This document shows positions 1 to 32,000 of a DNA stretch of 32,000 nt, piece after piece (positions within the stretch are counted from its first letter, which is position 1; each line of letters begins with the position of its first letter). Made by a program: the position numbers and the translations under genes. Below the pieces are notes generated by a model that was not told the DNA's origin, made no database searches, and saw only the letters and a list, made by a program, of their open reading frames with translations. The DNA is from Candidatus Kuenenia stuttgartensis. GTDB taxonomy: Bacteria > Planctomycetota > Brocadiia > Brocadiales > Brocadiaceae. Location: contig NZ_LT934425.1 in assembly GCF_900232105.1 (NCBI RefSeq), positions 240,001 to 272,000 of the forward strand. Reading direction: 5' to 3'.

Positions 1-1
1 C

Positions 2-748
2 TGCGAGATAAAGGATGATGAGGTTCGATATATTCTGAGGCGCAATCCGGTAAGGGCGGAAGAGATGTCAAAGACCCGTGTATCAAAATTACAGAGTATA
101 GAGAAATACATCGTGAAGAAGAACAGTTATCTGAAGGAACATCCTAAGTCGTCAGTATCGAAGGCACTGGAAACAACAAGGGAAAGGCTAACGAGATTGA
201 AACTTGATGGGTGGGTGCAGATAAAAGAAGAGGATAGGACGCTAAAGATAGAGAGAGATGAGGAAGCATTAAAGGAGGCATCATACCTTGATGGTTGTTA
301 CGCAATCAAGACTGATCTTGAGGAGAACGAGGCGGATACCAATCTGGTACATGAACGATACAAGGATTTAACGGAAGTGGAGAAGGCGTTTCGGGACTGT
401 AAGACGGTGAATTTGGAGGTTCGTCCGGTGTATGTAAGAAAGGAGGATAGTACACGGGGACATGTGTTTGTGGTAATGCTTGCGTACATGATAATTCGAA
501 GGCTGCGCAGAGCGTGGAAGAATTTTGACTTGACGGTAGAGGAAGGTCTCGCACAATTGACGACCATTTGTTCGATGGAAGTAACAATCAAAGGCCAAAA
601 AGCTAGTTGCCAGAAGATCCCGCGTCCGCGGCAACAATCACATGAATTATTAGAGGCATTACAGATAAAGTTGCCAGAAGTATTGCCAAGCCGGAACATA
701 CGGGTAGTCACTAGAAAAAAGCTTGCTGTTCGGCGTAAAAGTCAATAA
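2..748 (+). CDS. IS1634/IS4-type DDE transposase, C-terminal part (5' end outside window)
   Basis: Frame 2 is open from the window edge (CEIKDDEVRYILRRNPVRAEEMSK...), so the gene is cut by the window. The C-terminal block YKDLTEVEKAFRDCKT..LEVRPVYVRKEDSTRGHVFVVMLAYMI matches the YREK-type signature of IS4/IS1634 transposases. Confidence 0.8.
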   Translation, partial: CEIKDDEVRYILRRNPVRAEEMSKTRVSKLQSIEKYIVKKNSYLKEHPKSSVSKALETTRERLTRLKLDGWVQIKEEDRTLKIERDEEALKEASYLDGCYAIKTDLEENEADTNLVHERYKDLTEVEKAFRDCKTVNLEVRPVYVRKEDSTRGHVFVVMLAYMIIRRLRRAWKNFDLTVEEGLAQLTTICSMEVTIKGQKASCQKIPRPRQQSHELLEALQIKLPEVLPSRNIRVVTRKKLAVRRKSQ

Positions 749-837
749 ATATAAGGCTTTTACGGCACTTTTGTTTTTTGACTTGGGGTGAACATCCGTT
801 AAAAGACAAAAACCCAACCTAATTTATATTATTCCAT

Positions 838-3401
838 TATAGCCAAACAAATCAAGTTTTGGAAATTCAGGATAACGCAGCATGTAATACACACCCCGTC
901 TGCTCCGCTACCACCCCTCTTTTTATAGGAGAAAGCCGGAAGTCCCCTCTAAAAAGCTAATCTTTACCCACAAATTTCAAGAGCACCGTAGTTGTACGGC
1001 CAATTGAGCTGAAGGCTAAGTGGTGTAAAGTTCGTAAGCAACTTCAATATCAGCCAAACGTGACATGCCTCGCCAAAGTACTTCACTTCCGGGATGGCCA
1101 TCACCACGGCGACCCAGATGACCGCCAAGTTTACCTAAAAGCCGCACGGCATCATTGAGGCTTGGAGGTAAATCAGGAGGCTCCTTGACCTTGTTCGCAA
1201 AAGTTGTCAATGCTTTCCATTCAGAATCGCTGAAGTAGACAGTACAAGGGACATCAGGTGTTTCTTGTCCTAAAGTAGTCAGGTAATGGATACGCCAAGC
1301 TATAATCATATCAATGGCCAAAGCGTTGCACAGACGACGGGCACTCTCCAACTGCCGGGACTCGACACGACAACCGCTCTTGATAATACGATGATAACAC
1401 TCAATACCCCATCGGCGAGCATACCATTCCAAACGTTCGTAAGCATCTTTTTCATGCTTAACCGCAACTGTAGTTAACAGCATCCATTCTAACCCATCAA
1501 TTCCGATAGGCGGATTGACTTCCTGCGCCAGCACCGCCCACACCCTGACCGCAGGCATATTCTTTTTTAGCATAGGTGGGCGTAGCGTAACAGGCATCGT
1601 TCGTACCATAAGTATTGCCTGACGTGCGGAGCGTTTCTCACTCGGAGGTATCAATATTTCGCGGGTACCTATAACCGGTTGCTGTTCCAGTTTAGTCCAC
1701 AAAAACTCGCATGATTCTTTATCATCAACAACCGTTCTATTGCGCGAACGTTCTGCACGGATCAGCAACTGAGCGCCATCAGGCGTATTATACTGCTCAG
1801 CGAATACCTCGTGAATATCGGCCTCACGATCTGCCACAACCACCAGCAAAGATTTGTTTCGACAGCGTTTCTGTACTTGCGATACTGCATGGTAACTCTC
1901 CACCCATTTCCAGCTTTCCTTCTCTTCGATAGGCTTCTTGTGTCGTTCATGTTTGCTGCCTATTCCGTCCCGCGCCCAGCATTGCACATTCAGAAGTCCC
2001 AAGGGTGTACCACTTTCAGTAAACGCCATCGTATCATGCACCATCAGTCCACGAACTTTTTCACTCTTAGTACCTATCGGCCCTAACCCCTGCGTATTCG
2101 GATGTGTGCTATAATTCAGAGTCGTAGTATCTTGCGCTACCAAAACCAAACTATTCTCCTTCACACGCTCTTCCGTGGCCTCATAATGAGCTTGCAATAT
2201 CGCCTTCCAATCTACATTCTCATTGTCAAGGAATCGGTATGCAGCCTTAGTCGCACTGACTGAGCCGCACGCCTGCGGAATGTTTGCCAAAGGTTTGTCA
2301 TAAAACATACCTGTCATTTCTAAAAGTCTTGAGGTCAATCGTGCATCGCCCAATTTTGTTCCTCCAAGTTCCGCTTCTATCCAATCCCGAGGCTCTTTTT
2401 GTGCCACTCTTTGGCGAACATGTACTTTGCCATCGGCACAACAACACAACACCGCCTGCCATTTCTTTTGCAACGGCATAACATAAACGTCTTTGACCGT
2501 TGCACCTGTTCCTTTTCGTCCTCGACCTTCCGTGCCTCCAACATACTTCCAGTTAGCTGCCCGATAACAGCTTCCGGAAAACCGTCCTCGTTCCACATAG
2601 GTTTCTAAAAGTACAGGACGATATTTATACACTCTTTCCCAATCATCTACCAAACGTGTTTGGCATTTTGCCAATACATGCGATGCCAAACATTTTACTC
2701 TTACCGTAGGCGCTATTAAATACCGACTGTTATTGATAACAAACGTATGATTCCGCTTACGTGCTTCCTCCGTCCATCCTATCCACTCGTCGCGACTTTC
2801 CACCCGTCTGGCACAGGCACTATAACTTAGCCCTCCTATCCATCCGTAATGTTCACTGCGTACAAGATACCGAAGTTGCGCCCCGCATAGGGGCCCACTT
2901 CCAAGATAATGATGCGCTTCTAACATGCTACGCCAAAGTTTCGAATGGAATCTCGTTGTAACCCGTATAATCTCTACGTCACCCAACTCCGCTAGCTCGC
3001 ATGACACTTCCGCAATCGGAGGCGCCTCCGCAGGTTTATTGACTTTTTGAAATGCATAATGCTTGTTCACCTTTGGAAGATTGATCTCTTTACGACGATC
3101 CAATTCCAATAACGCCTTGCGACAACTCATCTCTTGCAAACGGCCCGCTTGATTCCTCCAGTCCATCCATTCGCATACCAGACGCGACAGTTTACGACGC
3201 GATAGACAGGGTTCCTTTTGGATAGTTTCTGATAAACGCTTTATTACATCATCTGAAAATATTCGACCTCCTACTCTAAGCATGTACACAGTGTAACATA
3301 CGGTTAACACGGTGTCCAGCAAAAAATATGGGTCATCCCCAGCTAAAAAGAGGGGATTTAGGGGTGTGTAAATATTCTAAAATCATATTTGTTTGACTAT
3401 A
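838..3401 (-). mobile_element. Tn5-like (IS4 family) insertion sequence with long imperfect subterminal inverted repeats; ends approximate
   Basis: One long transposase ORF is flanked by inverted repeats with indels. Left 838-925 reads TATAGCCAAACAAAT...TACACACCCC...CCCCTCTTTTTA. The reverse complement of right 3344-3401 reads TATAGTCAAACAAAT...TACACACCCC...CCCCTCTTTTTA. No target-site duplication was found. Confidence 0.55.
1016..3283 (-). CDS. Fusion protein: DUF4338 (DruA-like) N-terminal domain + Tn5-like DDE transposase
   Basis: The N-terminal half (GRIFSDDVIKRL...MSCRKALLELDRR...GAQLRYLVRSEHYGWIGGLSYSACARRVESRDEWIGW...RVYKYRPVLLETYV...GSCYRAANWKYVG.TEGRGR) matches the DUF4338 pattern. 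The C-terminal half has the Tn5 N-domain (ELGGTKLGDARLTSRL...KAAYRFLDNENV) and the DDE triad contexts VAQDTTTLNY, VVADREADI and YARRWGIECYHRIIKSGCRVE. The ATG at 3283 is preferred over the TTG at 3322 by comparison with typical DUF4338 N-termini. Confidence 0.85.
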   Translation of the reverse strand: MLRVGGRIFSDDVIKRLSETIQKEPCLSRRKLSRLVCEWMDWRNQAGRLQEMSCRKALLELDRRKEINLPKVNKHYAFQKVNKPAEAPPIAEVSCELAELGDVEIIRVTTRFHSKLWRSMLEAHHYLGSGPLCGAQLRYLVRSEHYGWIGGLSYSACARRVESRDEWIGWTEEARKRNHTFVINNSRYLIAPTVRVKCLASHVLAKCQTRLVDDWERVYKYRPVLLETYVERGRFSGSCYRAANWKYVGGTEGRGRKGTGATVKDVYVMPLQKKWQAVLCCCADGKVHVRQRVAQKEPRDWIEAELGGTKLGDARLTSRLLEMTGMFYDKPLANIPQACGSVSATKAAYRFLDNENVDWKAILQAHYEATEERVKENSLVLVAQDTTTLNYSTHPNTQGLGPIGTKSEKVRGLMVHDTMAFTESGTPLGLLNVQCWARDGIGSKHERHKKPIEEKESWKWVESYHAVSQVQKRCRNKSLLVVVADREADIHEVFAEQYNTPDGAQLLIRAERSRNRTVVDDKESCEFLWTKLEQQPVIGTREILIPPSEKRSARQAILMVRTMPVTLRPPMLKKNMPAVRVWAVLAQEVNPPIGIDGLEWMLLTTVAVKHEKDAYERLEWYARRWGIECYHRIIKSGCRVESRQLESARRLCNALAIDMIIAWRIHYLTTLGQETPDVPCTVYFSDSEWKALTTFANKVKEPPDLPPSLNDAVRLLGKLGGHLGRRGDGHPGSEVLWRGMSRLADIEVAYELYTT

Positions 3402-3660
3402 GAAGATGTTTTCGTCGTATTCCTTCCTGATAAGCTGGCTGTGTACAACTAACTCATTAACAACTGACCAATCATCCTTTGCCAGATCCAGAAATCCTTT
3501 TACCGCTTCCTCACGCATGGGATACACGACTGTGATGCTCAAGAGATCATCTTCTACATTTCCAGTGAAAGCAAAGGCATTCCCCTCGTAGCCAATAATG
3601 AAGGAAATAAAGGGCGAAGACAGGTTGGTATCAATGGCAAATTATTTTAGGTAAAATGAT

Positions 3661-3689
3661 CAAAAGAAGTGGAAATACAATATTTCCAC
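3661..3689 (-). terminator. Candidate intrinsic terminator downstream of rubrerythrin
   Basis: Perfect palindrome GTGGAAATA-caa-TATTTCCAC (3669-3689). On the minus strand it is followed by TTCTTTTG (3661-3668). Confidence 0.45.
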
Positions 3690-3761
3690 GTATGATGTGG
3701 TTGATCCAAGAGGAGTCTATAAGGGCATATAATTAAAACTCAAGGCATATGAGAATAATCA

Positions 3762-3812
3762 GGACACTTCCCATATTTCTTGATTGATCTGGGAAAATAA
3801 GAGGAAGTGTCC
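3762..3812 (-). terminator. Long hairpin just 3' of the rubrerythrin stop (possible terminator or processing element)
   Basis: The 10-bp perfect arms GGACACTTCC (3762-3771) and GGAAGTGTCC (3803-3812) enclose a 31-nt partly self-complementary loop. The trailing U-tract on the minus strand is poor. Confidence 0.35.
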
Positions 3813-3843
3813 CTATATTTATAATAATGATAAAGGAAAATAC

Positions 3844-4392
3844 TTAAGCAAATTTTTCAAATTTTTCTTTAGTAGCATTGCAAAGAGGGCACGTGTCAGG
3901 AGCTTCACCCTCCAAAGTATAACCACAAACGGAACATACCTGGATTGCATCAAGTTTTGGATCATTATTATTATTCACTGCATCTTTCGCCTTATCAAAC
4001 AGCTTTTTATGCATTTTTTCTGTTCCCAAAGCCCATTCAAAACTTCGTTGTGCATCATTTTCCTTCTGAAATTTTGCAACTTCAATAAAAACAGGGTACA
4101 TTTCATTGATTTCAAACTCTTCCCCCATCAGAGCAAGACCCAGATTCTTTAGCGTTTCACCGGGACCGAAAGTCGCAGCACTATTCGCCACAAATCCACC
4201 GTTCAAATGTTTTAATGTTTCATAATGGCTTCTTGCATGAATCGTTTCTGCATGAGCAATTGCCCTGAATAATCGACCGGCATTAGGATAGCCTTCTTTA
4301 TCAGCCAGGTTCGCAAAATGGGTGTAGCGCATAAAGGCCTGACTTTCACCCCCAAATGCATTAATCATATTCTGTTCTGTCATCTTTCTCAT
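3844..4392 (-). CDS. rbr: Rubrerythrin (ferritin-like diiron domain + C-terminal rubredoxin-like CxxC...CxxC)
   Basis: NAFGGESQAFMRYTHFANLADKEGYPNAGRLFRAIAHAETIHA... is followed by a second E..H helix pair and then CSVCGY...CPLCNATKEKF. A GGGAGG Shine-Dalgarno sits 9 nt upstream of the ATG at 4392. Confidence 0.92.
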   Translation of the reverse strand: MRKMTEQNMINAFGGESQAFMRYTHFANLADKEGYPNAGRLFRAIAHAETIHARSHYETLKHLNGGFVANSAATFGPGETLKNLGLALMGEEFEINEMYPVFIEVAKFQKENDAQRSFEWALGTEKMHKKLFDKAKDAVNNNNDPKLDAIQVCSVCGYTLEGEAPDTCPLCNATKEKFEKFA

Positions 4393-4466
4393 GTGTATAT
4401 TCCTCCCCACTGGTTTAATTATAAAATATGCTTAAAAACTTCCTTCATTGTCACTGGTTTTCATGA

Positions 4467-4757
4467 TTAATCTTTAAATTTTGCCATTGCATTGCTAAAA
4501 GCGGATTTCAGTGCTTCCCAAGCTGTTTCTGACCCTGCTTTGATATCTTCCCAGGATTCTTCTGCTGCAGATTTGAGTTGTTGGAGCTTGCCTTGCAATG
4601 CTTTATAGTCGTTTTCCAATGAATCGATGTTCTTATAGTATTCTATCTTTGCTTCTGCATTTGCCTTGTCCGCTTTGGCCTTTAAATTCTCAATCTTTGA
4701 TCTCCATTCCCTTAGTTGTGCATCTAGCTTTTCTTCATATGCCTTTCTCTTATCCAT
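4467..4757 (-). CDS. Small all-helical coiled-coil protein, function unknown
   Basis: 96-aa ORF with heptad-like K/E/A-rich sequence (KLDAQLREWRSKIENLKAKADKANAEAKIEYYK...). An AGGAG-like SD lies upstream, and the gene is packed between rbr and small membrane protein genes. Confidence 0.6.
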   Translation of the reverse strand: MDKRKAYEEKLDAQLREWRSKIENLKAKADKANAEAKIEYYKNIDSLENDYKALQGKLQQLKSAAEESWEDIKAGSETAWEALKSAFSNAMAKFKD

Positions 4758-4773
4758 AACAAATCTCCTCTTT

Positions 4774-4929
4774 CTAAATACGCCCGATTAAAAGTAAAAT
4801 GAGTAAAATTATCAGGATAAATCCCAAAGAACCGCTTGGATAAAACCCCCAACTTATACTATAGGGCCACGTCGGTAATGCCCCAAGAAGAGCCAAAACG
4901 AGTAGTACTATCAGTATCGTTCTTAACAA
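4774..4929 (-). CDS. DUF3309-family small membrane protein
   Basis: LLRTILIVLLVLALLGALPTWPYSISWGFYPSGSLGFILIILLILLLIGRI matches the DUF3309 pattern (..LLGALPTWPYS..WGY.PSG.LG....LL..GRI). AAGGAG sits 7 nt before the TTG at 4929, so the longer 69-aa ORF start is unlikely. Confidence 0.75.
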   Translation of the reverse strand: MLRTILIVLLVLALLGALPTWPYSISWGFYPSGSLGFILIILLILLLIGRI

Positions 4930-5005
4930 TTTATATCTCCTTTTAAAATGGTATAAGATGAAACATATTTTGCTTTTCCACACCTTGAAAGTCTGAAAAA
5001 GTATT

Positions 5006-5182
5006 TCAAACCGGCGGTCTTCGCCTCCCGAATAATCCGGCTATCAAAAAGAAGATAAAGACAACTATAAAAATAAAGAACAATATCTTTGCTATCCCTG
5101 CCGACGCAGCAGCCAACCCGCCAAAACCTAAAAAAGCAGCAACAATTGAAATGATAAAAAAAACCAAAGCCCAGTAAAGCAT
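5006..5182 (-). CDS. UPF0391/DUF1328 (YtjA-like) small membrane protein
   Basis: [42 protein letters not shown]... closely follows the YtjA pattern (M..WA..FL.IA..AA.LGFGG.AG.AAGIAKI.F). An AAAGGAG SD precedes the ATG at 5182. Confidence 0.8.
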
Positions 5183-5331
5183 AGTACTATCTCCTTTCAT
5201 TTTAAAAAAAATTTAAATAACGATTTCTACAGTTTTCATGCAAAAAACCCTTAACAACAAATGGGAAAAATATGTTTATCAAAAATGCACCTGCAGTAAG
5301 AATATCTGACAAAAGAATTGACTGACGCAGA

Positions 5332-6291
5332 CTACCATTGTTTTGTTTTGTCGCTATCTTCAACAAATAACTTGCCCGTCACAAGAAGGTTTTGAATTGC
5401 TTCCTGATAATACGGCTTTCCCCTGCTTGCAAGGGAACCAGGAAACGTTGCAAGCGTTATATCTGCACATGATTCTGTAAATTCATTCAGTACAATTGCA
5501 CACCGTTGATCATACGACAAAGTAACATTATGAATCATAGGAAAATCGAAAAGGCTTACCCAAAACTCGGTAGTTTTTTTATCGACTTCCGTAGCATTCT
5601 CCTTTATCGTCCTGACTTCCAGCCTGACTAATATTTCTTTTGATTCGATGTTGACTTTTATTACACTCGTTTTATAGTTTCTCTCGATACCTTCTACCAT
5701 AAGGTTATCTTCCTCTAACTGAAGGGACCCATGGCTTTGTTCAAGCCGTTCAATATCAACCATTCGCGAAAATTTATCGCCGGCTCCTTCCAAAATCAAC
5801 ATCTGCTTTTCAATTATTGTCTGTGCAGTTTGATACAAACGCGTTAAATACTCTTTATGCATATTATTGGATAGAGAAGAAACAGACATTTTTTCTTTCA
5901 TATATTCAAAAAATGGTTTCAGATTAAAACTTTCATGGAAATTATTTGCAATAAGTTCAAAATTTAACATTTGCTCATTCAGTTTAAACGTATCAGCTTC
6001 AGAAAATATTTTTATACTTGAATTGAACAGGTCTTCACGCAATTTATTTTCCGCTTCTTCTTGTTTCCTCATAATACCGGAGTAGACTTGAATTGCTTCC
6101 ATGGTGAGTACTCCTCTTTCTGTAAGTGCTTTAGCAGCCGCCCGTTCCTTTAAATAATTGGAGCCTAAATATCCGGAAACAAGAATAGCCGTTGCAACAA
6201 AAAGACTTCCGCATGGTCCGATATAACAACTGATAAGCCTTTCTACCCTGCTACAATATTGAATATTCGTCTCTTCTTTCTCATATTCCAT
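5332..6291 (-). CDS. Single-pass membrane protein of unrecognised family, paralogue A
   Basis: 319 aa. The N-terminal TM helix is GPCGSLFVATAILVSGYLGSNYL. A helical region follows, then a conserved C-terminal core FPMIHNVTL.YDQRCAIVLNEFTESCADITLATFPGSLA.RGKPYYQE.IQNLL.TGKLF. It aligns end to end with the 6477-7433 product. Confidence 0.75.
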   Translation of the reverse strand: MEYEKEETNIQYCSRVERLISCYIGPCGSLFVATAILVSGYLGSNYLKERAAAKALTERGVLTMEAIQVYSGIMRKQEEAENKLREDLFNSSIKIFSEADTFKLNEQMLNFELIANNFHESFNLKPFFEYMKEKMSVSSLSNNMHKEYLTRLYQTAQTIIEKQMLILEGAGDKFSRMVDIERLEQSHGSLQLEEDNLMVEGIERNYKTSVIKVNIESKEILVRLEVRTIKENATEVDKKTTEFWVSLFDFPMIHNVTLSYDQRCAIVLNEFTESCADITLATFPGSLASRGKPYYQEAIQNLLVTGKLFVEDSDKTKQW

Positions 6292-6476
6292 GCTTATTTT
6301 CTCTGTATAAAGGAATCAACATTCTTTTATCTTACAATCCTATATGAATAGGTTCTGTTTCAAAATAAATAACATTGATTTTAAAAAAGGCATTTCTATT
6401 ACTATTATTTCTCCAGAAAATCGTTACAGTTTTTTTAGACACTTTTCCAACAAAATACTTTGTTCATATTATAAGG

Positions 6477-7433
6477 CTACCAAAGTTCTTTGTTGATATT
6501 TTCATCAAATAATTTTCCTGTCATGAGGAGGTTTTGAATCACTTCCTGATAATAGGGTTTTCCCCTTACGGCCAAAGAACCAGGGAATGTTACCAGTGTG
6601 ATATCCGCACATGATTCTGTAAATTCATTCAATACAATTGCACACCGTTGATCATGTAACAGGGTAACATTATGAATCATAGGAAAATTAAAATAATCTA
6701 GCCTATACTCAGAAATTATTGTATTAACGTCTTCTGAAGATTTTCTCTGTGTTCTTATTTCCAACCTGACCAACATTTCTTTTAATTTATCGTTCGCTTT
6801 TCGTACATAAATTTTATAGTTTCTCTTTATCCCTTCTACAATAAGACTTTCTTCTTCTAGTTGAAGACTTCCCTGAATTTGCCCCAGCCTTTCCAAATCT
6901 ACCATTCGTGAAAATTTCTCACCCTCTCCTTCTAAAACCATCATTTGCTTTTTCATTATCGATTTTGCTGTAGCATATAAACGAGTTAAATATATTTCTT
7001 TCGGGGCATATCCCGAAGAAACTTGTATTTGTTCTCTTATAAAACTAAAAAAAGGTTTCAAATTAAAAGTTTCATGGAAGTTTAAAGCAAGAAGTTCCAA
7101 ATTTAATATTTGTTCTTCAAGTTTACAGGTATCCGGCATAGAAAACACTTTCATACTTGAATTAAACATATCTTCGTGCAATTTATTTTCCGCCTCTTCT
7201 TGTTCCCTCATCATATCGGAGTATATCTGTATTGCCTCCATGGTGAGTACACCCTTTTCTGAACGTGCTTTAGCATCTGCCCGCTCCTTTAAATAATTGG
7301 AACCTAAATATCCTGAAATAAGTATTGCAGTTGCAATAATCAGGCTGCCACATGGCCCTAGATAATGTGTAGTAAACTTTTCAAATTTAGTACCCAAATA
7401 TTTTTCTTTTTTAGCTTTTTCTTTCTCCGCCAT
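6477..7433 (-). CDS. Single-pass membrane protein of unrecognised family, paralogue B
   Basis: 318 aa with the same architecture as 5332-6291, roughly 60-65% identical by eye. Its start lies 2 nt after the stop of the upstream 7436-7774 gene. Confidence 0.75.
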   Translation of the reverse strand: MAEKEKAKKEKYLGTKFEKFTTHYLGPCGSLIIATAILISGYLGSNYLKERADAKARSEKGVLTMEAIQIYSDMMREQEEAENKLHEDMFNSSMKVFSMPDTCKLEEQILNLELLALNFHETFNLKPFFSFIREQIQVSSGYAPKEIYLTRLYATAKSIMKKQMMVLEGEGEKFSRMVDLERLGQIQGSLQLEEESLIVEGIKRNYKIYVRKANDKLKEMLVRLEIRTQRKSSEDVNTIISEYRLDYFNFPMIHNVTLLHDQRCAIVLNEFTESCADITLVTFPGSLAVRGKPYYQEVIQNLLMTGKLFDENINKELW

Positions 7434-7435
7434 GC

Positions 7436-7774
7436 TTATCTTCTCCTTGCCAGGAAAGAACCGTTTTTTTCTTCTAAAACGAAATCATATTGGATCGCAT
7501 TCTCATAGATATATATTAAAATCGGTTCTGACATTAATTCTTCATTCCGTATTATAAGAAGGCCACGTCCTTTCCCCGGCACATATAATGAATAGGATCC
7601 ATATTGTGCACATTTTGAAGAGTAAGTCTTTCCGGATGTTAGCATTTCAAGTTTTATCTCTGACCCTTCTGCTATTGGCTTTCCATCTTTTTTTATTGTT
7701 CCGTAAATTTCTCCCGAAAAAGCAATAGTAGTATTAAGCAACAGAAACAATATAACTATTAAATATTTTTTCAT
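7436..7774 (-). CDS. Small secreted beta-sandwich protein (carboxypeptidase-regulatory-like pattern)
   Basis: Signal peptide MKKYLIVILFLLLNTTIAFSGE is followed by IYGTIKKDGKPIAEGSEIKL...GSYSLYVPGKGRGLLII, typical of CarboxypepD_reg-like domains. An AAGGA SD precedes the ATG at 7774. Confidence 0.6.
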   Translation of the reverse strand: MKKYLIVILFLLLNTTIAFSGEIYGTIKKDGKPIAEGSEIKLEMLTSGKTYSSKCAQYGSYSLYVPGKGRGLLIIRNEELMSEPILIYIYENAIQYDFVLEEKNGSFLARRR

Positions 7775-7810
7775 TCCCGATTCCTTCATTGCCTCCAAAT
7801 GCTTAATCGA

Positions 7811-9511
7811 TTAGTAGGTATGCATTACTTTTAAAGGAGTTGTCATGATATAATCATTACTGGTCTGTGCCCCATGGCATTTAATACATGATGACAGCTT
7901 ACCGGCCAGCTTGATGGTCTTCGTCTCTCCGCCTTCTTCTTTCTCTGTGACCATAACGTCACCATTCGGTTCATATTTAATCCAGAACCAATCCTTCGCA
8001 TCAGGATCAAAACCTTTTATTTTCTGCATTACCGTTATAGAATCAATGTTTTTATCCTTTCTATAATTCTCTTTAATTATTATCGCACCTGGTTGTAATT
8101 CACCTTTCTTATGTTTAATTGCCTCATGGGCGAGATCGTTTACATATGTGGTAAGCCAAAACCCATGTGGTTCTGTTCCTTCATAAAAAGCATTTTTCCC
8201 GGGCCACATTTTCCAGTTTTCCCGATACTTTTCATTTTGCATTCTTTCCCATAGTTCTTTCGCCATTAATTCATAAACAGGCTCGGTTCCTTTCGGTTTT
8301 TCCTCTGTTATTTCTTTTTTTGTAATACTTTTTACAAAACTTGTATAAATATAATCATTAAGAAACTGGTTTTTGTGACAAGAAATGCAGTTATCGACTT
8401 TACCAGCCAAAGAAATAGTTTTCCCATATTTTTCTTCAGTCATTATTGCACCATTTGGTTTAAACTTGATCCAAAACCAATCATTGTTTTCAGGATTAAA
8501 ACCTTTTATCTTCTTCATTACGGTAATGTATTCTAAACTTTTATCAAACATGTAGTTTTCAGTAACGATAACAGCATCAAAAGGCATGGACTCTTTCTTA
8601 CTGACAATAGAATCATAAGCCACTTCATTTACATACGTGCTCAATAAAGTCCCATGTGGATCAATTCCATTATAGAAAGCCTCTTTATCTGGCCACATTT
8701 TCCAACTTTCCTGGTAATTGTCACTCTTCATTTTATTCCAGATTTCAGTAGCTATCCTTTTGGCATTCATAACTTCTTCTTCTTTCTTTTTTGTCTCGCT
8801 TATTTCTTTCCCTATGTCCACAATCGGACTTGTATAAATATAATCATTGTCGGTCTGCAAACTATGGCATTCTATACAATCAGCAACTTTTCCTGCCAAC
8901 TTTAATGCCTTATTATTTTTTTTAACAGTTGTAATTTCACCATCAGTTTCATATTTTACCCAAAACCAATCATTCGCAAGCGGATTGAAGCCTTTTATTT
9001 TATGCATTACTGTTATAAAGGTAATGTTTCTATCTGATGTATAATTCTCAGTAATAATTATCGCTCCAGAGGACAGCTTTCCTTTCTTATTTTTAATTGC
9101 ATCATATGCAATATCATTCACATAGGTAGTCAGCAATTCCCCATGTGGCTGCCTTCCTTTATAAAAGTCTCCCGTATCCGGCCATAACTTCCAATTCAGT
9201 TTGTAATTCTCTTTGTGTATCGTATCCCAGAGTTCCTTTGCTTTCCCCTCCGCATCTGTTATTATCATTTCCGTTTTTTCTGTTTCAGGCAATCCTTTCT
9301 CCGTCTCCAAAGATGTTCCTTCTCCTGTAATTCCGGTCTTTTCTTCTTCAGAAACGTATGGTGATTTCTCTTTAGCAGACGCAGGTGTACTTTTTTCGAC
9401 CGTTTCTGTTGATTCTTCAGATTTGTATCCCCTACCTATTTTTTTACATCCTATTATGGGGAAAAAACCAATTGCAATTACAACTAATAATGATAATAAA
9501 TATTTTTTCAC
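7811..9511 (-). CDS. Lipoprotein with three tandem cytochrome-P460/c'-beta-like domains (three CXXCH)
   Basis: The lipobox is FFPIIGC. The GTG at 9511 has a GAGGG SD; an alternative ATG lies at 9526. An E/K/T/S-rich linker follows. A block of about 140-150 aa is then repeated three times: W(K)(L/M)WP...PHG..L.TYVN...ENY...ITVM.KIKGF.P...DWFW.K...LAGK...C-I-x-C-H...NDYI. The haem motifs are CIECH (8864-8878), CISCH (8375-8389) and CIKCH (7874-7888). Confidence 0.75.
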   Translation of the reverse strand: MKKYLLSLLVVIAIGFFPIIGCKKIGRGYKSEESTETVEKSTPASAKEKSPYVSEEEKTGITGEGTSLETEKGLPETEKTEMIITDAEGKAKELWDTIHKENYKLNWKLWPDTGDFYKGRQPHGELLTTYVNDIAYDAIKNKKGKLSSGAIIITENYTSDRNITFITVMHKIKGFNPLANDWFWVKYETDGEITTVKKNNKALKLAGKVADCIECHSLQTDNDYIYTSPIVDIGKEISETKKKEEEVMNAKRIATEIWNKMKSDNYQESWKMWPDKEAFYNGIDPHGTLLSTYVNEVAYDSIVSKKESMPFDAVIVTENYMFDKSLEYITVMKKIKGFNPENNDWFWIKFKPNGAIMTEEKYGKTISLAGKVDNCISCHKNQFLNDYIYTSFVKSITKKEITEEKPKGTEPVYELMAKELWERMQNEKYRENWKMWPGKNAFYEGTEPHGFWLTTYVNDLAHEAIKHKKGELQPGAIIIKENYRKDKNIDSITVMQKIKGFDPDAKDWFWIKYEPNGDVMVTEKEEGGETKTIKLAGKLSSCIKCHGAQTSNDYIMTTPLKVMHTY

Positions 9512-9557
9512 TTTTATCCCTCTCATTAATTTTTTGATTTAATTTTAGTTTGCATTC

Positions 9558-9637
9558 GTAATTATTCAGCGTAAACGATACACGGCTCGTTCCCAAACCT
9601 TGTACTGAACATAGTATCGTTTACGCTGAATAGTTAC
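9558..9637. mobile_element. 80-bp MITE-like element carrying IS66-type ends
   Basis: GTAATTATTCAGCGTAAACGATAC (9558-9581) and the reverse complement of 9614-9637 (GTAACTATTCAGCGTAAACGATAC) form 24-bp terminal inverted repeats with one mismatch. The first ~14 nt equal the ends of the adjacent IS66-family element. Confidence 0.7.
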
Positions 9638-9733
9638 CTTTTAAGAGCATCGTCTCTGTCACCTGTTCTCCATCATAAACTTTAGCAAATTAAAGCATCC
9701 CCGCTCAAAATTGAGGCTAATTGCAAAATTTTG
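9638..9733 (-). pseudogene. Radical-SAM enzyme pseudogene, downstream remnant between the IS66 element and the MITE
   Basis: After removing the IS and one TSD copy, the reverse-strand reading continues ...INRPYKILQLASILSG..., hits a stop, and resumes in another frame as FAKVYDGEQVTETMLLKG. It is then cut by the MITE. Confidence 0.6.
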
Positions 9734-11457
9734 GTATCTATTCAGCGTATTTTCACCCACTGTCGCTACGAGCTAGCAAAATCAGGCAATTCGCCACGGA
9801 ATAGCATCTGTAATGCCCGGCTCAAATTTACACCTTGTTTTCGACAGGTCGAGAGATAACTCCGAATGCGGCAGAAAATTTTCGCTCCCTCCAAAGAACG
9901 AAAACAGCCAGATATCTTCTGCTGAACCTTCGTCATCCTGATATCGTTTTCTGCCAAATTGTTCGTAAAGGGAACATTTTTATTGTCCATAAACCTCAAC
10001 ACATCACCCTCATACGTCCTCAATCGTTCCAGAAGATTCCGTGCCTTTGTCCTTTTTACCCTCCCCCTTTTTCCCTTACGGTTCGTTTCATCAGGAGGAG
10101 GGCTTTCGGCTTCTGCGTTTTGGAGTATCTTCCTATACCTTTGCCGGTATTTTTCTGACTCATCAGTTCCCAGCATTCCCCCGGCATCACTCGTCGCACG
10201 GTTTATCTCTTTAAGTAATGCTTTCATCTCTTTCGCCCACTCCTGCTTATTATCATCTTCCCACACACCATCCAATTCCCTCAAGTGGTGTGCATTACAC
10301 AACGCATGCGTACAGTTGCTATAGGTGTAATACGACTTCAAATGGTCGTGGCAAAGAATCCCCTTAAATTCAGGTAATATCCCGATACTATTTATCGCTT
10401 CTGTTCCACGTCTTTCATGCGGGAAAAAGTACGTCCACAAACTATTGGATGCACTGTGCAACCAATACCTGTCTCCATTCTTGTTGATACTAGTTTCATC
10501 CACATGCATCACCTCTGATTTTGCAAGTTCTTCCCTGGCTCTCACTTCGAAGGGTTCCAATGACTCGTAGGCTTCCCTGTTAAAGTTGTAAACAGAACCT
10601 TCACTCAGCGGTATCCCAATCTGTCCTTCAAAATACTCCTGTATCCTCTTGTAGGGTATCAATTGATACTGCGACATATAGACTGCATGCGCTTTCAAAT
10701 CCGGACCATACTGCACCGCCTTTGTTACCCCTTCCGGAAATGACGCTACAATCCGGTTCCCTTTCGCATCCTCTACTACCTCTGCACGATACTCCGTTAC
10801 TACACGCGAAATCTTTATATCAAACACCTGGCGTGCTTCGTAACCTACCACCTTGTATTTGCTGCGCGGATACTTCCTCCGGTCTACTTTTATTACTTCC
10901 ACCTCATCAGGATTGTCTACCTTTTTGAGCGTTACTCCATCACGGCCCTTTTGCCCGCCTGCCTTCCTTTCACCCTTCGCCTTGCTTTCTTTCTTGCGAT
11001 TCGGATCGCTTGAGGGAGGCTTGCTGCTGTTGCGGCTGTTCCGGTTCAGACGTCCTACCAGCAGTGTTATCAATAATACCAACAACTCTATCATTGACCT
11101 CACCGCCGGTGACAGCCCTTTCTCTTCTGAAAGCAGCTTCTCTACTTTTTGGAGTGTTGCGTCTACGTCTATATTCTCTATCGTCAATGGATGATACCTG
11201 TATATATAATTAGCCTGAAATTATCTACTGCATCTATTATACTGCAGGTTTTTTCACCCTTTTCTTTCGCTCTATAACACACCACAAGGGCTCGAAATTC
11301 TATAACTGAACAGACCCCACACACGTCTCTATGCACGGCATCTTGCTGCCTGTTTTTAACGCATTTACAAACATATACATACACTACCAGGTAAATTGCT
11401 TGTTTGTAACATTTCTGCTGTCAAGTAAATTCTAAATTATTTTCGCTGAATAGTTAC
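9734..11457 (-). mobile_element. Complete single-ORF IS66-family insertion sequence (1724 bp) with 8-bp target-site duplication
   Basis: The ends are GTATCTATTCAGCG (9734-9747) and the reverse complement of 11444-11457, GTAACTATTCAGCG, which fits the GTAA-type IS66 terminus. The flanking direct repeat AAATTTTG is identical at 9726-9733 and 11458-11465. Confidence 0.88.
9766..11187 (-). CDS. IS66-family transposase (TnpC-type)
   Basis: 473 aa with an N-terminal leucine-zipper-like helix, a basic region (NSSKPPSSDPNRKK...), MHVDETSINKNG, GILCHDHLKSY, ALCNAHHLREL, and C-terminal VPFTNNLAENDIRMTKVQQKISGCFRS. All are typical IS66 TnpC blocks. The start codon is TTG. Confidence 0.9.
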   Translation of the reverse strand: MTIENIDVDATLQKVEKLLSEEKGLSPAVRSMIELLVLLITLLVGRLNRNSRNSSKPPSSDPNRKKESKAKGERKAGGQKGRDGVTLKKVDNPDEVEVIKVDRRKYPRSKYKVVGYEARQVFDIKISRVVTEYRAEVVEDAKGNRIVASFPEGVTKAVQYGPDLKAHAVYMSQYQLIPYKRIQEYFEGQIGIPLSEGSVYNFNREAYESLEPFEVRAREELAKSEVMHVDETSINKNGDRYWLHSASNSLWTYFFPHERRGTEAINSIGILPEFKGILCHDHLKSYYTYSNCTHALCNAHHLRELDGVWEDDNKQEWAKEMKALLKEINRATSDAGGMLGTDESEKYRQRYRKILQNAEAESPPPDETNRKGKRGRVKRTKARNLLERLRTYEGDVLRFMDNKNVPFTNNLAENDIRMTKVQQKISGCFRSLEGAKIFCRIRSYLSTCRKQGVNLSRALQMLFRGELPDFASS

Positions 11458-11833
11458 AAATTTTGTAAGGCCTGTTGATTTTGCGCCGGACATCTGCACG
11501 CCAGATGAGGGATACATGGTAATCGCCGCAATCTTTATCCCATACGATTTCAGCGCTTCAATCTCCAGACCAAGATTGACATCCAGGGAGGTTCACCGTC
11601 AGGCACAAAAGTAAGGTAATCTATGTATTCTCCAGATTCCCTTAGCTTCTCTATTTTCTCATCCGCTTCTTTCAGAATAACATCAGGTTTATAAAATTCA
11701 CGTCGCTTAACAAGCCTTCGCATCGTGTACCCCAACTGGCAATAAACACATGAATAGGTGCAAACTTTCGGTGGAATATTGTTAATACCAAGACTGCGCC
11801 TTTATCCACCCTACTAAAGACTGTTTTGGCCAA
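11458..11833 (-). pseudogene. Radical-SAM enzyme pseudogene, N-terminal part (multiple frameshifts, interrupted by IS66 element)
   Basis: The reverse strand reads RSLGINNIPPKVCTYSCVYCQLG, with the CX3CX2C cluster at 11739-11762, then ...EYIDYLTFVPDGEP. Similarity continues only after frame changes (LDVNLGLEIEALKSYGIKIAAIT, then SLIWRADVRRKINRPYKI). An in-frame stop lies just upstream of RRSLG. Confidence 0.7.
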
Positions 11834-12000
11834 CGATTATCTTCTTCTTCTTTTTAACTCAAAATTTTAGATAGCCGCCTTACCCACCTCTACTGCAACT
11901 TATGTGATATCTCCTTGAGTTTTTTTCGTGCCAGGCCTTTAATACATATTTTTAAATTAGGTTGGGTTTTTAAATAAAAAACCAACCGGCATTCATTTTT

Positions 12001-12086
12001 ACCCACCCCTTACCCCTCCAAATAGGGGAATTTGATATAGAGACGCAGGGCCATGCGTCTCTATAGGAGGGGTTTGAGGGGTGGGT
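12001..12086. repeat. 86-bp nested palindromic extragenic element
   Basis: Outer arms are ACCCACCCCTTACCCCTCC and GGAGGGGTTTGAGGGGTGGGT. The inner perfect hairpin is ATAGAGACGCA-gggcca-TGCGTCTCTAT (12037-12064). Confidence 0.7.
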
Positions 12087-12224
12087 TTGTTCATTGCTTA
12101 ACTGAAAATATTGAAATCCATAAACATTTAATGTCGTAGCAAGTCTCGCCTTACCGCTACATAATCGGTTTAAAATCCCTAAGTATTTAATTCTCAAGTA
12201 CAGTCAGGCTTATTATGAAAAATA

Positions 12225-13235
12225 CTAATGCCCTGATGGTTGTTTGCCTCTTTTTTCAAGGGCTTCTTCAAATGTGTAGATTTTTCCACCAAATCCTTTT
12301 TGGAATTTTACTGCATCATCCTTTTTGCCAAAGGCGATCCAGTTATCAGAACAAGCAGGAACGGCATCGCTATGATGGAGCATGTACATCTTTGAAACAT
12401 CCATCCATTCGCCGCTAATAAAATCCCTTGCCCTAACGGATGCTATTTTGTCTTTATTTCCTGCATGTTCCCATAACCCACAGTGTGGACATATATATGA
12501 TACTGTTTCACCATTGGTATAGGTAATCTGGTAATCAGTATTTTCATTCCCTTTCAGCGGCATATGACACAAAGGGCATCTCACCTCTTTTTGCACCGCC
12601 AAGTAGCCCTCACATTTCATGTTTGTATTAAAGTATGCGTTACTTCCTTTAAGTTCAAATTTTCGTTCTCCATCATGAAAACTGGCAGAAACAACTCTTC
12701 CCTGCATAAATACCCGATTAAGTTTGCTTTTGGTGTTTGTATGCATTACAGGGGTTGCGTTGTCACCTCCAAGCACAGGTTCCGTTGTTAATACCATAAT
12801 CTTACCACCATCGACTGTCACAGCGAAATTACCACCCTTGCCAGAGAATGCTATTTTCGCACTACCAGCGCTTTCTATCTTACCATATGCGGCGCAAATG
12901 ATTTTTGCAAATGCTATAGCTGCTTGTTTTTGTTCTTCATTTTTTGCATCAACATAAATACGCACCCATTCTCCCGGTTTCGTTGCGTATGCAATTTTTA
13001 CCCCTGTCAGGTCTGTACCCTTAAATATACTTTCTTCCAAAGACAGAGCGGCCACCGTCTGGCACCCCATGTTGAAAGAAATCAATTCGCAAGGGCAGGG
13101 AATATCACAACTGCACCCTTCTACAAAAACACCTTCAATATGATATGTTTCCTCCGCAGTAACATTTGAGACAAAGAACAGAGGAATACCAACAAAAAAC
13201 AGTATCAATAAAAGAATATAATATTTTGTACGCAT
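12225..13235 (-). CDS. Secreted fusion protein: DUF1326 domain + Cys4 ribbon + NosL-like domain
   Basis: A signal/anchor MRTKYYILLLILFFVGIPLFFVSNVTA comes first. The DUF1326 pattern is YHIEGVFVEGCSCDIPCPCEL...GCQ. A CPLCHM...CPHCG ribbon follows. The NosL-like C-terminus is ARDFISGEWMDVSKMYML..SD...IAFGKKDDAVKFQKGFGGKIYTFEEA. Confidence 0.7.
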   Translation of the reverse strand: MRTKYYILLLILFFVGIPLFFVSNVTAEETYHIEGVFVEGCSCDIPCPCELISFNMGCQTVAALSLEESIFKGTDLTGVKIAYATKPGEWVRIYVDAKNEEQKQAAIAFAKIICAAYGKIESAGSAKIAFSGKGGNFAVTVDGGKIMVLTTEPVLGGDNATPVMHTNTKSKLNRVFMQGRVVSASFHDGERKFELKGSNAYFNTNMKCEGYLAVQKEVRCPLCHMPLKGNENTDYQITYTNGETVSYICPHCGLWEHAGNKDKIASVRARDFISGEWMDVSKMYMLHHSDAVPACSDNWIAFGKKDDAVKFQKGFGGKIYTFEEALEKRGKQPSGH

Positions 13236-13355
13236 GTTAAACCTCCTTCGTTAATGTTTTTAACTTTCCGATTTCATCCGCACTATCTTTGTTATTTTTC
13301 ACCTGCTTGGAGTTTCACAACCAATAGCATCGGCGCTCATTTTTCGTATATACTT

Positions 13356-14741
13356 TCATACCTTTAATGGTAGCCCGGCATTGGACCATGCCTGCATCCC
13401 ACCGGCAAGATTGTGTACGTTTGTATAGCCATGTAGTTGTAAGTAACTTGCCCCTATACTCCCGCGATATCCCACGCGACAGGTAACTATAATTTTTTCT
13501 TCTTTGGGCAAATCCACTTCTTTAAGAAGCATGTCCGATAGCGGCAAAAGCTCCGCTTCTTCTATATGCCCTTTGTTCCATTCAGATTCCGACCTGACGT
13601 CTATTATATACTGATACGTACTACTCTTAATTTCATCGCGCAATTCCTGCGCCGAGATCTGAGGAAGTCTTTGTATAGGAAACCCCTGCTCCTGCCAGGC
13701 CGAAATGCCGCTTTGCAAATATCCAATAATATTGTCGTAACCAATCCTGTAAAGGATGGAGCGCATATCTCTATACTTTGTGTCTTCGGTAAAGACCAGG
13801 AGGATGTTAGACTCAGGCTCCACCGCCATACCGATCCAGTTCGCCATTTGACTCCCAAAGCCGATATTAATACTTCCCGGAATATGTACGCCGCCATAGG
13901 CAGATGCATCCCTTGTATCAATGATCTTCGCTCCTCTTTTCAGTGCTTCCCTAAATTGCAAGGGTGTCAGAGGTCTGTCATCGTTGAATTTATCCAGCCA
14001 TGGTGCACCTTTCATGTTCATTGATATAATGTGAGAAAAACTCTTTGGGCGATCAGGGTATTCCCGCATTAAAGATTTTTTAAATTCATCCAAAGAATCA
14101 AGACGTAGAAGAGGGTTCGCGTGGCGTTCATATCCCAGCGTTGTGCTGGTTTTAGAACTAATGCCTTTTCCGCAAAGAGAGCCTTGTCCATGTGCCGGAT
14201 AAACCCCTAAACGATCGGGTAGTTTACCTAATTTTTTATAAATACTTTCATAAAGATTTTTTACCTGTTTTTCTAAAAGTTCTTTACCTGCCAGGTCAGG
14301 CCTTCCTACATCCCCGACAAACAGAAGATCACCGGTTAGCATAAACCATGGTTCCTCCTCCGACCTGCTTGTGTCTTTTACTAAAAGCGAGATGGAATGC
14401 GGCGTGTGTCCGGGAGTATGTAGCACCTCAAGTATTGCCGTACCTAATTCAATAGTGTCTCCTTCTTTTAAAGTCTTGTGTTTAAAGGCAACGGGCGCTT
14501 TCTCGTAAAAATAGATATCAGCGCCTGTACGGGCGGTGATTTCCAAATTGCCGCTTATATGATCGGCATGGATATGTGTTTCGATAACGTGTGTTATCTT
14601 CATTCCCTGATTTCTCGTTATATCAAGGTATTCCTGTATCTCTCTTTTAGGGTCAATAACTGCCGCAACTTTTGCAGCGGGGCAACCAATCACATAAGAA
14701 AGGCAACCGATCCCAGGAGTTTCAATTTGTTTGAAATACAT
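13356..14741 (-). CDS. MBL-fold persulfide-dioxygenase-like domain fused to two rhodanese domains (CstB-like architecture)
   Basis: The metallo-beta-lactamase motif is THIHADHISG. The C-terminus has two rhodanese-like modules, the last with the active-site loop CRVGYRGS. A GGCAAGGAG SD precedes the ATG at 14741. Confidence 0.85.
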   Translation of the reverse strand: MYFKQIETPGIGCLSYVIGCPAAKVAAVIDPKREIQEYLDITRNQGMKITHVIETHIHADHISGNLEITARTGADIYFYEKAPVAFKHKTLKEGDTIELGTAILEVLHTPGHTPHSISLLVKDTSRSEEEPWFMLTGDLLFVGDVGRPDLAGKELLEKQVKNLYESIYKKLGKLPDRLGVYPAHGQGSLCGKGISSKTSTTLGYERHANPLLRLDSLDEFKKSLMREYPDRPKSFSHIISMNMKGAPWLDKFNDDRPLTPLQFREALKRGAKIIDTRDASAYGGVHIPGSINIGFGSQMANWIGMAVEPESNILLVFTEDTKYRDMRSILYRIGYDNIIGYLQSGISAWQEQGFPIQRLPQISAQELRDEIKSSTYQYIIDVRSESEWNKGHIEEAELLPLSDMLLKEVDLPKEEKIIVTCRVGYRGSIGASYLQLHGYTNVHNLAGGMQAWSNAGLPLKV

Positions 14742-14801
14742 GTTAATTCTCCTTGCCGGGTATTTGAGCATTTGGCAATAGTTCACCCACCTATAAATAA
14801 A

Positions 14802-14931
14802 AAATACGAAGCACGAAATCCGAAATCCGAAACAAATTCCAAAATCCTCCCCCTTGCCTCCTCTAAAGGGGGATAATGTCCCCCGCTGGCGGGGGTGCAG
14901 GGGGTGGATTCGTATTTAGCATTTCGTATTT
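14802..14931. repeat. ~130-bp compound palindromic extragenic element
   Basis: The outer imperfect arms are AAATACGAAGCACGAAATCCGAAATCC and GGATTCGTATTTAGCATTTCGTATTT. They enclose two GC hairpins: TCCCCCTT-n10-AAGGGGGA and the palindrome CCCCCGCTGGCGGGGG. Confidence 0.65.
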
Positions 14932-15062
14932 CACCATTAAATACTTTGTCAAAAAGCACGCACTGACGAATGGAAGTGTGCAAAGAAATTGCCTATAAGG
15001 TTCGTCTCCTGAGAGGGGCGGAACTATTACATTATTTATTATTTGTATGAAAAACAGCAACG

Positions 15063-15527
15063 TTACTTTCTTCGCCATCCGCTCCATACAGGAGTTCCTT
15101 TTTCATCGCGAAGCGTTAATACAGCATCGCCCTTCCTGACATTTGCGGCAATGATTGCCGGTTTTCCTTCGAAATTAATCCTCGAACCTTTGACCTCAAT
15201 CATATCATTCTGTTCGATAGCAATTTCCTGGTTCTCAATATACCAGGCCGGACCCAGATGAACCGGAATTTCTCCCTTATCCGTTTTTAGCGTAAGGTGT
15301 ACACCGCCGGACATGCCCTTCTGAGGGATAAAGATATCTACATTCGTCACCTCTCCATGTAAGGTCTCTACAGTAGCCGGATCAAATAACCTCCCGTATT
15401 GTCCGCTTGTACTCCAGCCACAACTTCCTTTCCACTTCATACCCCCCTTGGGCTGGGAAAAGGATTCTGTTAACATACTGGTAGTAACTATTACCACTAC
15501 TGCTACAATCACACTTATCTTCTTCAT
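15063..15527 (-). CDS. Secreted beta-rich protein of unknown function
   Basis: Signal peptide MKKISVIVAVVVIVTTSMLTESFS is followed by GGVHLTLKTDKGEIPVHLGPAWYIENQ...IEVKGSRINFEGKPAIIAANVRKGDAVLTLRDEKGTPVW, a pattern I recall from conserved hypothetical periplasmic proteins. An AAGGAGAG SD precedes the ATG at 15527. Confidence 0.6.
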   Translation of the reverse strand: MKKISVIVAVVVIVTTSMLTESFSQPKGGMKWKGSCGWSTSGQYGRLFDPATVETLHGEVTNVDIFIPQKGMSGGVHLTLKTDKGEIPVHLGPAWYIENQEIAIEQNDMIEVKGSRINFEGKPAIIAANVRKGDAVLTLRDEKGTPVWSGWRRK

Positions 15528-15656
15528 TTCGCATTCTCTCCTTTCTTTATTATCTCTGAACAGCAACCGCTATGTCGCACTTGCGACACGCTGTAATCAG
15601 GAAAAACATTTAATTTTTATACGATAGCTGTTGTTTTCAAGCTGGAACAAATACCA

Positions 15657-17066
15657 TCATAATTGTCTCAGGAAGGCAACGAGGTCATTTTTCTCTTCCA
15701 CATTCAGGTTTGTTTCTAACACAAGGTTAAAAAATTCCACAGTATCTTCCAGCGTCAACAATCTCCCGTCGTGCAGATAAGGGGGCGAATCTTTAATTCC
15801 CCTGAGAGGGAATGTCTTGATAGGCCCTTCTGCGCGGATATACTGACCATTGATCACCTGCGGCTTGTAGAATCTCTCAACCTGAAGATCGTGCATAAGG
15901 TTATCGGTGTAATATGGTGCAGGGTGACATTTAAAGCATTTTCCTTTGCTGAAAAATATTGCCTGTCCCCTTATTTCAGAATCGGTAGCCTTTTTTGTAT
16001 CTAGGCGGCCAAAAATATCAAGTTTTGGCGCTGGAGGAAAATCCAGAAGCGACTGAAACTCTGCCATGAAATGTACCTGGCTGCCGCGTTCAAGAATATT
16101 TGTACCTTTCTTTATTGCCGTCAGAATATCTCCGTCAAAATATGCGGCTCGCTGCTCAAACTCAGTGAAATCCTCTATGGATTTTAATGCGCGTTGCGAC
16201 CCGAAAAGCCGCTGAATATTAACCCCACGTAACGTTGGGGTATCGAGGCGATTTCTATGAGATTGCGGACGGATATCTCCCACCAGATGCGTGGCTGCCG
16301 ATGTGTGGCCATTCAGGTGACAATCAAAACAGGTTACTCCCTGACTGGGCTTTTCACTCTTCCTGTCAGCAGTTGCATTAAACTGCTGCTGAGGAAACTG
16401 TGTTACCAAAAGCCGCAGGCCCTCAAGTTGTTTAGGATTTAAAAGACCATTAAACAATTCATAATAGTTTTCCAAAGTCACCACTTTCCCCTGAGACACA
16501 TCTCCTTTATCCTTATGAGTAGTAAGAAAAATGGCAGGCGGAAATTCTGGCAAAAAATACTCCGGTATGTCAAAATCCAGATCAAAGCGCTTCAGCCGTG
16601 GGAATTTTTCCACCTGTATTTGAGAAAACAACATCCCGCCGGTGGCATGGTTTGGATGGGGCAGAGGAAGATACGGAAATACATTTTTTTCTTTTATATC
16701 TTCCGGCGTCATAGTTGACAGTTTTTCCCATGACATTCCATCTTTCAACCGCGCAGTGGGCCCTACCGGCAAAGGTTTTCCACGTGACATGGTGACGTCG
16801 TTCGTTACTTTCATGGAGAGATCATAGCGTTCATTAAGCAAATCCATATGGCGTTTCATAATGCCGTCCTTCTTTGCTTTATCATGTTCAATAGCCTTAT
16901 CAATCGGTTCTTCTATGACTGAAGAATAGCTAGATTCCCTACTTTCCTGTTTTATAATTGGCTTGTCAGAAATCGCGCCTTCCTGTGCATGGGAAAACTT
17001 CAATCCTGCACAAAATAATATAGTAATAGTCAAAAGTCTTATGCCGTATTTCCTTTCAATAACCAT
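15657..17066 (-). CDS. Dihaem cytochrome c peroxidase / MauG-family protein
   Basis: Signal peptide, then two haem c motifs (GVTCFDCHLNGH and KGKCFKCHPAPYYTDN) at CCP/MauG-like spacing. The conserved C-terminus is PLRGIKDSPPYLHDGRLLTLEDTVEFF. There is a strong AGGAGGAGG SD. Confidence 0.85.
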   Translation of the reverse strand: MVIERKYGIRLLTITILFCAGLKFSHAQEGAISDKPIIKQESRESSYSSVIEEPIDKAIEHDKAKKDGIMKRHMDLLNERYDLSMKVTNDVTMSRGKPLPVGPTARLKDGMSWEKLSTMTPEDIKEKNVFPYLPLPHPNHATGGMLFSQIQVEKFPRLKRFDLDFDIPEYFLPEFPPAIFLTTHKDKGDVSQGKVVTLENYYELFNGLLNPKQLEGLRLLVTQFPQQQFNATADRKSEKPSQGVTCFDCHLNGHTSAATHLVGDIRPQSHRNRLDTPTLRGVNIQRLFGSQRALKSIEDFTEFEQRAAYFDGDILTAIKKGTNILERGSQVHFMAEFQSLLDFPPAPKLDIFGRLDTKKATDSEIRGQAIFFSKGKCFKCHPAPYYTDNLMHDLQVERFYKPQVINGQYIRAEGPIKTFPLRGIKDSPPYLHDGRLLTLEDTVEFFNLVLETNLNVEEKNDLVAFLRQL

Positions 17067-17069
17067 ACC

Positions 17070-17795
17070 CTACCTCCTCCTTTTAAGTTCAAAATTAACG
17101 TTTACCGTCTTTCCCTCTTCCACCACAACCTCTTTGGACAAAGACATAAGCCTTTCGTGCCAGGTTTTTAGCACATATTTACCAGGTGGAACACCTTCAA
17201 TACTATAATTTCCTGCATCGTCGGTAACTGCAAAATACGGATTCTCAAATGAAACGACAAATCCGGACATTTCTGCATGTACATTGCAAAGCAGCGGGGT
17301 TTCTCCCACAACATCGAATAAGACTTCTTTCACAACGCCGGCGGGATAGGTGCCAAGGTTAAATTGCATTGCAGCAGTTGGGGGAGAGAAAACATTGTGT
17401 CGTACAGCATCACTATTCGGAAAGTCAACAACGGTGCCTTTTTGTATTGCTATTACATGCGGAACATAGGTTAAATTCAATTGGTCTACTACCGCATGTT
17501 CTTTTGGCGGATCAAATACGTTATCTCCAACTTTTTCAATAAACACAATAGCATCGGCATTTGTCCTTGATCTCGCACAGGTAACAACCCCTTTAATGGT
17601 TCCCGCATTCTCGATTTCCGGAACATTTTTAACCGCTTTTTTTAACTCCAATTGTGCGGCGCTAAGTTTCTTCTGTAGCGCTGCCGCTTCTTCAGCGCTT
17701 AAAGTCTCTCCCTCCTCTGCGTATACCAACGGCACTGCATTAAGCGTAAATACAATGAAAAACAAGACAAAAAAGTTCATCACATTTTTTTTCAT
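17070..17795 (-). CDS. Secreted amicyanin-like cupredoxin domain fused to a carboxypeptidase-regulatory-like domain (the 'MauG-associated' protein type)
   Basis: YVPHVIAIQKGTVVDFPNSDAVRHNVFS...LLCNVHAEMSGFV gives the His...Cys-x2-His-x2-Met spacing of a type-1 Cu site; CNVHAEM is at 17268-17288. The C-terminal YFAVTDDAGNYSIEGVPPGKYVLKTWHE is CarboxypepD_reg-like. The start is uncertain (17795 or 17825). Confidence 0.7.
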   Translation of the reverse strand: MKKNVMNFFVLFFIVFTLNAVPLVYAEEGETLSAEEAAALQKKLSAAQLELKKAVKNVPEIENAGTIKGVVTCARSRTNADAIVFIEKVGDNVFDPPKEHAVVDQLNLTYVPHVIAIQKGTVVDFPNSDAVRHNVFSPPTAAMQFNLGTYPAGVVKEVLFDVVGETPLLCNVHAEMSGFVVSFENPYFAVTDDAGNYSIEGVPPGKYVLKTWHERLMSLSKEVVVEEGKTVNVNFELKRRR

Positions 17796-17841
17796 TTGTA
17801 CTTTTCTCTCTTTTGCAAAAAACATTTAATAATTAACCTTA

Positions 17842-18210
17842 TTAAATACGCCCCCCATTTTCCCCCAGGATTCCTCTTATCGTATTTTTTAATTCTTTAA
17901 GATCAGATGATTTTGTTAGGTATGCATCGGCCGGCCATGACAAAAAACTTGCCTTATAACAACTATATGCCGTGTTGATAATGACTGGTATTTTTCTATG
18001 CTCGCTTAAAATTTTCCCCATAGACTCAAGTCCATCCATCTTAGGCATAACAATATCCATTACTATTATATCCGGTAAATAATCATCTACCATTTTTATG
18101 CAATCTGTTCCATCCCCTGCGGTTACAACATTATACCCTTCCCTTTCCAATTCCTGTTTGTACCATAAGCGTTGATTTTTATCATCTTCTACGACTAGAA
18201 TAGTTTTCAT
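17842..18210 (-). CDS. Stand-alone response-regulator receiver domain (CheY-like)
   Basis: MKTILVVEDD...DIIVMDIVMPKMDGLE...PVIINTAY....YLTKS carries the acidic pocket, phospho-acceptor Asp, T/S and K positions of REC domains. There is no output domain. A GGAGGG SD is present. Confidence 0.9.
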   Translation of the reverse strand: MKTILVVEDDKNQRLWYKQELEREGYNVVTAGDGTDCIKMVDDYLPDIIVMDIVMPKMDGLESMGKILSEHRKIPVIINTAYSCYKASFLSWPADAYLTKSSDLKELKNTIRGILGENGGRI

Positions 18211-18658
18211 ACGTCCCTCCTTTGTAAATCACTTTCAATCACCATATTTACAGATACAAAAAACAATTTGGCTTTAGGACGGTTATTATTTTTCTTTTTT
18301 TATCTACCAGAAAATATCTCTTTCCCGCATGCTACACTATTAATTTATATTTACCAATACCCTAAAATGGGTACACCCGTTCTAGTGTACCCAAAAGTAT
18401 GTACCACGATAGAAACACCTTTATTTAGCGTATAGAGCCGCCATGATTCCCTCTTCACAACTTCTTTCATAGCCCTTCTTTTGCGGGAAATACCTGCGGG
18501 TATGATTTATAAATACATTTTTTCAAACGAATATTTATAACATTTATTTGTGTGTTCATTCCATTTTCTAATTGAAAACCACACCATCTCCATCTTCTCA
18601 GTTCAGCGGTTTAGTGGTTTTTTTATCCTGAGAAATAGTATAACACCAATTGCTTTCT

Positions 18659-20311
18659 CTATATTGTCTCTACCGCTTTAACAATTTCTTTATTTAATTT
18701 GTCAAACCCTTTAATGTATTCAATCCGCTCACGCCTCAAATCAGACACCTGTTGCGCAATACTTGTCTCATTGTAAAATTTCTCAACCCTATAATTGGAA
18801 ATGTCCATACCTTCAACGTATGCAGGCGACGCGAAATTCCAATGCCTGTCATTTTCCCATTTAATTGTTCCGCGAACAATGCCCCGGATTATCGCTGACA
18901 TTTCTACAATCTCTACACGCTTCACCTTGCGCTTTGTTACCTTCTTTCCATCCGGCAGTTTTTCAATAATCTCCCCTACTCCACCTGTATTTAACTGGTA
19001 ACATTGCACCTTACCTTCATTTCGCTTTACAAAATCATAAAACCAGTTTCCATCATAGGATTTATCTCCTATGATAAATGGATTTGTTCCAACGGAACGG
19101 ACAGACTCCCCCGCTCGTTTCGGGTCGCCAGCGGACGTTTCAATCGATTCTCCAAGCATGAATACTGCTCCTGCCTGTTCCGGAGTAAGTTTCGCCGCTA
19201 AAGGAACAACCGTATGGCGGCGTGTAATGAATGCAACAATTAATCCATCCATTTCGTCAATAGCCGGTAAATCAATACTCTCTGAAATATACGGATGTAA
19301 ATCACTCCGGAGCATAATCCCACGACCGTTACTCGTTAGTGTATAGTCATCGAAAAAAACATTTCCTTCATAATCAACCATGACATTTTCAAAGATGGCA
19401 TTCCGTGATATTGAGGCCTTGTAGATAATTGGTTGAGAGACAGCGTCTAATCCTTCCGTCTTTAAATAAAACCCGCGTTCTGAGCCATAAGCAGAGCCGT
19501 CTTTTTTGAGAAATACCACATCATCCTGTAATATTTCAATACCCTCTCCCTCATCGCTCAAATCATGTGTATGGCATGTATGGGTTGTTTTGCCCGTACC
19601 GCTCAACCCCAAAATAAGCATCCCGTATTTTTTTATGCCGCCATCAATTCCCCTTGCTTTTATAATCTTAGCGCCGGCATGGAGACCAAGCATCCCCCTT
19701 TGTTTAGCATTCCACATAGCCATTCTCAGGAACCCTTTTTTGGATTCGCCGTAATAATCCGTCCCCAGGACAACCGTAGTGCTTATTTCAGGAAAGACTA
19801 CTATTTGCCTGGCACTCTCCTGCCACTCTGGGATATATATTATATATTGTTTCGGCTCTGTTTCCTGCTTTGGCGGGAAGAGAGCGGCCCATGCCATGTA
19901 TGCCAGGCGGATCATTTCCGGACGTTGTATGGAGACAAAAATAGTACAATTCGGCGAGAATTCACGATTGTCACCCATATTCCGGTTAATCCTGACAAAT
20001 GGCGCTTTTCTTATATATAATTCAACAGAATCCAATGTTTTTGCGAGATTATTCACTATTTCTGTTTGTAGGGGATGAAGAGACGTTTGACATACTTCAG
20101 GACTTCCTATGCACACGGTTAATTTAGCGCTGCGATTCTTTACGGTAGAATGGACTGCAATATTTCCAAATTGTGTAAACAAAGCGTGCCTTTCTGCATT
20201 ACGCCGCAATGTCCAATCAGTGGAATTAATTACATTTGGTGCTTCTTTTAAATATTGTACTATCCTGTTTATTGACTGAATCTCGTTTTCGAACGATGTG
20301 GTTGAAATCAT
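18659..20311 (-). CDS. pckA: Phosphoenolpyruvate carboxykinase (ATP)-family protein, divergent
   Basis: Kinase-1a motif GLSGTGKTTH, upstream YYGESKKGF and LHAGAK blocks, and downstream AIFENV and FDDYTLTSNGRG blocks parallel E. coli PckA motifs. AAAGGAGAG precedes the ATG at 20311. Confidence 0.7.
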   Translation of the reverse strand: MISTTSFENEIQSINRIVQYLKEAPNVINSTDWTLRRNAERHALFTQFGNIAVHSTVKNRSAKLTVCIGSPEVCQTSLHPLQTEIVNNLAKTLDSVELYIRKAPFVRINRNMGDNREFSPNCTIFVSIQRPEMIRLAYMAWAALFPPKQETEPKQYIIYIPEWQESARQIVVFPEISTTVVLGTDYYGESKKGFLRMAMWNAKQRGMLGLHAGAKIIKARGIDGGIKKYGMLILGLSGTGKTTHTCHTHDLSDEGEGIEILQDDVVFLKKDGSAYGSERGFYLKTEGLDAVSQPIIYKASISRNAIFENVMVDYEGNVFFDDYTLTSNGRGIMLRSDLHPYISESIDLPAIDEMDGLIVAFITRRHTVVPLAAKLTPEQAGAVFMLGESIETSAGDPKRAGESVRSVGTNPFIIGDKSYDGNWFYDFVKRNEGKVQCYQLNTGGVGEIIEKLPDGKKVTKRKVKRVEIVEMSAIIRGIVRGTIKWENDRHWNFASPAYVEGMDISNYRVEKFYNETSIAQQVSDLRRERIEYIKGFDKLNKEIVKAVETI

Positions 20312-20507
20312 TTTCTCTCCTTTCTTCATGTATGATTCTTAAAACAGACTTTTACACAATGGACCATCAATAACCAAACCCGCCTCATTATAATAAACAC
20401 ATATAATAGGCAAACAGCAAAATACTTTAAATAATAATTGCCATTCATGCCTCTGGATTTTAGAATGAGGCTTGTAAAATATCCGCATACATTCAGCTTA
20501 AGCCAAC

Positions 20508-21101
20508 ATGGAAAAAATAAAGTTGCAGGCGTTATCAGCTCTCATATCCCGATACGTAGACAGAAAAAGGCTCATCCGGGAAAATCCACATATCACAAAT
20601 GAAATGATTGATATTTTTTTTCAAAAGGGCTCAGGGGACAGTGAAGCGGGAACATCCATTGCCTCATCCCCTCATTCTTTATCACCAAATAAGAAATTTC
20701 ATACATTAGTTATTCATACAGACGGCGCTTCGCGTGGAAATCCGGGAAAGGCGGGAGCTGGCATTGCAATTTTTGATGGCAATTATCATCTTGTTGAAGA
20801 AATCGGTAAATTTTTAGGAGAAGCCACCAACAATGTAGCGGAATATGAAGCCATGATTCTTGCCGCCCAAAAAGCCGTCTCTTACTATCCCGGCAAAGTA
20901 GTTTTCAAAACTGACAGCGAACTGCTGGTACGGCAGGTAAAGGGCATCTATCGGGTAAAAAATCCTACGCTGATATCTCTCCATAAAAAACTCATGACTC
21001 TTTTTAAAACGCTGCCATTGTGGGAAATATCTCATGTTCCCAGAGAAGAAAATTCTCTTGCAGATACCATTGCCAACAGAGCGATTGACTCCGCATCATA
21101 A
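20508..21101 (+). CDS. RNase H (type 1) family protein with ~65-aa N-terminal extension
   Basis: IHTDGASRGNPGKAGAGI...ATNNVAEYEAMILA...FKTDSELLV.Q....YRVKN...REENSLADTIAN carries the DEDD active-site contexts of RNase HI-like proteins. Confidence 0.85.
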   Translation: MEKIKLQALSALISRYVDRKRLIRENPHITNEMIDIFFQKGSGDSEAGTSIASSPHSLSPNKKFHTLVIHTDGASRGNPGKAGAGIAIFDGNYHLVEEIGKFLGEATNNVAEYEAMILAAQKAVSYYPGKVVFKTDSELLVRQVKGIYRVKNPTLISLHKKLMTLFKTLPLWEISHVPREENSLADTIANRAIDSAS

Positions 21102-21179
21102 AGTGCGTTAAATTAATAATTGAATAATAGTTACCTGTGTGATATAGTTACCTCGAAAAGTTCACCTTTTAGCACAAAC

Positions 21180-21899
21180 ATGTCAAATCCAACTGTTAAC
21201 GATAACAACCATACGCTATTACAAGCTATAAATATATACAAAGAATACAAAAGCGGTGAACAAATATTACCCGTCTTGCGAGAAATATCCCTGTCGGTTG
21301 AAAAGGGTGAAATTGTTGTAATCGTAGGTGCTTCAGGCGCCGGGAAAAGCACATTATTACATATCCTAGGGGCTTTGGATACACCGACTTCCGGCTCTTT
21401 ACTTTACAAAGGGAATGATGTATCCCGGTTAAGTCCGTCAAAACAAGCTGAATTGCGCAACCGCGTTTTTGGTTTCGTTTTCCAGTTTTATCATCTTCTG
21501 CCTGATTTTACTGCATTGGAAAATGTTTTGCTACCCTGTTTTATAGGAAAACAATTTTCAAAAAATGCGCCGTCAAAGGAGAATTTTCATAATCGGGCAG
21601 TTTCTCTCTTGGAAAGGGTAGGGCTTGGTGGTCGATTAACACACAAGCCGCATAAATTGTCCGGAGGAGAAAAACAACGGGTAGCAATTGTACGGGCACT
21701 TATCAATCAACCTGAATTGTTATTATGCGATGAACCTACGGGAAATCTTGACACACAAACGGGCGATGGAATCAGAGACATGATATGGGGATTGAACAAA
21801 ACCATGCATCAAACAGTTGTCATTGTTACGCACGATCAAGGCATGGCAGACCAGGCAGACCGGGTTATTAAAATAACAGACGGCCGCATTATCTATTAA
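21180..21899 (+). CDS. ABC transporter ATP-binding protein, LolD/MacB-type
   Basis: Walker A is GASGAGKSTLLHILG, the signature is LSGGEKQRVAIVRAL, and Walker B is LLLCDEPTGNLD. The H-loop is VTHD. The ATG at 21180 is preferred over the upstream TTG. Confidence 0.88.
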   Translation: MSNPTVNDNNHTLLQAINIYKEYKSGEQILPVLREISLSVEKGEIVVIVGASGAGKSTLLHILGALDTPTSGSLLYKGNDVSRLSPSKQAELRNRVFGFVFQFYHLLPDFTALENVLLPCFIGKQFSKNAPSKENFHNRAVSLLERVGLGGRLTHKPHKLSGGEKQRVAIVRALINQPELLLCDEPTGNLDTQTGDGIRDMIWGLNKTMHQTVVIVTHDQGMADQADRVIKITDGRIIY

Positions 21900-21930
21900 A
21901 CAGCATGTGAAAGGAGTAAACAAAACTACA

Positions 21931-22788
21931 ATGGGATTAAAGGTTTATATAAGCGGTAAATTATTTCCAAAAGAAGACGCCAAAATATCCGTATTTGACC
22001 ATGGACTTCTTTATGGCGATGGTGTTTTTGAAGGCATACGTGTTTACAATCAAAATATATTTGCGCTGGATGAACATATTGACAGACTTTACAATTCTGC
22101 CAGAGCCATTGACCTTACCATACCCATAACAAAACCGGAAATGGTAAAAGCAATAAAAGATACTTTAGAAGCAAATAAACAAACTGATGCTTACATAAGA
22201 ATTGTTGTTACCCGCGGTACCGGAAAACTTGGCCTTGATCCCAATAAGTGTTCCACTCCGGAAATTATTATCATTACAGATATGATAGAATTATACCCTA
22301 AAGCCCTTTATGAAAACGGACTGGAAATAGTTACGGTAACTACCATAAGGAACCATTACTCTTCCCTGGACCCAAAAATCAAGTCTCTTAATTATCTGAA
22401 TAATATCCTGGCGAAAATTGAATCGATACGGTCAAACGCAGGCGAGGCATTGATGCTCAACAAAGATGGTTATGTGGCAGAATGTTCCGGGGATAATATT
22501 TTCATTTTTAAAAATGACACGCTTCTCACTCCTCCGGAAAGTGCCAGCATATTAATTGGCATTACAAGAAACTGCGTCATGAAACTCGCAAAAGATATGG
22601 GAATTACCGTAAGAGAGGAATTAATGACGCGATATGATTTGTACTTTGCAGATGAATGTTTTTTAACAGGAACTGCCGCGGAAATTATACCGGTAGTAAA
22701 AATCGACGGGCGAACGATAGGCACGGGCAAACCTGGAAAAATCACTCTCGACCTATTGGCACGTTATCGCCTGCTAACGACAAAATAA
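21931..22788 (+). CDS. ilvE: Branched-chain amino acid aminotransferase (fold type IV)
   Basis: The VFDHGLLYGDGVFEGIRVYN..IF.LDEHIDRLYNSA, IRIVVTRG and EALMLNKDGYVAECSGDNIF..K....TPP blocks are typical for IlvE/class IV aminotransferases. Confidence 0.88.
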   Translation: MGLKVYISGKLFPKEDAKISVFDHGLLYGDGVFEGIRVYNQNIFALDEHIDRLYNSARAIDLTIPITKPEMVKAIKDTLEANKQTDAYIRIVVTRGTGKLGLDPNKCSTPEIIIITDMIELYPKALYENGLEIVTVTTIRNHYSSLDPKIKSLNYLNNILAKIESIRSNAGEALMLNKDGYVAECSGDNIFIFKNDTLLTPPESASILIGITRNCVMKLAKDMGITVREELMTRYDLYFADECFLTGTAAEIIPVVKIDGRTIGTGKPGKITLDLLARYRLLTTK

Positions 22789-22789
22789 C

Positions 22790-23269
22790 CTATTGCCCTG
22801 ATTTTTTATGCTTTGAAGGAGAAAATGAGGCGAAGACCATTAGCGAAATACCTACACAAATCAAGCCATCCGCTACGTTGAAGGTGGGCCAATGATATTT
22901 TTCGCCCAAGTGCAAATCAATAAAATCCCTCACGCATTTAAACCATATCCTATCCCACAAATTTCCAATAGCACCCGCCAGAATAAGCCCTAAAGCAACG
23001 TTCGAACTAAAGATATTTTTATCTGATTTAATATAAATAAATAAAATTGCCGCAATAGCCAGAAGAGAAAGTAAGATAAATATATTGGCTTTCCCGGGAA
23101 ACATCCCAAAGACTATCCCTTTGTTTTCGCTTTGTATTATATTTAGAAACCCGGGAATGATCGTTATTTTTTTAAACCGGTCTGGCTGAGAAAAAACATA
23201 CCATTTTGAAACAATATCAGCAAAAATGCCACTTACAATAGTAATGACAAACGAAATTTTTTTCTTCAT
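22790..23269 (-). CDS. lspA: Lipoprotein signal peptidase (signal peptidase II)
   Basis: NKGIVFGMF, GAIGNLWDRI, VRDFID and WPTFNVADGLICVG motifs with four TM segments. Confidence 0.92.
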   Translation of the reverse strand: MKKKISFVITIVSGIFADIVSKWYVFSQPDRFKKITIIPGFLNIIQSENKGIVFGMFPGKANIFILLSLLAIAAILFIYIKSDKNIFSSNVALGLILAGAIGNLWDRIWFKCVRDFIDLHLGEKYHWPTFNVADGLICVGISLMVFASFSPSKHKKSGQ

Positions 23270-23275
23270 AGCTGA

Positions 23276-23650
23276 TTAGATGTTGCCAAGTTCTTCTTCC
23301 CTTTGACAATTTACGCAAAGACTTGCATAAGGGACCGCTTTCAATCGTTCCCTGTTAATTTTCTTCTCGCATGCTTCACATATGCCAAAGGTGCCTTCTT
23401 CTATCCTTTCCAATGCATCATCTATGCTTCGCACGCTATCTTCTCCGCTCTGCATAAGCTCAATCATCAGCTCCCGCTCATAGTTGTCTGTACCAACATC
23501 TGCCATATGGATAGGAACGTTTGATAAATCCCCCGATGCATCTTGTCTTGATTTTTTCAATGTCTCTTCCTGCATGTAATCAACCTTTCCAACCAATTTT
23601 TCCCTTAGCGAAAGGAGCAGCTTCCTGTAAGGTGCGTATTCATCCTTCAT
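23276..23650 (-). CDS. DksA/TraR-family C4 zinc-finger regulator
   Basis: The C-terminus is FGICEACEKKINRERLKAVPYASLCVNCQ with a preceding coiled-coil region. A GGAGA SD sits before the ATG at 23650; alternative ATGs are at 23662 and 23698. The gene lies 6 nt upstream of lspA. Confidence 0.85.
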   Translation of the reverse strand: MKDEYAPYRKLLLSLREKLVGKVDYMQEETLKKSRQDASGDLSNVPIHMADVGTDNYERELMIELMQSGEDSVRSIDDALERIEEGTFGICEACEKKINRERLKAVPYASLCVNCQREEELGNI

Positions 23651-23958
23651 TTCTTTCTCCATAAAATTAATTTGGCAGAGAACTATTCCACAAACCATAG
23701 CACACTATACTTGCAAGTAAATATTTGGGAAGTTTAGCACATATTAGTAATTAGTCAATGAAATTCTAATGCCGTTTTTATGCACTTTTGATATAGTTGT
23801 GAGTAATATTGCGTAATGTTGTTTAGTGTTGTTTCACCAGTGTTTTCACCTGTTTGCTATCTAAACTTGTTATAGTGTTTCTTTGTCTGCGTCGGTGTGT
23901 TTTTGTGATTGGGTATGAAGCTGATACGACATAAAAACAGTGTACAGGGGTTATTGCA

Positions 23959-24903
23959 TTACCCACCTTTTTTCAAGCCAAACGATGCAATACGTTCTTC
24001 CCGCTCTTTCTTCATCTGTTCCGCACATTCCTTCAGTGCATCTTCTACCGGCTTGGGAGCATGTCCGGTAATTTCTTTAAATCGATTGTTTGAATAGACT
24101 GAATCATTTATAAGACTTTCTGCTAACGCCCTCGCAATAGAATTTGGGACGCCTGTTACAAACTCTACCCAGAGAGACGATAACGAAATAGCAAAAAATG
24201 GCACGGGTAAAATGACATTTGCATAACCATGTATCGATTTTCCGCAAAGGGACAACAAGTCACGATAATGCATTATATCCGATCCTATTTCAAAGATTTC
24301 ATGTCCTTTTATATCCCTTTTAATCGACTTCTCAAGCACTTCAACGGCATCTTCAAGCGCAATGGGGGCGCACAGTGAATTCAGCCACTTTGGCGTTATC
24401 ATTATGGGGAGACGCTTCGCAAGGTAATATACCATCCTGTACGAGGCGCTGCAGGTACCCAGCAGGACGCTTGCACGGACTTCACCCACACTTATCCCGT
24501 GTGCTGCAAGCGCTTCCCCTGTTTCCCTCCTGCTCTTCAAATGGTGCGAAAGTTTTTCATGCTTTGGAATAATACCGCTTAAATATATAATCTTTTTTAT
24601 CTCTGTTTTAGACGCCGCTTCCCCCGTTTTTTGAGCATACATTTTATCAAGAGACTCAAATCCGGAAGATTTTAGAGAATGTACCAAATATACCAGAACT
24701 TCAGCGCCTTGAAGAAAATCCCTAATACTTTCAGGATATTCCAGATTCACCGTCCTCCACGTCAATCTCTCAGAAACCAAACCGTTGACGGTCTTGTTTT
24801 CGGATCTGCATGCGGCAATTATATTATGATCATTGGCGGTAATAAGTTTTTTTATGAGGCTATGCCCAACACAACCTGTCGCTCCAAGAATTGCTACTTG
24901 CAT
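23959..24903 (-). CDS. NAD(P)-binding atypical SDR / NmrA-like family protein
   Basis: The N-terminus MQVAILGATGCVGHSLIKKL shows a GxxGxxG Rossmann motif. The length and the remaining pattern resemble NAD(P)H-binding epimerase-like proteins. The substrate is unknown. Confidence 0.7.
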   Translation of the reverse strand: MQVAILGATGCVGHSLIKKLITANDHNIIAACRSENKTVNGLVSERLTWRTVNLEYPESIRDFLQGAEVLVYLVHSLKSSGFESLDKMYAQKTGEAASKTEIKKIIYLSGIIPKHEKLSHHLKSRRETGEALAAHGISVGEVRASVLLGTCSASYRMVYYLAKRLPIMITPKWLNSLCAPIALEDAVEVLEKSIKRDIKGHEIFEIGSDIMHYRDLLSLCGKSIHGYANVILPVPFFAISLSSLWVEFVTGVPNSIARALAESLINDSVYSNNRFKEITGHAPKPVEDALKECAEQMKKEREERIASFGLKKGG

Positions 24904-24999
24904 AGCATTTATTTAAATAAAGGTGTATAAAGTTGATTATGTGATATTTTACAAAAAAGGCCTGACTACACGTCTCGAAAAATAACTGCCTGTATCCTT

Positions 25000-25734
25000 T
25001 TATTCTTCACTGGTTTGTAAAGGTTTATCCTCACCATCTATACCACCCACCAGTTTATTAAAATATCCTGGCGCCTTTGTTTCAAAAGTAATCGGCTTTC
25101 CGCTGAACGGGTGTTTGAAAGATATCGAATACGCATGGAGCGCTAACCGTTTGTAAGCCCCTTTTTCTTTTCCATACTTTTTATCGCCCACAATCGGGTA
25201 TCCCTGTTCGGTAAGATGTACCCGTATCTGATTCTTTCTGCCGGTCAAAAGTTTAATTTCCAACAAACTGAAGTATTTGGTTTCTTTAAGAACCCTATAC
25301 ACAGTATGGGACAATTTCCCTTTTTTTGTGTCAGACGTGGAATACACAACCTGAGCTTTATTCTCCGCCAGGTATGTGCTGATAGTTCCTGCTTTCTTTG
25401 CAAGTCTGCCATGAACTACCGTCAGATATTTCTTCTCCGTATTCTGCCATTGGCTCTGCAAATTAAGCTTTGACCTTATATTCTTTGCAAAAAGAAGCAG
25501 TCCTGAAGCATCACGATCAAGGCGGTGAATAATAAAAACGTGTTTTCTGGATTTAACGCATCCCTTACGCACATAATCATTGAGCATGTAATAAGCGGTT
25601 TTTGTCTTATTTGTATCCGTACCCATGGTTAAAAGACCTGCCGGTTTATCTATCACCAGTATGTCTTCGTCTTCATAAAGTATTGCCAATCCTCTTGGAT
25701 GATATCTTTTGGAAAAATGTTTCTTTTTAGGCAT
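25000..25734 (-). CDS. RluA-family pseudouridine synthase
   Basis: The catalytic motif is HRLDRDASGLLLFAK. The LVIDKPAGL and GRKNQIRVHL blocks are present. There is no S4 domain. Confidence 0.9.
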   Translation of the reverse strand: MPKKKHFSKRYHPRGLAILYEDEDILVIDKPAGLLTMGTDTNKTKTAYYMLNDYVRKGCVKSRKHVFIIHRLDRDASGLLLFAKNIRSKLNLQSQWQNTEKKYLTVVHGRLAKKAGTISTYLAENKAQVVYSTSDTKKGKLSHTVYRVLKETKYFSLLEIKLLTGRKNQIRVHLTEQGYPIVGDKKYGKEKGAYKRLALHAYSISFKHPFSGKPITFETKAPGYFNKLVGGIDGEDKPLQTSEE

Positions 25735-25894
25735 ATTGCATAGTTTAATAAATATTCTTCATTGAGAAAAAACTATCTGCGATGTTGTCCCATAATAGTT
25801 TGTTTCCATGTCATATAAAAATATAAGAATTTTTTAATCTGTGGTTCCTCTTTAGTATATCATGTTTGTTTGGTTCTGGTTTGTCCAGCTTAGG

Positions 25895-26860
25895 TTATAC
25901 AGGAGGAATGTTGTGGAGAAGGTAATAAATATAACCACCGTAACCAGCTAATAACAAAGCGCCTTCCCACCTGTCCAGTGAAAACCTCGACCATGCAAAG
26001 GGGAGCAACACAAGGGCGTACAATCCCATGACGCCAAAATCAACAATATTGAAATTCTTCCTTGTTATTGGATGTGCCAGAGAGGCAATGCCTAATATTC
26101 CAAGAATATTGAATATATTAGAACCCACTACATTACCAATTGCAATATCTCCCTCTTTTTTAATAGCGGCAACCACCGAAGTTGCTAATTCAGGCATGCT
26201 GGTTCCTACCGCAACAATTGTCAGCCCAATAATCGCCTCACGTACTCCAAAATATCTTGCTAATTCCACAGCGCCTTTAACAAATAATGTCCCACCACCA
26301 ATAAGCATACCAAGGCCTATTACAATCAACCCCACAGGAATCCACATCCTTCCTTTAATTATTGGGATTCCCTCTGCGTACTCACGTTGAACAGATGGTT
26401 CCTTCTCTTTGCGTGCCTGATAGTAACAATAGTAAACATACACAATAATTCCAATTGTCAGCAATATGCCGTCCCAATATTGCAATTGCCCATCCATAAG
26501 AAGTGCCCAGATTACTATGGATACAACAATCATAATGGGAATCTCTCTTCGAACTACTTGTGCCTGCACCGATATTGGATGAATAATGGCAGCTACGCCA
26601 AGGATGAGGCCAATATTTACAATATTAGAACCAATTATATTCCCCAGAGCAATAGAGTCGTTACCATTGAGGGCAGCTTGAATGCTTACTGCAAGTTCCG
26701 GACTACTTGTTCCGAATGCTACAATGGTTAACCCAATTACCAGTGGCGTAATACCCAAACGCAATGCCAGCGACGAACCTCCCCTGACAAGGGCTTCGGC
26801 GCCAATCATTAAAATCACAAAACCGCCAATAAGAAACAGCAACATACTTATCACAAACAT
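25895..26860 (-). CDS. Ca2+/Na+ antiporter (CaCA family, YrbG-like)
   Basis: Polytopic membrane protein with the two alpha-repeats GTSSPELAVS...GNIIGSNIVNIGLILG and GTSMPELATS...GNVVGSNIFNILGILG. Confidence 0.9.
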   Translation of the reverse strand: MFVISMLLFLIGGFVILMIGAEALVRGGSSLALRLGITPLVIGLTIVAFGTSSPELAVSIQAALNGNDSIALGNIIGSNIVNIGLILGVAAIIHPISVQAQVVRREIPIMIVVSIVIWALLMDGQLQYWDGILLTIGIIVYVYYCYYQARKEKEPSVQREYAEGIPIIKGRMWIPVGLIVIGLGMLIGGGTLFVKGAVELARYFGVREAIIGLTIVAVGTSMPELATSVVAAIKKEGDIAIGNVVGSNIFNILGILGIASLAHPITRKNFNIVDFGVMGLYALVLLPFAWSRFSLDRWEGALLLAGYGGYIYYLLHNIPPV

Positions 26861-26893
26861 TCCTTTTTCACAGAAAGACTCTTTTAATAAAGC

Positions 26894-27003
26894 AGGGGCG
26901 AAGCATTTGCCTGCATAGAAGACAAAGACATAAAATGATGTATACGCACCAATTCTGCTCTATTGAACGAGTTATACTGTACACAGGCAAATGCTTCGCC
27001 CCT
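26894..27003. repeat. Intergenic hairpin element: perfect 20-bp inverted repeat with 70-nt spacer
   Basis: AGGGGCGAAGCATTTGCCTG (26894-26913) and CAGGCAAATGCTTCGCCCCT (26984-27003) are exact reverse complements. The element lies between pyrI and the antiporter gene. Confidence 0.8.
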
Positions 27004-27066
27004 ACACAGTAATGCTTTTCGAAAAATAGAGTTATTTGACTATAACCGATTGAAAACCCGCCCGGT

Positions 27067-27516
27067 TTAAATAAGCACAATATCATTTGCACTCATAACA
27101 CGTTCACAATAGTAGCATCGCAGTTTTATGGGATTTTTACGGAGGAGGTGTTGTCGTGTCTTAATGTTGCCATAGTTACTTATACAATTTGGGTTAAAAC
27201 ACTTTACGATACCCTCAATCATCTCAGGCACTATGACTTCAAACTTCTTCACCACTTCATAATCTTTGATAATATTTACCGTGGCATTCGGGGCAATAAG
27301 GGCAATTTTGTTCACCTCTTTCTGGTCAAGTATCTTTCCCCCGATCTTTATAATACCTTTTTTACCCAGGCATTTGCTTGATAAGTTCATGCCAACAAGG
27401 ACCACGTCCTCTTCGGCCTTTATGTTTAAGATATCAGCGACTTTTAACGTGCTCTTGCTGTCGATATGATCGATTACCGAACCGTCTTTGATAGCGGAAA
27501 CGTCTAACTGTTTCAT
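27067..27516 (-). CDS. pyrI: Aspartate carbamoyltransferase regulatory subunit
   Basis: The N-terminus is VSAIKDGSVIDHI. The C-terminal zinc domain is CFNPNCIS...LRCYYCE. The start overlaps the pyrB stop by 4 nt (ATGA). Confidence 0.92.
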   Translation of the reverse strand: MKQLDVSAIKDGSVIDHIDSKSTLKVADILNIKAEEDVVLVGMNLSSKCLGKKGIIKIGGKILDQKEVNKIALIAPNATVNIIKDYEVVKKFEVIVPEMIEGIVKCFNPNCISNYGNIKTRQHLLRKNPIKLRCYYCERVMSANDIVLI

Positions 27517-28439
27517 TCTGTTGCGCCCAATACTGCTGCCAAAATAGCCTTTCGCACCGGCACGCCATTGCGCACCTGGTCAAAATATACCGCATAATTT
27601 GTCCCATCAAGACTTTCGTCCATCTCATCCACACGCGGTAAAGGATGCATTATCTTTAAATCGTCCTTTACCCCCAATCCCTCAATCATGGGTTTGCTCA
27701 ACCTGTAAATCCCACGTACCTTTTCAAACTCTATTGGGTCGGCAAAACGCTCTTCCTGGATCCGCGTGCAATAAATCACATCAAGTTGTTTCCCGATACC
27801 TTGCAGGGATTCTGCCTCATGGCATGTTACGCGCCTTTTCTTCAGTTCTTCCATACAATCATTCGGCATTCTTAAATTAGGTGGAGAGATAAAGTACATT
27901 TCTGCTCCGAAATAGGCAAGGGCATAGGCGAGAGAGTGTACCGTTCTGCCATATTTAAGGTCTCCTAAAAAGCCAATTTTTAGCCCCTCAAGAATGCCTT
28001 TTGTTTTTAGAATGGTGTAAAGATCGAGAAACGTTTGGGTTGGGTGCTGGTTGGAACCGTCACCGGCATTAATCACCGGCACATTAACAATATCTGCGGC
28101 AAGCTGTGCAGCTCCTTCAAGATAGTGGCGAAGAACAACAACGTCACAATATCCCTCAATTGTCTTTAACGAATCGCTGAAGGATTCGCCCTTAGCAATG
28201 GACGTGGCGCCAGACTCCGCAAACCCGATTACCATACCGCCGAGTCGTTTCATTGCGGCTTCAAAACTTAACCTGGTCCTTGTGGAAGGCTCAAAAAACA
28301 GCACTGACAGTACCTTCCCCTTCAGGATTTGGGAATAATCGGTTTGTTCCATTCTTTTCGTGACGTCAAGAATGTATAAAATCTCTTCTTTATTGAAATG
28401 GAGGATAGAAATAATATCTCTTTGTTTGAAACTGATCAT
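27513..28439 (-). CDS. pyrB: Aspartate carbamoyltransferase catalytic subunit
   Basis: FFEPSTRTRLSFE, LRHYLEG, the NAGDGSNQHPTQ and GDLKYGRTVHS blocks, and HPLPR are present. The ATG at 28439 (AGGAA 4 nt upstream) is preferred to the GTG at 28469. Confidence 0.93.
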   Translation of the reverse strand: MISFKQRDIISILHFNKEEILYILDVTKRMEQTDYSQILKGKVLSVLFFEPSTRTRLSFEAAMKRLGGMVIGFAESGATSIAKGESFSDSLKTIEGYCDVVVLRHYLEGAAQLAADIVNVPVINAGDGSNQHPTQTFLDLYTILKTKGILEGLKIGFLGDLKYGRTVHSLAYALAYFGAEMYFISPPNLRMPNDCMEELKKRRVTCHEAESLQGIGKQLDVIYCTRIQEERFADPIEFEKVRGIYRLSKPMIEGLGVKDDLKIMHPLPRVDEMDESLDGTNYAVYFDQVRNGVPVRKAILAAVLGATE

Positions 28440-28681
28440 GTGTTCCTGCGATTGATAGAGGAGTGGCACTGTTTAATATTTGAAAAGATATTATCAGACC
28501 AATTTCAACATTACAAGTATTAATTTCTAACACAGCTTAGCGGGTTTTTTGTCTTTTCTTGTTTATTCTTATATGCTATTGTGTAGCCTGTAAAATCAGG
28601 GGTTAGAAAGCATGAGCGTTATTGTTTGGTTTGTTTTGTTTTCGTTACATTTTATTTGAAGTACGACTGAGGTACGACTTT

Positions 28682-28876
28682 ATGAAAAAGCTTTTGTTCT
28701 TAATTCTTGTGTTTCTTGTTGCCGGATGCACTTCAACGGTGTCACAAACGGATCAACAGTATTACAACGTTTACGATGAACAGGGAAAGCGCAAAGGCTA
28801 CATAAAAGAGCGGGACGGACATTTTACCATTTACGATGAGAACTGGCAGCGTAAGGGGTATCTGGAGCGCAAATAG
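28682..28876 (+). CDS. Small lipoprotein with internal duplicated motif
   Basis: The lipobox is MKKLLFLILVFLVAGC. The mature part repeats YDEQGKRKGYIKER / YDENWQRKGYLERK. Confidence 0.65.
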   Translation: MKKLLFLILVFLVAGCTSTVSQTDQQYYNVYDEQGKRKGYIKERDGHFTIYDENWQRKGYLERK

Positions 28877-28905
28877 TGATAATGATTAAGGGCTAGGGAT
28901 GATCA

Positions 28906-28976
28906 CCCGAAAAGCCGCAATCCTGAGCGGGTGCCCTTTATCTACTTTCAGGGGTTATTCACAGGAGGATAACGTT
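28906..28976 (+). promoter_or_regulatory. Conserved ~70-nt 5' leader, copy A (upstream of the TPR gene)
   Basis: CCCGAAAAGCCGCAATCCTGAGCGGGTGCCCTTTATCTACTTTCAGGGGTTATTCACAGGAGGATAACGTT-ATG is about 90% identical to 30054-30121. Similarity starts and stops exactly at the leader. It contains the hairpin (G)CCGC-AATCCTGA-GCGG, a CCCT...AGGG pair and an AGGAGG SD. Confidence 0.6.
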
Positions 28977-29849
28977 ATGGCTGAAACACCAAGTAAGCTG
29001 GATTTTATCAAGGTCTATGACTGGTTAGTCTGTAACATCGACAAGGAGGGATTAATGAGAGAAAACGAACGCATAGATATGGCAGCAACAGAGGCTTATA
29101 AACCACTACCAGGTGACCTAAAAAGGGTAGGGGAGTGGCGGCACGTAAGGAAAGAAGGGGCAATTGCGACATGGGCAAGAATCTTACGTCTTAGTTATTT
29201 CGCCTTGGCCATCGCGATATTCATTGGCAATGCCTATGCCGGGTCAGGTGAGAATATGGCCGAAATAGATACATGCAAACAAGCCGTAATAGCTAAACCC
29301 GATGATCCGGAAGCTCATTTTAAGCTTGGCAATGCCTATGCCAAGTCAGGCATGTATACGGAGGCAATAGAGGCTTACAAACAGGCGATAAGGATTGAAC
29401 CTGATTATGCAGATGCTCATTGTAAGCTTGGTGCTGTCTATGCCAAGTCAGGCATGTATACGGAGGCAATAGAGGCTTTTAAACAGGCGATAAGGATTAA
29501 ACCTGATTATGTAGGCGCTCATCTTGGTCTTGGCATTTCCTATGACGAGTCAGGCATGCATCAGGAAGCAATAGCGGCTTACAAACAGGCTATAAGGATT
29601 GAACCTGATTTTGCAGGCGCTCATAATAATCTTGGTGCTGCCTATGCCGAGTCAGGCATGTATAGGGAAGCAATAGAGGCTTTTATACAGGCTATAAGGA
29701 TTAAACCTGATGATGTAGGCGCTCATTTTGGTCTTGGTGCTGCCTGTTTGATATTAAACGAGAGAGGCTCTGCCCTAGAACAATATAAGATACTCAAAGA
29801 CCTTGACGCTGAAGCGGCCAATAAGTTGTTCGATCTGATTTATAAATAG
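28977..29849 (+). CDS. Membrane-anchored TPR-repeat protein
   Basis: An AGGAGG SD lies 8 nt upstream of the ATG at 28977. The TM helix is LRLSYFALAIAIFIGNAYAG. Five 34-aa TPR units follow, of the type AHxxLGxAYAxSGMYxEAIEAxKQAIRIxPDxxx. Confidence 0.85.
   Translation: MAETPSKLDFIKVYDWLVCNIDKEGLMRENERIDMAATEAYKPLPGDLKRVGEWRHVRKEGAIATWARILRLSYFALAIAIFIGNAYAGSGENMAEIDTCKQAVIAKPDDPEAHFKLGNAYAKSGMYTEAIEAYKQAIRIEPDYADAHCKLGAVYAKSGMYTEAIEAFKQAIRIKPDYVGAHLGLGISYDESGMHQEAIAAYKQAIRIEPDFAGAHNNLGAAYAESGMYREAIEAFIQAIRIKPDDVGAHFGLGAACLILNERGSALEQYKILKDLDAEAANKLFDLIYK
29313..29720 (+). repeat. Four tandem 102-bp coding repeats (TPR units) inside the TPR gene
   Basis: Units start with GCTCAT at 29313, 29415, 29517 and 29619. 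Long stretches are identical between units, for example AGTCAGGCATGTATACGGAGGCAATAGAGGCTT in units 1 and 2. Degenerate copies flank them at 29226-29312 and 29721-29790. Confidence 0.9.
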
Positions 29850-29885
29850 AAAAACCCCCATAGGGGAGAAGGAGAGAGGTCAGGC

Positions 29886-29975
29886 ATGGTTAGAACAATC
29901 AGAGCCAGATTTTCGCATGGCGTAATTGAACCTTTGGAAAAAGTAGACCGGAAAGAGACTCCTTTTTTGAGGTAG
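29886..29975 (+). pseudogene. Truncated DUF104 (AF2212-like) antitoxin remnant
   Basis: MVRTIRARFSHGVIEPLEKVDRKE matches the N-terminal signature of DUF104 antitoxins (M..I.A.Y.NGV..PLE.VDL.EG). The ORF stops after 29 codons and no PIN toxin gene follows. A GGAGAGAGG SD lies upstream. Confidence 0.55.
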
Positions 29976-30053
29976 GGGGTATGCATGGGACTTCAGTTTG
30001 CAGTCAAATAATTGTATCCCCTATCTAACTTTTTTTGCATAAAGGTTGACGAA

Positions 30054-30121
30054 CCGAAAGCCGCAATCCTGAGCGGCGGCCCTTTATCCACTTTCAGGGT
30101 TATTTACAGGAGGATAACGAT
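30054..30121 (+). promoter_or_regulatory. Conserved ~70-nt 5' leader, copy B (upstream of the wHTH gene)
   Basis: CCGAAAGCCGCAATCCTGAGCGGCGGCCCTTTATCCACTTTCAGGGTTATTTACAGGAGGATAACGAT-ATG. See copy A. TTATCC (within 30084-30090) is complementary to GGATAA, which overlaps the 3' side of the SD. Confidence 0.6.
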
Positions 30122-30943
30122 ATGCGGGAAAATCTCAGCGATTCAGCAGCAAATCTTAAGAATATATTCGAAGAGTATTACTACTTAATTATTAATACCG
30201 GCAGTGATAGCCATTTTCTTACTAAAGACAAATACAACGAAATAATGGATAGGTGTGTGAGAACTTTATCCAAAAGAGGTCTTTTGTTGGTTATGGCTGG
30301 TAATAAATTAATCATTTCATTTGAAGATGTGAAAGATTTGGACAGGGAATTATTTAAGACGTGGCCATACTATAGTTACAAAGAATTGGATGAAATGGGA
30401 CTCTGTAAAATCAATGGGAACGGGCAAAAGACGTATCCAAGCTGGATGATCAACAGAGAGGCAAAACTTAAGGAATATTTTCAAGATCAATATCTGGATT
30501 GTTTAGAAAAAATTGAGAACCGCAAATTAGGGGCGAGCACACCGATGCAAATACCCAGAGATACGAAATGCCAAGATTTGGTTAGCAAGCCAGAGAAAGA
30601 GCAGGCGAGCATTGATAAACTTTTCTATGATGATCATAAGCGTATTCTGTTTTTTGATAATGAAACACAGTACAAACTGACAAAAAAAGAACAGACATTG
30701 GTCGAATGTTTAAGAAGCGATGAACAGGATGTAGAAGACATATGCGAAAAAATTTGGGAGGATAGGGAAGCCAGGGGCAAATTTGACGCACTTAAGTCAA
30801 AATTAAACGGAAAGATTAAGACACAATTTGGTGTTAAGCTAATCAGAAACACGGAAAAGGGAAGCGGTAAATACTGTTTTGAAATAAAGATAACTAATAA
30901 GAAATTCAAAAAGCAAGATGAAAGTAAGATGCCGGTAAGATAG
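30122..30943 (+). CDS. Protein with unknown N-terminal domain and C-terminal OmpR/PhoB-type winged-helix (trans_reg_C-like) DNA-binding domain
   Basis: The C-terminal YKLTKKEQTLVECLRSDEQDVEDICEKIWEDREARGKFDALKSKLNGKIKTQFGVKLIRNTEKGSGKYCF follows the LT..E..LL..L......V.....I........VD..I.RLR.KL.......I.T..G.GY pattern. The N-terminal ~180 aa are unrecognised. A strong SD lies in the conserved leader. Confidence 0.7.
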   Translation: MRENLSDSAANLKNIFEEYYYLIINTGSDSHFLTKDKYNEIMDRCVRTLSKRGLLLVMAGNKLIISFEDVKDLDRELFKTWPYYSYKELDEMGLCKINGNGQKTYPSWMINREAKLKEYFQDQYLDCLEKIENRKLGASTPMQIPRDTKCQDLVSKPEKEQASIDKLFYDDHKRILFFDNETQYKLTKKEQTLVECLRSDEQDVEDICEKIWEDREARGKFDALKSKLNGKIKTQFGVKLIRNTEKGSGKYCFEIKITNKKFKKQDESKMPVR

Positions 30944-31029
30944 ATATGTTTTTGAATATACCTGCGAATTGTCTGTAAATTAAGGGGATTGAAGCCGATG
31001 TAAAAAAGTAAGATGAAAGTAAGATTTCA
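30913..31029 (+). repeat. Iteron-like 11-bp-phased heptamers G(C/T)AAGAT in two clusters
   Basis: GCAAGAT at 30913, then GTAAGAT at 30924, 30935, 31008 and 31019. Spacing within each cluster is exactly 11 bp. The 16-mer AAGATGAAAGTAAGAT occurs twice, at 30914-30929 and 31010-31025. Confidence 0.7.
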
Positions 31030-31045
31030 TTGGTTGTATAAAGAA

Positions 31046-31080
31046 GCCATGAGGTAAGCGTTTACCTTGTGGCTTTTTTT
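31046..31080 (+). terminator. Rho-independent terminator after the wHTH gene
   Basis: GCCATGAGGTAA-gcgt-TTACCTTGTGGC forms a 12-bp stem (two G-U pairs in RNA) followed by TTTTTTT (31074-31080). Confidence 0.8.
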
Positions 31081-31101
31081 GTTTTTACAGGAGGTATTTT
31101 T

Positions 31102-31275
31102 ATGAGAGACGAACCGGGTAAATTTTTCAATTTTCTGATGCCTTACAGCCAATATGAGGAATTGAGGGGTTTGGCGAGAAAAACGGATTTACCGATGGCT
31201 GAAATAATCCGTCAGGCTGTGCGGTCGGTGTTGGAGTCAGGCGGGCGGGTTAGGCTGAAAAAGCCATGCGCTTAA
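31102..31275 (+). CDS. Ribbon-helix-helix (CopG/Arc-like) protein
   Basis: An AGGAGG SD precedes the ATG at 31102. KFFNFLMPYSQYEELRGLARKTDLPMAEIIRQAVRSVLE has the beta-strand plus two-helix RHH pattern. It is paralogous to 31354-31572. Confidence 0.7.
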   Translation: MRDEPGKFFNFLMPYSQYEELRGLARKTDLPMAEIIRQAVRSVLESGGRVRLKKPCA

Positions 31276-31353
31276 AAGGCGAAAGACGAACTGGGGGGTT
31301 TGGGGTAAAGGAGCCGGGAATAGTCAGGATTAAACCACAGGAGAGTAACAGAA

Positions 31354-31572
31354 ATGAACACAATGGAAAAACAGAAGGCAGTCTTTTCAGAGATCAGGGT
31401 AAGCAATATGGCTTTTTCCCTGATGGAAAGCATAGCGGAAGTTTACAAAGTGCCGGTTACGGAGATTATCCAGAATGCACTTCAGATGGTGTTGGAGGAA
31501 TGCCTAAAAGAGTATCAGCGTCTTTACCGTGAAGGCAAAAAAACAGAAGCCTGCGACCCTTCGGAAAATTAA
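31354..31572 (+). CDS. Ribbon-helix-helix (CopG/Arc-like) protein, second paralogue
   Basis: An AGGAGAG SD is present. FSEIRVSNMAFSLMESIAEVYKVPVTEIIQNALQMVLEE parallels ...PMAEIIRQAVRSVLE of the upstream gene. Confidence 0.65.
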   Translation: MNTMEKQKAVFSEIRVSNMAFSLMESIAEVYKVPVTEIIQNALQMVLEECLKEYQRLYREGKKTEACDPSEN

Positions 31573-31578
31573 CAGAAA

Positions 31579-31604
31579 AGCCTGCAACGGGGGGGATGCA
31601 GGCT
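31579..31604 (+). terminator. Candidate terminator hairpin
   Basis: AGCCTGCA-acggggggga-TGCAGGCT is an 8-bp stem. The trailing T-tract (TTC) is weak. Confidence 0.4.
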
Positions 31605-31641
31605 TTCAGAAGATTAACAGATGGATGGAGCTTAACAAATT

Positions 31642-32000
31642 ATGGATGATAAATCAACACTAGACTTTGCAATTTATTACACAGAAGAAAAGAATTTTTC
31701 AATCATACCCTTGATTGGCAAAATCCCTGATGCCAGCGTTTTGCCAAAAGAACCAAACGAAAAAGGCGAACCAAAACCAACATGGCGACCATATCAAAAG
31801 AGAAAGCCAACGCAGGATGAATTACAAAAATGGTTTGGCAATGGCAGTAAACGGAATATCGGCATTGTAACCGGCACTATTTCTGGCATTGCCGTTGTTG
31901 ATTTGGACGGCAGGGAGGCTATACAGCTTGCAAAAGATTTAGAACTACCGGATACACCAGTTGTAAAGACGGCAAGGGGATATCATTTATATTACCGCTA
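31642..32000 (+). CDS. Bifunctional DNA primase/polymerase (PrimPol, N-terminal domain); 3' end outside window
   Basis: The frame is open to the window edge. FSIIPLIGKIP...WRPYQKRKPTQDELQKWFGNGSKRNIGIVTGTISGIAVVDLDGREA...PDTPVVKTARGYHLYYR matches the Prim-Pol pattern (NIGI.TG..SG..V.D.D......P.T....T..G.H.Y.). Confidence 0.8.
   Translation, partial: MDDKSTLDFAIYYTEEKNFSIIPLIGKIPDASVLPKEPNEKGEPKPTWRPYQKRKPTQDELQKWFGNGSKRNIGIVTGTISGIAVVDLDGREAIQLAKDLELPDTPVVKTARGYHLYYR

Follow-up and report, generated by a model that had tools for sequence, protein, structure and literature searches.

We lean, with a little more confidence than doubt, towards reading this locus of Candidatus Kuenenia stuttgartiensis as a composite, in which a core pair of genes, g2 and g3, has been joined in the Brocadiaceae by the gene for a cytochrome P460-family partner, g1, which the products of the core may dock or organise. 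The core is an ancient, widespread two-gene envelope cassette, and because it is found widely without P460, the "four-gene module" of the original prediction is a lineage-specific add-on to an envelope pair. The genes lie on the minus strand and are numbered g1 to g4 in transcriptional order. Positions are those of the window, i.e. the whole stretch of 32,000 nucleotides that was analysed:

1016-3322: Tn5-like transposase
3844-4410: rubrerythrin
5332-6291, minus strand: g4, 319 aa, paralogue of g3
6477-7433, minus strand: g3, 318 aa, single-pass membrane protein of a large uncharacterised family
7436-7774, minus strand: g2, 112 aa, secreted CarboxypepD_reg / transthyretin-like beta-sandwich protein
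7811-9526, minus strand: g1, 571 aa from ATG 9526, lipoprotein with three tandem cytochrome P460-family domains
7826-8278, minus strand: g1 domain 3 (aa 417-567), CIKCH at aa 547-551, Lys485 in GAIIIKENY
8327-8767, minus strand: g1 domain 2 (aa 254-400), CISCH at aa 380-384, Thr322 at the cross-link position
8816-9253, minus strand: g1 domain 1 (aa 92-237), CIECH at aa 217-221, Thr159 at the P460 cross-link Lys position
9558-9637, no strand assigned: MITE-like hairpin, 80 nt, with 24-nt arms that are 96% complementary
9731-11461, minus strand: IS66-family element, with a transposase ORF at 9766-11187 and ends resembling the MITE arms

All four reading frames were found on the minus strand at the positions predicted, and the gaps of 2 nt between g2 and g3 and of 185 nt between g3 and g4 were verified. 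The 12-nt gap claimed between g1 and g2 holds for a TTG start of g2 (7798, 120 aa), but not for the 112-aa product, whose ATG at 7774, with AAGGA just before it, leaves a gap of 36 nt; a start at 7789 would give 117 aa. Export or membrane anchoring of every product was likewise upheld, by a lipobox (IIGC, Cys = C27) in g1, a signal peptide in g2 and one N-terminal hydrophobic helix each in g3 and g4, as was the accessory character of the surroundings, in which the Tn5-like transposase, rubrerythrin, small proteins (among them DUF3309 and DUF1328 proteins) and the IS66/MITE sequences were all recovered. The MITE-like hairpin, upstream of g1 and 32 nt from its ATG, has its ends in common with the IS66 element, and homology with other Kuenenia species breaks off at it. 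Purifying selection acts on all four genes (dN/dS 0.13-0.24; 0.19 for g1 against K. hertensis), and none of the four proteins matches the PADLOC anti-phage defence models at E <= 1.

The g2-g3 envelope pair

In 71 of the 83 loci, g2 is the gene immediately upstream of g3, on the same strand, and 3 of the 12 loci that lack an upstream g2 end at a contig edge. The gap between the two genes is most often 2 nt, with 4-nt overlaps in several loci, a junction at which translation is probably coupled, hence suggestive of co-production and possibly of a complex. When neighbours were clustered around the pair, g2-g3 was the only recurrent link, the Pfam-scanned neighbours being unrelated housekeeping genes; since no other fixed neighbour is needed, the pair acts as a self-contained envelope unit. 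It occurs without a P460 or other CxxCH protein alongside in at least 70 loci from at least 10 phyla, and among the loci seen it is restricted to diderm lineages. The core would be an operon for a secreted sandwich protein and a protein of ~300 aa that a single N-terminal helix holds in the membrane; the two may form a complex on the outer side of the cytoplasmic membrane.

The description of g3 and g4 as two orphan membrane-anchored paralogues was correct as to paralogy (65% identity) but not as to orphan status. The g3 family comprises 138 word-search matches, occurs in 401 species genomes from many diderm phyla and forms 1,343 clusters at 50% identity. In the predicted layout of g3, a transmembrane helix (about aa 25-47) leads into a helical stretch that reaches about aa 168; a beta-sheet (aa 172-284) and a helix at the C-terminus complete the chain. 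Lys and Arg are more abundant in the N-flank than in the C-flank of the membrane helix in 87 of 101 members, which by the positive-inside rule suggests an N-in, C-out topology and a domain that is most likely periplasmic. The many invariant polar residues of the family, namely N118, H120, E121, K126, Q163, E168, R204, R223, E242, D261, R263 and C264, suggest a specific site for binding or catalysis and not a mere spacer. Every one of the invariant residues is retained in g4, a tandem duplicate seen only in Kuenenia; the sole promoter-like match in the 185-nt gap before it is no better than chance. We regard g4 as a probable later duplicate that would have been maintained by selection.

A scan of 101 members of the g3/g4 family against Pfam-A and NCBIfam matched no family, with sub-threshold DUF4004 matches in 16 of the 101 (best E 4e-04) and scattered noise, and a PDB sequence search returned no match. 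Because the g3 model likewise gave no confident structural match, any statement on the activity of g3 is conjecture.

The second protein, g2, was correctly predicted to be a beta-sandwich: its AF2 model (pLDDT 88) retrieves transthyretin-like / CarboxypepD_reg sandwiches in Foldseek with probability 1.0, and 76 of 92 members of its family match PF13620 (E <= 0.01), although K. stuttgartiensis g2 itself falls below PF13620 detection in the Pfam scan. Because the Kuenenia protein has lost family-typical residues (the TD motif and GKC), its role may have drifted. Among the PF13620-type sandwiches that it resembles is the Kuenenia hydrazine dehydrogenase assembly factor (PDB 6HIF chain Y), a likeness at the level of fold only (target-normalised TM-score 0.65, rmsd 3.0 A, 10% identity). 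Rather than forming a module of an enzyme or receptor, g2 stands alone as a secreted domain that is always paired with g3.

The P460-family lipoprotein g1

The 571-aa g1 product, or 566 aa from the alternative start GVK used in databases, matches Pfam PF16694 (Cytochrome_P460) with 84.9 bits (cut-off 27; E 7.9e-24) in three stretches, and close copies of it bear the NCBI label "cytochrome P460 family protein". The three domains are mutually 51-57% identical, and each has one CxxCH near its C-terminus, aligned with the CxxCH of 2JE2/8GAR. Its designation as a "P460-triplet lipoprotein" stands for the three PF16694 matches, the three CxxCH motifs and the lipobox, but the Lys that forms the P460 haem cross-link is present in domain 3 only. 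There, Lys485 is paired with Lys70 (GTVTVKE) of the N. europaea protein, in an alignment that is short and weak but has the motif in register. The Brocadia homologue has T, A and K at the cross-link positions of domains 1, 2 and 3, respectively; Lys is confined to domain 3 in both genera, and the closest mono- and di-domain relatives of g1 all retain it.

PF16694 is common to g1 and the solved P460s, i.e. cytochrome P460 (CytL) of Nitrosomonas europaea (PDB 2JE2/2JE3, 8GAR) and that of Nitrosomonas sp. AL212 (6AMG), which are also exported and have a single C-terminal CxxCH per domain; the domain 3 Lys stands in a strand motif G-x-(I/V)-x-(I/V)-K-E that aligns with their cross-link Lys70/Lys106. 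Those proteins are soluble and mono-domain, whereas g1 carries three domains on one lipoprotein and has, unlike them, Thr at the cross-link position of domains 1 and 2, and direct sequence comparison shows very little similarity to them (profile E about 0.05). A second-sphere residue, Glu97 in N. europaea, gates hydroxylamine oxidation (PMC6457333); its counterpart in g1 could not be placed. Domains 1 and 2 resemble cytochrome c'-beta (PDB 7EAD/8BRK, listed as Cytochrome_P460 domain proteins), a P460 fold without the Lys cross-link, in having the P460-family fold signature, CxxCH, no Lys and a similar size (about 145 aa). The profile alignment covers nearly the whole 135-aa chain of 7EAD, but weakly (E 1.2), and in contrast to cytochrome c'-beta the Lys-less domains of g1 are fused in tandem to a Lys-bearing one. 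By analogy with N. europaea CytL, domain 3 is a candidate for the P460 haem that catalyses hydroxylamine or NO chemistry, and the resemblance of domains 1 and 2 to cytochrome c'-beta suggests NO binding or electron relay. No paper on g1 was found in the library searched.

Origin of the locus and competing readings

The P460 gene adjoins g3 at four loci, all from one family: those of K. stuttgartiensis, Kuenenia sp. Bin_40, K. hertensis and one Brocadia sp. In the three Kuenenia species g1-g2-g3-g4 are collinear with differing upstream flanks. The Brocadia locus has no g2, and one Brocadiaceae contig carries g3 on its own, so a three-way complex is not obligatory. Co-occurrence of the 318-aa family with P460-like genes, suggested as a check in the original proposal, was seen in Kuenenia and Brocadia and nowhere else: among 65 loci encoding related P460 proteins, none had g2 or g3.

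These distributions bear on the original proposal of one functional unit built around the haem protein, which would catalyse or sense, with g2, g3 and g4 as partners specific to it that serve as scaffold, sensor or electron relay. The common strand and tight spacing, the predicted export or anchoring of every product, the persistence of the Kuenenia block despite a changing upstream flank and the adjacency retained in Brocadia all speak for it, and the linkage of g2 to g3 and of g1 to g3 that it entailed is real. We nevertheless judge a dedicated unit unlikely: the pair stands without an adjacent cytochrome across many phyla, which removes the haem protein as the organising part; g2, g3 and g4 are devoid of redox motifs (haem, Fe-S or other), with just one conserved Cys in g3; g2 is missing in Brocadia and g4 is confined to Kuenenia. 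As the pair is common without P460 and the 65 P460 loci are without the pair, the unknown proteins are not dedicated P460 accessories and were at most recruited as P460 partners in one family. At the other extreme, g1 and g2-g3(-g4) could be functionally unrelated genes that landed together in an IS-rich accessory region of an ancestral Brocadiaceae, a lesser possibility, yet one to be taken seriously, given the Tn5-like and IS66/MITE elements that border the region, the autonomy elsewhere of both the pair and the P460 relatives, and the Brocadiaceae contig with a lone g3. Against coincidence, the adjacency has outlasted the divergence of Kuenenia and Brocadia (g1 55-56% and g3 47% identical) without conservation of the flanks, only short distances separate the genes, and selection has preserved all four genes. 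In the composite locus that we favour, the triple-P460 lipoprotein gene would have been put directly upstream of the pair in the Brocadiaceae and then retained there, and membrane-tethered g3 (and g4), together with g2 in Kuenenia, may dock or organise the g1 lipoprotein at the same membrane face.

Two further readings concern g3 itself. The top Foldseek PDB match of its model is CcmF (6ZMQ; E 6.8e-05, probability 0.96), and CcsBA (7S9Y) is also matched (E 0.018), which raises the idea of a haem-handling or cytochrome-maturation accessory, kin to the periplasmic domains of these haem lyases, that would help to mature or load c-type haem proteins, the P460 lipoprotein among them. Both lyases share with g3 a location in the membrane and a periplasmic part rich in beta-structure, but they have many TM helices where g3 has one; the CcmF superposition is poor (TM-scores 0.16/0.10, rmsd 20 A), hhalign of the g3 family profile gives probabilities of 0.2% for E. 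coli CcmF and 0.4% for CcmE, g3 lacks WWD and a conserved haem-ligand His pair, and cytochrome or ccm genes are not enriched beside the pair, making this relationship highly improbable. The seven-strand antiparallel meander plus helices, predicted with pLDDT >90, would also suit a membrane-tethered binder of hydrophobic ligands (a START/Bet v1, lipocalin or hot-dog-like curved sheet on helices) that, together with g2 and with no part played by P460, handles lipids or lipoproteins of the envelope. START/Bet v1, allene oxide cyclase, lipocalin and hot-dog proteins account for many of the low-ranking Foldseek matches, and the diderm-only occurrence of the pair fits such a role. These matches, however, reach probabilities <= 0.54 and TM-scores <= 0.27 (for the full-length model against the START/Bet v1-like Kirola and MSMEG_0129, 0.16-0.41 and <= 0.23), most of the invariant residues are charged or polar instead of lining a greasy pocket, and no lipid-transport genes are linked to the pair; we consider a ligand binder of this kind quite unlikely.

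Implications for anammox bacteria and the diderm envelope

Hydroxylamine and NO are central, toxic intermediates in anammox bacteria, and we know of no study of the monohaem P460 family in these organisms. With one Lys-bearing P460 domain and two that lack Lys, g1 is a natural experiment on the role of the cross-link. The boldest form of our proposal, which we regard as speculative and rather doubtful, is that g2-g3 represents a membrane-tethered periplasmic complex of a new kind, with a fold that has no solved relative, and that anammox bacteria co-opted it to dock a lipid-anchored protein bearing a single true P460 haem alongside two that are c'-beta-like. If g2-g3 was indeed co-opted to dock g1, the locus would encode a previously unrecognised surface-bound module for handling hydroxylamine or NO, distinct from the soluble HOX/HAO enzymes. 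That unknown genes beside a haem protein are its accessories is a tempting inference, and for this locus it is mostly wrong. The pair is large (about 1,340 clusters, >400 species) and strongly conserved (40-47% identity across phyla), g3 is without a curated family or structural relative, and g2-g3 is a clearly delimited candidate for registration as a domain family and for functional studies of the diderm envelope.

Conservation of the g2-g3 gene pair

The window belongs to Candidatus Kuenenia stuttgartiensis: its 318-aa protein shares 99% identity with proteins that carry this organism's name, and exact copies occur on Kuenenia contigs. The four minus-strand ORFs of the original prediction were all recovered, together with the 2-nt gap between g2 and g3 and the 185-nt gap that precedes g4:

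7811-9526, minus strand: g1, three-domain cytochrome P460-family lipoprotein, ORF of 571 aa
7436-7798, minus strand: g2, small secreted beta-sandwich protein, ORF of 120 aa from a TTG, or of 117 and 112 aa from the ATGs at 7789 and 7774
6477-7433, minus strand: g3, membrane-anchored protein of an uncharacterised family, ORF of 318 aa
5332-6291, minus strand: g4, paralogue of g3 (65% identical), ORF of 319 aa

A spacing of 12 nt between g1 and g2, as proposed earlier, applies to the TTG start, but for the 112-aa form, which is the one in most database copies and whose ATG at 7774 has AAGGA ahead of it, the two genes are separated by 36 nt. The rest of the window holds no extra copies of the three families. 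A promoter and terminator scan of 5000-9900 gave a site count not above that of shuffled sequence.

The expectation that the four genes would keep company in other genomes held for one pair of them and largely failed for the P460 gene. Of 83 loci carrying a g3 homologue (80 from a genome scan that matched 401 species-level genomes and three found by contig look-up), 71 have a g2 homologue directly upstream in the same orientation; the two genes are most often 2 nt apart, the Kuenenia spacing, and at several loci they overlap by 4 nt. It is the g2-g3 pair that forms the evolutionarily stable unit. The carriers found in the genome scan are all MAGs and all belong to diderm lineages, including Ignavibacteriota, Bacteroidota, Chlorobi, Acidobacteriota, NC10, Nitrospirota, Nitrospinota, Gemmatimonadota, Calditrichota, Gammaproteobacteria and Planctomycetota. 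The 12 loci lacking g2 comprise three cut at a contig end, three from Brocadiaceae and six from Gammaproteobacteria, the last representing a second loss of g2, independent of the one in Brocadia. In these six MAG loci (L054, L058, L066, L073, L076 and L082), g3 is found downstream of ftsH-folP-glmM-AIM24-M48 peptidase genes; ftsH-folP-glmM were seen upstream of g3 in L054, L066 and L082, and an AIM24 and/or M48 peptidase gene directly upstream in L054, L058, L073 and L076.

Clustering of all neighbouring ORFs in the 83 loci revealed no recurrent family apart from g2. Guilt by association was rejected as a route to g3 function, the Pfam-scanned neighbours being unrelated housekeeping, transport or secreted proteins (among them znuABC, ftsH-folP-glmM-AIM24-M48, methyltransferase, G6PD, UDP-glucose dehydrogenase, MFS, TolC-like and T9SS cargo).

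Products of the pair

Far from being the orphans they had been taken for, g3 and g4 belong to a family with 138 homologues in a word search, relatives in 401 species-level genomes and, in an exhaustive search at E <= 0.001, 1,343 representative clusters, of which 976 reach E <= 1e-10. Its members, about 300 aa long, are remarkably well conserved, with 40-47% identity between phyla and 28 invariant columns in 101 sequences; that so many polar residues are invariant speaks for a specific site. The family has no model in Pfam or NCBIfam, and a PDB sequence search with the g3 profile returned no significant relative. In the AF2 model of g3 (pLDDT 80, exceeding 90 across aa 110-280), a hydrophobic helix runs on into a long one (aa 29-98); three more helices come next, then an antiparallel sheet of seven strands (aa 172-284) and a helix at the C-terminus. 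The model's top Foldseek match is the haem lyase CcmF, at E 6.8e-05 but with a TM of only 0.16, followed by START, hot-dog and lipocalin-type proteins, all of low probability; none is a convincing structural relative, and the viral structure library gave no meaningful match. A haem-lyase relationship was rejected after negative hhalign comparisons with E. coli CcmF and CcmE. Longer family members offered no functional clue in the form of fused domains, since none of ten proteins of 372-590 aa has a Pfam domain. One 535-aa member, P0323, contains between its last beta-strands an insertion of about 230 aa that is extremely rich in His, Asp and Glu and recalls periplasmic metal-binding tracts; in three related loci from Ignavibacteria (L003, L011 and L014) the pair lies downstream of znuABC. 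A search for defence-system membership of the four proteins was negative.

The window's own g2 has no Pfam match. Homologues encoded beside g3 in other genomes were built into a profile, with which 553 proteins were found; of 92 family members that were aligned, 76 match CarboxypepD_reg (PF13620). The AF2 model of g2 (pLDDT 88) shows a signal peptide followed by an eight-strand sandwich, for which transthyretin-like sandwiches were the Foldseek matches, at probability 1.0. These matches include 6HIF chain Y, the small assembly factor from the hydrazine dehydrogenase complex of Kuenenia, at a target-normalised TM-score of 0.65; the likeness is one of fold only. Relative to the family alignment, Kuenenia g2 has C-A in place of the near-invariant TD motif and GRG in place of GKC, losses that may reflect a changed role once the P460 gene arrived.

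Of 101 g3-family members, 87 have more Lys and Arg in the flank preceding the hydrophobic helix than in the one following it, which suggests an N-in, C-out topology for g3, so that its conserved domain would share a compartment with g2 and g1. A coupled gene junction, a signal peptide and the topology rule lead us to expect a complex of g2 and g3 at the outer face of the cytoplasmic membrane.

The triple P460 lipoprotein

Pfam matched Cytochrome_P460 (PF16694) three times in g1 (84.9 bits against a cut-off of 27), in domains at aa 92-237, 254-400 and 417-567 that are 51-57% identical to one another and each end with a single CxxCH; the N-terminus carries the lipobox IIGC, with Cys27. Close copies already bear the NCBI label "cytochrome P460 family protein", so the family assignment was known; it is the triple architecture with one Lys-bearing domain that is new. 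A PDB sequence search with g1 gave no significant match. In a PDB search with a fragment of cytochrome P460 of Nitrosomonas europaea (CytL), its Lys70 (index 71 in 2JE2, 96 in 8GAR) and Lys106 of the Nitrosomonas sp. AL212 enzyme both lay within GTV(T/I)VKE, opposite which the Kuenenia/Brocadia domain profile places G-A-I-I-I-x-E-N-Y in a short and weak alignment. The residue at x is Thr159, Thr322 and Lys485 in domains 1, 2 and 3 of g1, and T, A and K in the Brocadia orthologue; all the closest mono- and di-domain relatives from metagenomes keep the lysine. We infer from this short, weak alignment that g1 combines a pair of c'-beta-like domains with, after them, a single candidate for a true P460 domain. 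We found no description of how the cross-link lysine is distributed across these domains. By analogy with the chemistry of CytL and cytochrome c'-beta (PMC6457333, PMC5872139), domain 3 could oxidise hydroxylamine, and domains 1 and 2 could bind NO or relay electrons.

The P460 gene as a neighbour of g3 in Brocadiaceae

A P460 gene is present at only 4 of the 83 g3 loci, in Kuenenia and Brocadia only, and the g4 duplicate in Kuenenia only: the former is a Brocadiaceae-specific neighbour of g3, the latter a Kuenenia-specific duplicate. Conversely, neither g2 nor g3 occurs nearby at any of 65 loci that encode mono- or di-domain relatives (metagenome scan with the g1 alignment), and this P460 subfamily is therefore in general independent of the pair. 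As these loci include no triple-domain orthologue, the result is silent on the triple form beyond the four known loci.

Positions 9557-4462 have a collinear counterpart in Kuenenia sp. Bin_40, at 95% identity, and in K. hertensis, at 85-88%; the block comprises g1-g4 and small downstream genes for DUF1328, DUF3309 and a coiled-coil protein of 96 aa. Comparison of K. stuttgartiensis with K. hertensis gives dN/dS values of 0.19, 0.13, 0.18 and 0.24 for g1 to g4, and all four genes are maintained by selection. Homology to other Kuenenia ends 31 nt upstream of g1, exactly at a MITE-like hairpin, one of several mobile features in the window:

1016-3322, minus strand: Tn5-like transposase (Tnp_DNA_bind, DDE_Tnp_1, Dimer_Tnp_Tn5)
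9558-9637, no strand assigned: MITE-like hairpin of 80 nt, 24-nt arms 96% complementary
9731-11461, minus strand: IS66-family element adjoining the hairpin

The hairpin and the ends of the IS66-family element have a terminal sequence in common, and a related hairpin copy occurs upstream of g1 in Bin_40 (L004 5625-5708). The ~190-aa N-terminal domain of the transposase matches the Druantia protein DruA (PF14236, E 1.7e-35). Bin_40 also encodes, some 1.1 kb upstream of its P460 gene, a 304-aa multi-pass membrane protein (L004 3803-4717, plus strand) that looks like a formate/nitrite (FNT) transporter; being absent from the window, it was rejected as part of the unit.

Elsewhere in the window, a secreted protein with DUF1326 and NosL-like regions (12225-13235, minus strand) adjoins a metallo-beta-lactamase-fold protein with two rhodanese domains (13356-14786, minus strand), and these genes may be concerned with sulfur or copper handling. 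An exported protein of 469 aa encoded at 15657-17066 (minus strand) has two CxxCH motifs, CFDCH and CFKCH, and no Pfam match at E <= 0.001; after it come an exported protein of 251 aa (17070-17825) and a response regulator. The window's sole Rfam match above gathering score, int-alpA RNA (RF02996; 28886-28953, plus strand; 37.2 bits against 35.8), overlaps the start of a TPR-repeat ORF (28899-29849).

The main alternative is that P460 came to lie beside g3 by an accident of history in an IS-rich region, an explanation that we consider rather unlikely. In Brocadia, a 553-aa P460 protein 55-56% identical to g1 is followed, after 147 nt, by the gene for a single g3 homologue (47% identical), with no g2 and in quite different surroundings; on a short Brocadiaceae contig g3 stands alone. 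As the adjacency has been kept across two genera despite rearranged flanks, the putative g2-g3 complex may, in anammox bacteria, have been co-opted as a partner of the lipid-anchored P460 protein.

In the literature searched we found no publication on these genes. By itself the g2-g3 pair is not surprising, as many such pairs exist; it is worth recording as a family pair that is large, unclassified and without known relatives.

Follow-up and report, generated by a model that had tools for sequence, protein, structure and literature searches.

Three tandem cytochrome P460/c'-beta-type domains in a predicted lipoprotein of Candidatus Kuenenia stuttgartiensis

Overall organization of the protein

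In the protein encoded by kuste4356 (KSMBR1_0260) of Ca. Kuenenia stuttgartiensis, a predicted lipid anchor is followed by three domains of the cytochrome P460/c'-beta family in tandem; the family is known, but a lipid-anchored triple-domain layout of this kind has not been described for it. The gene lies at 7811..9526, on the minus strand, of the 32,000-nt stretch of DNA that was analysed (the window); it starts with ATG and is given in the ORF list as 571 aa plus stop. An exact-sequence look-up of the 571-aa protein returned SOH02776.1 (Ca. Kuenenia stuttgartiensis), and the correspondence of KSMBR1 and kust locus tags is that of the supplement of PMC7438415. The automatic label of the gene is already 'cytochrome P460 family protein'. 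No study of this protein was found in the literature searched by locus tag (kuste4356, KSMBR1_0260, KsCSTR_31030, CAJ75118), nor in work that links P460 to anammox, to Kuenenia or to sequence-similarity networks. A first-pass annotation, made from the sequence alone, had given the extent of the ORF and the coordinates of three CXXCH motifs exactly, and had described the lipobox, tether and repeats set out below.

The product is almost certainly an exported lipoprotein, judged from its predicted lipidation signal. The signal peptide (9446..9526, minus strand) has an n-region rich in K and, after it, a hydrophobic h-region, and ends in the lipobox IIGC (aa 24-27, nt 9446-9457); the N-terminus up to the predicted lipidation site reads MRGIKVKKYLLSLLVVIAIGFFPIIG, followed by Cys27, which would become residue 1 of the mature protein, as expected of a bacterial lipoprotein. 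Of the 16 closest homologues, 15 have a Cys after the hydrophobic stretch, only the TIG-fused P0016 lacking it, and the equivalent lipobox Cys is found in all anammox homologues. An lspA gene lies within the window, at 22790-23269. The lipobox is followed by a 63-residue tether (9257..9445, minus strand; aa 28-90), 73% of which is E, K, T, S or G. The tether is predicted to be disordered, with a pLDDT of 22-33 in the full-length AF2 model, and its constraint is relaxed (dN/dS 0.41).

A repeat of approximately 145 aa then occurs three times, all on the minus strand: domain 1 at 8828..9256 (aa 91-233), domain 2 at 8339..8764 (aa 255-396) and domain 3 at 7814..8275 (aa 418-571), with HMM envelopes of aa 82-241, 245-404 and 408-571. 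Pairwise identity is 48-53%, and the likeness is far beyond chance, with scores of 248-296 bits for each repeat when it is compared with an HMM built from the others. The same series of motifs runs in the same order through all three (WK[LM]WP, PHG, TYVN, ENY, ITVMxKIKGF[ND]P, DWFW[VI]K, LAGK, CIxCH, NDYI), and each has one C-terminal CXXCH: CIECH at aa 217 (nt 8864-8878), CISCH at aa 380 (nt 8375-8389) and CIKCH at aa 547 (nt 7874-7888). The His of each of these motifs is, on sequence grounds, almost certainly the proximal ligand of one predicted haem c. No further members of the family were found elsewhere in the window.

Linker 1 (8765..8827, minus strand; aa 234-254) is E/K-rich and modelled with low confidence as helical in part, its region having a pLDDT below 50 over aa 222-245 and a dN/dS of 0.38; linker 2 (8276..8338, minus strand; aa 397-417) has a pLDDT below 50 over aa 395-416. 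Purifying selection acts on each of the three domains, with dN/dS values of 0.14, 0.16 and 0.10 for domains 1, 2 and 3, domain 3 being the most conserved. The full-length AF2 model (pTM 0.35) consists of three folded domains, a disordered tether and disordered linkers, with no confident packing between the domains. The protein is almost certainly built of three independently folding P460/c'-beta domains, strung like beads. As to an intramolecular pseudo-dimer or pseudo-trimer in place of a homodimer, the full-length model speaks neither for nor against it.

Family and fold of the repeats

Membership of the P460/c'-beta family, which the first-pass annotation had proposed from the order of the motifs, is borne out by profile and structural comparisons. 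Pfam PF16694 (Cytochrome_P460) matches the whole protein in three stretches with 84.9 bits (E 7.9e-24), and the repeats taken singly exceed the cut-off of 27 bits (domain 1, 39.6; domain 2, 35.2; domain 3, 33.0 bits). Profile-profile alignment with the N. europaea P460 clade (hhalign) has a probability of 97.6% (E 2.6e-12), and a profile of the clade to which the domains belong (the His/Lys/Thr clade, see below) matches P460/c'-beta chains only in the PDB (best E 1.8e-9, 7EAD). A single-sequence phmmer search of the whole protein against PDB sequences did not find P460, indicating that profiles are required to detect the likeness. NCBIfam has no model for the protein, only sub-threshold CXXCH-driven matches; sub-threshold Pfam matches (MtrC/MtrF, NrfB, cytochrome c7 and others) were rejected as CXXCH noise.

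The AF2 model of domain 3 (pLDDT 83, pTM 0.79) is predicted to have the five-stranded, twisted antiparallel beta-sheet fold that is specific to the family. The top eight Foldseek matches of this model in the PDB are all c'-beta or P460 structures (7ead, 6hiu, 9hrk, 6hih and others), with TM scores of 0.46-0.63 and probabilities of 0.99-1.00, followed by a steep fall; the best is 7EAD (E 3.6e-4). The CXXCH of all three domains aligns with that of 2JE2, 7EAD and 9HRK. The cytochromes c'-beta of M. capsulatus (6HIH) and T. thermophilus (7EAD) are the best structural and profile matches of the domains, while the CytL P460s of N. europaea (2JE3) and M. capsulatus (6HIU) share with them the Pfam family, the beta-sheet fold and the C-terminal CXXCH.

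Characterised members of the family are single-domain homodimers (PMC11928373), and the best 120 canonical matches are all 150-229 aa long, in agreement with the earlier statement that known members have a single domain. The Kuenenia protein departs from the soluble, single-domain form of both P460 and c'-beta, in having a lipobox and, on a single chain, three domains. The triplication had been called unusual, and this holds: triple-domain relatives number four among the best 150 representative clusters, none of them characterised in the literature searched.

The haem pocket

Three independent alignments gave the same pocket columns, and the residues of known members that fall in them are precisely those of Table 2 in PMC11928373. 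The capping position (the His of PHG) corresponds to Phe41 of N. europaea P460 (NeP460) and Phe29 of the T. thermophilus protein. The cross-link column (the x of IIIxENY) corresponds to Lys70 in NeP460, Lys78 in M. capsulatus P460, Phe61 in the T. thermophilus protein and Met79 in NeCP-beta, and the carboxylate column (the T of ITVM) to Glu96, Asp102 and Gly82 in the first three of these. Listed as cap, cross-link and carboxylate columns, the pocket of domain 1 consists of His128, Thr159 and Thr172, that of domain 2 of His291, Thr322 and Thr335, and that of domain 3 of His454, Lys485 and Thr498, giving the triads H/T/T, H/T/T and H/K/T. The question of the cross-link Lys, which could not be judged by eye, is settled by the alignment to N. 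europaea P460: it occurs in domain 3 only (K485, codon nt 8072-8074), where hhalign places it on NeP460 Lys70. With Thr, Thr and Lys at this position, the protein appears to fuse two c'-beta-type domains with one P460-type domain.

The domains nevertheless depart from both types. The cap is Phe or Arg only in the family as described, and lies directly above the iron in all solved structures (PMC11928373); with its His in all three domains, the protein belongs to another clade, which is uncharacterised. The distal carboxylate of P460 sensu stricto, an invariant Glu in the canonical clade, is replaced by Thr throughout (T172, T335, T498). Domains 1 and 2 resemble c'-beta in having no Lys, and domain 3 does not; the c'-beta pocket is however hydrophobic (Phe cap, Phe61, Gly82; Phe/Phe/Gly in McCP-beta and TtCP-beta), whereas the pocket found here is polar (His, Thr, Thr). 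The His cap, the carboxylate-column Thr and the single Lys-bearing domain, as read from the alignments, are new observations for kuste4356, and so is its place in the large clade described below.

Closest to P460 is domain 3, in which the Lys of the Lys70/Lys78 column is followed by Glu (KE motif); in the alignment, K100 of NeP460 has its counterpart in the conserved Lys of VMxK. In contrast, His stands in place of Phe41/Arg50 and Leu in place of Arg44, a residue that enforces haem ruffling in NeP460, and the host, unlike those of characterised P460s, is a strict anaerobe. NeCP-beta of N. europaea (7S5O), a 'halfway-house' c'-beta, likewise has a polar pocket and a polar cap; its cap is Arg46 rather than His, and it is a single-domain, possibly monomeric protein with no lipid anchor. 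Its peroxidase-like activity indicates that the fold supports chemistry besides NH2OH oxidation. The P460 haem of octahaem HAO/HOX enzymes (e.g. kustc1061 of K. stuttgartiensis) is similar in principle only, as a cross-linked, ligand-binding c-haem; there a distal Asp/His pair contacts NH2OH, but the fold is unrelated, the cross-link is to Tyr rather than Lys, and the enzyme is an octahaem trimer and a very highly expressed part of core catabolism.

Three-domain homologues occur in other anammox bacteria, for example in Ca. Jettenia caeni (535 aa; GAB63313.1, labelled 'putative heme protein') and in Brocadia sp. (553 aa), with a lipobox followed by three tandem domains of the same clade. Each of the three Kuenenia domains is orthologous to the Brocadia domain in the same position. 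The residues of the cross-link column differ, being K/K/K in the Jettenia proteins, T/A/K in the Brocadia-type P0003 and T/T/K in Kuenenia.

Proposed function of the three domains

The function that we infer is small-molecule haem chemistry, with NO/NH2OH or peroxide, on a tethered protein. The best overall explanation, which we put at about an even chance, is a lipid-tethered protein in which domain 3 has a ligand-binding P460-type haem and domains 1 and 2 act as c'-beta-type partners. The disordered stalk of about 60 acidic and basic residues would keep the domains away from the membrane. Domain 3 would retain the ancestral His/Lys/Thr pocket of the clade, and its haem would be reactive, of low potential and capable of cross-linking; at its open distal site this haem may bind a small ligand, either NO or NH2OH or possibly peroxide, with the distal His serving as a proton-transfer or hydrogen-bonding residue in place of the absent carboxylate. 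Loss of the Lys in domains 1 and 2 would leave c'-beta-type haems, expected at higher potential: loss of the cross-link raises the potential of NeP460 from -400 mV to -290 mV in K70A, and that of McCP-beta is -205 mV (PMC11928373, Table 3). These two domains may hold the product (NO), relay electrons to a soluble carrier, or both; it has been suggested that c'-beta may bind NO produced by P460 (PMC11928373). The transcript is weak in steady anoxic growth (RPKM 11.6 and 27.9, compared with 20,000-55,000 for hydrazine synthase), which suggests an accessory function at a membrane surface, scavenging or protective, rather than one in core anammox catabolism.

Several features count against this explanation. 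The first-pass annotation had tentatively suggested a new architecture for N-oxide or hydroxylamine handling; the layout is indeed undescribed, but the handling of NH2OH is not supported by the pocket, in which Thr replaces, in all domains, the Glu96 or Asp102 needed for NH2OH oxidation in characterised P460s (PMC11928373). The equivalent of Arg44 is Leu. Formation of the cross-link depends on peroxide, and NeP460 made anaerobically has none; Kuenenia being strictly anaerobic, K485 may never be cross-linked. Lastly, the strongly conserved cap His would also fit a sixth haem ligand, blocking the binding of a ligand.

The His/Lys/Thr clade

The clade defined by this pocket is large (2481 clusters at 50% identity, E<=1e-3) and uncharacterised. 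Its members are found mainly in anaerobic and microaerophilic lineages, including Thermodesulfobacteriota, Pelobacteraceae, Anaerolineaceae, Campylobacteraceae and anammox bacteria, and tandem arrays recur among them. In 215 domains, the cap is His in 208, the cross-link column is Lys in 173 (80%) and the carboxylate column is Thr in 182, with all three together in 151; the His is conserved at the level of the Cys and His of CXXCH. In 15 domains the triad is H/T/T, the His having been retained despite loss of the Lys. The fusion partners of close members include cupredoxin (P0020) and class I cytochrome c (P0019, P0053, P0059, P0075, P0050, P0024), a hint of a redox enzyme. A single-protein genome scan returned close relatives only.

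The conservation of the cap His, even where the Lys is lost, and the position of the capping residue over the iron could also be read as those of a sixth ligand. All haems would then be low-spin and His/His-coordinated, the protein would be a tethered tri-haem shuttle ferrying electrons along the membrane surface, corresponding, in the beta fold, to the six-coordinate relatives that the helical cytochromes c' have; the role of the conserved Lys would be structural or the binding of a propionate. Fusion to other electron carriers and a tandem multi-haem layout with flexible linkers, typical of shuttles, are in line with this. However, Lys in four-fifths of the domains is difficult to account for in a protein that only carries electrons, and no six-coordinate member exists among the solved structures of the fold. 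By analogy, placing His for Phe with no backbone shift would put it at about 4 Å from the iron, a hydrogen-bonding rather than a bonding distance. Moreover, it is rather catalytic end-point domains that typically have cytochrome c or cupredoxin fused to them, and with disordered linkers of about 20 residues between the domains (pTM 0.35) there would be no fixed haem wire. We regard the shuttle as an unlikely reading, albeit one with a real chance of being right.

Gene neighbourhood

The gene is followed, 12 nt downstream, by kuste4357 (KSMBR1_0259; 7436..7798, minus strand), which encodes 120 aa with a signal peptide and is probably co-transcribed with it. Next are kuste4358 (KSMBR1_0258; 6477..7433, minus strand), a 318-aa protein with an N-terminal membrane anchor, and kuste4359 (KSMBR1_0257; 5332..6291, minus strand), its 319-aa paralogue, the two genes being 75% identical at the nucleotide level (blastn). 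Neither kuste4357 nor kuste4358 has a match in Pfam or the PDB. A gene of the kuste4358 type is found downstream of the three-domain gene in Kuenenia and Brocadia sp., and the family is widespread elsewhere with no P460 gene. An Acidobacteriota MAG has a homologue of kuste4357 (31% identity, E 7e-19) that forms a pair with a 310-aa gene, again with no P460 gene there; a role of the 120-aa and 318-aa proteins as dedicated P460 partners was therefore rejected. A scan for promoters and terminators found nothing exceeding shuffled expectation.

Synteny with two other Kuenenia genomes is confined to a 5.1-kb block (window 4462-9557; blastn), which also covers small ORFs beyond kuste4359, and the surroundings are rearranged and flanked by transposases. 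The Jettenia and two-domain loci have no neighbours in common with the kuste4356 locus, and a formate/nitrite transporter is located upstream in Kuenenia Bin_40 only. A second ORF, of 541 aa, at the Jettenia locus was considered as a duplicate copy and rejected as unrelated. The gene neighbourhood in this window provides no link to the nitrogen cycle.

Peroxide-defence genes lie within 6 kb at three loci: a rubrerythrin at window 3844-4410 at the kuste4356 locus, rubrerythrin and AhpC at that of K. hertensis, and a catalase adjoining a two-domain homologue. They agree with a role of the protein in the periplasm of an oxygen-sensitive anaerobe, as a haem peroxidase or a scavenger of peroxide: the distal His would be the acid-base catalyst, as in classical haem peroxidases, electrons would come from cytochrome c or cupredoxin, and the Lys cross-link would be a consequence of exposure to peroxide. 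The peroxidase-like activity of NeCP-beta, whose polar pocket lacks the Lys (PMC11928373), the dependence of cross-link maturation on peroxide, and the mainly anaerobic or microaerophilic hosts of the clade are compatible with such a role, as are low expression in a strictly anoxic steady state and fusions that resemble the donor domains of bacterial peroxidases. On the other hand, the peroxide-defence genes are absent at two other loci, and homology among the Kuenenia genomes ends at window 4462, short of the rubrerythrin gene; the neighbours are non-syntenic and the association may be due to chance. No distal Arg is evident as a partner of the His, and we rank a peroxidase as improbable, behind the shuttle.

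Degeneration, with the repeats as relics of a non-haem protein or domains 1 and 2 as inactive spacers after loss of the clade-typical Lys, would suit the very low transcript and the rearranged, transposase-flanked surroundings, but is highly improbable given the intact ORF in every examined genome of Kuenenia, Brocadia and Jettenia, the dN/dS values of domains 1 and 2, and the retention of CXXCH, cap His and other family-invariant residues in all three domains.

Implications for the P460/c'-beta family

P460 and cytochrome c'-beta serve as models of how one fold tunes haem either to the oxidation of NH2OH, a source of N2O, or to the binding of NO. A review of 2025 (PMC11928373) covers soluble single-domain proteins only, mostly proteobacterial and with Phe or Arg caps, and asks why the two types coexist in some organisms and whether there is a link between what they do. 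The protein described here bears on that link, with one Lys-bearing and two Lys-less domains placed on a single chain in a host that has NO, NH2OH and hydrazine at the centre of its metabolism. Its His cap is unrepresented in the solved structures, and its clade is found mainly in anaerobes, where a peroxide-dependent cross-link should be hard to make.

We tentatively propose, as a possibility on the unlikely side, that proteins with the His/Lys/Thr pocket form a functionally distinct class of P460-fold haem enzymes, widespread in anaerobes and exchanging electrons with cytochrome c or cupredoxin. The Kuenenia protein would then be a 'Rosetta-stone' fusion, in which a catalytic P460-type haem, capable of cross-linking, passes NO or electrons to two c'-beta-type haems of the same tethered chain. 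If true, it would be direct genetic evidence for a functional coupling of P460 and c'-beta, so far a matter of speculation in the field; and if the protein turns over NH2OH or NO, it would add a previously uncounted route of N-oxide conversion in anammox reactors.

Domain architecture and family assignment

The ORF at 7811-9526 on the reverse strand of the window, encoding 571 aa, is a real gene, and on translation all of the elements described in the first-pass annotation were seen. The lipobox (aa 24-27) is part of the N-terminus MRGIKVKKYLLSLLVVIAIGFFPIIG/C and is succeeded by an E/K/T/S-rich tether of 63 residues (aa 28-90; E/K/T/S/G = 73%). The three repeats have HMM envelopes of aa 82-241, 245-404 and 408-571, a pairwise identity of 48-53%, and a common series of ordered motifs: WK[LM]WP, PHG, TYVN, ENY, ITVMxKIKGF, DWFW, LAGK, CIxCH and NDYI. 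The three CXXCH motifs were found at 8864-8878, 8375-8389 and 7874-7888, where the first pass had placed them. The product is an exported chain with a lipobox and three P460-fold domains, each carrying a haem-c motif; the 32,000-nt window holds no further copy of the domain. It does hold lspA, the lipoprotein signal peptidase gene (22790-23269, reverse strand; Peptidase_A8, E 5.7e-33), so that the organism has the machinery needed by the predicted lipobox.

By exact-sequence look-up the protein is KSMBR1_0260 (SOH02776.1, ‘hypothetical protein’), from strain MBR1 of Candidatus Kuenenia stuttgartiensis; it corresponds to kuste4356 (PMC7438415 supplement). Its expression is low: the RPKM averages 11.6 when ammonium is limiting and 27.9 when nitrite is, a difference that is not significant; in the same tables the hydrazine synthase genes reach 20,000-55,000 (PMC7438415).

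The Pfam model Cytochrome_P460 (PF16694) matches the whole protein in three stretches (E 7.9e-24), and taken one by one the repeats score 39.6, 35.2 and 33.0 bits, all above the gathering score of 27 bits. These significant matches uphold the proposed assignment of the repeats to the P460/c'-beta family. The relationship to the solved members, as judged from sequence, is distant: phmmer with the whole protein against PDB sequences gave no relevant match. A profile built from 107 clade members matched P460 and c'-beta chains only (7EAD, E 1.8e-9; 7S5O, 1.3e-8; 2JE2, 7.8e-7; 6HIU, 5.1e-6), and profile-profile comparison with the N. europaea P460 clade (30 members) gave a probability of 97.6% (E 2.6e-12, 119 columns). 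A confident AlphaFold2 model of domain 3, made from 26 domain sequences (pLDDT 83, pTM 0.79), was compared with the PDB by Foldseek; the best eight matches are all c'-beta/P460 structures (TM 0.46-0.63, probability 0.99-1.00), after which the probability drops to 0.33 or less. We regard the identity and architecture of the protein as nearly certain.

Three folded domains are seen in the full-length model, for the most part at a block pLDDT of 70-90. The first 90 residues are modelled as disordered (pLDDT 22-33), and confidence is low in both linkers (aa 222-245 and 395-416). Together with a pTM of 0.35, these features of the model support a ‘beads on a string’ arrangement behind a long stalk; the domains may or may not pack like the homodimers of solved members. 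All three domains are under purifying selection; comparison with the K. hertensis orthologue gives dN/dS values of 0.14, 0.16 and 0.10 for domains 1, 2 and 3, and of 0.41 for the signal peptide and tether jointly and 0.38 for linker 1. The values for domains 1 and 2, which lack the P460 lysine (see below), indicate that these domains are maintained and not decaying.

Haem pockets

Three functionally decisive pocket positions have been defined (PMC11928373, Table 2). The cross-link residue is Lys70 in NeP460, Lys78 in McP460, Met79 in NeCP-beta and Phe61 in the c'-beta protein TtCP-beta; the distal carboxylate position is occupied by Glu96 (NeP460), Asp102 (McP460), Ala (NeCP-beta) or Gly (McCP-beta and TtCP-beta); the capping residue is Phe41 (NeP460), Arg50 (McP460), Arg46 (NeCP-beta), Phe32 (McCP-beta) or Phe29 (TtCP-beta). 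NsP460 has Lys106, Ala131 and Phe76 at the cross-link, carboxylate and cap positions, respectively (PMC11928373). These columns were mapped onto the repeat by three independent alignments, all in agreement, and the mapping is reliable since it recovers the published numbering (F29, F61 and G82 of 7EAD; the K and D of McP460). The cap falls on the His of PHG, the cross-link residue on the x of II[IV]xENY, and the carboxylate on the Thr of ITVM.

The cap, cross-link and carboxylate positions are His128, Thr159 and Thr172 in domain 1, His291, Thr322 and Thr335 in domain 2, and His454, Lys485 and Thr498 in domain 3. The question of a cross-link lysine, left open at first pass, is thus answered by alignment: the P460 lysine is present in the C-terminal domain only. 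By the definitions of PMC11928373, the chain is predicted to be two c'-beta-type domains fused to one P460-type domain. The carboxylate that characterised P460s require for NH2OH oxidation is absent from all three domains in the alignment. All three have a His cap, in contrast with the solved P460/c'-beta members, none of which has one, and Arg44 of NeP460 is replaced by Leu; the pocket is polar, His/Thr, in every domain. NeP460 made anaerobically lacks the cross-link until treated with peroxide, an important caveat on any ‘true P460’ claim for KSMBR1_0260, and K485 may often be un-cross-linked in a strict anaerobe.

The His-cap clade and its tandem proteins

When the domain profile was run with HMMER over the full set of 1.84 billion representative proteins, 2481 clusters matched at E<=1e-3, 179 of them at E<=1e-30. 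Pockets were counted in 215 domains, from the best 150 of the 2481 cluster representatives and 16 close homologues: the cap is His in 208, the cross-link column Lys in 173 and the carboxylate column Thr in 182, with the full His/Lys/Thr triad in 151. In the canonical N. europaea P460 clade, by contrast, Lys and Glu are invariant. Named members include the anammox genera Kuenenia, Jettenia, Brocadia and Loosdrechtia, as well as Thermodesulfobacteriota, Pelobacteraceae, Anaerolineaceae, Campylobacteraceae and Thiodiazotropha.

Single-domain proteins make up 124 of the 164 clade proteins examined; a further 29 have two domains and 11 have three. Triple-domain homologues are rare, in keeping with the earlier view of the triplication as unusual; three matched stretches occur in 4 and two in about two dozen of the best 150 of the 2481 clusters. 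The best 120 relatives of NeP460, on the other hand, are all 150-229 aa long, and on this comparison tandem arrays belong to the His-cap clade, not to the canonical one. In a neighbour-joining domain tree, Kuenenia domains 1, 2 and 3 pair with their counterparts 1, 2 and 3 in P0003, a protein of Brocadia type. Anammox proteins with two domains correspond to domains 2 plus 3, and other lineages duplicated the domain independently (P0016, P0018, P0019). Two single-domain anammox proteins carry the full triad (P0027 of K. hertensis, 208 aa; P0026 of Ca. Loosdrechtia aerotolerans, 201 aa), so that one-, two- and three-domain versions coexist in this group.

The cross-link column of multi-domain proteins mostly reads KK or KKK, as in Jettenia caeni GAB63313.1 (‘putative heme protein’, KKK); domains with and without Lys are mixed in 11 of 40 (TK, TTK, TAK, QK, MK, KQ, KKQ, KS). 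Clade domains also have other fusion partners: a cupredoxin (P0020), class I cytochrome c in one or two copies (P0019, P0053, P0059, P0075, P0050, P0024), a Cache sensor domain (P0145) and TIG domains (P0016, P0017). A redox-catalytic end-point domain would be expected to be fused to small electron carriers. DUF7282 is a further partner in other organisms.

Genomic surroundings

The P460 gene is followed on the same strand by genes for a secreted 120-aa protein (7436-7798; gap 12 nt), an N-terminally anchored 318-aa protein (6477-7433; gap 2 nt) and a 319-aa paralogue of the latter (5332-6291), a duplication in Kuenenia; none of the three products has a match in Pfam or the PDB. In Brocadia sp., too, a member of the 318-aa family comes after the three-domain gene. 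The pair of genes for ~110-120-aa and ~310-aa proteins recurs in an Acidobacteriota MAG (L016 5666-6933; 31% and 42% identity) with no P460 gene at the locus. The ~310-aa family, well conserved across phyla (42-47% identity), also occurs by itself in KSB1 and Bacteroidota.

Only window positions 4462-9557 are homologous at the nucleotide level to two other Kuenenia genomes, with differing flanks beyond. The homology breaks at 9557/9558, 31 nt ahead of the P460 start codon, and is not regained further out; the native upstream region and promoter are therefore not conserved between genomes. An IS66-family transposase gene, KSMBR1_0261 (9766-11187, reverse strand; 311 bits, NCBIfam; homologue of kustc1050), lies 240 nt upstream. 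In Kuenenia sp. Bin_40 the orthologue is instead preceded by genes for a formate/nitrite transporter (L005 2929-3843; PF01226, E 3.4e-68) and a sigma-54 response regulator (L005 1392-2765), neither of which is at the corresponding position in the window. With non-conserved flanks, a widespread 318-aa family and the gene pair found without P460, the context gives no firm functional partner.

The downstream flank includes a 768-aa ORF (1016-3322, reverse strand) that joins a Druantia DruA-like domain at its N-terminus (Pfam E 1.7e-35) to the DNA-binding, DDE and dimerisation domains of a Tn5-type transposase, an unusual fusion of defence domain and transposase. Elsewhere in the window are a 336-aa ORF with DUF1326 and NosL-like domains (12225-13235, reverse strand; NosL is a copper-chaperone family), an adjoining metallo-beta-lactamase-rhodanese fusion of persulfide-dioxygenase-like architecture (13356-14786, reverse strand) and, unrelated to the P460 gene, a 197-aa RNase H/RVT_3 ORF (20508-21101, forward strand) followed immediately by ABC ATPase and class IV aminotransferase genes.

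Three loci have peroxide-defence genes no more than 6 kb from a P460-family gene: rubrerythrin in the downstream flank here (3844-4410, reverse strand), rubrerythrin and AhpC in K. hertensis (L001 4073-5123), and a catalase adjoining a two-domain homologue (L004 5223-6740). These neighbours are non-syntenic and may be a coincidence.

Possible mechanism

A general model, to which we give an even chance, has domain 3 as the reactive domain and domains 1 and 2 as electron acceptors or NO binders. Domain 3 would keep the ancestral reactive pocket of the clade and be the site of ligand chemistry, its distal His acting as hydrogen-bond donor or proton relay; in HAO and kustc1061 a distal His, with Asp, has such a role. 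Domains 1 and 2, without a cross-link, would lie at higher potentials (NeP460 moves from -400 to -290 mV when its cross-link is lost, and McCP-beta is at -205 mV; PMC11928373) and on that account could take up electrons or bind NO as the product. Coupling of P460 and c'-beta as separate proteins has been suggested (PMC11928373).

The main rival takes the near-invariant His as a sixth haem ligand, making the protein a tethered electron shuttle; we think this unlikely. A peroxidase role is more improbable still. In its favour one may cite that NeCP-beta has peroxidase-like activity, that the cross-link needs peroxide to mature, that the hosts of the clade are anaerobic, and that there are scattered, non-syntenic peroxide-defence neighbours. 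Under the model of a reactive domain 3, N-oxides or NH2OH would be favoured over peroxide as substrate, on account of the P460 family and the host.

KSMBR1_0260 is not categorically new, and its 90% cluster, which includes CAJ75118.1/Q1Q527 of strain RU1, contains RefSeq WP_172953463.1, ‘cytochrome P460 family protein’, so that family membership is already in automatic annotation. A literature search found no paper on KSMBR1_0260, on P460-family proteins of anammox bacteria or on P460 domains in tandem, and the words ‘tandem’, ‘multi-domain’, ‘fusion’, ‘lipoprotein’ and ‘Planctomycet’ are all absent from the text of the 2025 superfamily review (PMC11928373). The multi-domain, lipid-anchored architecture is rare and uncharacterised, the pockets form a mixed Thr/Thr/Lys set, and the His-capped clade is unaddressed in the literature. 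This clade, found largely in anaerobes, forms a large and uncharacterised sister group to the studied P460/c'-beta proteins.

Follow-up and report, generated by a model that had tools for sequence, protein, structure and literature searches.

Two copies of an int-alpA leader RNA (Rfam RF02996) were recognised in the window, the whole stretch of 32,000 nucleotides that was analysed here, and both are located in a mobile element of an anammox planctomycete. Judged by the anatomy that they share with their relatives, these leaders probably represent a cis-acting translational switch placed before variable mobile-element genes. The int-alpA RNA motif comes from a survey that yielded 224 candidate structured RNAs (PMC5737381), and its type in Rfam is given as 'Gene; sRNA'. 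No function was assigned to it in the literature searched.

Identification of two int-alpA leader RNAs

The preliminary description of this DNA reported a leader of about 70 nt repeated in front of two unrelated genes. MAFFT alignment and a repeat search recovered this repeat (28909-28976 and 30054-30121) with about 90% identity, five mismatches and two 1-nt indels; an ATG directly abuts its 3' end in both copies (28977 in copy 1, 30122 in copy 2), and the similarity is lost abruptly at both ends, as had been stated. Both copies also possess the (G)CCGC-AATCCTGA-GCGG hairpin and the AGGAGG Shine-Dalgarno (SD) sequence noted there. A BLAST search with copy 2 over the complete genome (4.4 Mb) recovered copy 2 itself and copy 1 (E 1.6e-19 for copy 1) and nothing else of significance; the next-best match had an E value of 0.9. 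Although the repeat is real, it does not delimit the functional unit, which in copy 1 begins about 20 nt further upstream, at 28886, because P1 (TTAAGGGC...GCCCTTTA) and the P2 hairpin fall outside the repeated part.

According to cmscan, copy 1 (28886-28953) matches the full RF02996 covariance model with 37.2 bits (E 1.5e-5), which is above the gathering score of 35.8 bits. Copy 2 (30040-30099) reaches 22.9 bits and alone stays below the gathering score, because a 6-nt deletion took out the conserved CUAG junction; same-genus relatives score 36-58 bits. Copy 1 shares with the family the three-way junction, the junction bases (CUAG, GAAAAG) and a tail ending in AGGG, which is R1. Its junction bases (C)UA(G), GAAAA and CU(G) are complete, and its minimum-free-energy fold yields the three-way junction. 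In copy 2, the deleted stretch (GCUAGG, relative to L013, L008 and L010) includes J12, so that P1 and P2 compete for the same GG and cannot both form, and the junction is lost. The typical location on an integrase-bearing mobile element holds here as well, since the copies lie in a 10.2-kb island with empty sites in relatives and a tyrosine integrase gene (G000:C1:277364-278590). Taken together, both copies are assigned to int-alpA.

Within the same taxonomic family, 24 of 38 genomes carry the RNA, and among 149 genomes sampled from the phylum it was found in 11. It is spread over phages, satellites and islands of Pseudomonadota, Planctomycetota, Nitrospirota, Chloroflexota, Bacillota and others. 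No match to the AlpA family was found among the scanned island ORFs, of which the small ones are RHH or unassigned. A downstream alpA gene is a naming association outside the RNA model, and many relatives also have no alpA directly downstream.

The Rfam model ends at R1, whereas the conserved unit runs on through P4, R2 with the SD, and the start codon. The features of both leaders, all on the + strand, are as follows.

28886..28953, +, int-alpA RNA copy 1, match to Rfam RF02996, with a tail extending to R1
28886-28893 with 28933-28940, +, copy 1 P1
28896-28908, +, copy 1 P2
28915-28918 with 28927-28930, +, copy 1 P3
28919..28926, +, copy 1 P3 loop L3 (AAUCCUGA), an anti-SD-like word
28948..28953, +, copy 1 R1 (UCAGGG), putative first target or decoy of L3, abutting P4
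28954..28973, +, copy 1 hairpin P4 (GUUAU-UCACAGGAGG-AUAAC), fold z-score -4.2, with the ATG 3 nt on
28962-28966, +, copy 1 R2 (CAGGA), with the SD AGGAGG at 28963-28968, inside the P4 loop
30040..30121, +, int-alpA RNA copy 2, degenerate, cmscan 22.9 bits
30040-30045, +, copy 2 P1a remnant UAAAGG
30044-30055, +, copy 2 P2
30060-30064 with 30073-30077, +, copy 2 P3, with L3 at 30065-30072
30094-30099, +, copy 2 R1
30099-30118, +, copy 2 P4, with the SD at 30108-30113, z-score -3.8

The L3, R1 and R2 words are identical in both copies. In copy 1, L3 is complementary to R1 over 6 bp (-7.9 kcal/mol) and to R2 over 5 bp (-7.2 kcal/mol). Taken as a whole, the two leaders have ordinary thermodynamic z-scores (-0.42 and -0.11), and the structural case therefore rests on comparison with relatives.

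Conserved pairings among relatives

In about 130 relatives from many phyla, the three-way junction is conserved, and its third hairpin has a loop to which two words further downstream are complementary. The first of these, R1, is located just 5' of P4; the second, R2, occupies the P4 loop and merges with the SD. P4 was found in 91 of 97 relatives, 83 of which have R2 inside its loop; its 5' end is 0-2 nt from R1, and 0-5 nt separate its 3' end from the start codon. In 107 of 121 copies, an ORF equipped with an SD follows P3 at a median distance of 40 nt.

For 26 Planctomycetota copies, the alignment was registered by hand to the proposed structure. Here, P1, P2 and P3 are paired in 85-99%, and all pairs of P1 and P3 as well as four of the five P2 pairs change on both sides. 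The loop:R1 pseudoknot of seven pairs is paired at 89.5%, with changes on both sides at every pair, and its covariation score is 0.599, compared with 0.170 for shuffles (0 of 500 reach 0.599) and at most 0.123 for slid registers. In an independent control across many phyla, 107 copies contain 62 distinct loop words and loop, R1 and R2 covary: at least five Watson-Crick pairs join loop and R1 in 83% of copies with their own loop versus 3.5% with swapped loops, and the corresponding values for loop and R2 are 71% and 9.6%. A sister island integrated at this att site shares the 5' half but has the loop ACUCCAA with R1 = R2 = UUGGAG, which we read as triple covariation within the genus, the word having been exchanged completely between islands of one att site.

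By these comparisons, the conserved pairings are P1, P3-loop:R1, P3-loop:R2 and hairpin P4. Two other pairings highlighted in the preliminary description fell away, as CCCT:AGGG gave 2.70 in real sequences versus 2.77 in swapped controls, and TTATCC:GGATAA gave 3.30 versus 3.34. The 5' arm of P1, a conserved helix, had been overlooked. The further copies and the covariation that this description proposed to look for among relatives were both found, by covariance-model search and covariation analysis.

Proposed mechanism

A cis-acting leader controlling translation, the first of two explanations offered earlier, is supported at the family level, because a structured RNA known to Rfam lies at a fixed distance from an ORF in 107 of 121 relatives and its loop covaries with an SD-fused word. 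In the mechanism that we propose, the three-way junction of P1, P2 and P3, with its conserved junction bases, would present the P3 loop, which would pair with either R1 or R2 but never with both. The loop:R1 pairing would form a pseudoknot stacked on P4, while loop:R2 would mask the SD, and the balance between the two would set how frequently ribosomes start on the downstream gene. This balance might be shifted by a ligand, a protein or a trans RNA, or might depend on folding kinetics only. We infer from the conserved anatomy that the pairings regulate translation, and likewise the direction of that regulation. There is reason to doubt that the element co-regulates both genes at this locus, as had been suggested: the TPR gene came in on a transplanted fragment that brought its own SD and start (29055), and the junction of copy 2 is lost.

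Comparison with known regulatory RNAs

In IncI-alpha and IncB plasmids, a pseudoknot controls translation of repZ/repA (Rfam PK-repZ, PK-repBA); the pseudoknot activates translation, and a separate antisense RNA blocks it. The int-alpA leader is similar in that the loop of an upstream hairpin pairs next to the ribosome-binding site of the controlled gene and would thereby decide its translation. However, it has two alternative targets and no known antisense gene, and no match to PK-repZ or PK-repBA was found by cmscan. Riboswitch-type leaders are comparable as well, with a three-way junction containing invariant nucleotides upstream of mutually exclusive pairings in which the SD takes part. 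Unlike these, int-alpA has no known ligand, and the lack of relationship among the downstream genes gives no hint of a shared metabolite.

The P4 CI RNA and the c4 RNA of P1/P7 are small folded antisense RNAs encoded in the leader of the unit that they control. They expose a word for which the same transcript offers two complementary sites, one of them at the ribosome-binding site in P1/P7, and word and targets covary between heteroimmune elements. Likewise, the int-alpA loop word matches two covarying targets on its own transcript, and a P4-family primase is encoded here. However, both int-alpA targets are located downstream, a few nucleotides apart, and a terminator separates the gene behind the leader from the replication genes. 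No match to C4 (RF01695) was found by cmscan at E up to 10 in 28400-30400, and the resemblance is functional only. The literature on P4 CI RNA is given as references 45-47 in the list of PMC4825925.

This resemblance raises an alternative that we consider unlikely: in addition to its role in cis, or in place of it, the three-way junction would be released from the leader as a stable RNA that acts in trans, with its loop word directed at R1/R2 on other transcripts. Here, copy 1, intact but orphaned, would then regulate the module behind the damaged copy 2. The sRNA type in Rfam, the identical loop and R1/R2 words of the two copies and the P4-family primase are consistent with such a role, as are ORF-less tandem copies (G128:C35) that share a word with ORF-bearing copies of the same genome. 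The 62 loop words with matching targets also resemble heteroimmune systems, since P4/phiR73 and P1/P7 show varied words with matching targets. Nearly every copy, however, directly precedes its own ORF with its own matching targets, and intramolecular pairing therefore suffices; neither processing nor a terminator following the junction is evident, and the search for C4 was negative. In addition, the terminator after the 273-aa gene means that the leader does not head a replication operon, unlike in P4. An extended form of this idea seems distinctly unlikely to us: int-alpA would be an address-carrying regulator acting both in trans and in cis, with the loop word specifying the leaders within its reach, the words would provide mobile elements with a private and rapidly diversifying translational 'immunity code' comparable to P4 CI and P1/P7 c4, and copy 1 would replace the lost function of copy 2 for the 273-aa gene.

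The integrative element and its mosaic history

The borders of the 10.2-kb integrative element that contains both leaders are given by empty sites in relatives (G003:C64, G001:C21), in which the left and right flanks are joined through one copy of a 19-nt core. It encodes a tyrosine integrase and a P4-family primase, the latter split into two overlapping ORFs. The features around the leaders are as follows.

28507..28525, att core, left copy (AACATTACAAGTATTAATT), a perfect 19-nt direct repeat
G000:C1:278695-278713, att core, right copy, beyond the window
28659..28681, 23-nt repeat AAGTACGACTGAGGTACGACTTT, inside the island, 133 nt from the core
28682..28876, +, 64-aa lipoprotein-like ORF (MKKLLFLILVFLVAGC...), just upstream of copy 1, with a weak lipoprotein NCBIfam match
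28977..29042, +, 66-nt stub (MAETPSKLDFIKVYDWLVCNID) of the original gene behind copy 1, type-B regulator-like, fused in frame to the TPR fragment
29043..29947, +, transplanted TPR fragment, 905 bp, with its own SD AAGGAGGG, start ATG 29055 and the 5' part of an AF2212-like antitoxin ORF
29948..30039, +, region U, conserved upstream of the RNA in a single-copy relative
30122..30943, +, 273-aa orphan gene behind copy 2, with a type-A N-domain and a C-domain shared with type B
30913-31029, +, GTAAGAT heptamer repeats, after the 273-aa gene region, conserved in L190
31040-31079, +, strong terminator-like hairpin after the 273-aa gene, from the terminator scan, conserved in L190

The second copy of the 23-nt repeat lies 3 nt after the integrase stop and 78 nt from the right core, and this position makes it a candidate arm-type integrase site. 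The 23-nt repeat was rejected as the att core; the aligned empty sites favour the 19-mer. The DNA of the 64-aa ORF is 87% identical in G002:C13.

The 66-nt stub behind copy 1 matches the N-terminus of P0004/P0005 and has 91% identity to L190 4911-5070, a locus with an undamaged gene. The adjoining fragment is 95% identical to a stand-alone locus (G002:C8:91917-92925) that has no int-alpA RNA, and it gave Pfam TPR and AF2212-like matches. Its arrival evidently destroyed the gene originally behind copy 1. The second of the earlier explanations, that the repeats mark the junction of an inserted segment, holds in that a foreign fragment of 905 bp does lie between the copies, but its edges are not the repeats. 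Compared with their relatives, the repeats are evidently the heads of two related gene modules rather than a duplication scar.

On the side of copy 2, 29948-30132 is 83% identical to L190 4820-5011. Region U is a possible promoter region; a scan for the sigma-70 consensus found no promoter just upstream of either copy. The 273-aa protein has only five homologues among 5.8e9 proteins, and its C-domain is common to P0004/P0005. A winged-helix (wHTH) assignment had been given to it, but no Pfam or NCBIfam family was found, even with the C-domain alone. Its AlphaFold2 model is of low confidence (pLDDT 45.6), and residues 175-257 (a strand, four helices and two strands) are at most compatible with wHTH.

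Module 1 evidently retains an intact RNA whose gene was destroyed, and module 2 an intact 273-aa gene whose RNA is without the CUAG junction. Both modules being damaged, it may be that neither copy is doing its original job. One could go further and regard the repeat as a mere scar of recombination or decay, formed when two related islands or modules were joined, with neither leader now functional; the reduction of the gene behind copy 1 to 66 nt fused to a foreign fragment, the missing junction of copy 2, the single-copy relatives at the same site (L190, G002:C39) and the split primase would all agree with this. However, P3, its loop, R1, P4, R2 and the SD are intact in both copies, the two 3' halves are closer to each other than either is to any relative, and the 273-aa ORF is open. 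This explanation, which we regard as unlikely, bears on the present activity of the element and not on its identity.

DNA-level explanations

The three covarying words, inverted in P3 and direct at R1 and R2, might also be double-stranded DNA operators for a variable and possibly DNA-binding protein encoded downstream, in which case they would track protein specificity instead of RNA pairing. In line with this, the downstream genes are hypervariable, and several encode AP2, HTH_36, NUMOD3 or ParB-HTH DNA-binding domains. G-U versus A-C counts for loop:R1/R2 (52 vs 69 in positions flanking the helices, 7 vs 5 within the helices) show no RNA bias and do not separate RNA pairing from DNA repeats. 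In P1, which was annotated by hand and checked against the sequences, 121 copies contain 833 Watson-Crick, 43 G-U, 25 A-C and 67 other pairs, and the ratio of 43 G-U to 25 A-C favours an RNA strand only modestly. However, each word always has its set position within an RNA fold that itself covaries (in the P3 loop, in the P4 loop or next to P4), the SD with which R2 merges keeps the usual distance from the start codon, and the orientation of the motif and its distance to the ORF are fixed. Furthermore, the motif also precedes genes without a recognised DNA-binding domain, such as those of YhcG nucleases and DUF551, the latter following an enterobacterial member of the family in phage Tyrion, and we consider DNA operators highly improbable.

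A recombination site of folded single-stranded DNA that marks cassette boundaries, like integron attC at the 3' end of each cassette, is an extremely improbable reading of the motif: Planctomycetota arrays do have a different cargo gene after each copy (three copies about 2.4 kb apart in G128:C100, two in L090), an integrase is nearby and the discovery method also detects single-stranded DNA structures (PMC5737381), but the att site of the island is elsewhere, at the different 19-nt core, the edges of the transplanted fragment (29043 and 29947) are away from the motif, most genomes have single copies, coupling to an SD and start codon is not expected of attC, and the island integrase matches integron-integrase models far below their cut-offs.

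Implications

The cis-acting translational switch is thus the reading that we prefer for this widespread RNA, and the triple complementarity of loop, decoy and SD provides a concrete hypothesis that is testable by mutation. The locus itself is a natural variant pair, in which an intact junction before a destroyed gene can be set against a deleted junction before an intact gene. For the annotation of this genome, the TPR gene and the 273-aa gene are now placed inside a decaying P4-like integrative element. More generally, int-alpA may be a common translation gate for the first, hypervariable gene of many mobile elements.

Identification of the repeated leader as int-alpA RNA

According to the alignment, window positions 28909-28976 and 30054-30121 differ by five mismatches and two 1-nt indels (~90% identity), and an ATG stands immediately 3' of each repeat (28977 and 30122). 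BLAST of copy 2, the leader of a 273-aa gene, against the genome (4.4 Mb, single contig) recovered itself and copy 1 (E = 2.8e-29 and 1.6e-19), and the best match other than these had an E value of 0.9. The alignment and the presence of only two copies in the genome indicate that the repeat is real, neither a coincidence nor part of a repeat family dispersed over the genome, which bears out the ~90% identical leader, with two 1-nt indels and an ATG abutting each copy, of the preliminary description.

Using cmscan, copy 1 (28886-28953), which precedes the TPR gene, was identified as the Rfam int-alpA RNA RF02996 with a full-length model match (37.2 bits, E = 1.5e-5; gathering score 35.8 bits), while copy 2 (30040-30099) reached 22.9 bits, below the gathering score. 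The locus is a further member of a known RNA family without characterised function. The repeat first described is present, but the RNA unit starts about 20 nt further upstream by the Rfam match, and the CCGC-AATCCTGA-GCGG hairpin seen there is P3 of the int-alpA three-way junction; overall, the initial observation was confirmed and its interpretation supported in part. No function for int-alpA was reported in the literature searched, where it is named only in Rfam-based lists, and the main text of its discovery paper (PMC5737381) does not discuss it.

The integrative element

Both copies are located inside a 10.2-kb insertion between pyrBI and hom, which occupies window 28507-32000 and runs on to G000:C1:278713 on the same contig. 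It is bounded by a perfect 19-nt direct repeat, the att core (AACATTACAAGTATTAATT; window 28507-28525 and G000:C1:278695-278713). Empty sites were found in the same-genus genomes G003 and G001, where the flanks meet through a single 19-nt word, and mosaic sister islands are present at the same site in two other same-genus genomes. Inside the element, a perfect 23-nt repeat stands near each end, at 133 nt from the left core and at 78 nt from the right one, and its right copy is found 3 nt past the stop codon of the tyrosine integrase at the right end; judging from their position, these repeats are candidate arm-type integrase sites. Other products of the element are a Prim-Pol protein, a helicase matching the P4-family primase model (TIGR01613; E = 2e-25, short of the curated cut-off), one RHH and one HTH protein, and a Dam methylase. 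It is thus an integrative element of P4-like type, in decay, carried by an anammox planctomycete.

At L015:5643-8005 (G000:C1:271642-274004, from window 31642), the primase is divided between two ORFs, one of 163 aa (Prim-Pol) and one of 628 aa (PriCT/D5_N/P4-family helicase), with a 16-nt overlap in different reading frames; the G002 sister island has a single 722-aa ORF. The split may reflect a frameshift or island decay. A weak c-di-GMP-I-UAU riboswitch match in the sister island G002:C39 (L055:3016-3091; 31 bits vs. a gathering score of 65.9) is probably due to chance.

History of the two modules

Relatives with an island at the same site carry one RNA each. One int-alpA copy was found in G002:C39 (39.3 bits) and one in the single-copy relative L190 (GCA_002632395.1; 42.3 bits), where an intact 268-aa gene comes next. 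Homologues of the 273-aa protein have two N-domain types and one common C-domain, and the 66 nt past copy 1 (MAETPSKLDFIKVYDWLVCNID) correspond to the N-terminus of type B, with 91% identity to L190. The following 905 bp (29043-29947) contain the TPR gene, which has a Shine-Dalgarno sequence (SD) and an ATG (29055) of its own, together with a truncated ORF for an AF2212-like antitoxin. This fragment occurs once in the genome, has lost its native upstream region, and is 95% identical to a stand-alone same-genus locus (G002:C8:91917-92925), which has its own upstream region without an int-alpA RNA. Further downstream, 29948-30132 matches the RNA of L190 and the region just upstream of it (83%), and 30578-31230 matches L190 over the common C-domain, the GTAAGAT repeats and the RHH gene (88%).

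The L190 matches and the origin of the TPR fragment identify the locus as a pair of modules, each headed by an RNA. The captured fragment destroyed the gene of module 1, behind copy 1; module 2 has kept its 273-aa gene intact, but its RNA, copy 2, has lost GCUAGG, so that the conserved junction is gone and P1 and P2 are left to compete for one GG. Such a pair may have arisen by tandem integration and later deletion, or through recombination of related islands. In their 3' halves the two copies are closer to each other than either is to any relative, and their 5' halves are of different subtypes. The inserted segment proposed earlier between the copies thus holds for the captured TPR/AF2212-like fragment (29043-29947), but the repeats head two modules. 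The suggested comparison with related genomes yielded single-RNA islands at the same site, empty sites and the stand-alone TPR locus.

Within 30913-31079, five GTAAGAT heptamers with 11-nt phasing extend across the end of the 273-aa gene, followed by a terminator-like hairpin with an 18-bp stem, and both are conserved in L190. The heptamers may serve as binding sites for the product of the gene immediately upstream.

Distribution and downstream genes

The covariance-model search suggested at the outset found copies in relatives, and BLAST found none beyond the two in this genome. Copies in same-genus genomes scored 36-58 bits; int-alpA is present in 24 of 38 genomes (10 of 12 genera) belonging to this organism's taxonomic family, and in 11 of a phylum-wide sample of 149 genomes. 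Scanning public genomes for the pattern added at least 120 copies, with sources in Pseudomonadota, Planctomycetota, Nitrospirota, Chloroflexota, Bacillota, Bacteroidota MAGs and others. In temperate phages, P22-like ones among them, the motif stands before a DUF551 gene, between lysis and terminase genes.

Genes downstream of int-alpA are extremely diverse (median 242 aa), mostly without a Pfam family; the few assignable ones include DUF6387, AP2, YhcG/DUF1016 nucleases, NUMOD3 and Rha+DUF559. No alpA was found among the scanned ORFs of this island. Given this diversity and the island without alpA, int-alpA is a generic leader of variable mobile-element genes, bound neither to one protein family nor to alpA.

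Arrays of int-alpA occur in some Planctomycetota (G128:C35:150-337, extracted as L028/L031; G128:C100; L090). One type has three copies at ~2.4-kb spacing with a different gene after each, and another is an ORF-less pair of copies separated by 120 nt; three AAAACAGG repeats follow one of these ORF-less copies and match its loop. In G001:C24, an int-alpA copy of 55.6 bits is preceded, at a distance of 45 nt, by a DUF3800-V RNA (RF02964, 70 bits; L013:1337-1431) encoded on the other strand; these back-to-back motifs both come from the same 2017 survey.

RNA anatomy

The three-way junction is closed by the outer stem P1 (UUAAGGGC/GCCCUUUA), with hairpins P2 and P3 inside. Flanks were listed for 33 Planctomycetota copies, and in the 28 annotated by hand the motif continues constantly past the end of the Rfam model. 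A word complementary to the P3 loop (L3), R1, is located 4-10 pyrimidine-rich nt past P1 and directly adjoins a further hairpin, P4; a second copy of the word, R2, lies in the P4 loop fused to the SD, and the start codon follows a few nt past P4.

Features of the copy 1 leader
28919-28926, + strand, L3, AAUCCUGA
28948-28953, + strand, R1, UCAGGG
28954-28973, + strand, P4, GUUAU-UCACAGGAGG-AUAAC
28977, + strand, start codon, ATG

For copy 1, the predicted duplex energies are -7.9 kcal/mol for L3:R1 and -7.2 kcal/mol for L3:R2; P4 folded alone gave z = -4.2 (copy 1) and -3.8 (copy 2).

Comparative support for the pairings

Pairs were counted in 26 N-padded copies registered by hand, so that this alignment leans toward the proposed structure; the paired fraction was 85% for P1, 99% for P2 and 97% for P3. 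The seven-pair L3:R1 pseudoknot was 89.5% paired with both-side changes at 7/7 pairs, and its covariation score was 0.599 vs. 0.170 in shuffles (0/500 reached the observed value) and at most 0.123 in slid registers. A registration-independent control used 107 unique copies from many phyla, with 62 distinct loop words, and loops were swapped between sequences without a common 4-mer: at least five Watson-Crick pairs were formed by 83% of own vs. 3.5% of swapped loops for L3:R1, and by 71% vs. 9.6% for L3:R2. Covariation in P1 involves every one of the four types of Watson-Crick pair (833 Watson-Crick, 43 G-U, 25 A-C, 67 other). The covariation analysis proposed in the preliminary description detected covariation in P1 and L3:R1; the two pairings proposed with it are not conserved, with own and swapped means of 2.70 vs. 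2.77 pairs for CCCT:AGGG and 3.30 vs. 3.34 for TTATCC:GGATAA.

P4 starts 0-2 nt past R1 in 80/91 copies and leaves 0-5 nt between its 3' end and the start codon, with R2 in its loop in 83/91 (mean P4 z-score -1.8). An ORF with an SD follows 107 of 121 copies, with a median start 40 nt past P3. In G002, the sister island occupying this att site has an RNA that agrees with copy 1 in its 5' half but has loop ACUCCAA and R1 = R2 = UUGGAG, a clean within-genus case of loop/R1/R2 word change.

Proposed mechanism

Complementarity and covariation show that L3 can pair with either R1 or R2, one at a time, and we infer that the int-alpA leader is a translational switch. The cis-acting translational control proposed earlier thus gains support, from covariation of L3 with R1 and with the SD-fused R2, but not through the two pairings first put forward. 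L3:R1 would form a pseudoknot stacked on P4, and L3:R2 would mask the SD. L3:R1 would be expected to form by default, because R1 is transcribed first and its helix is longer on average (mean 6.05 vs. 5.36 for R2 in the hand-annotated set; 5.24 vs. 4.92 Watson-Crick pairs in the broad set). The invariance of the junction nucleotides suggests recognition at the junction, be it of a ligand, a protein or a tertiary contact. Less probably, the RNA acts in trans, like P4 CI or P1/P7 c4, in addition or instead. The three words are unlikely to be DNA operator sites, since their places are fixed relative to the RNA structure and the SD. At the level of the family, the hypothesis that int-alpA is a switch remains worth a bench test.
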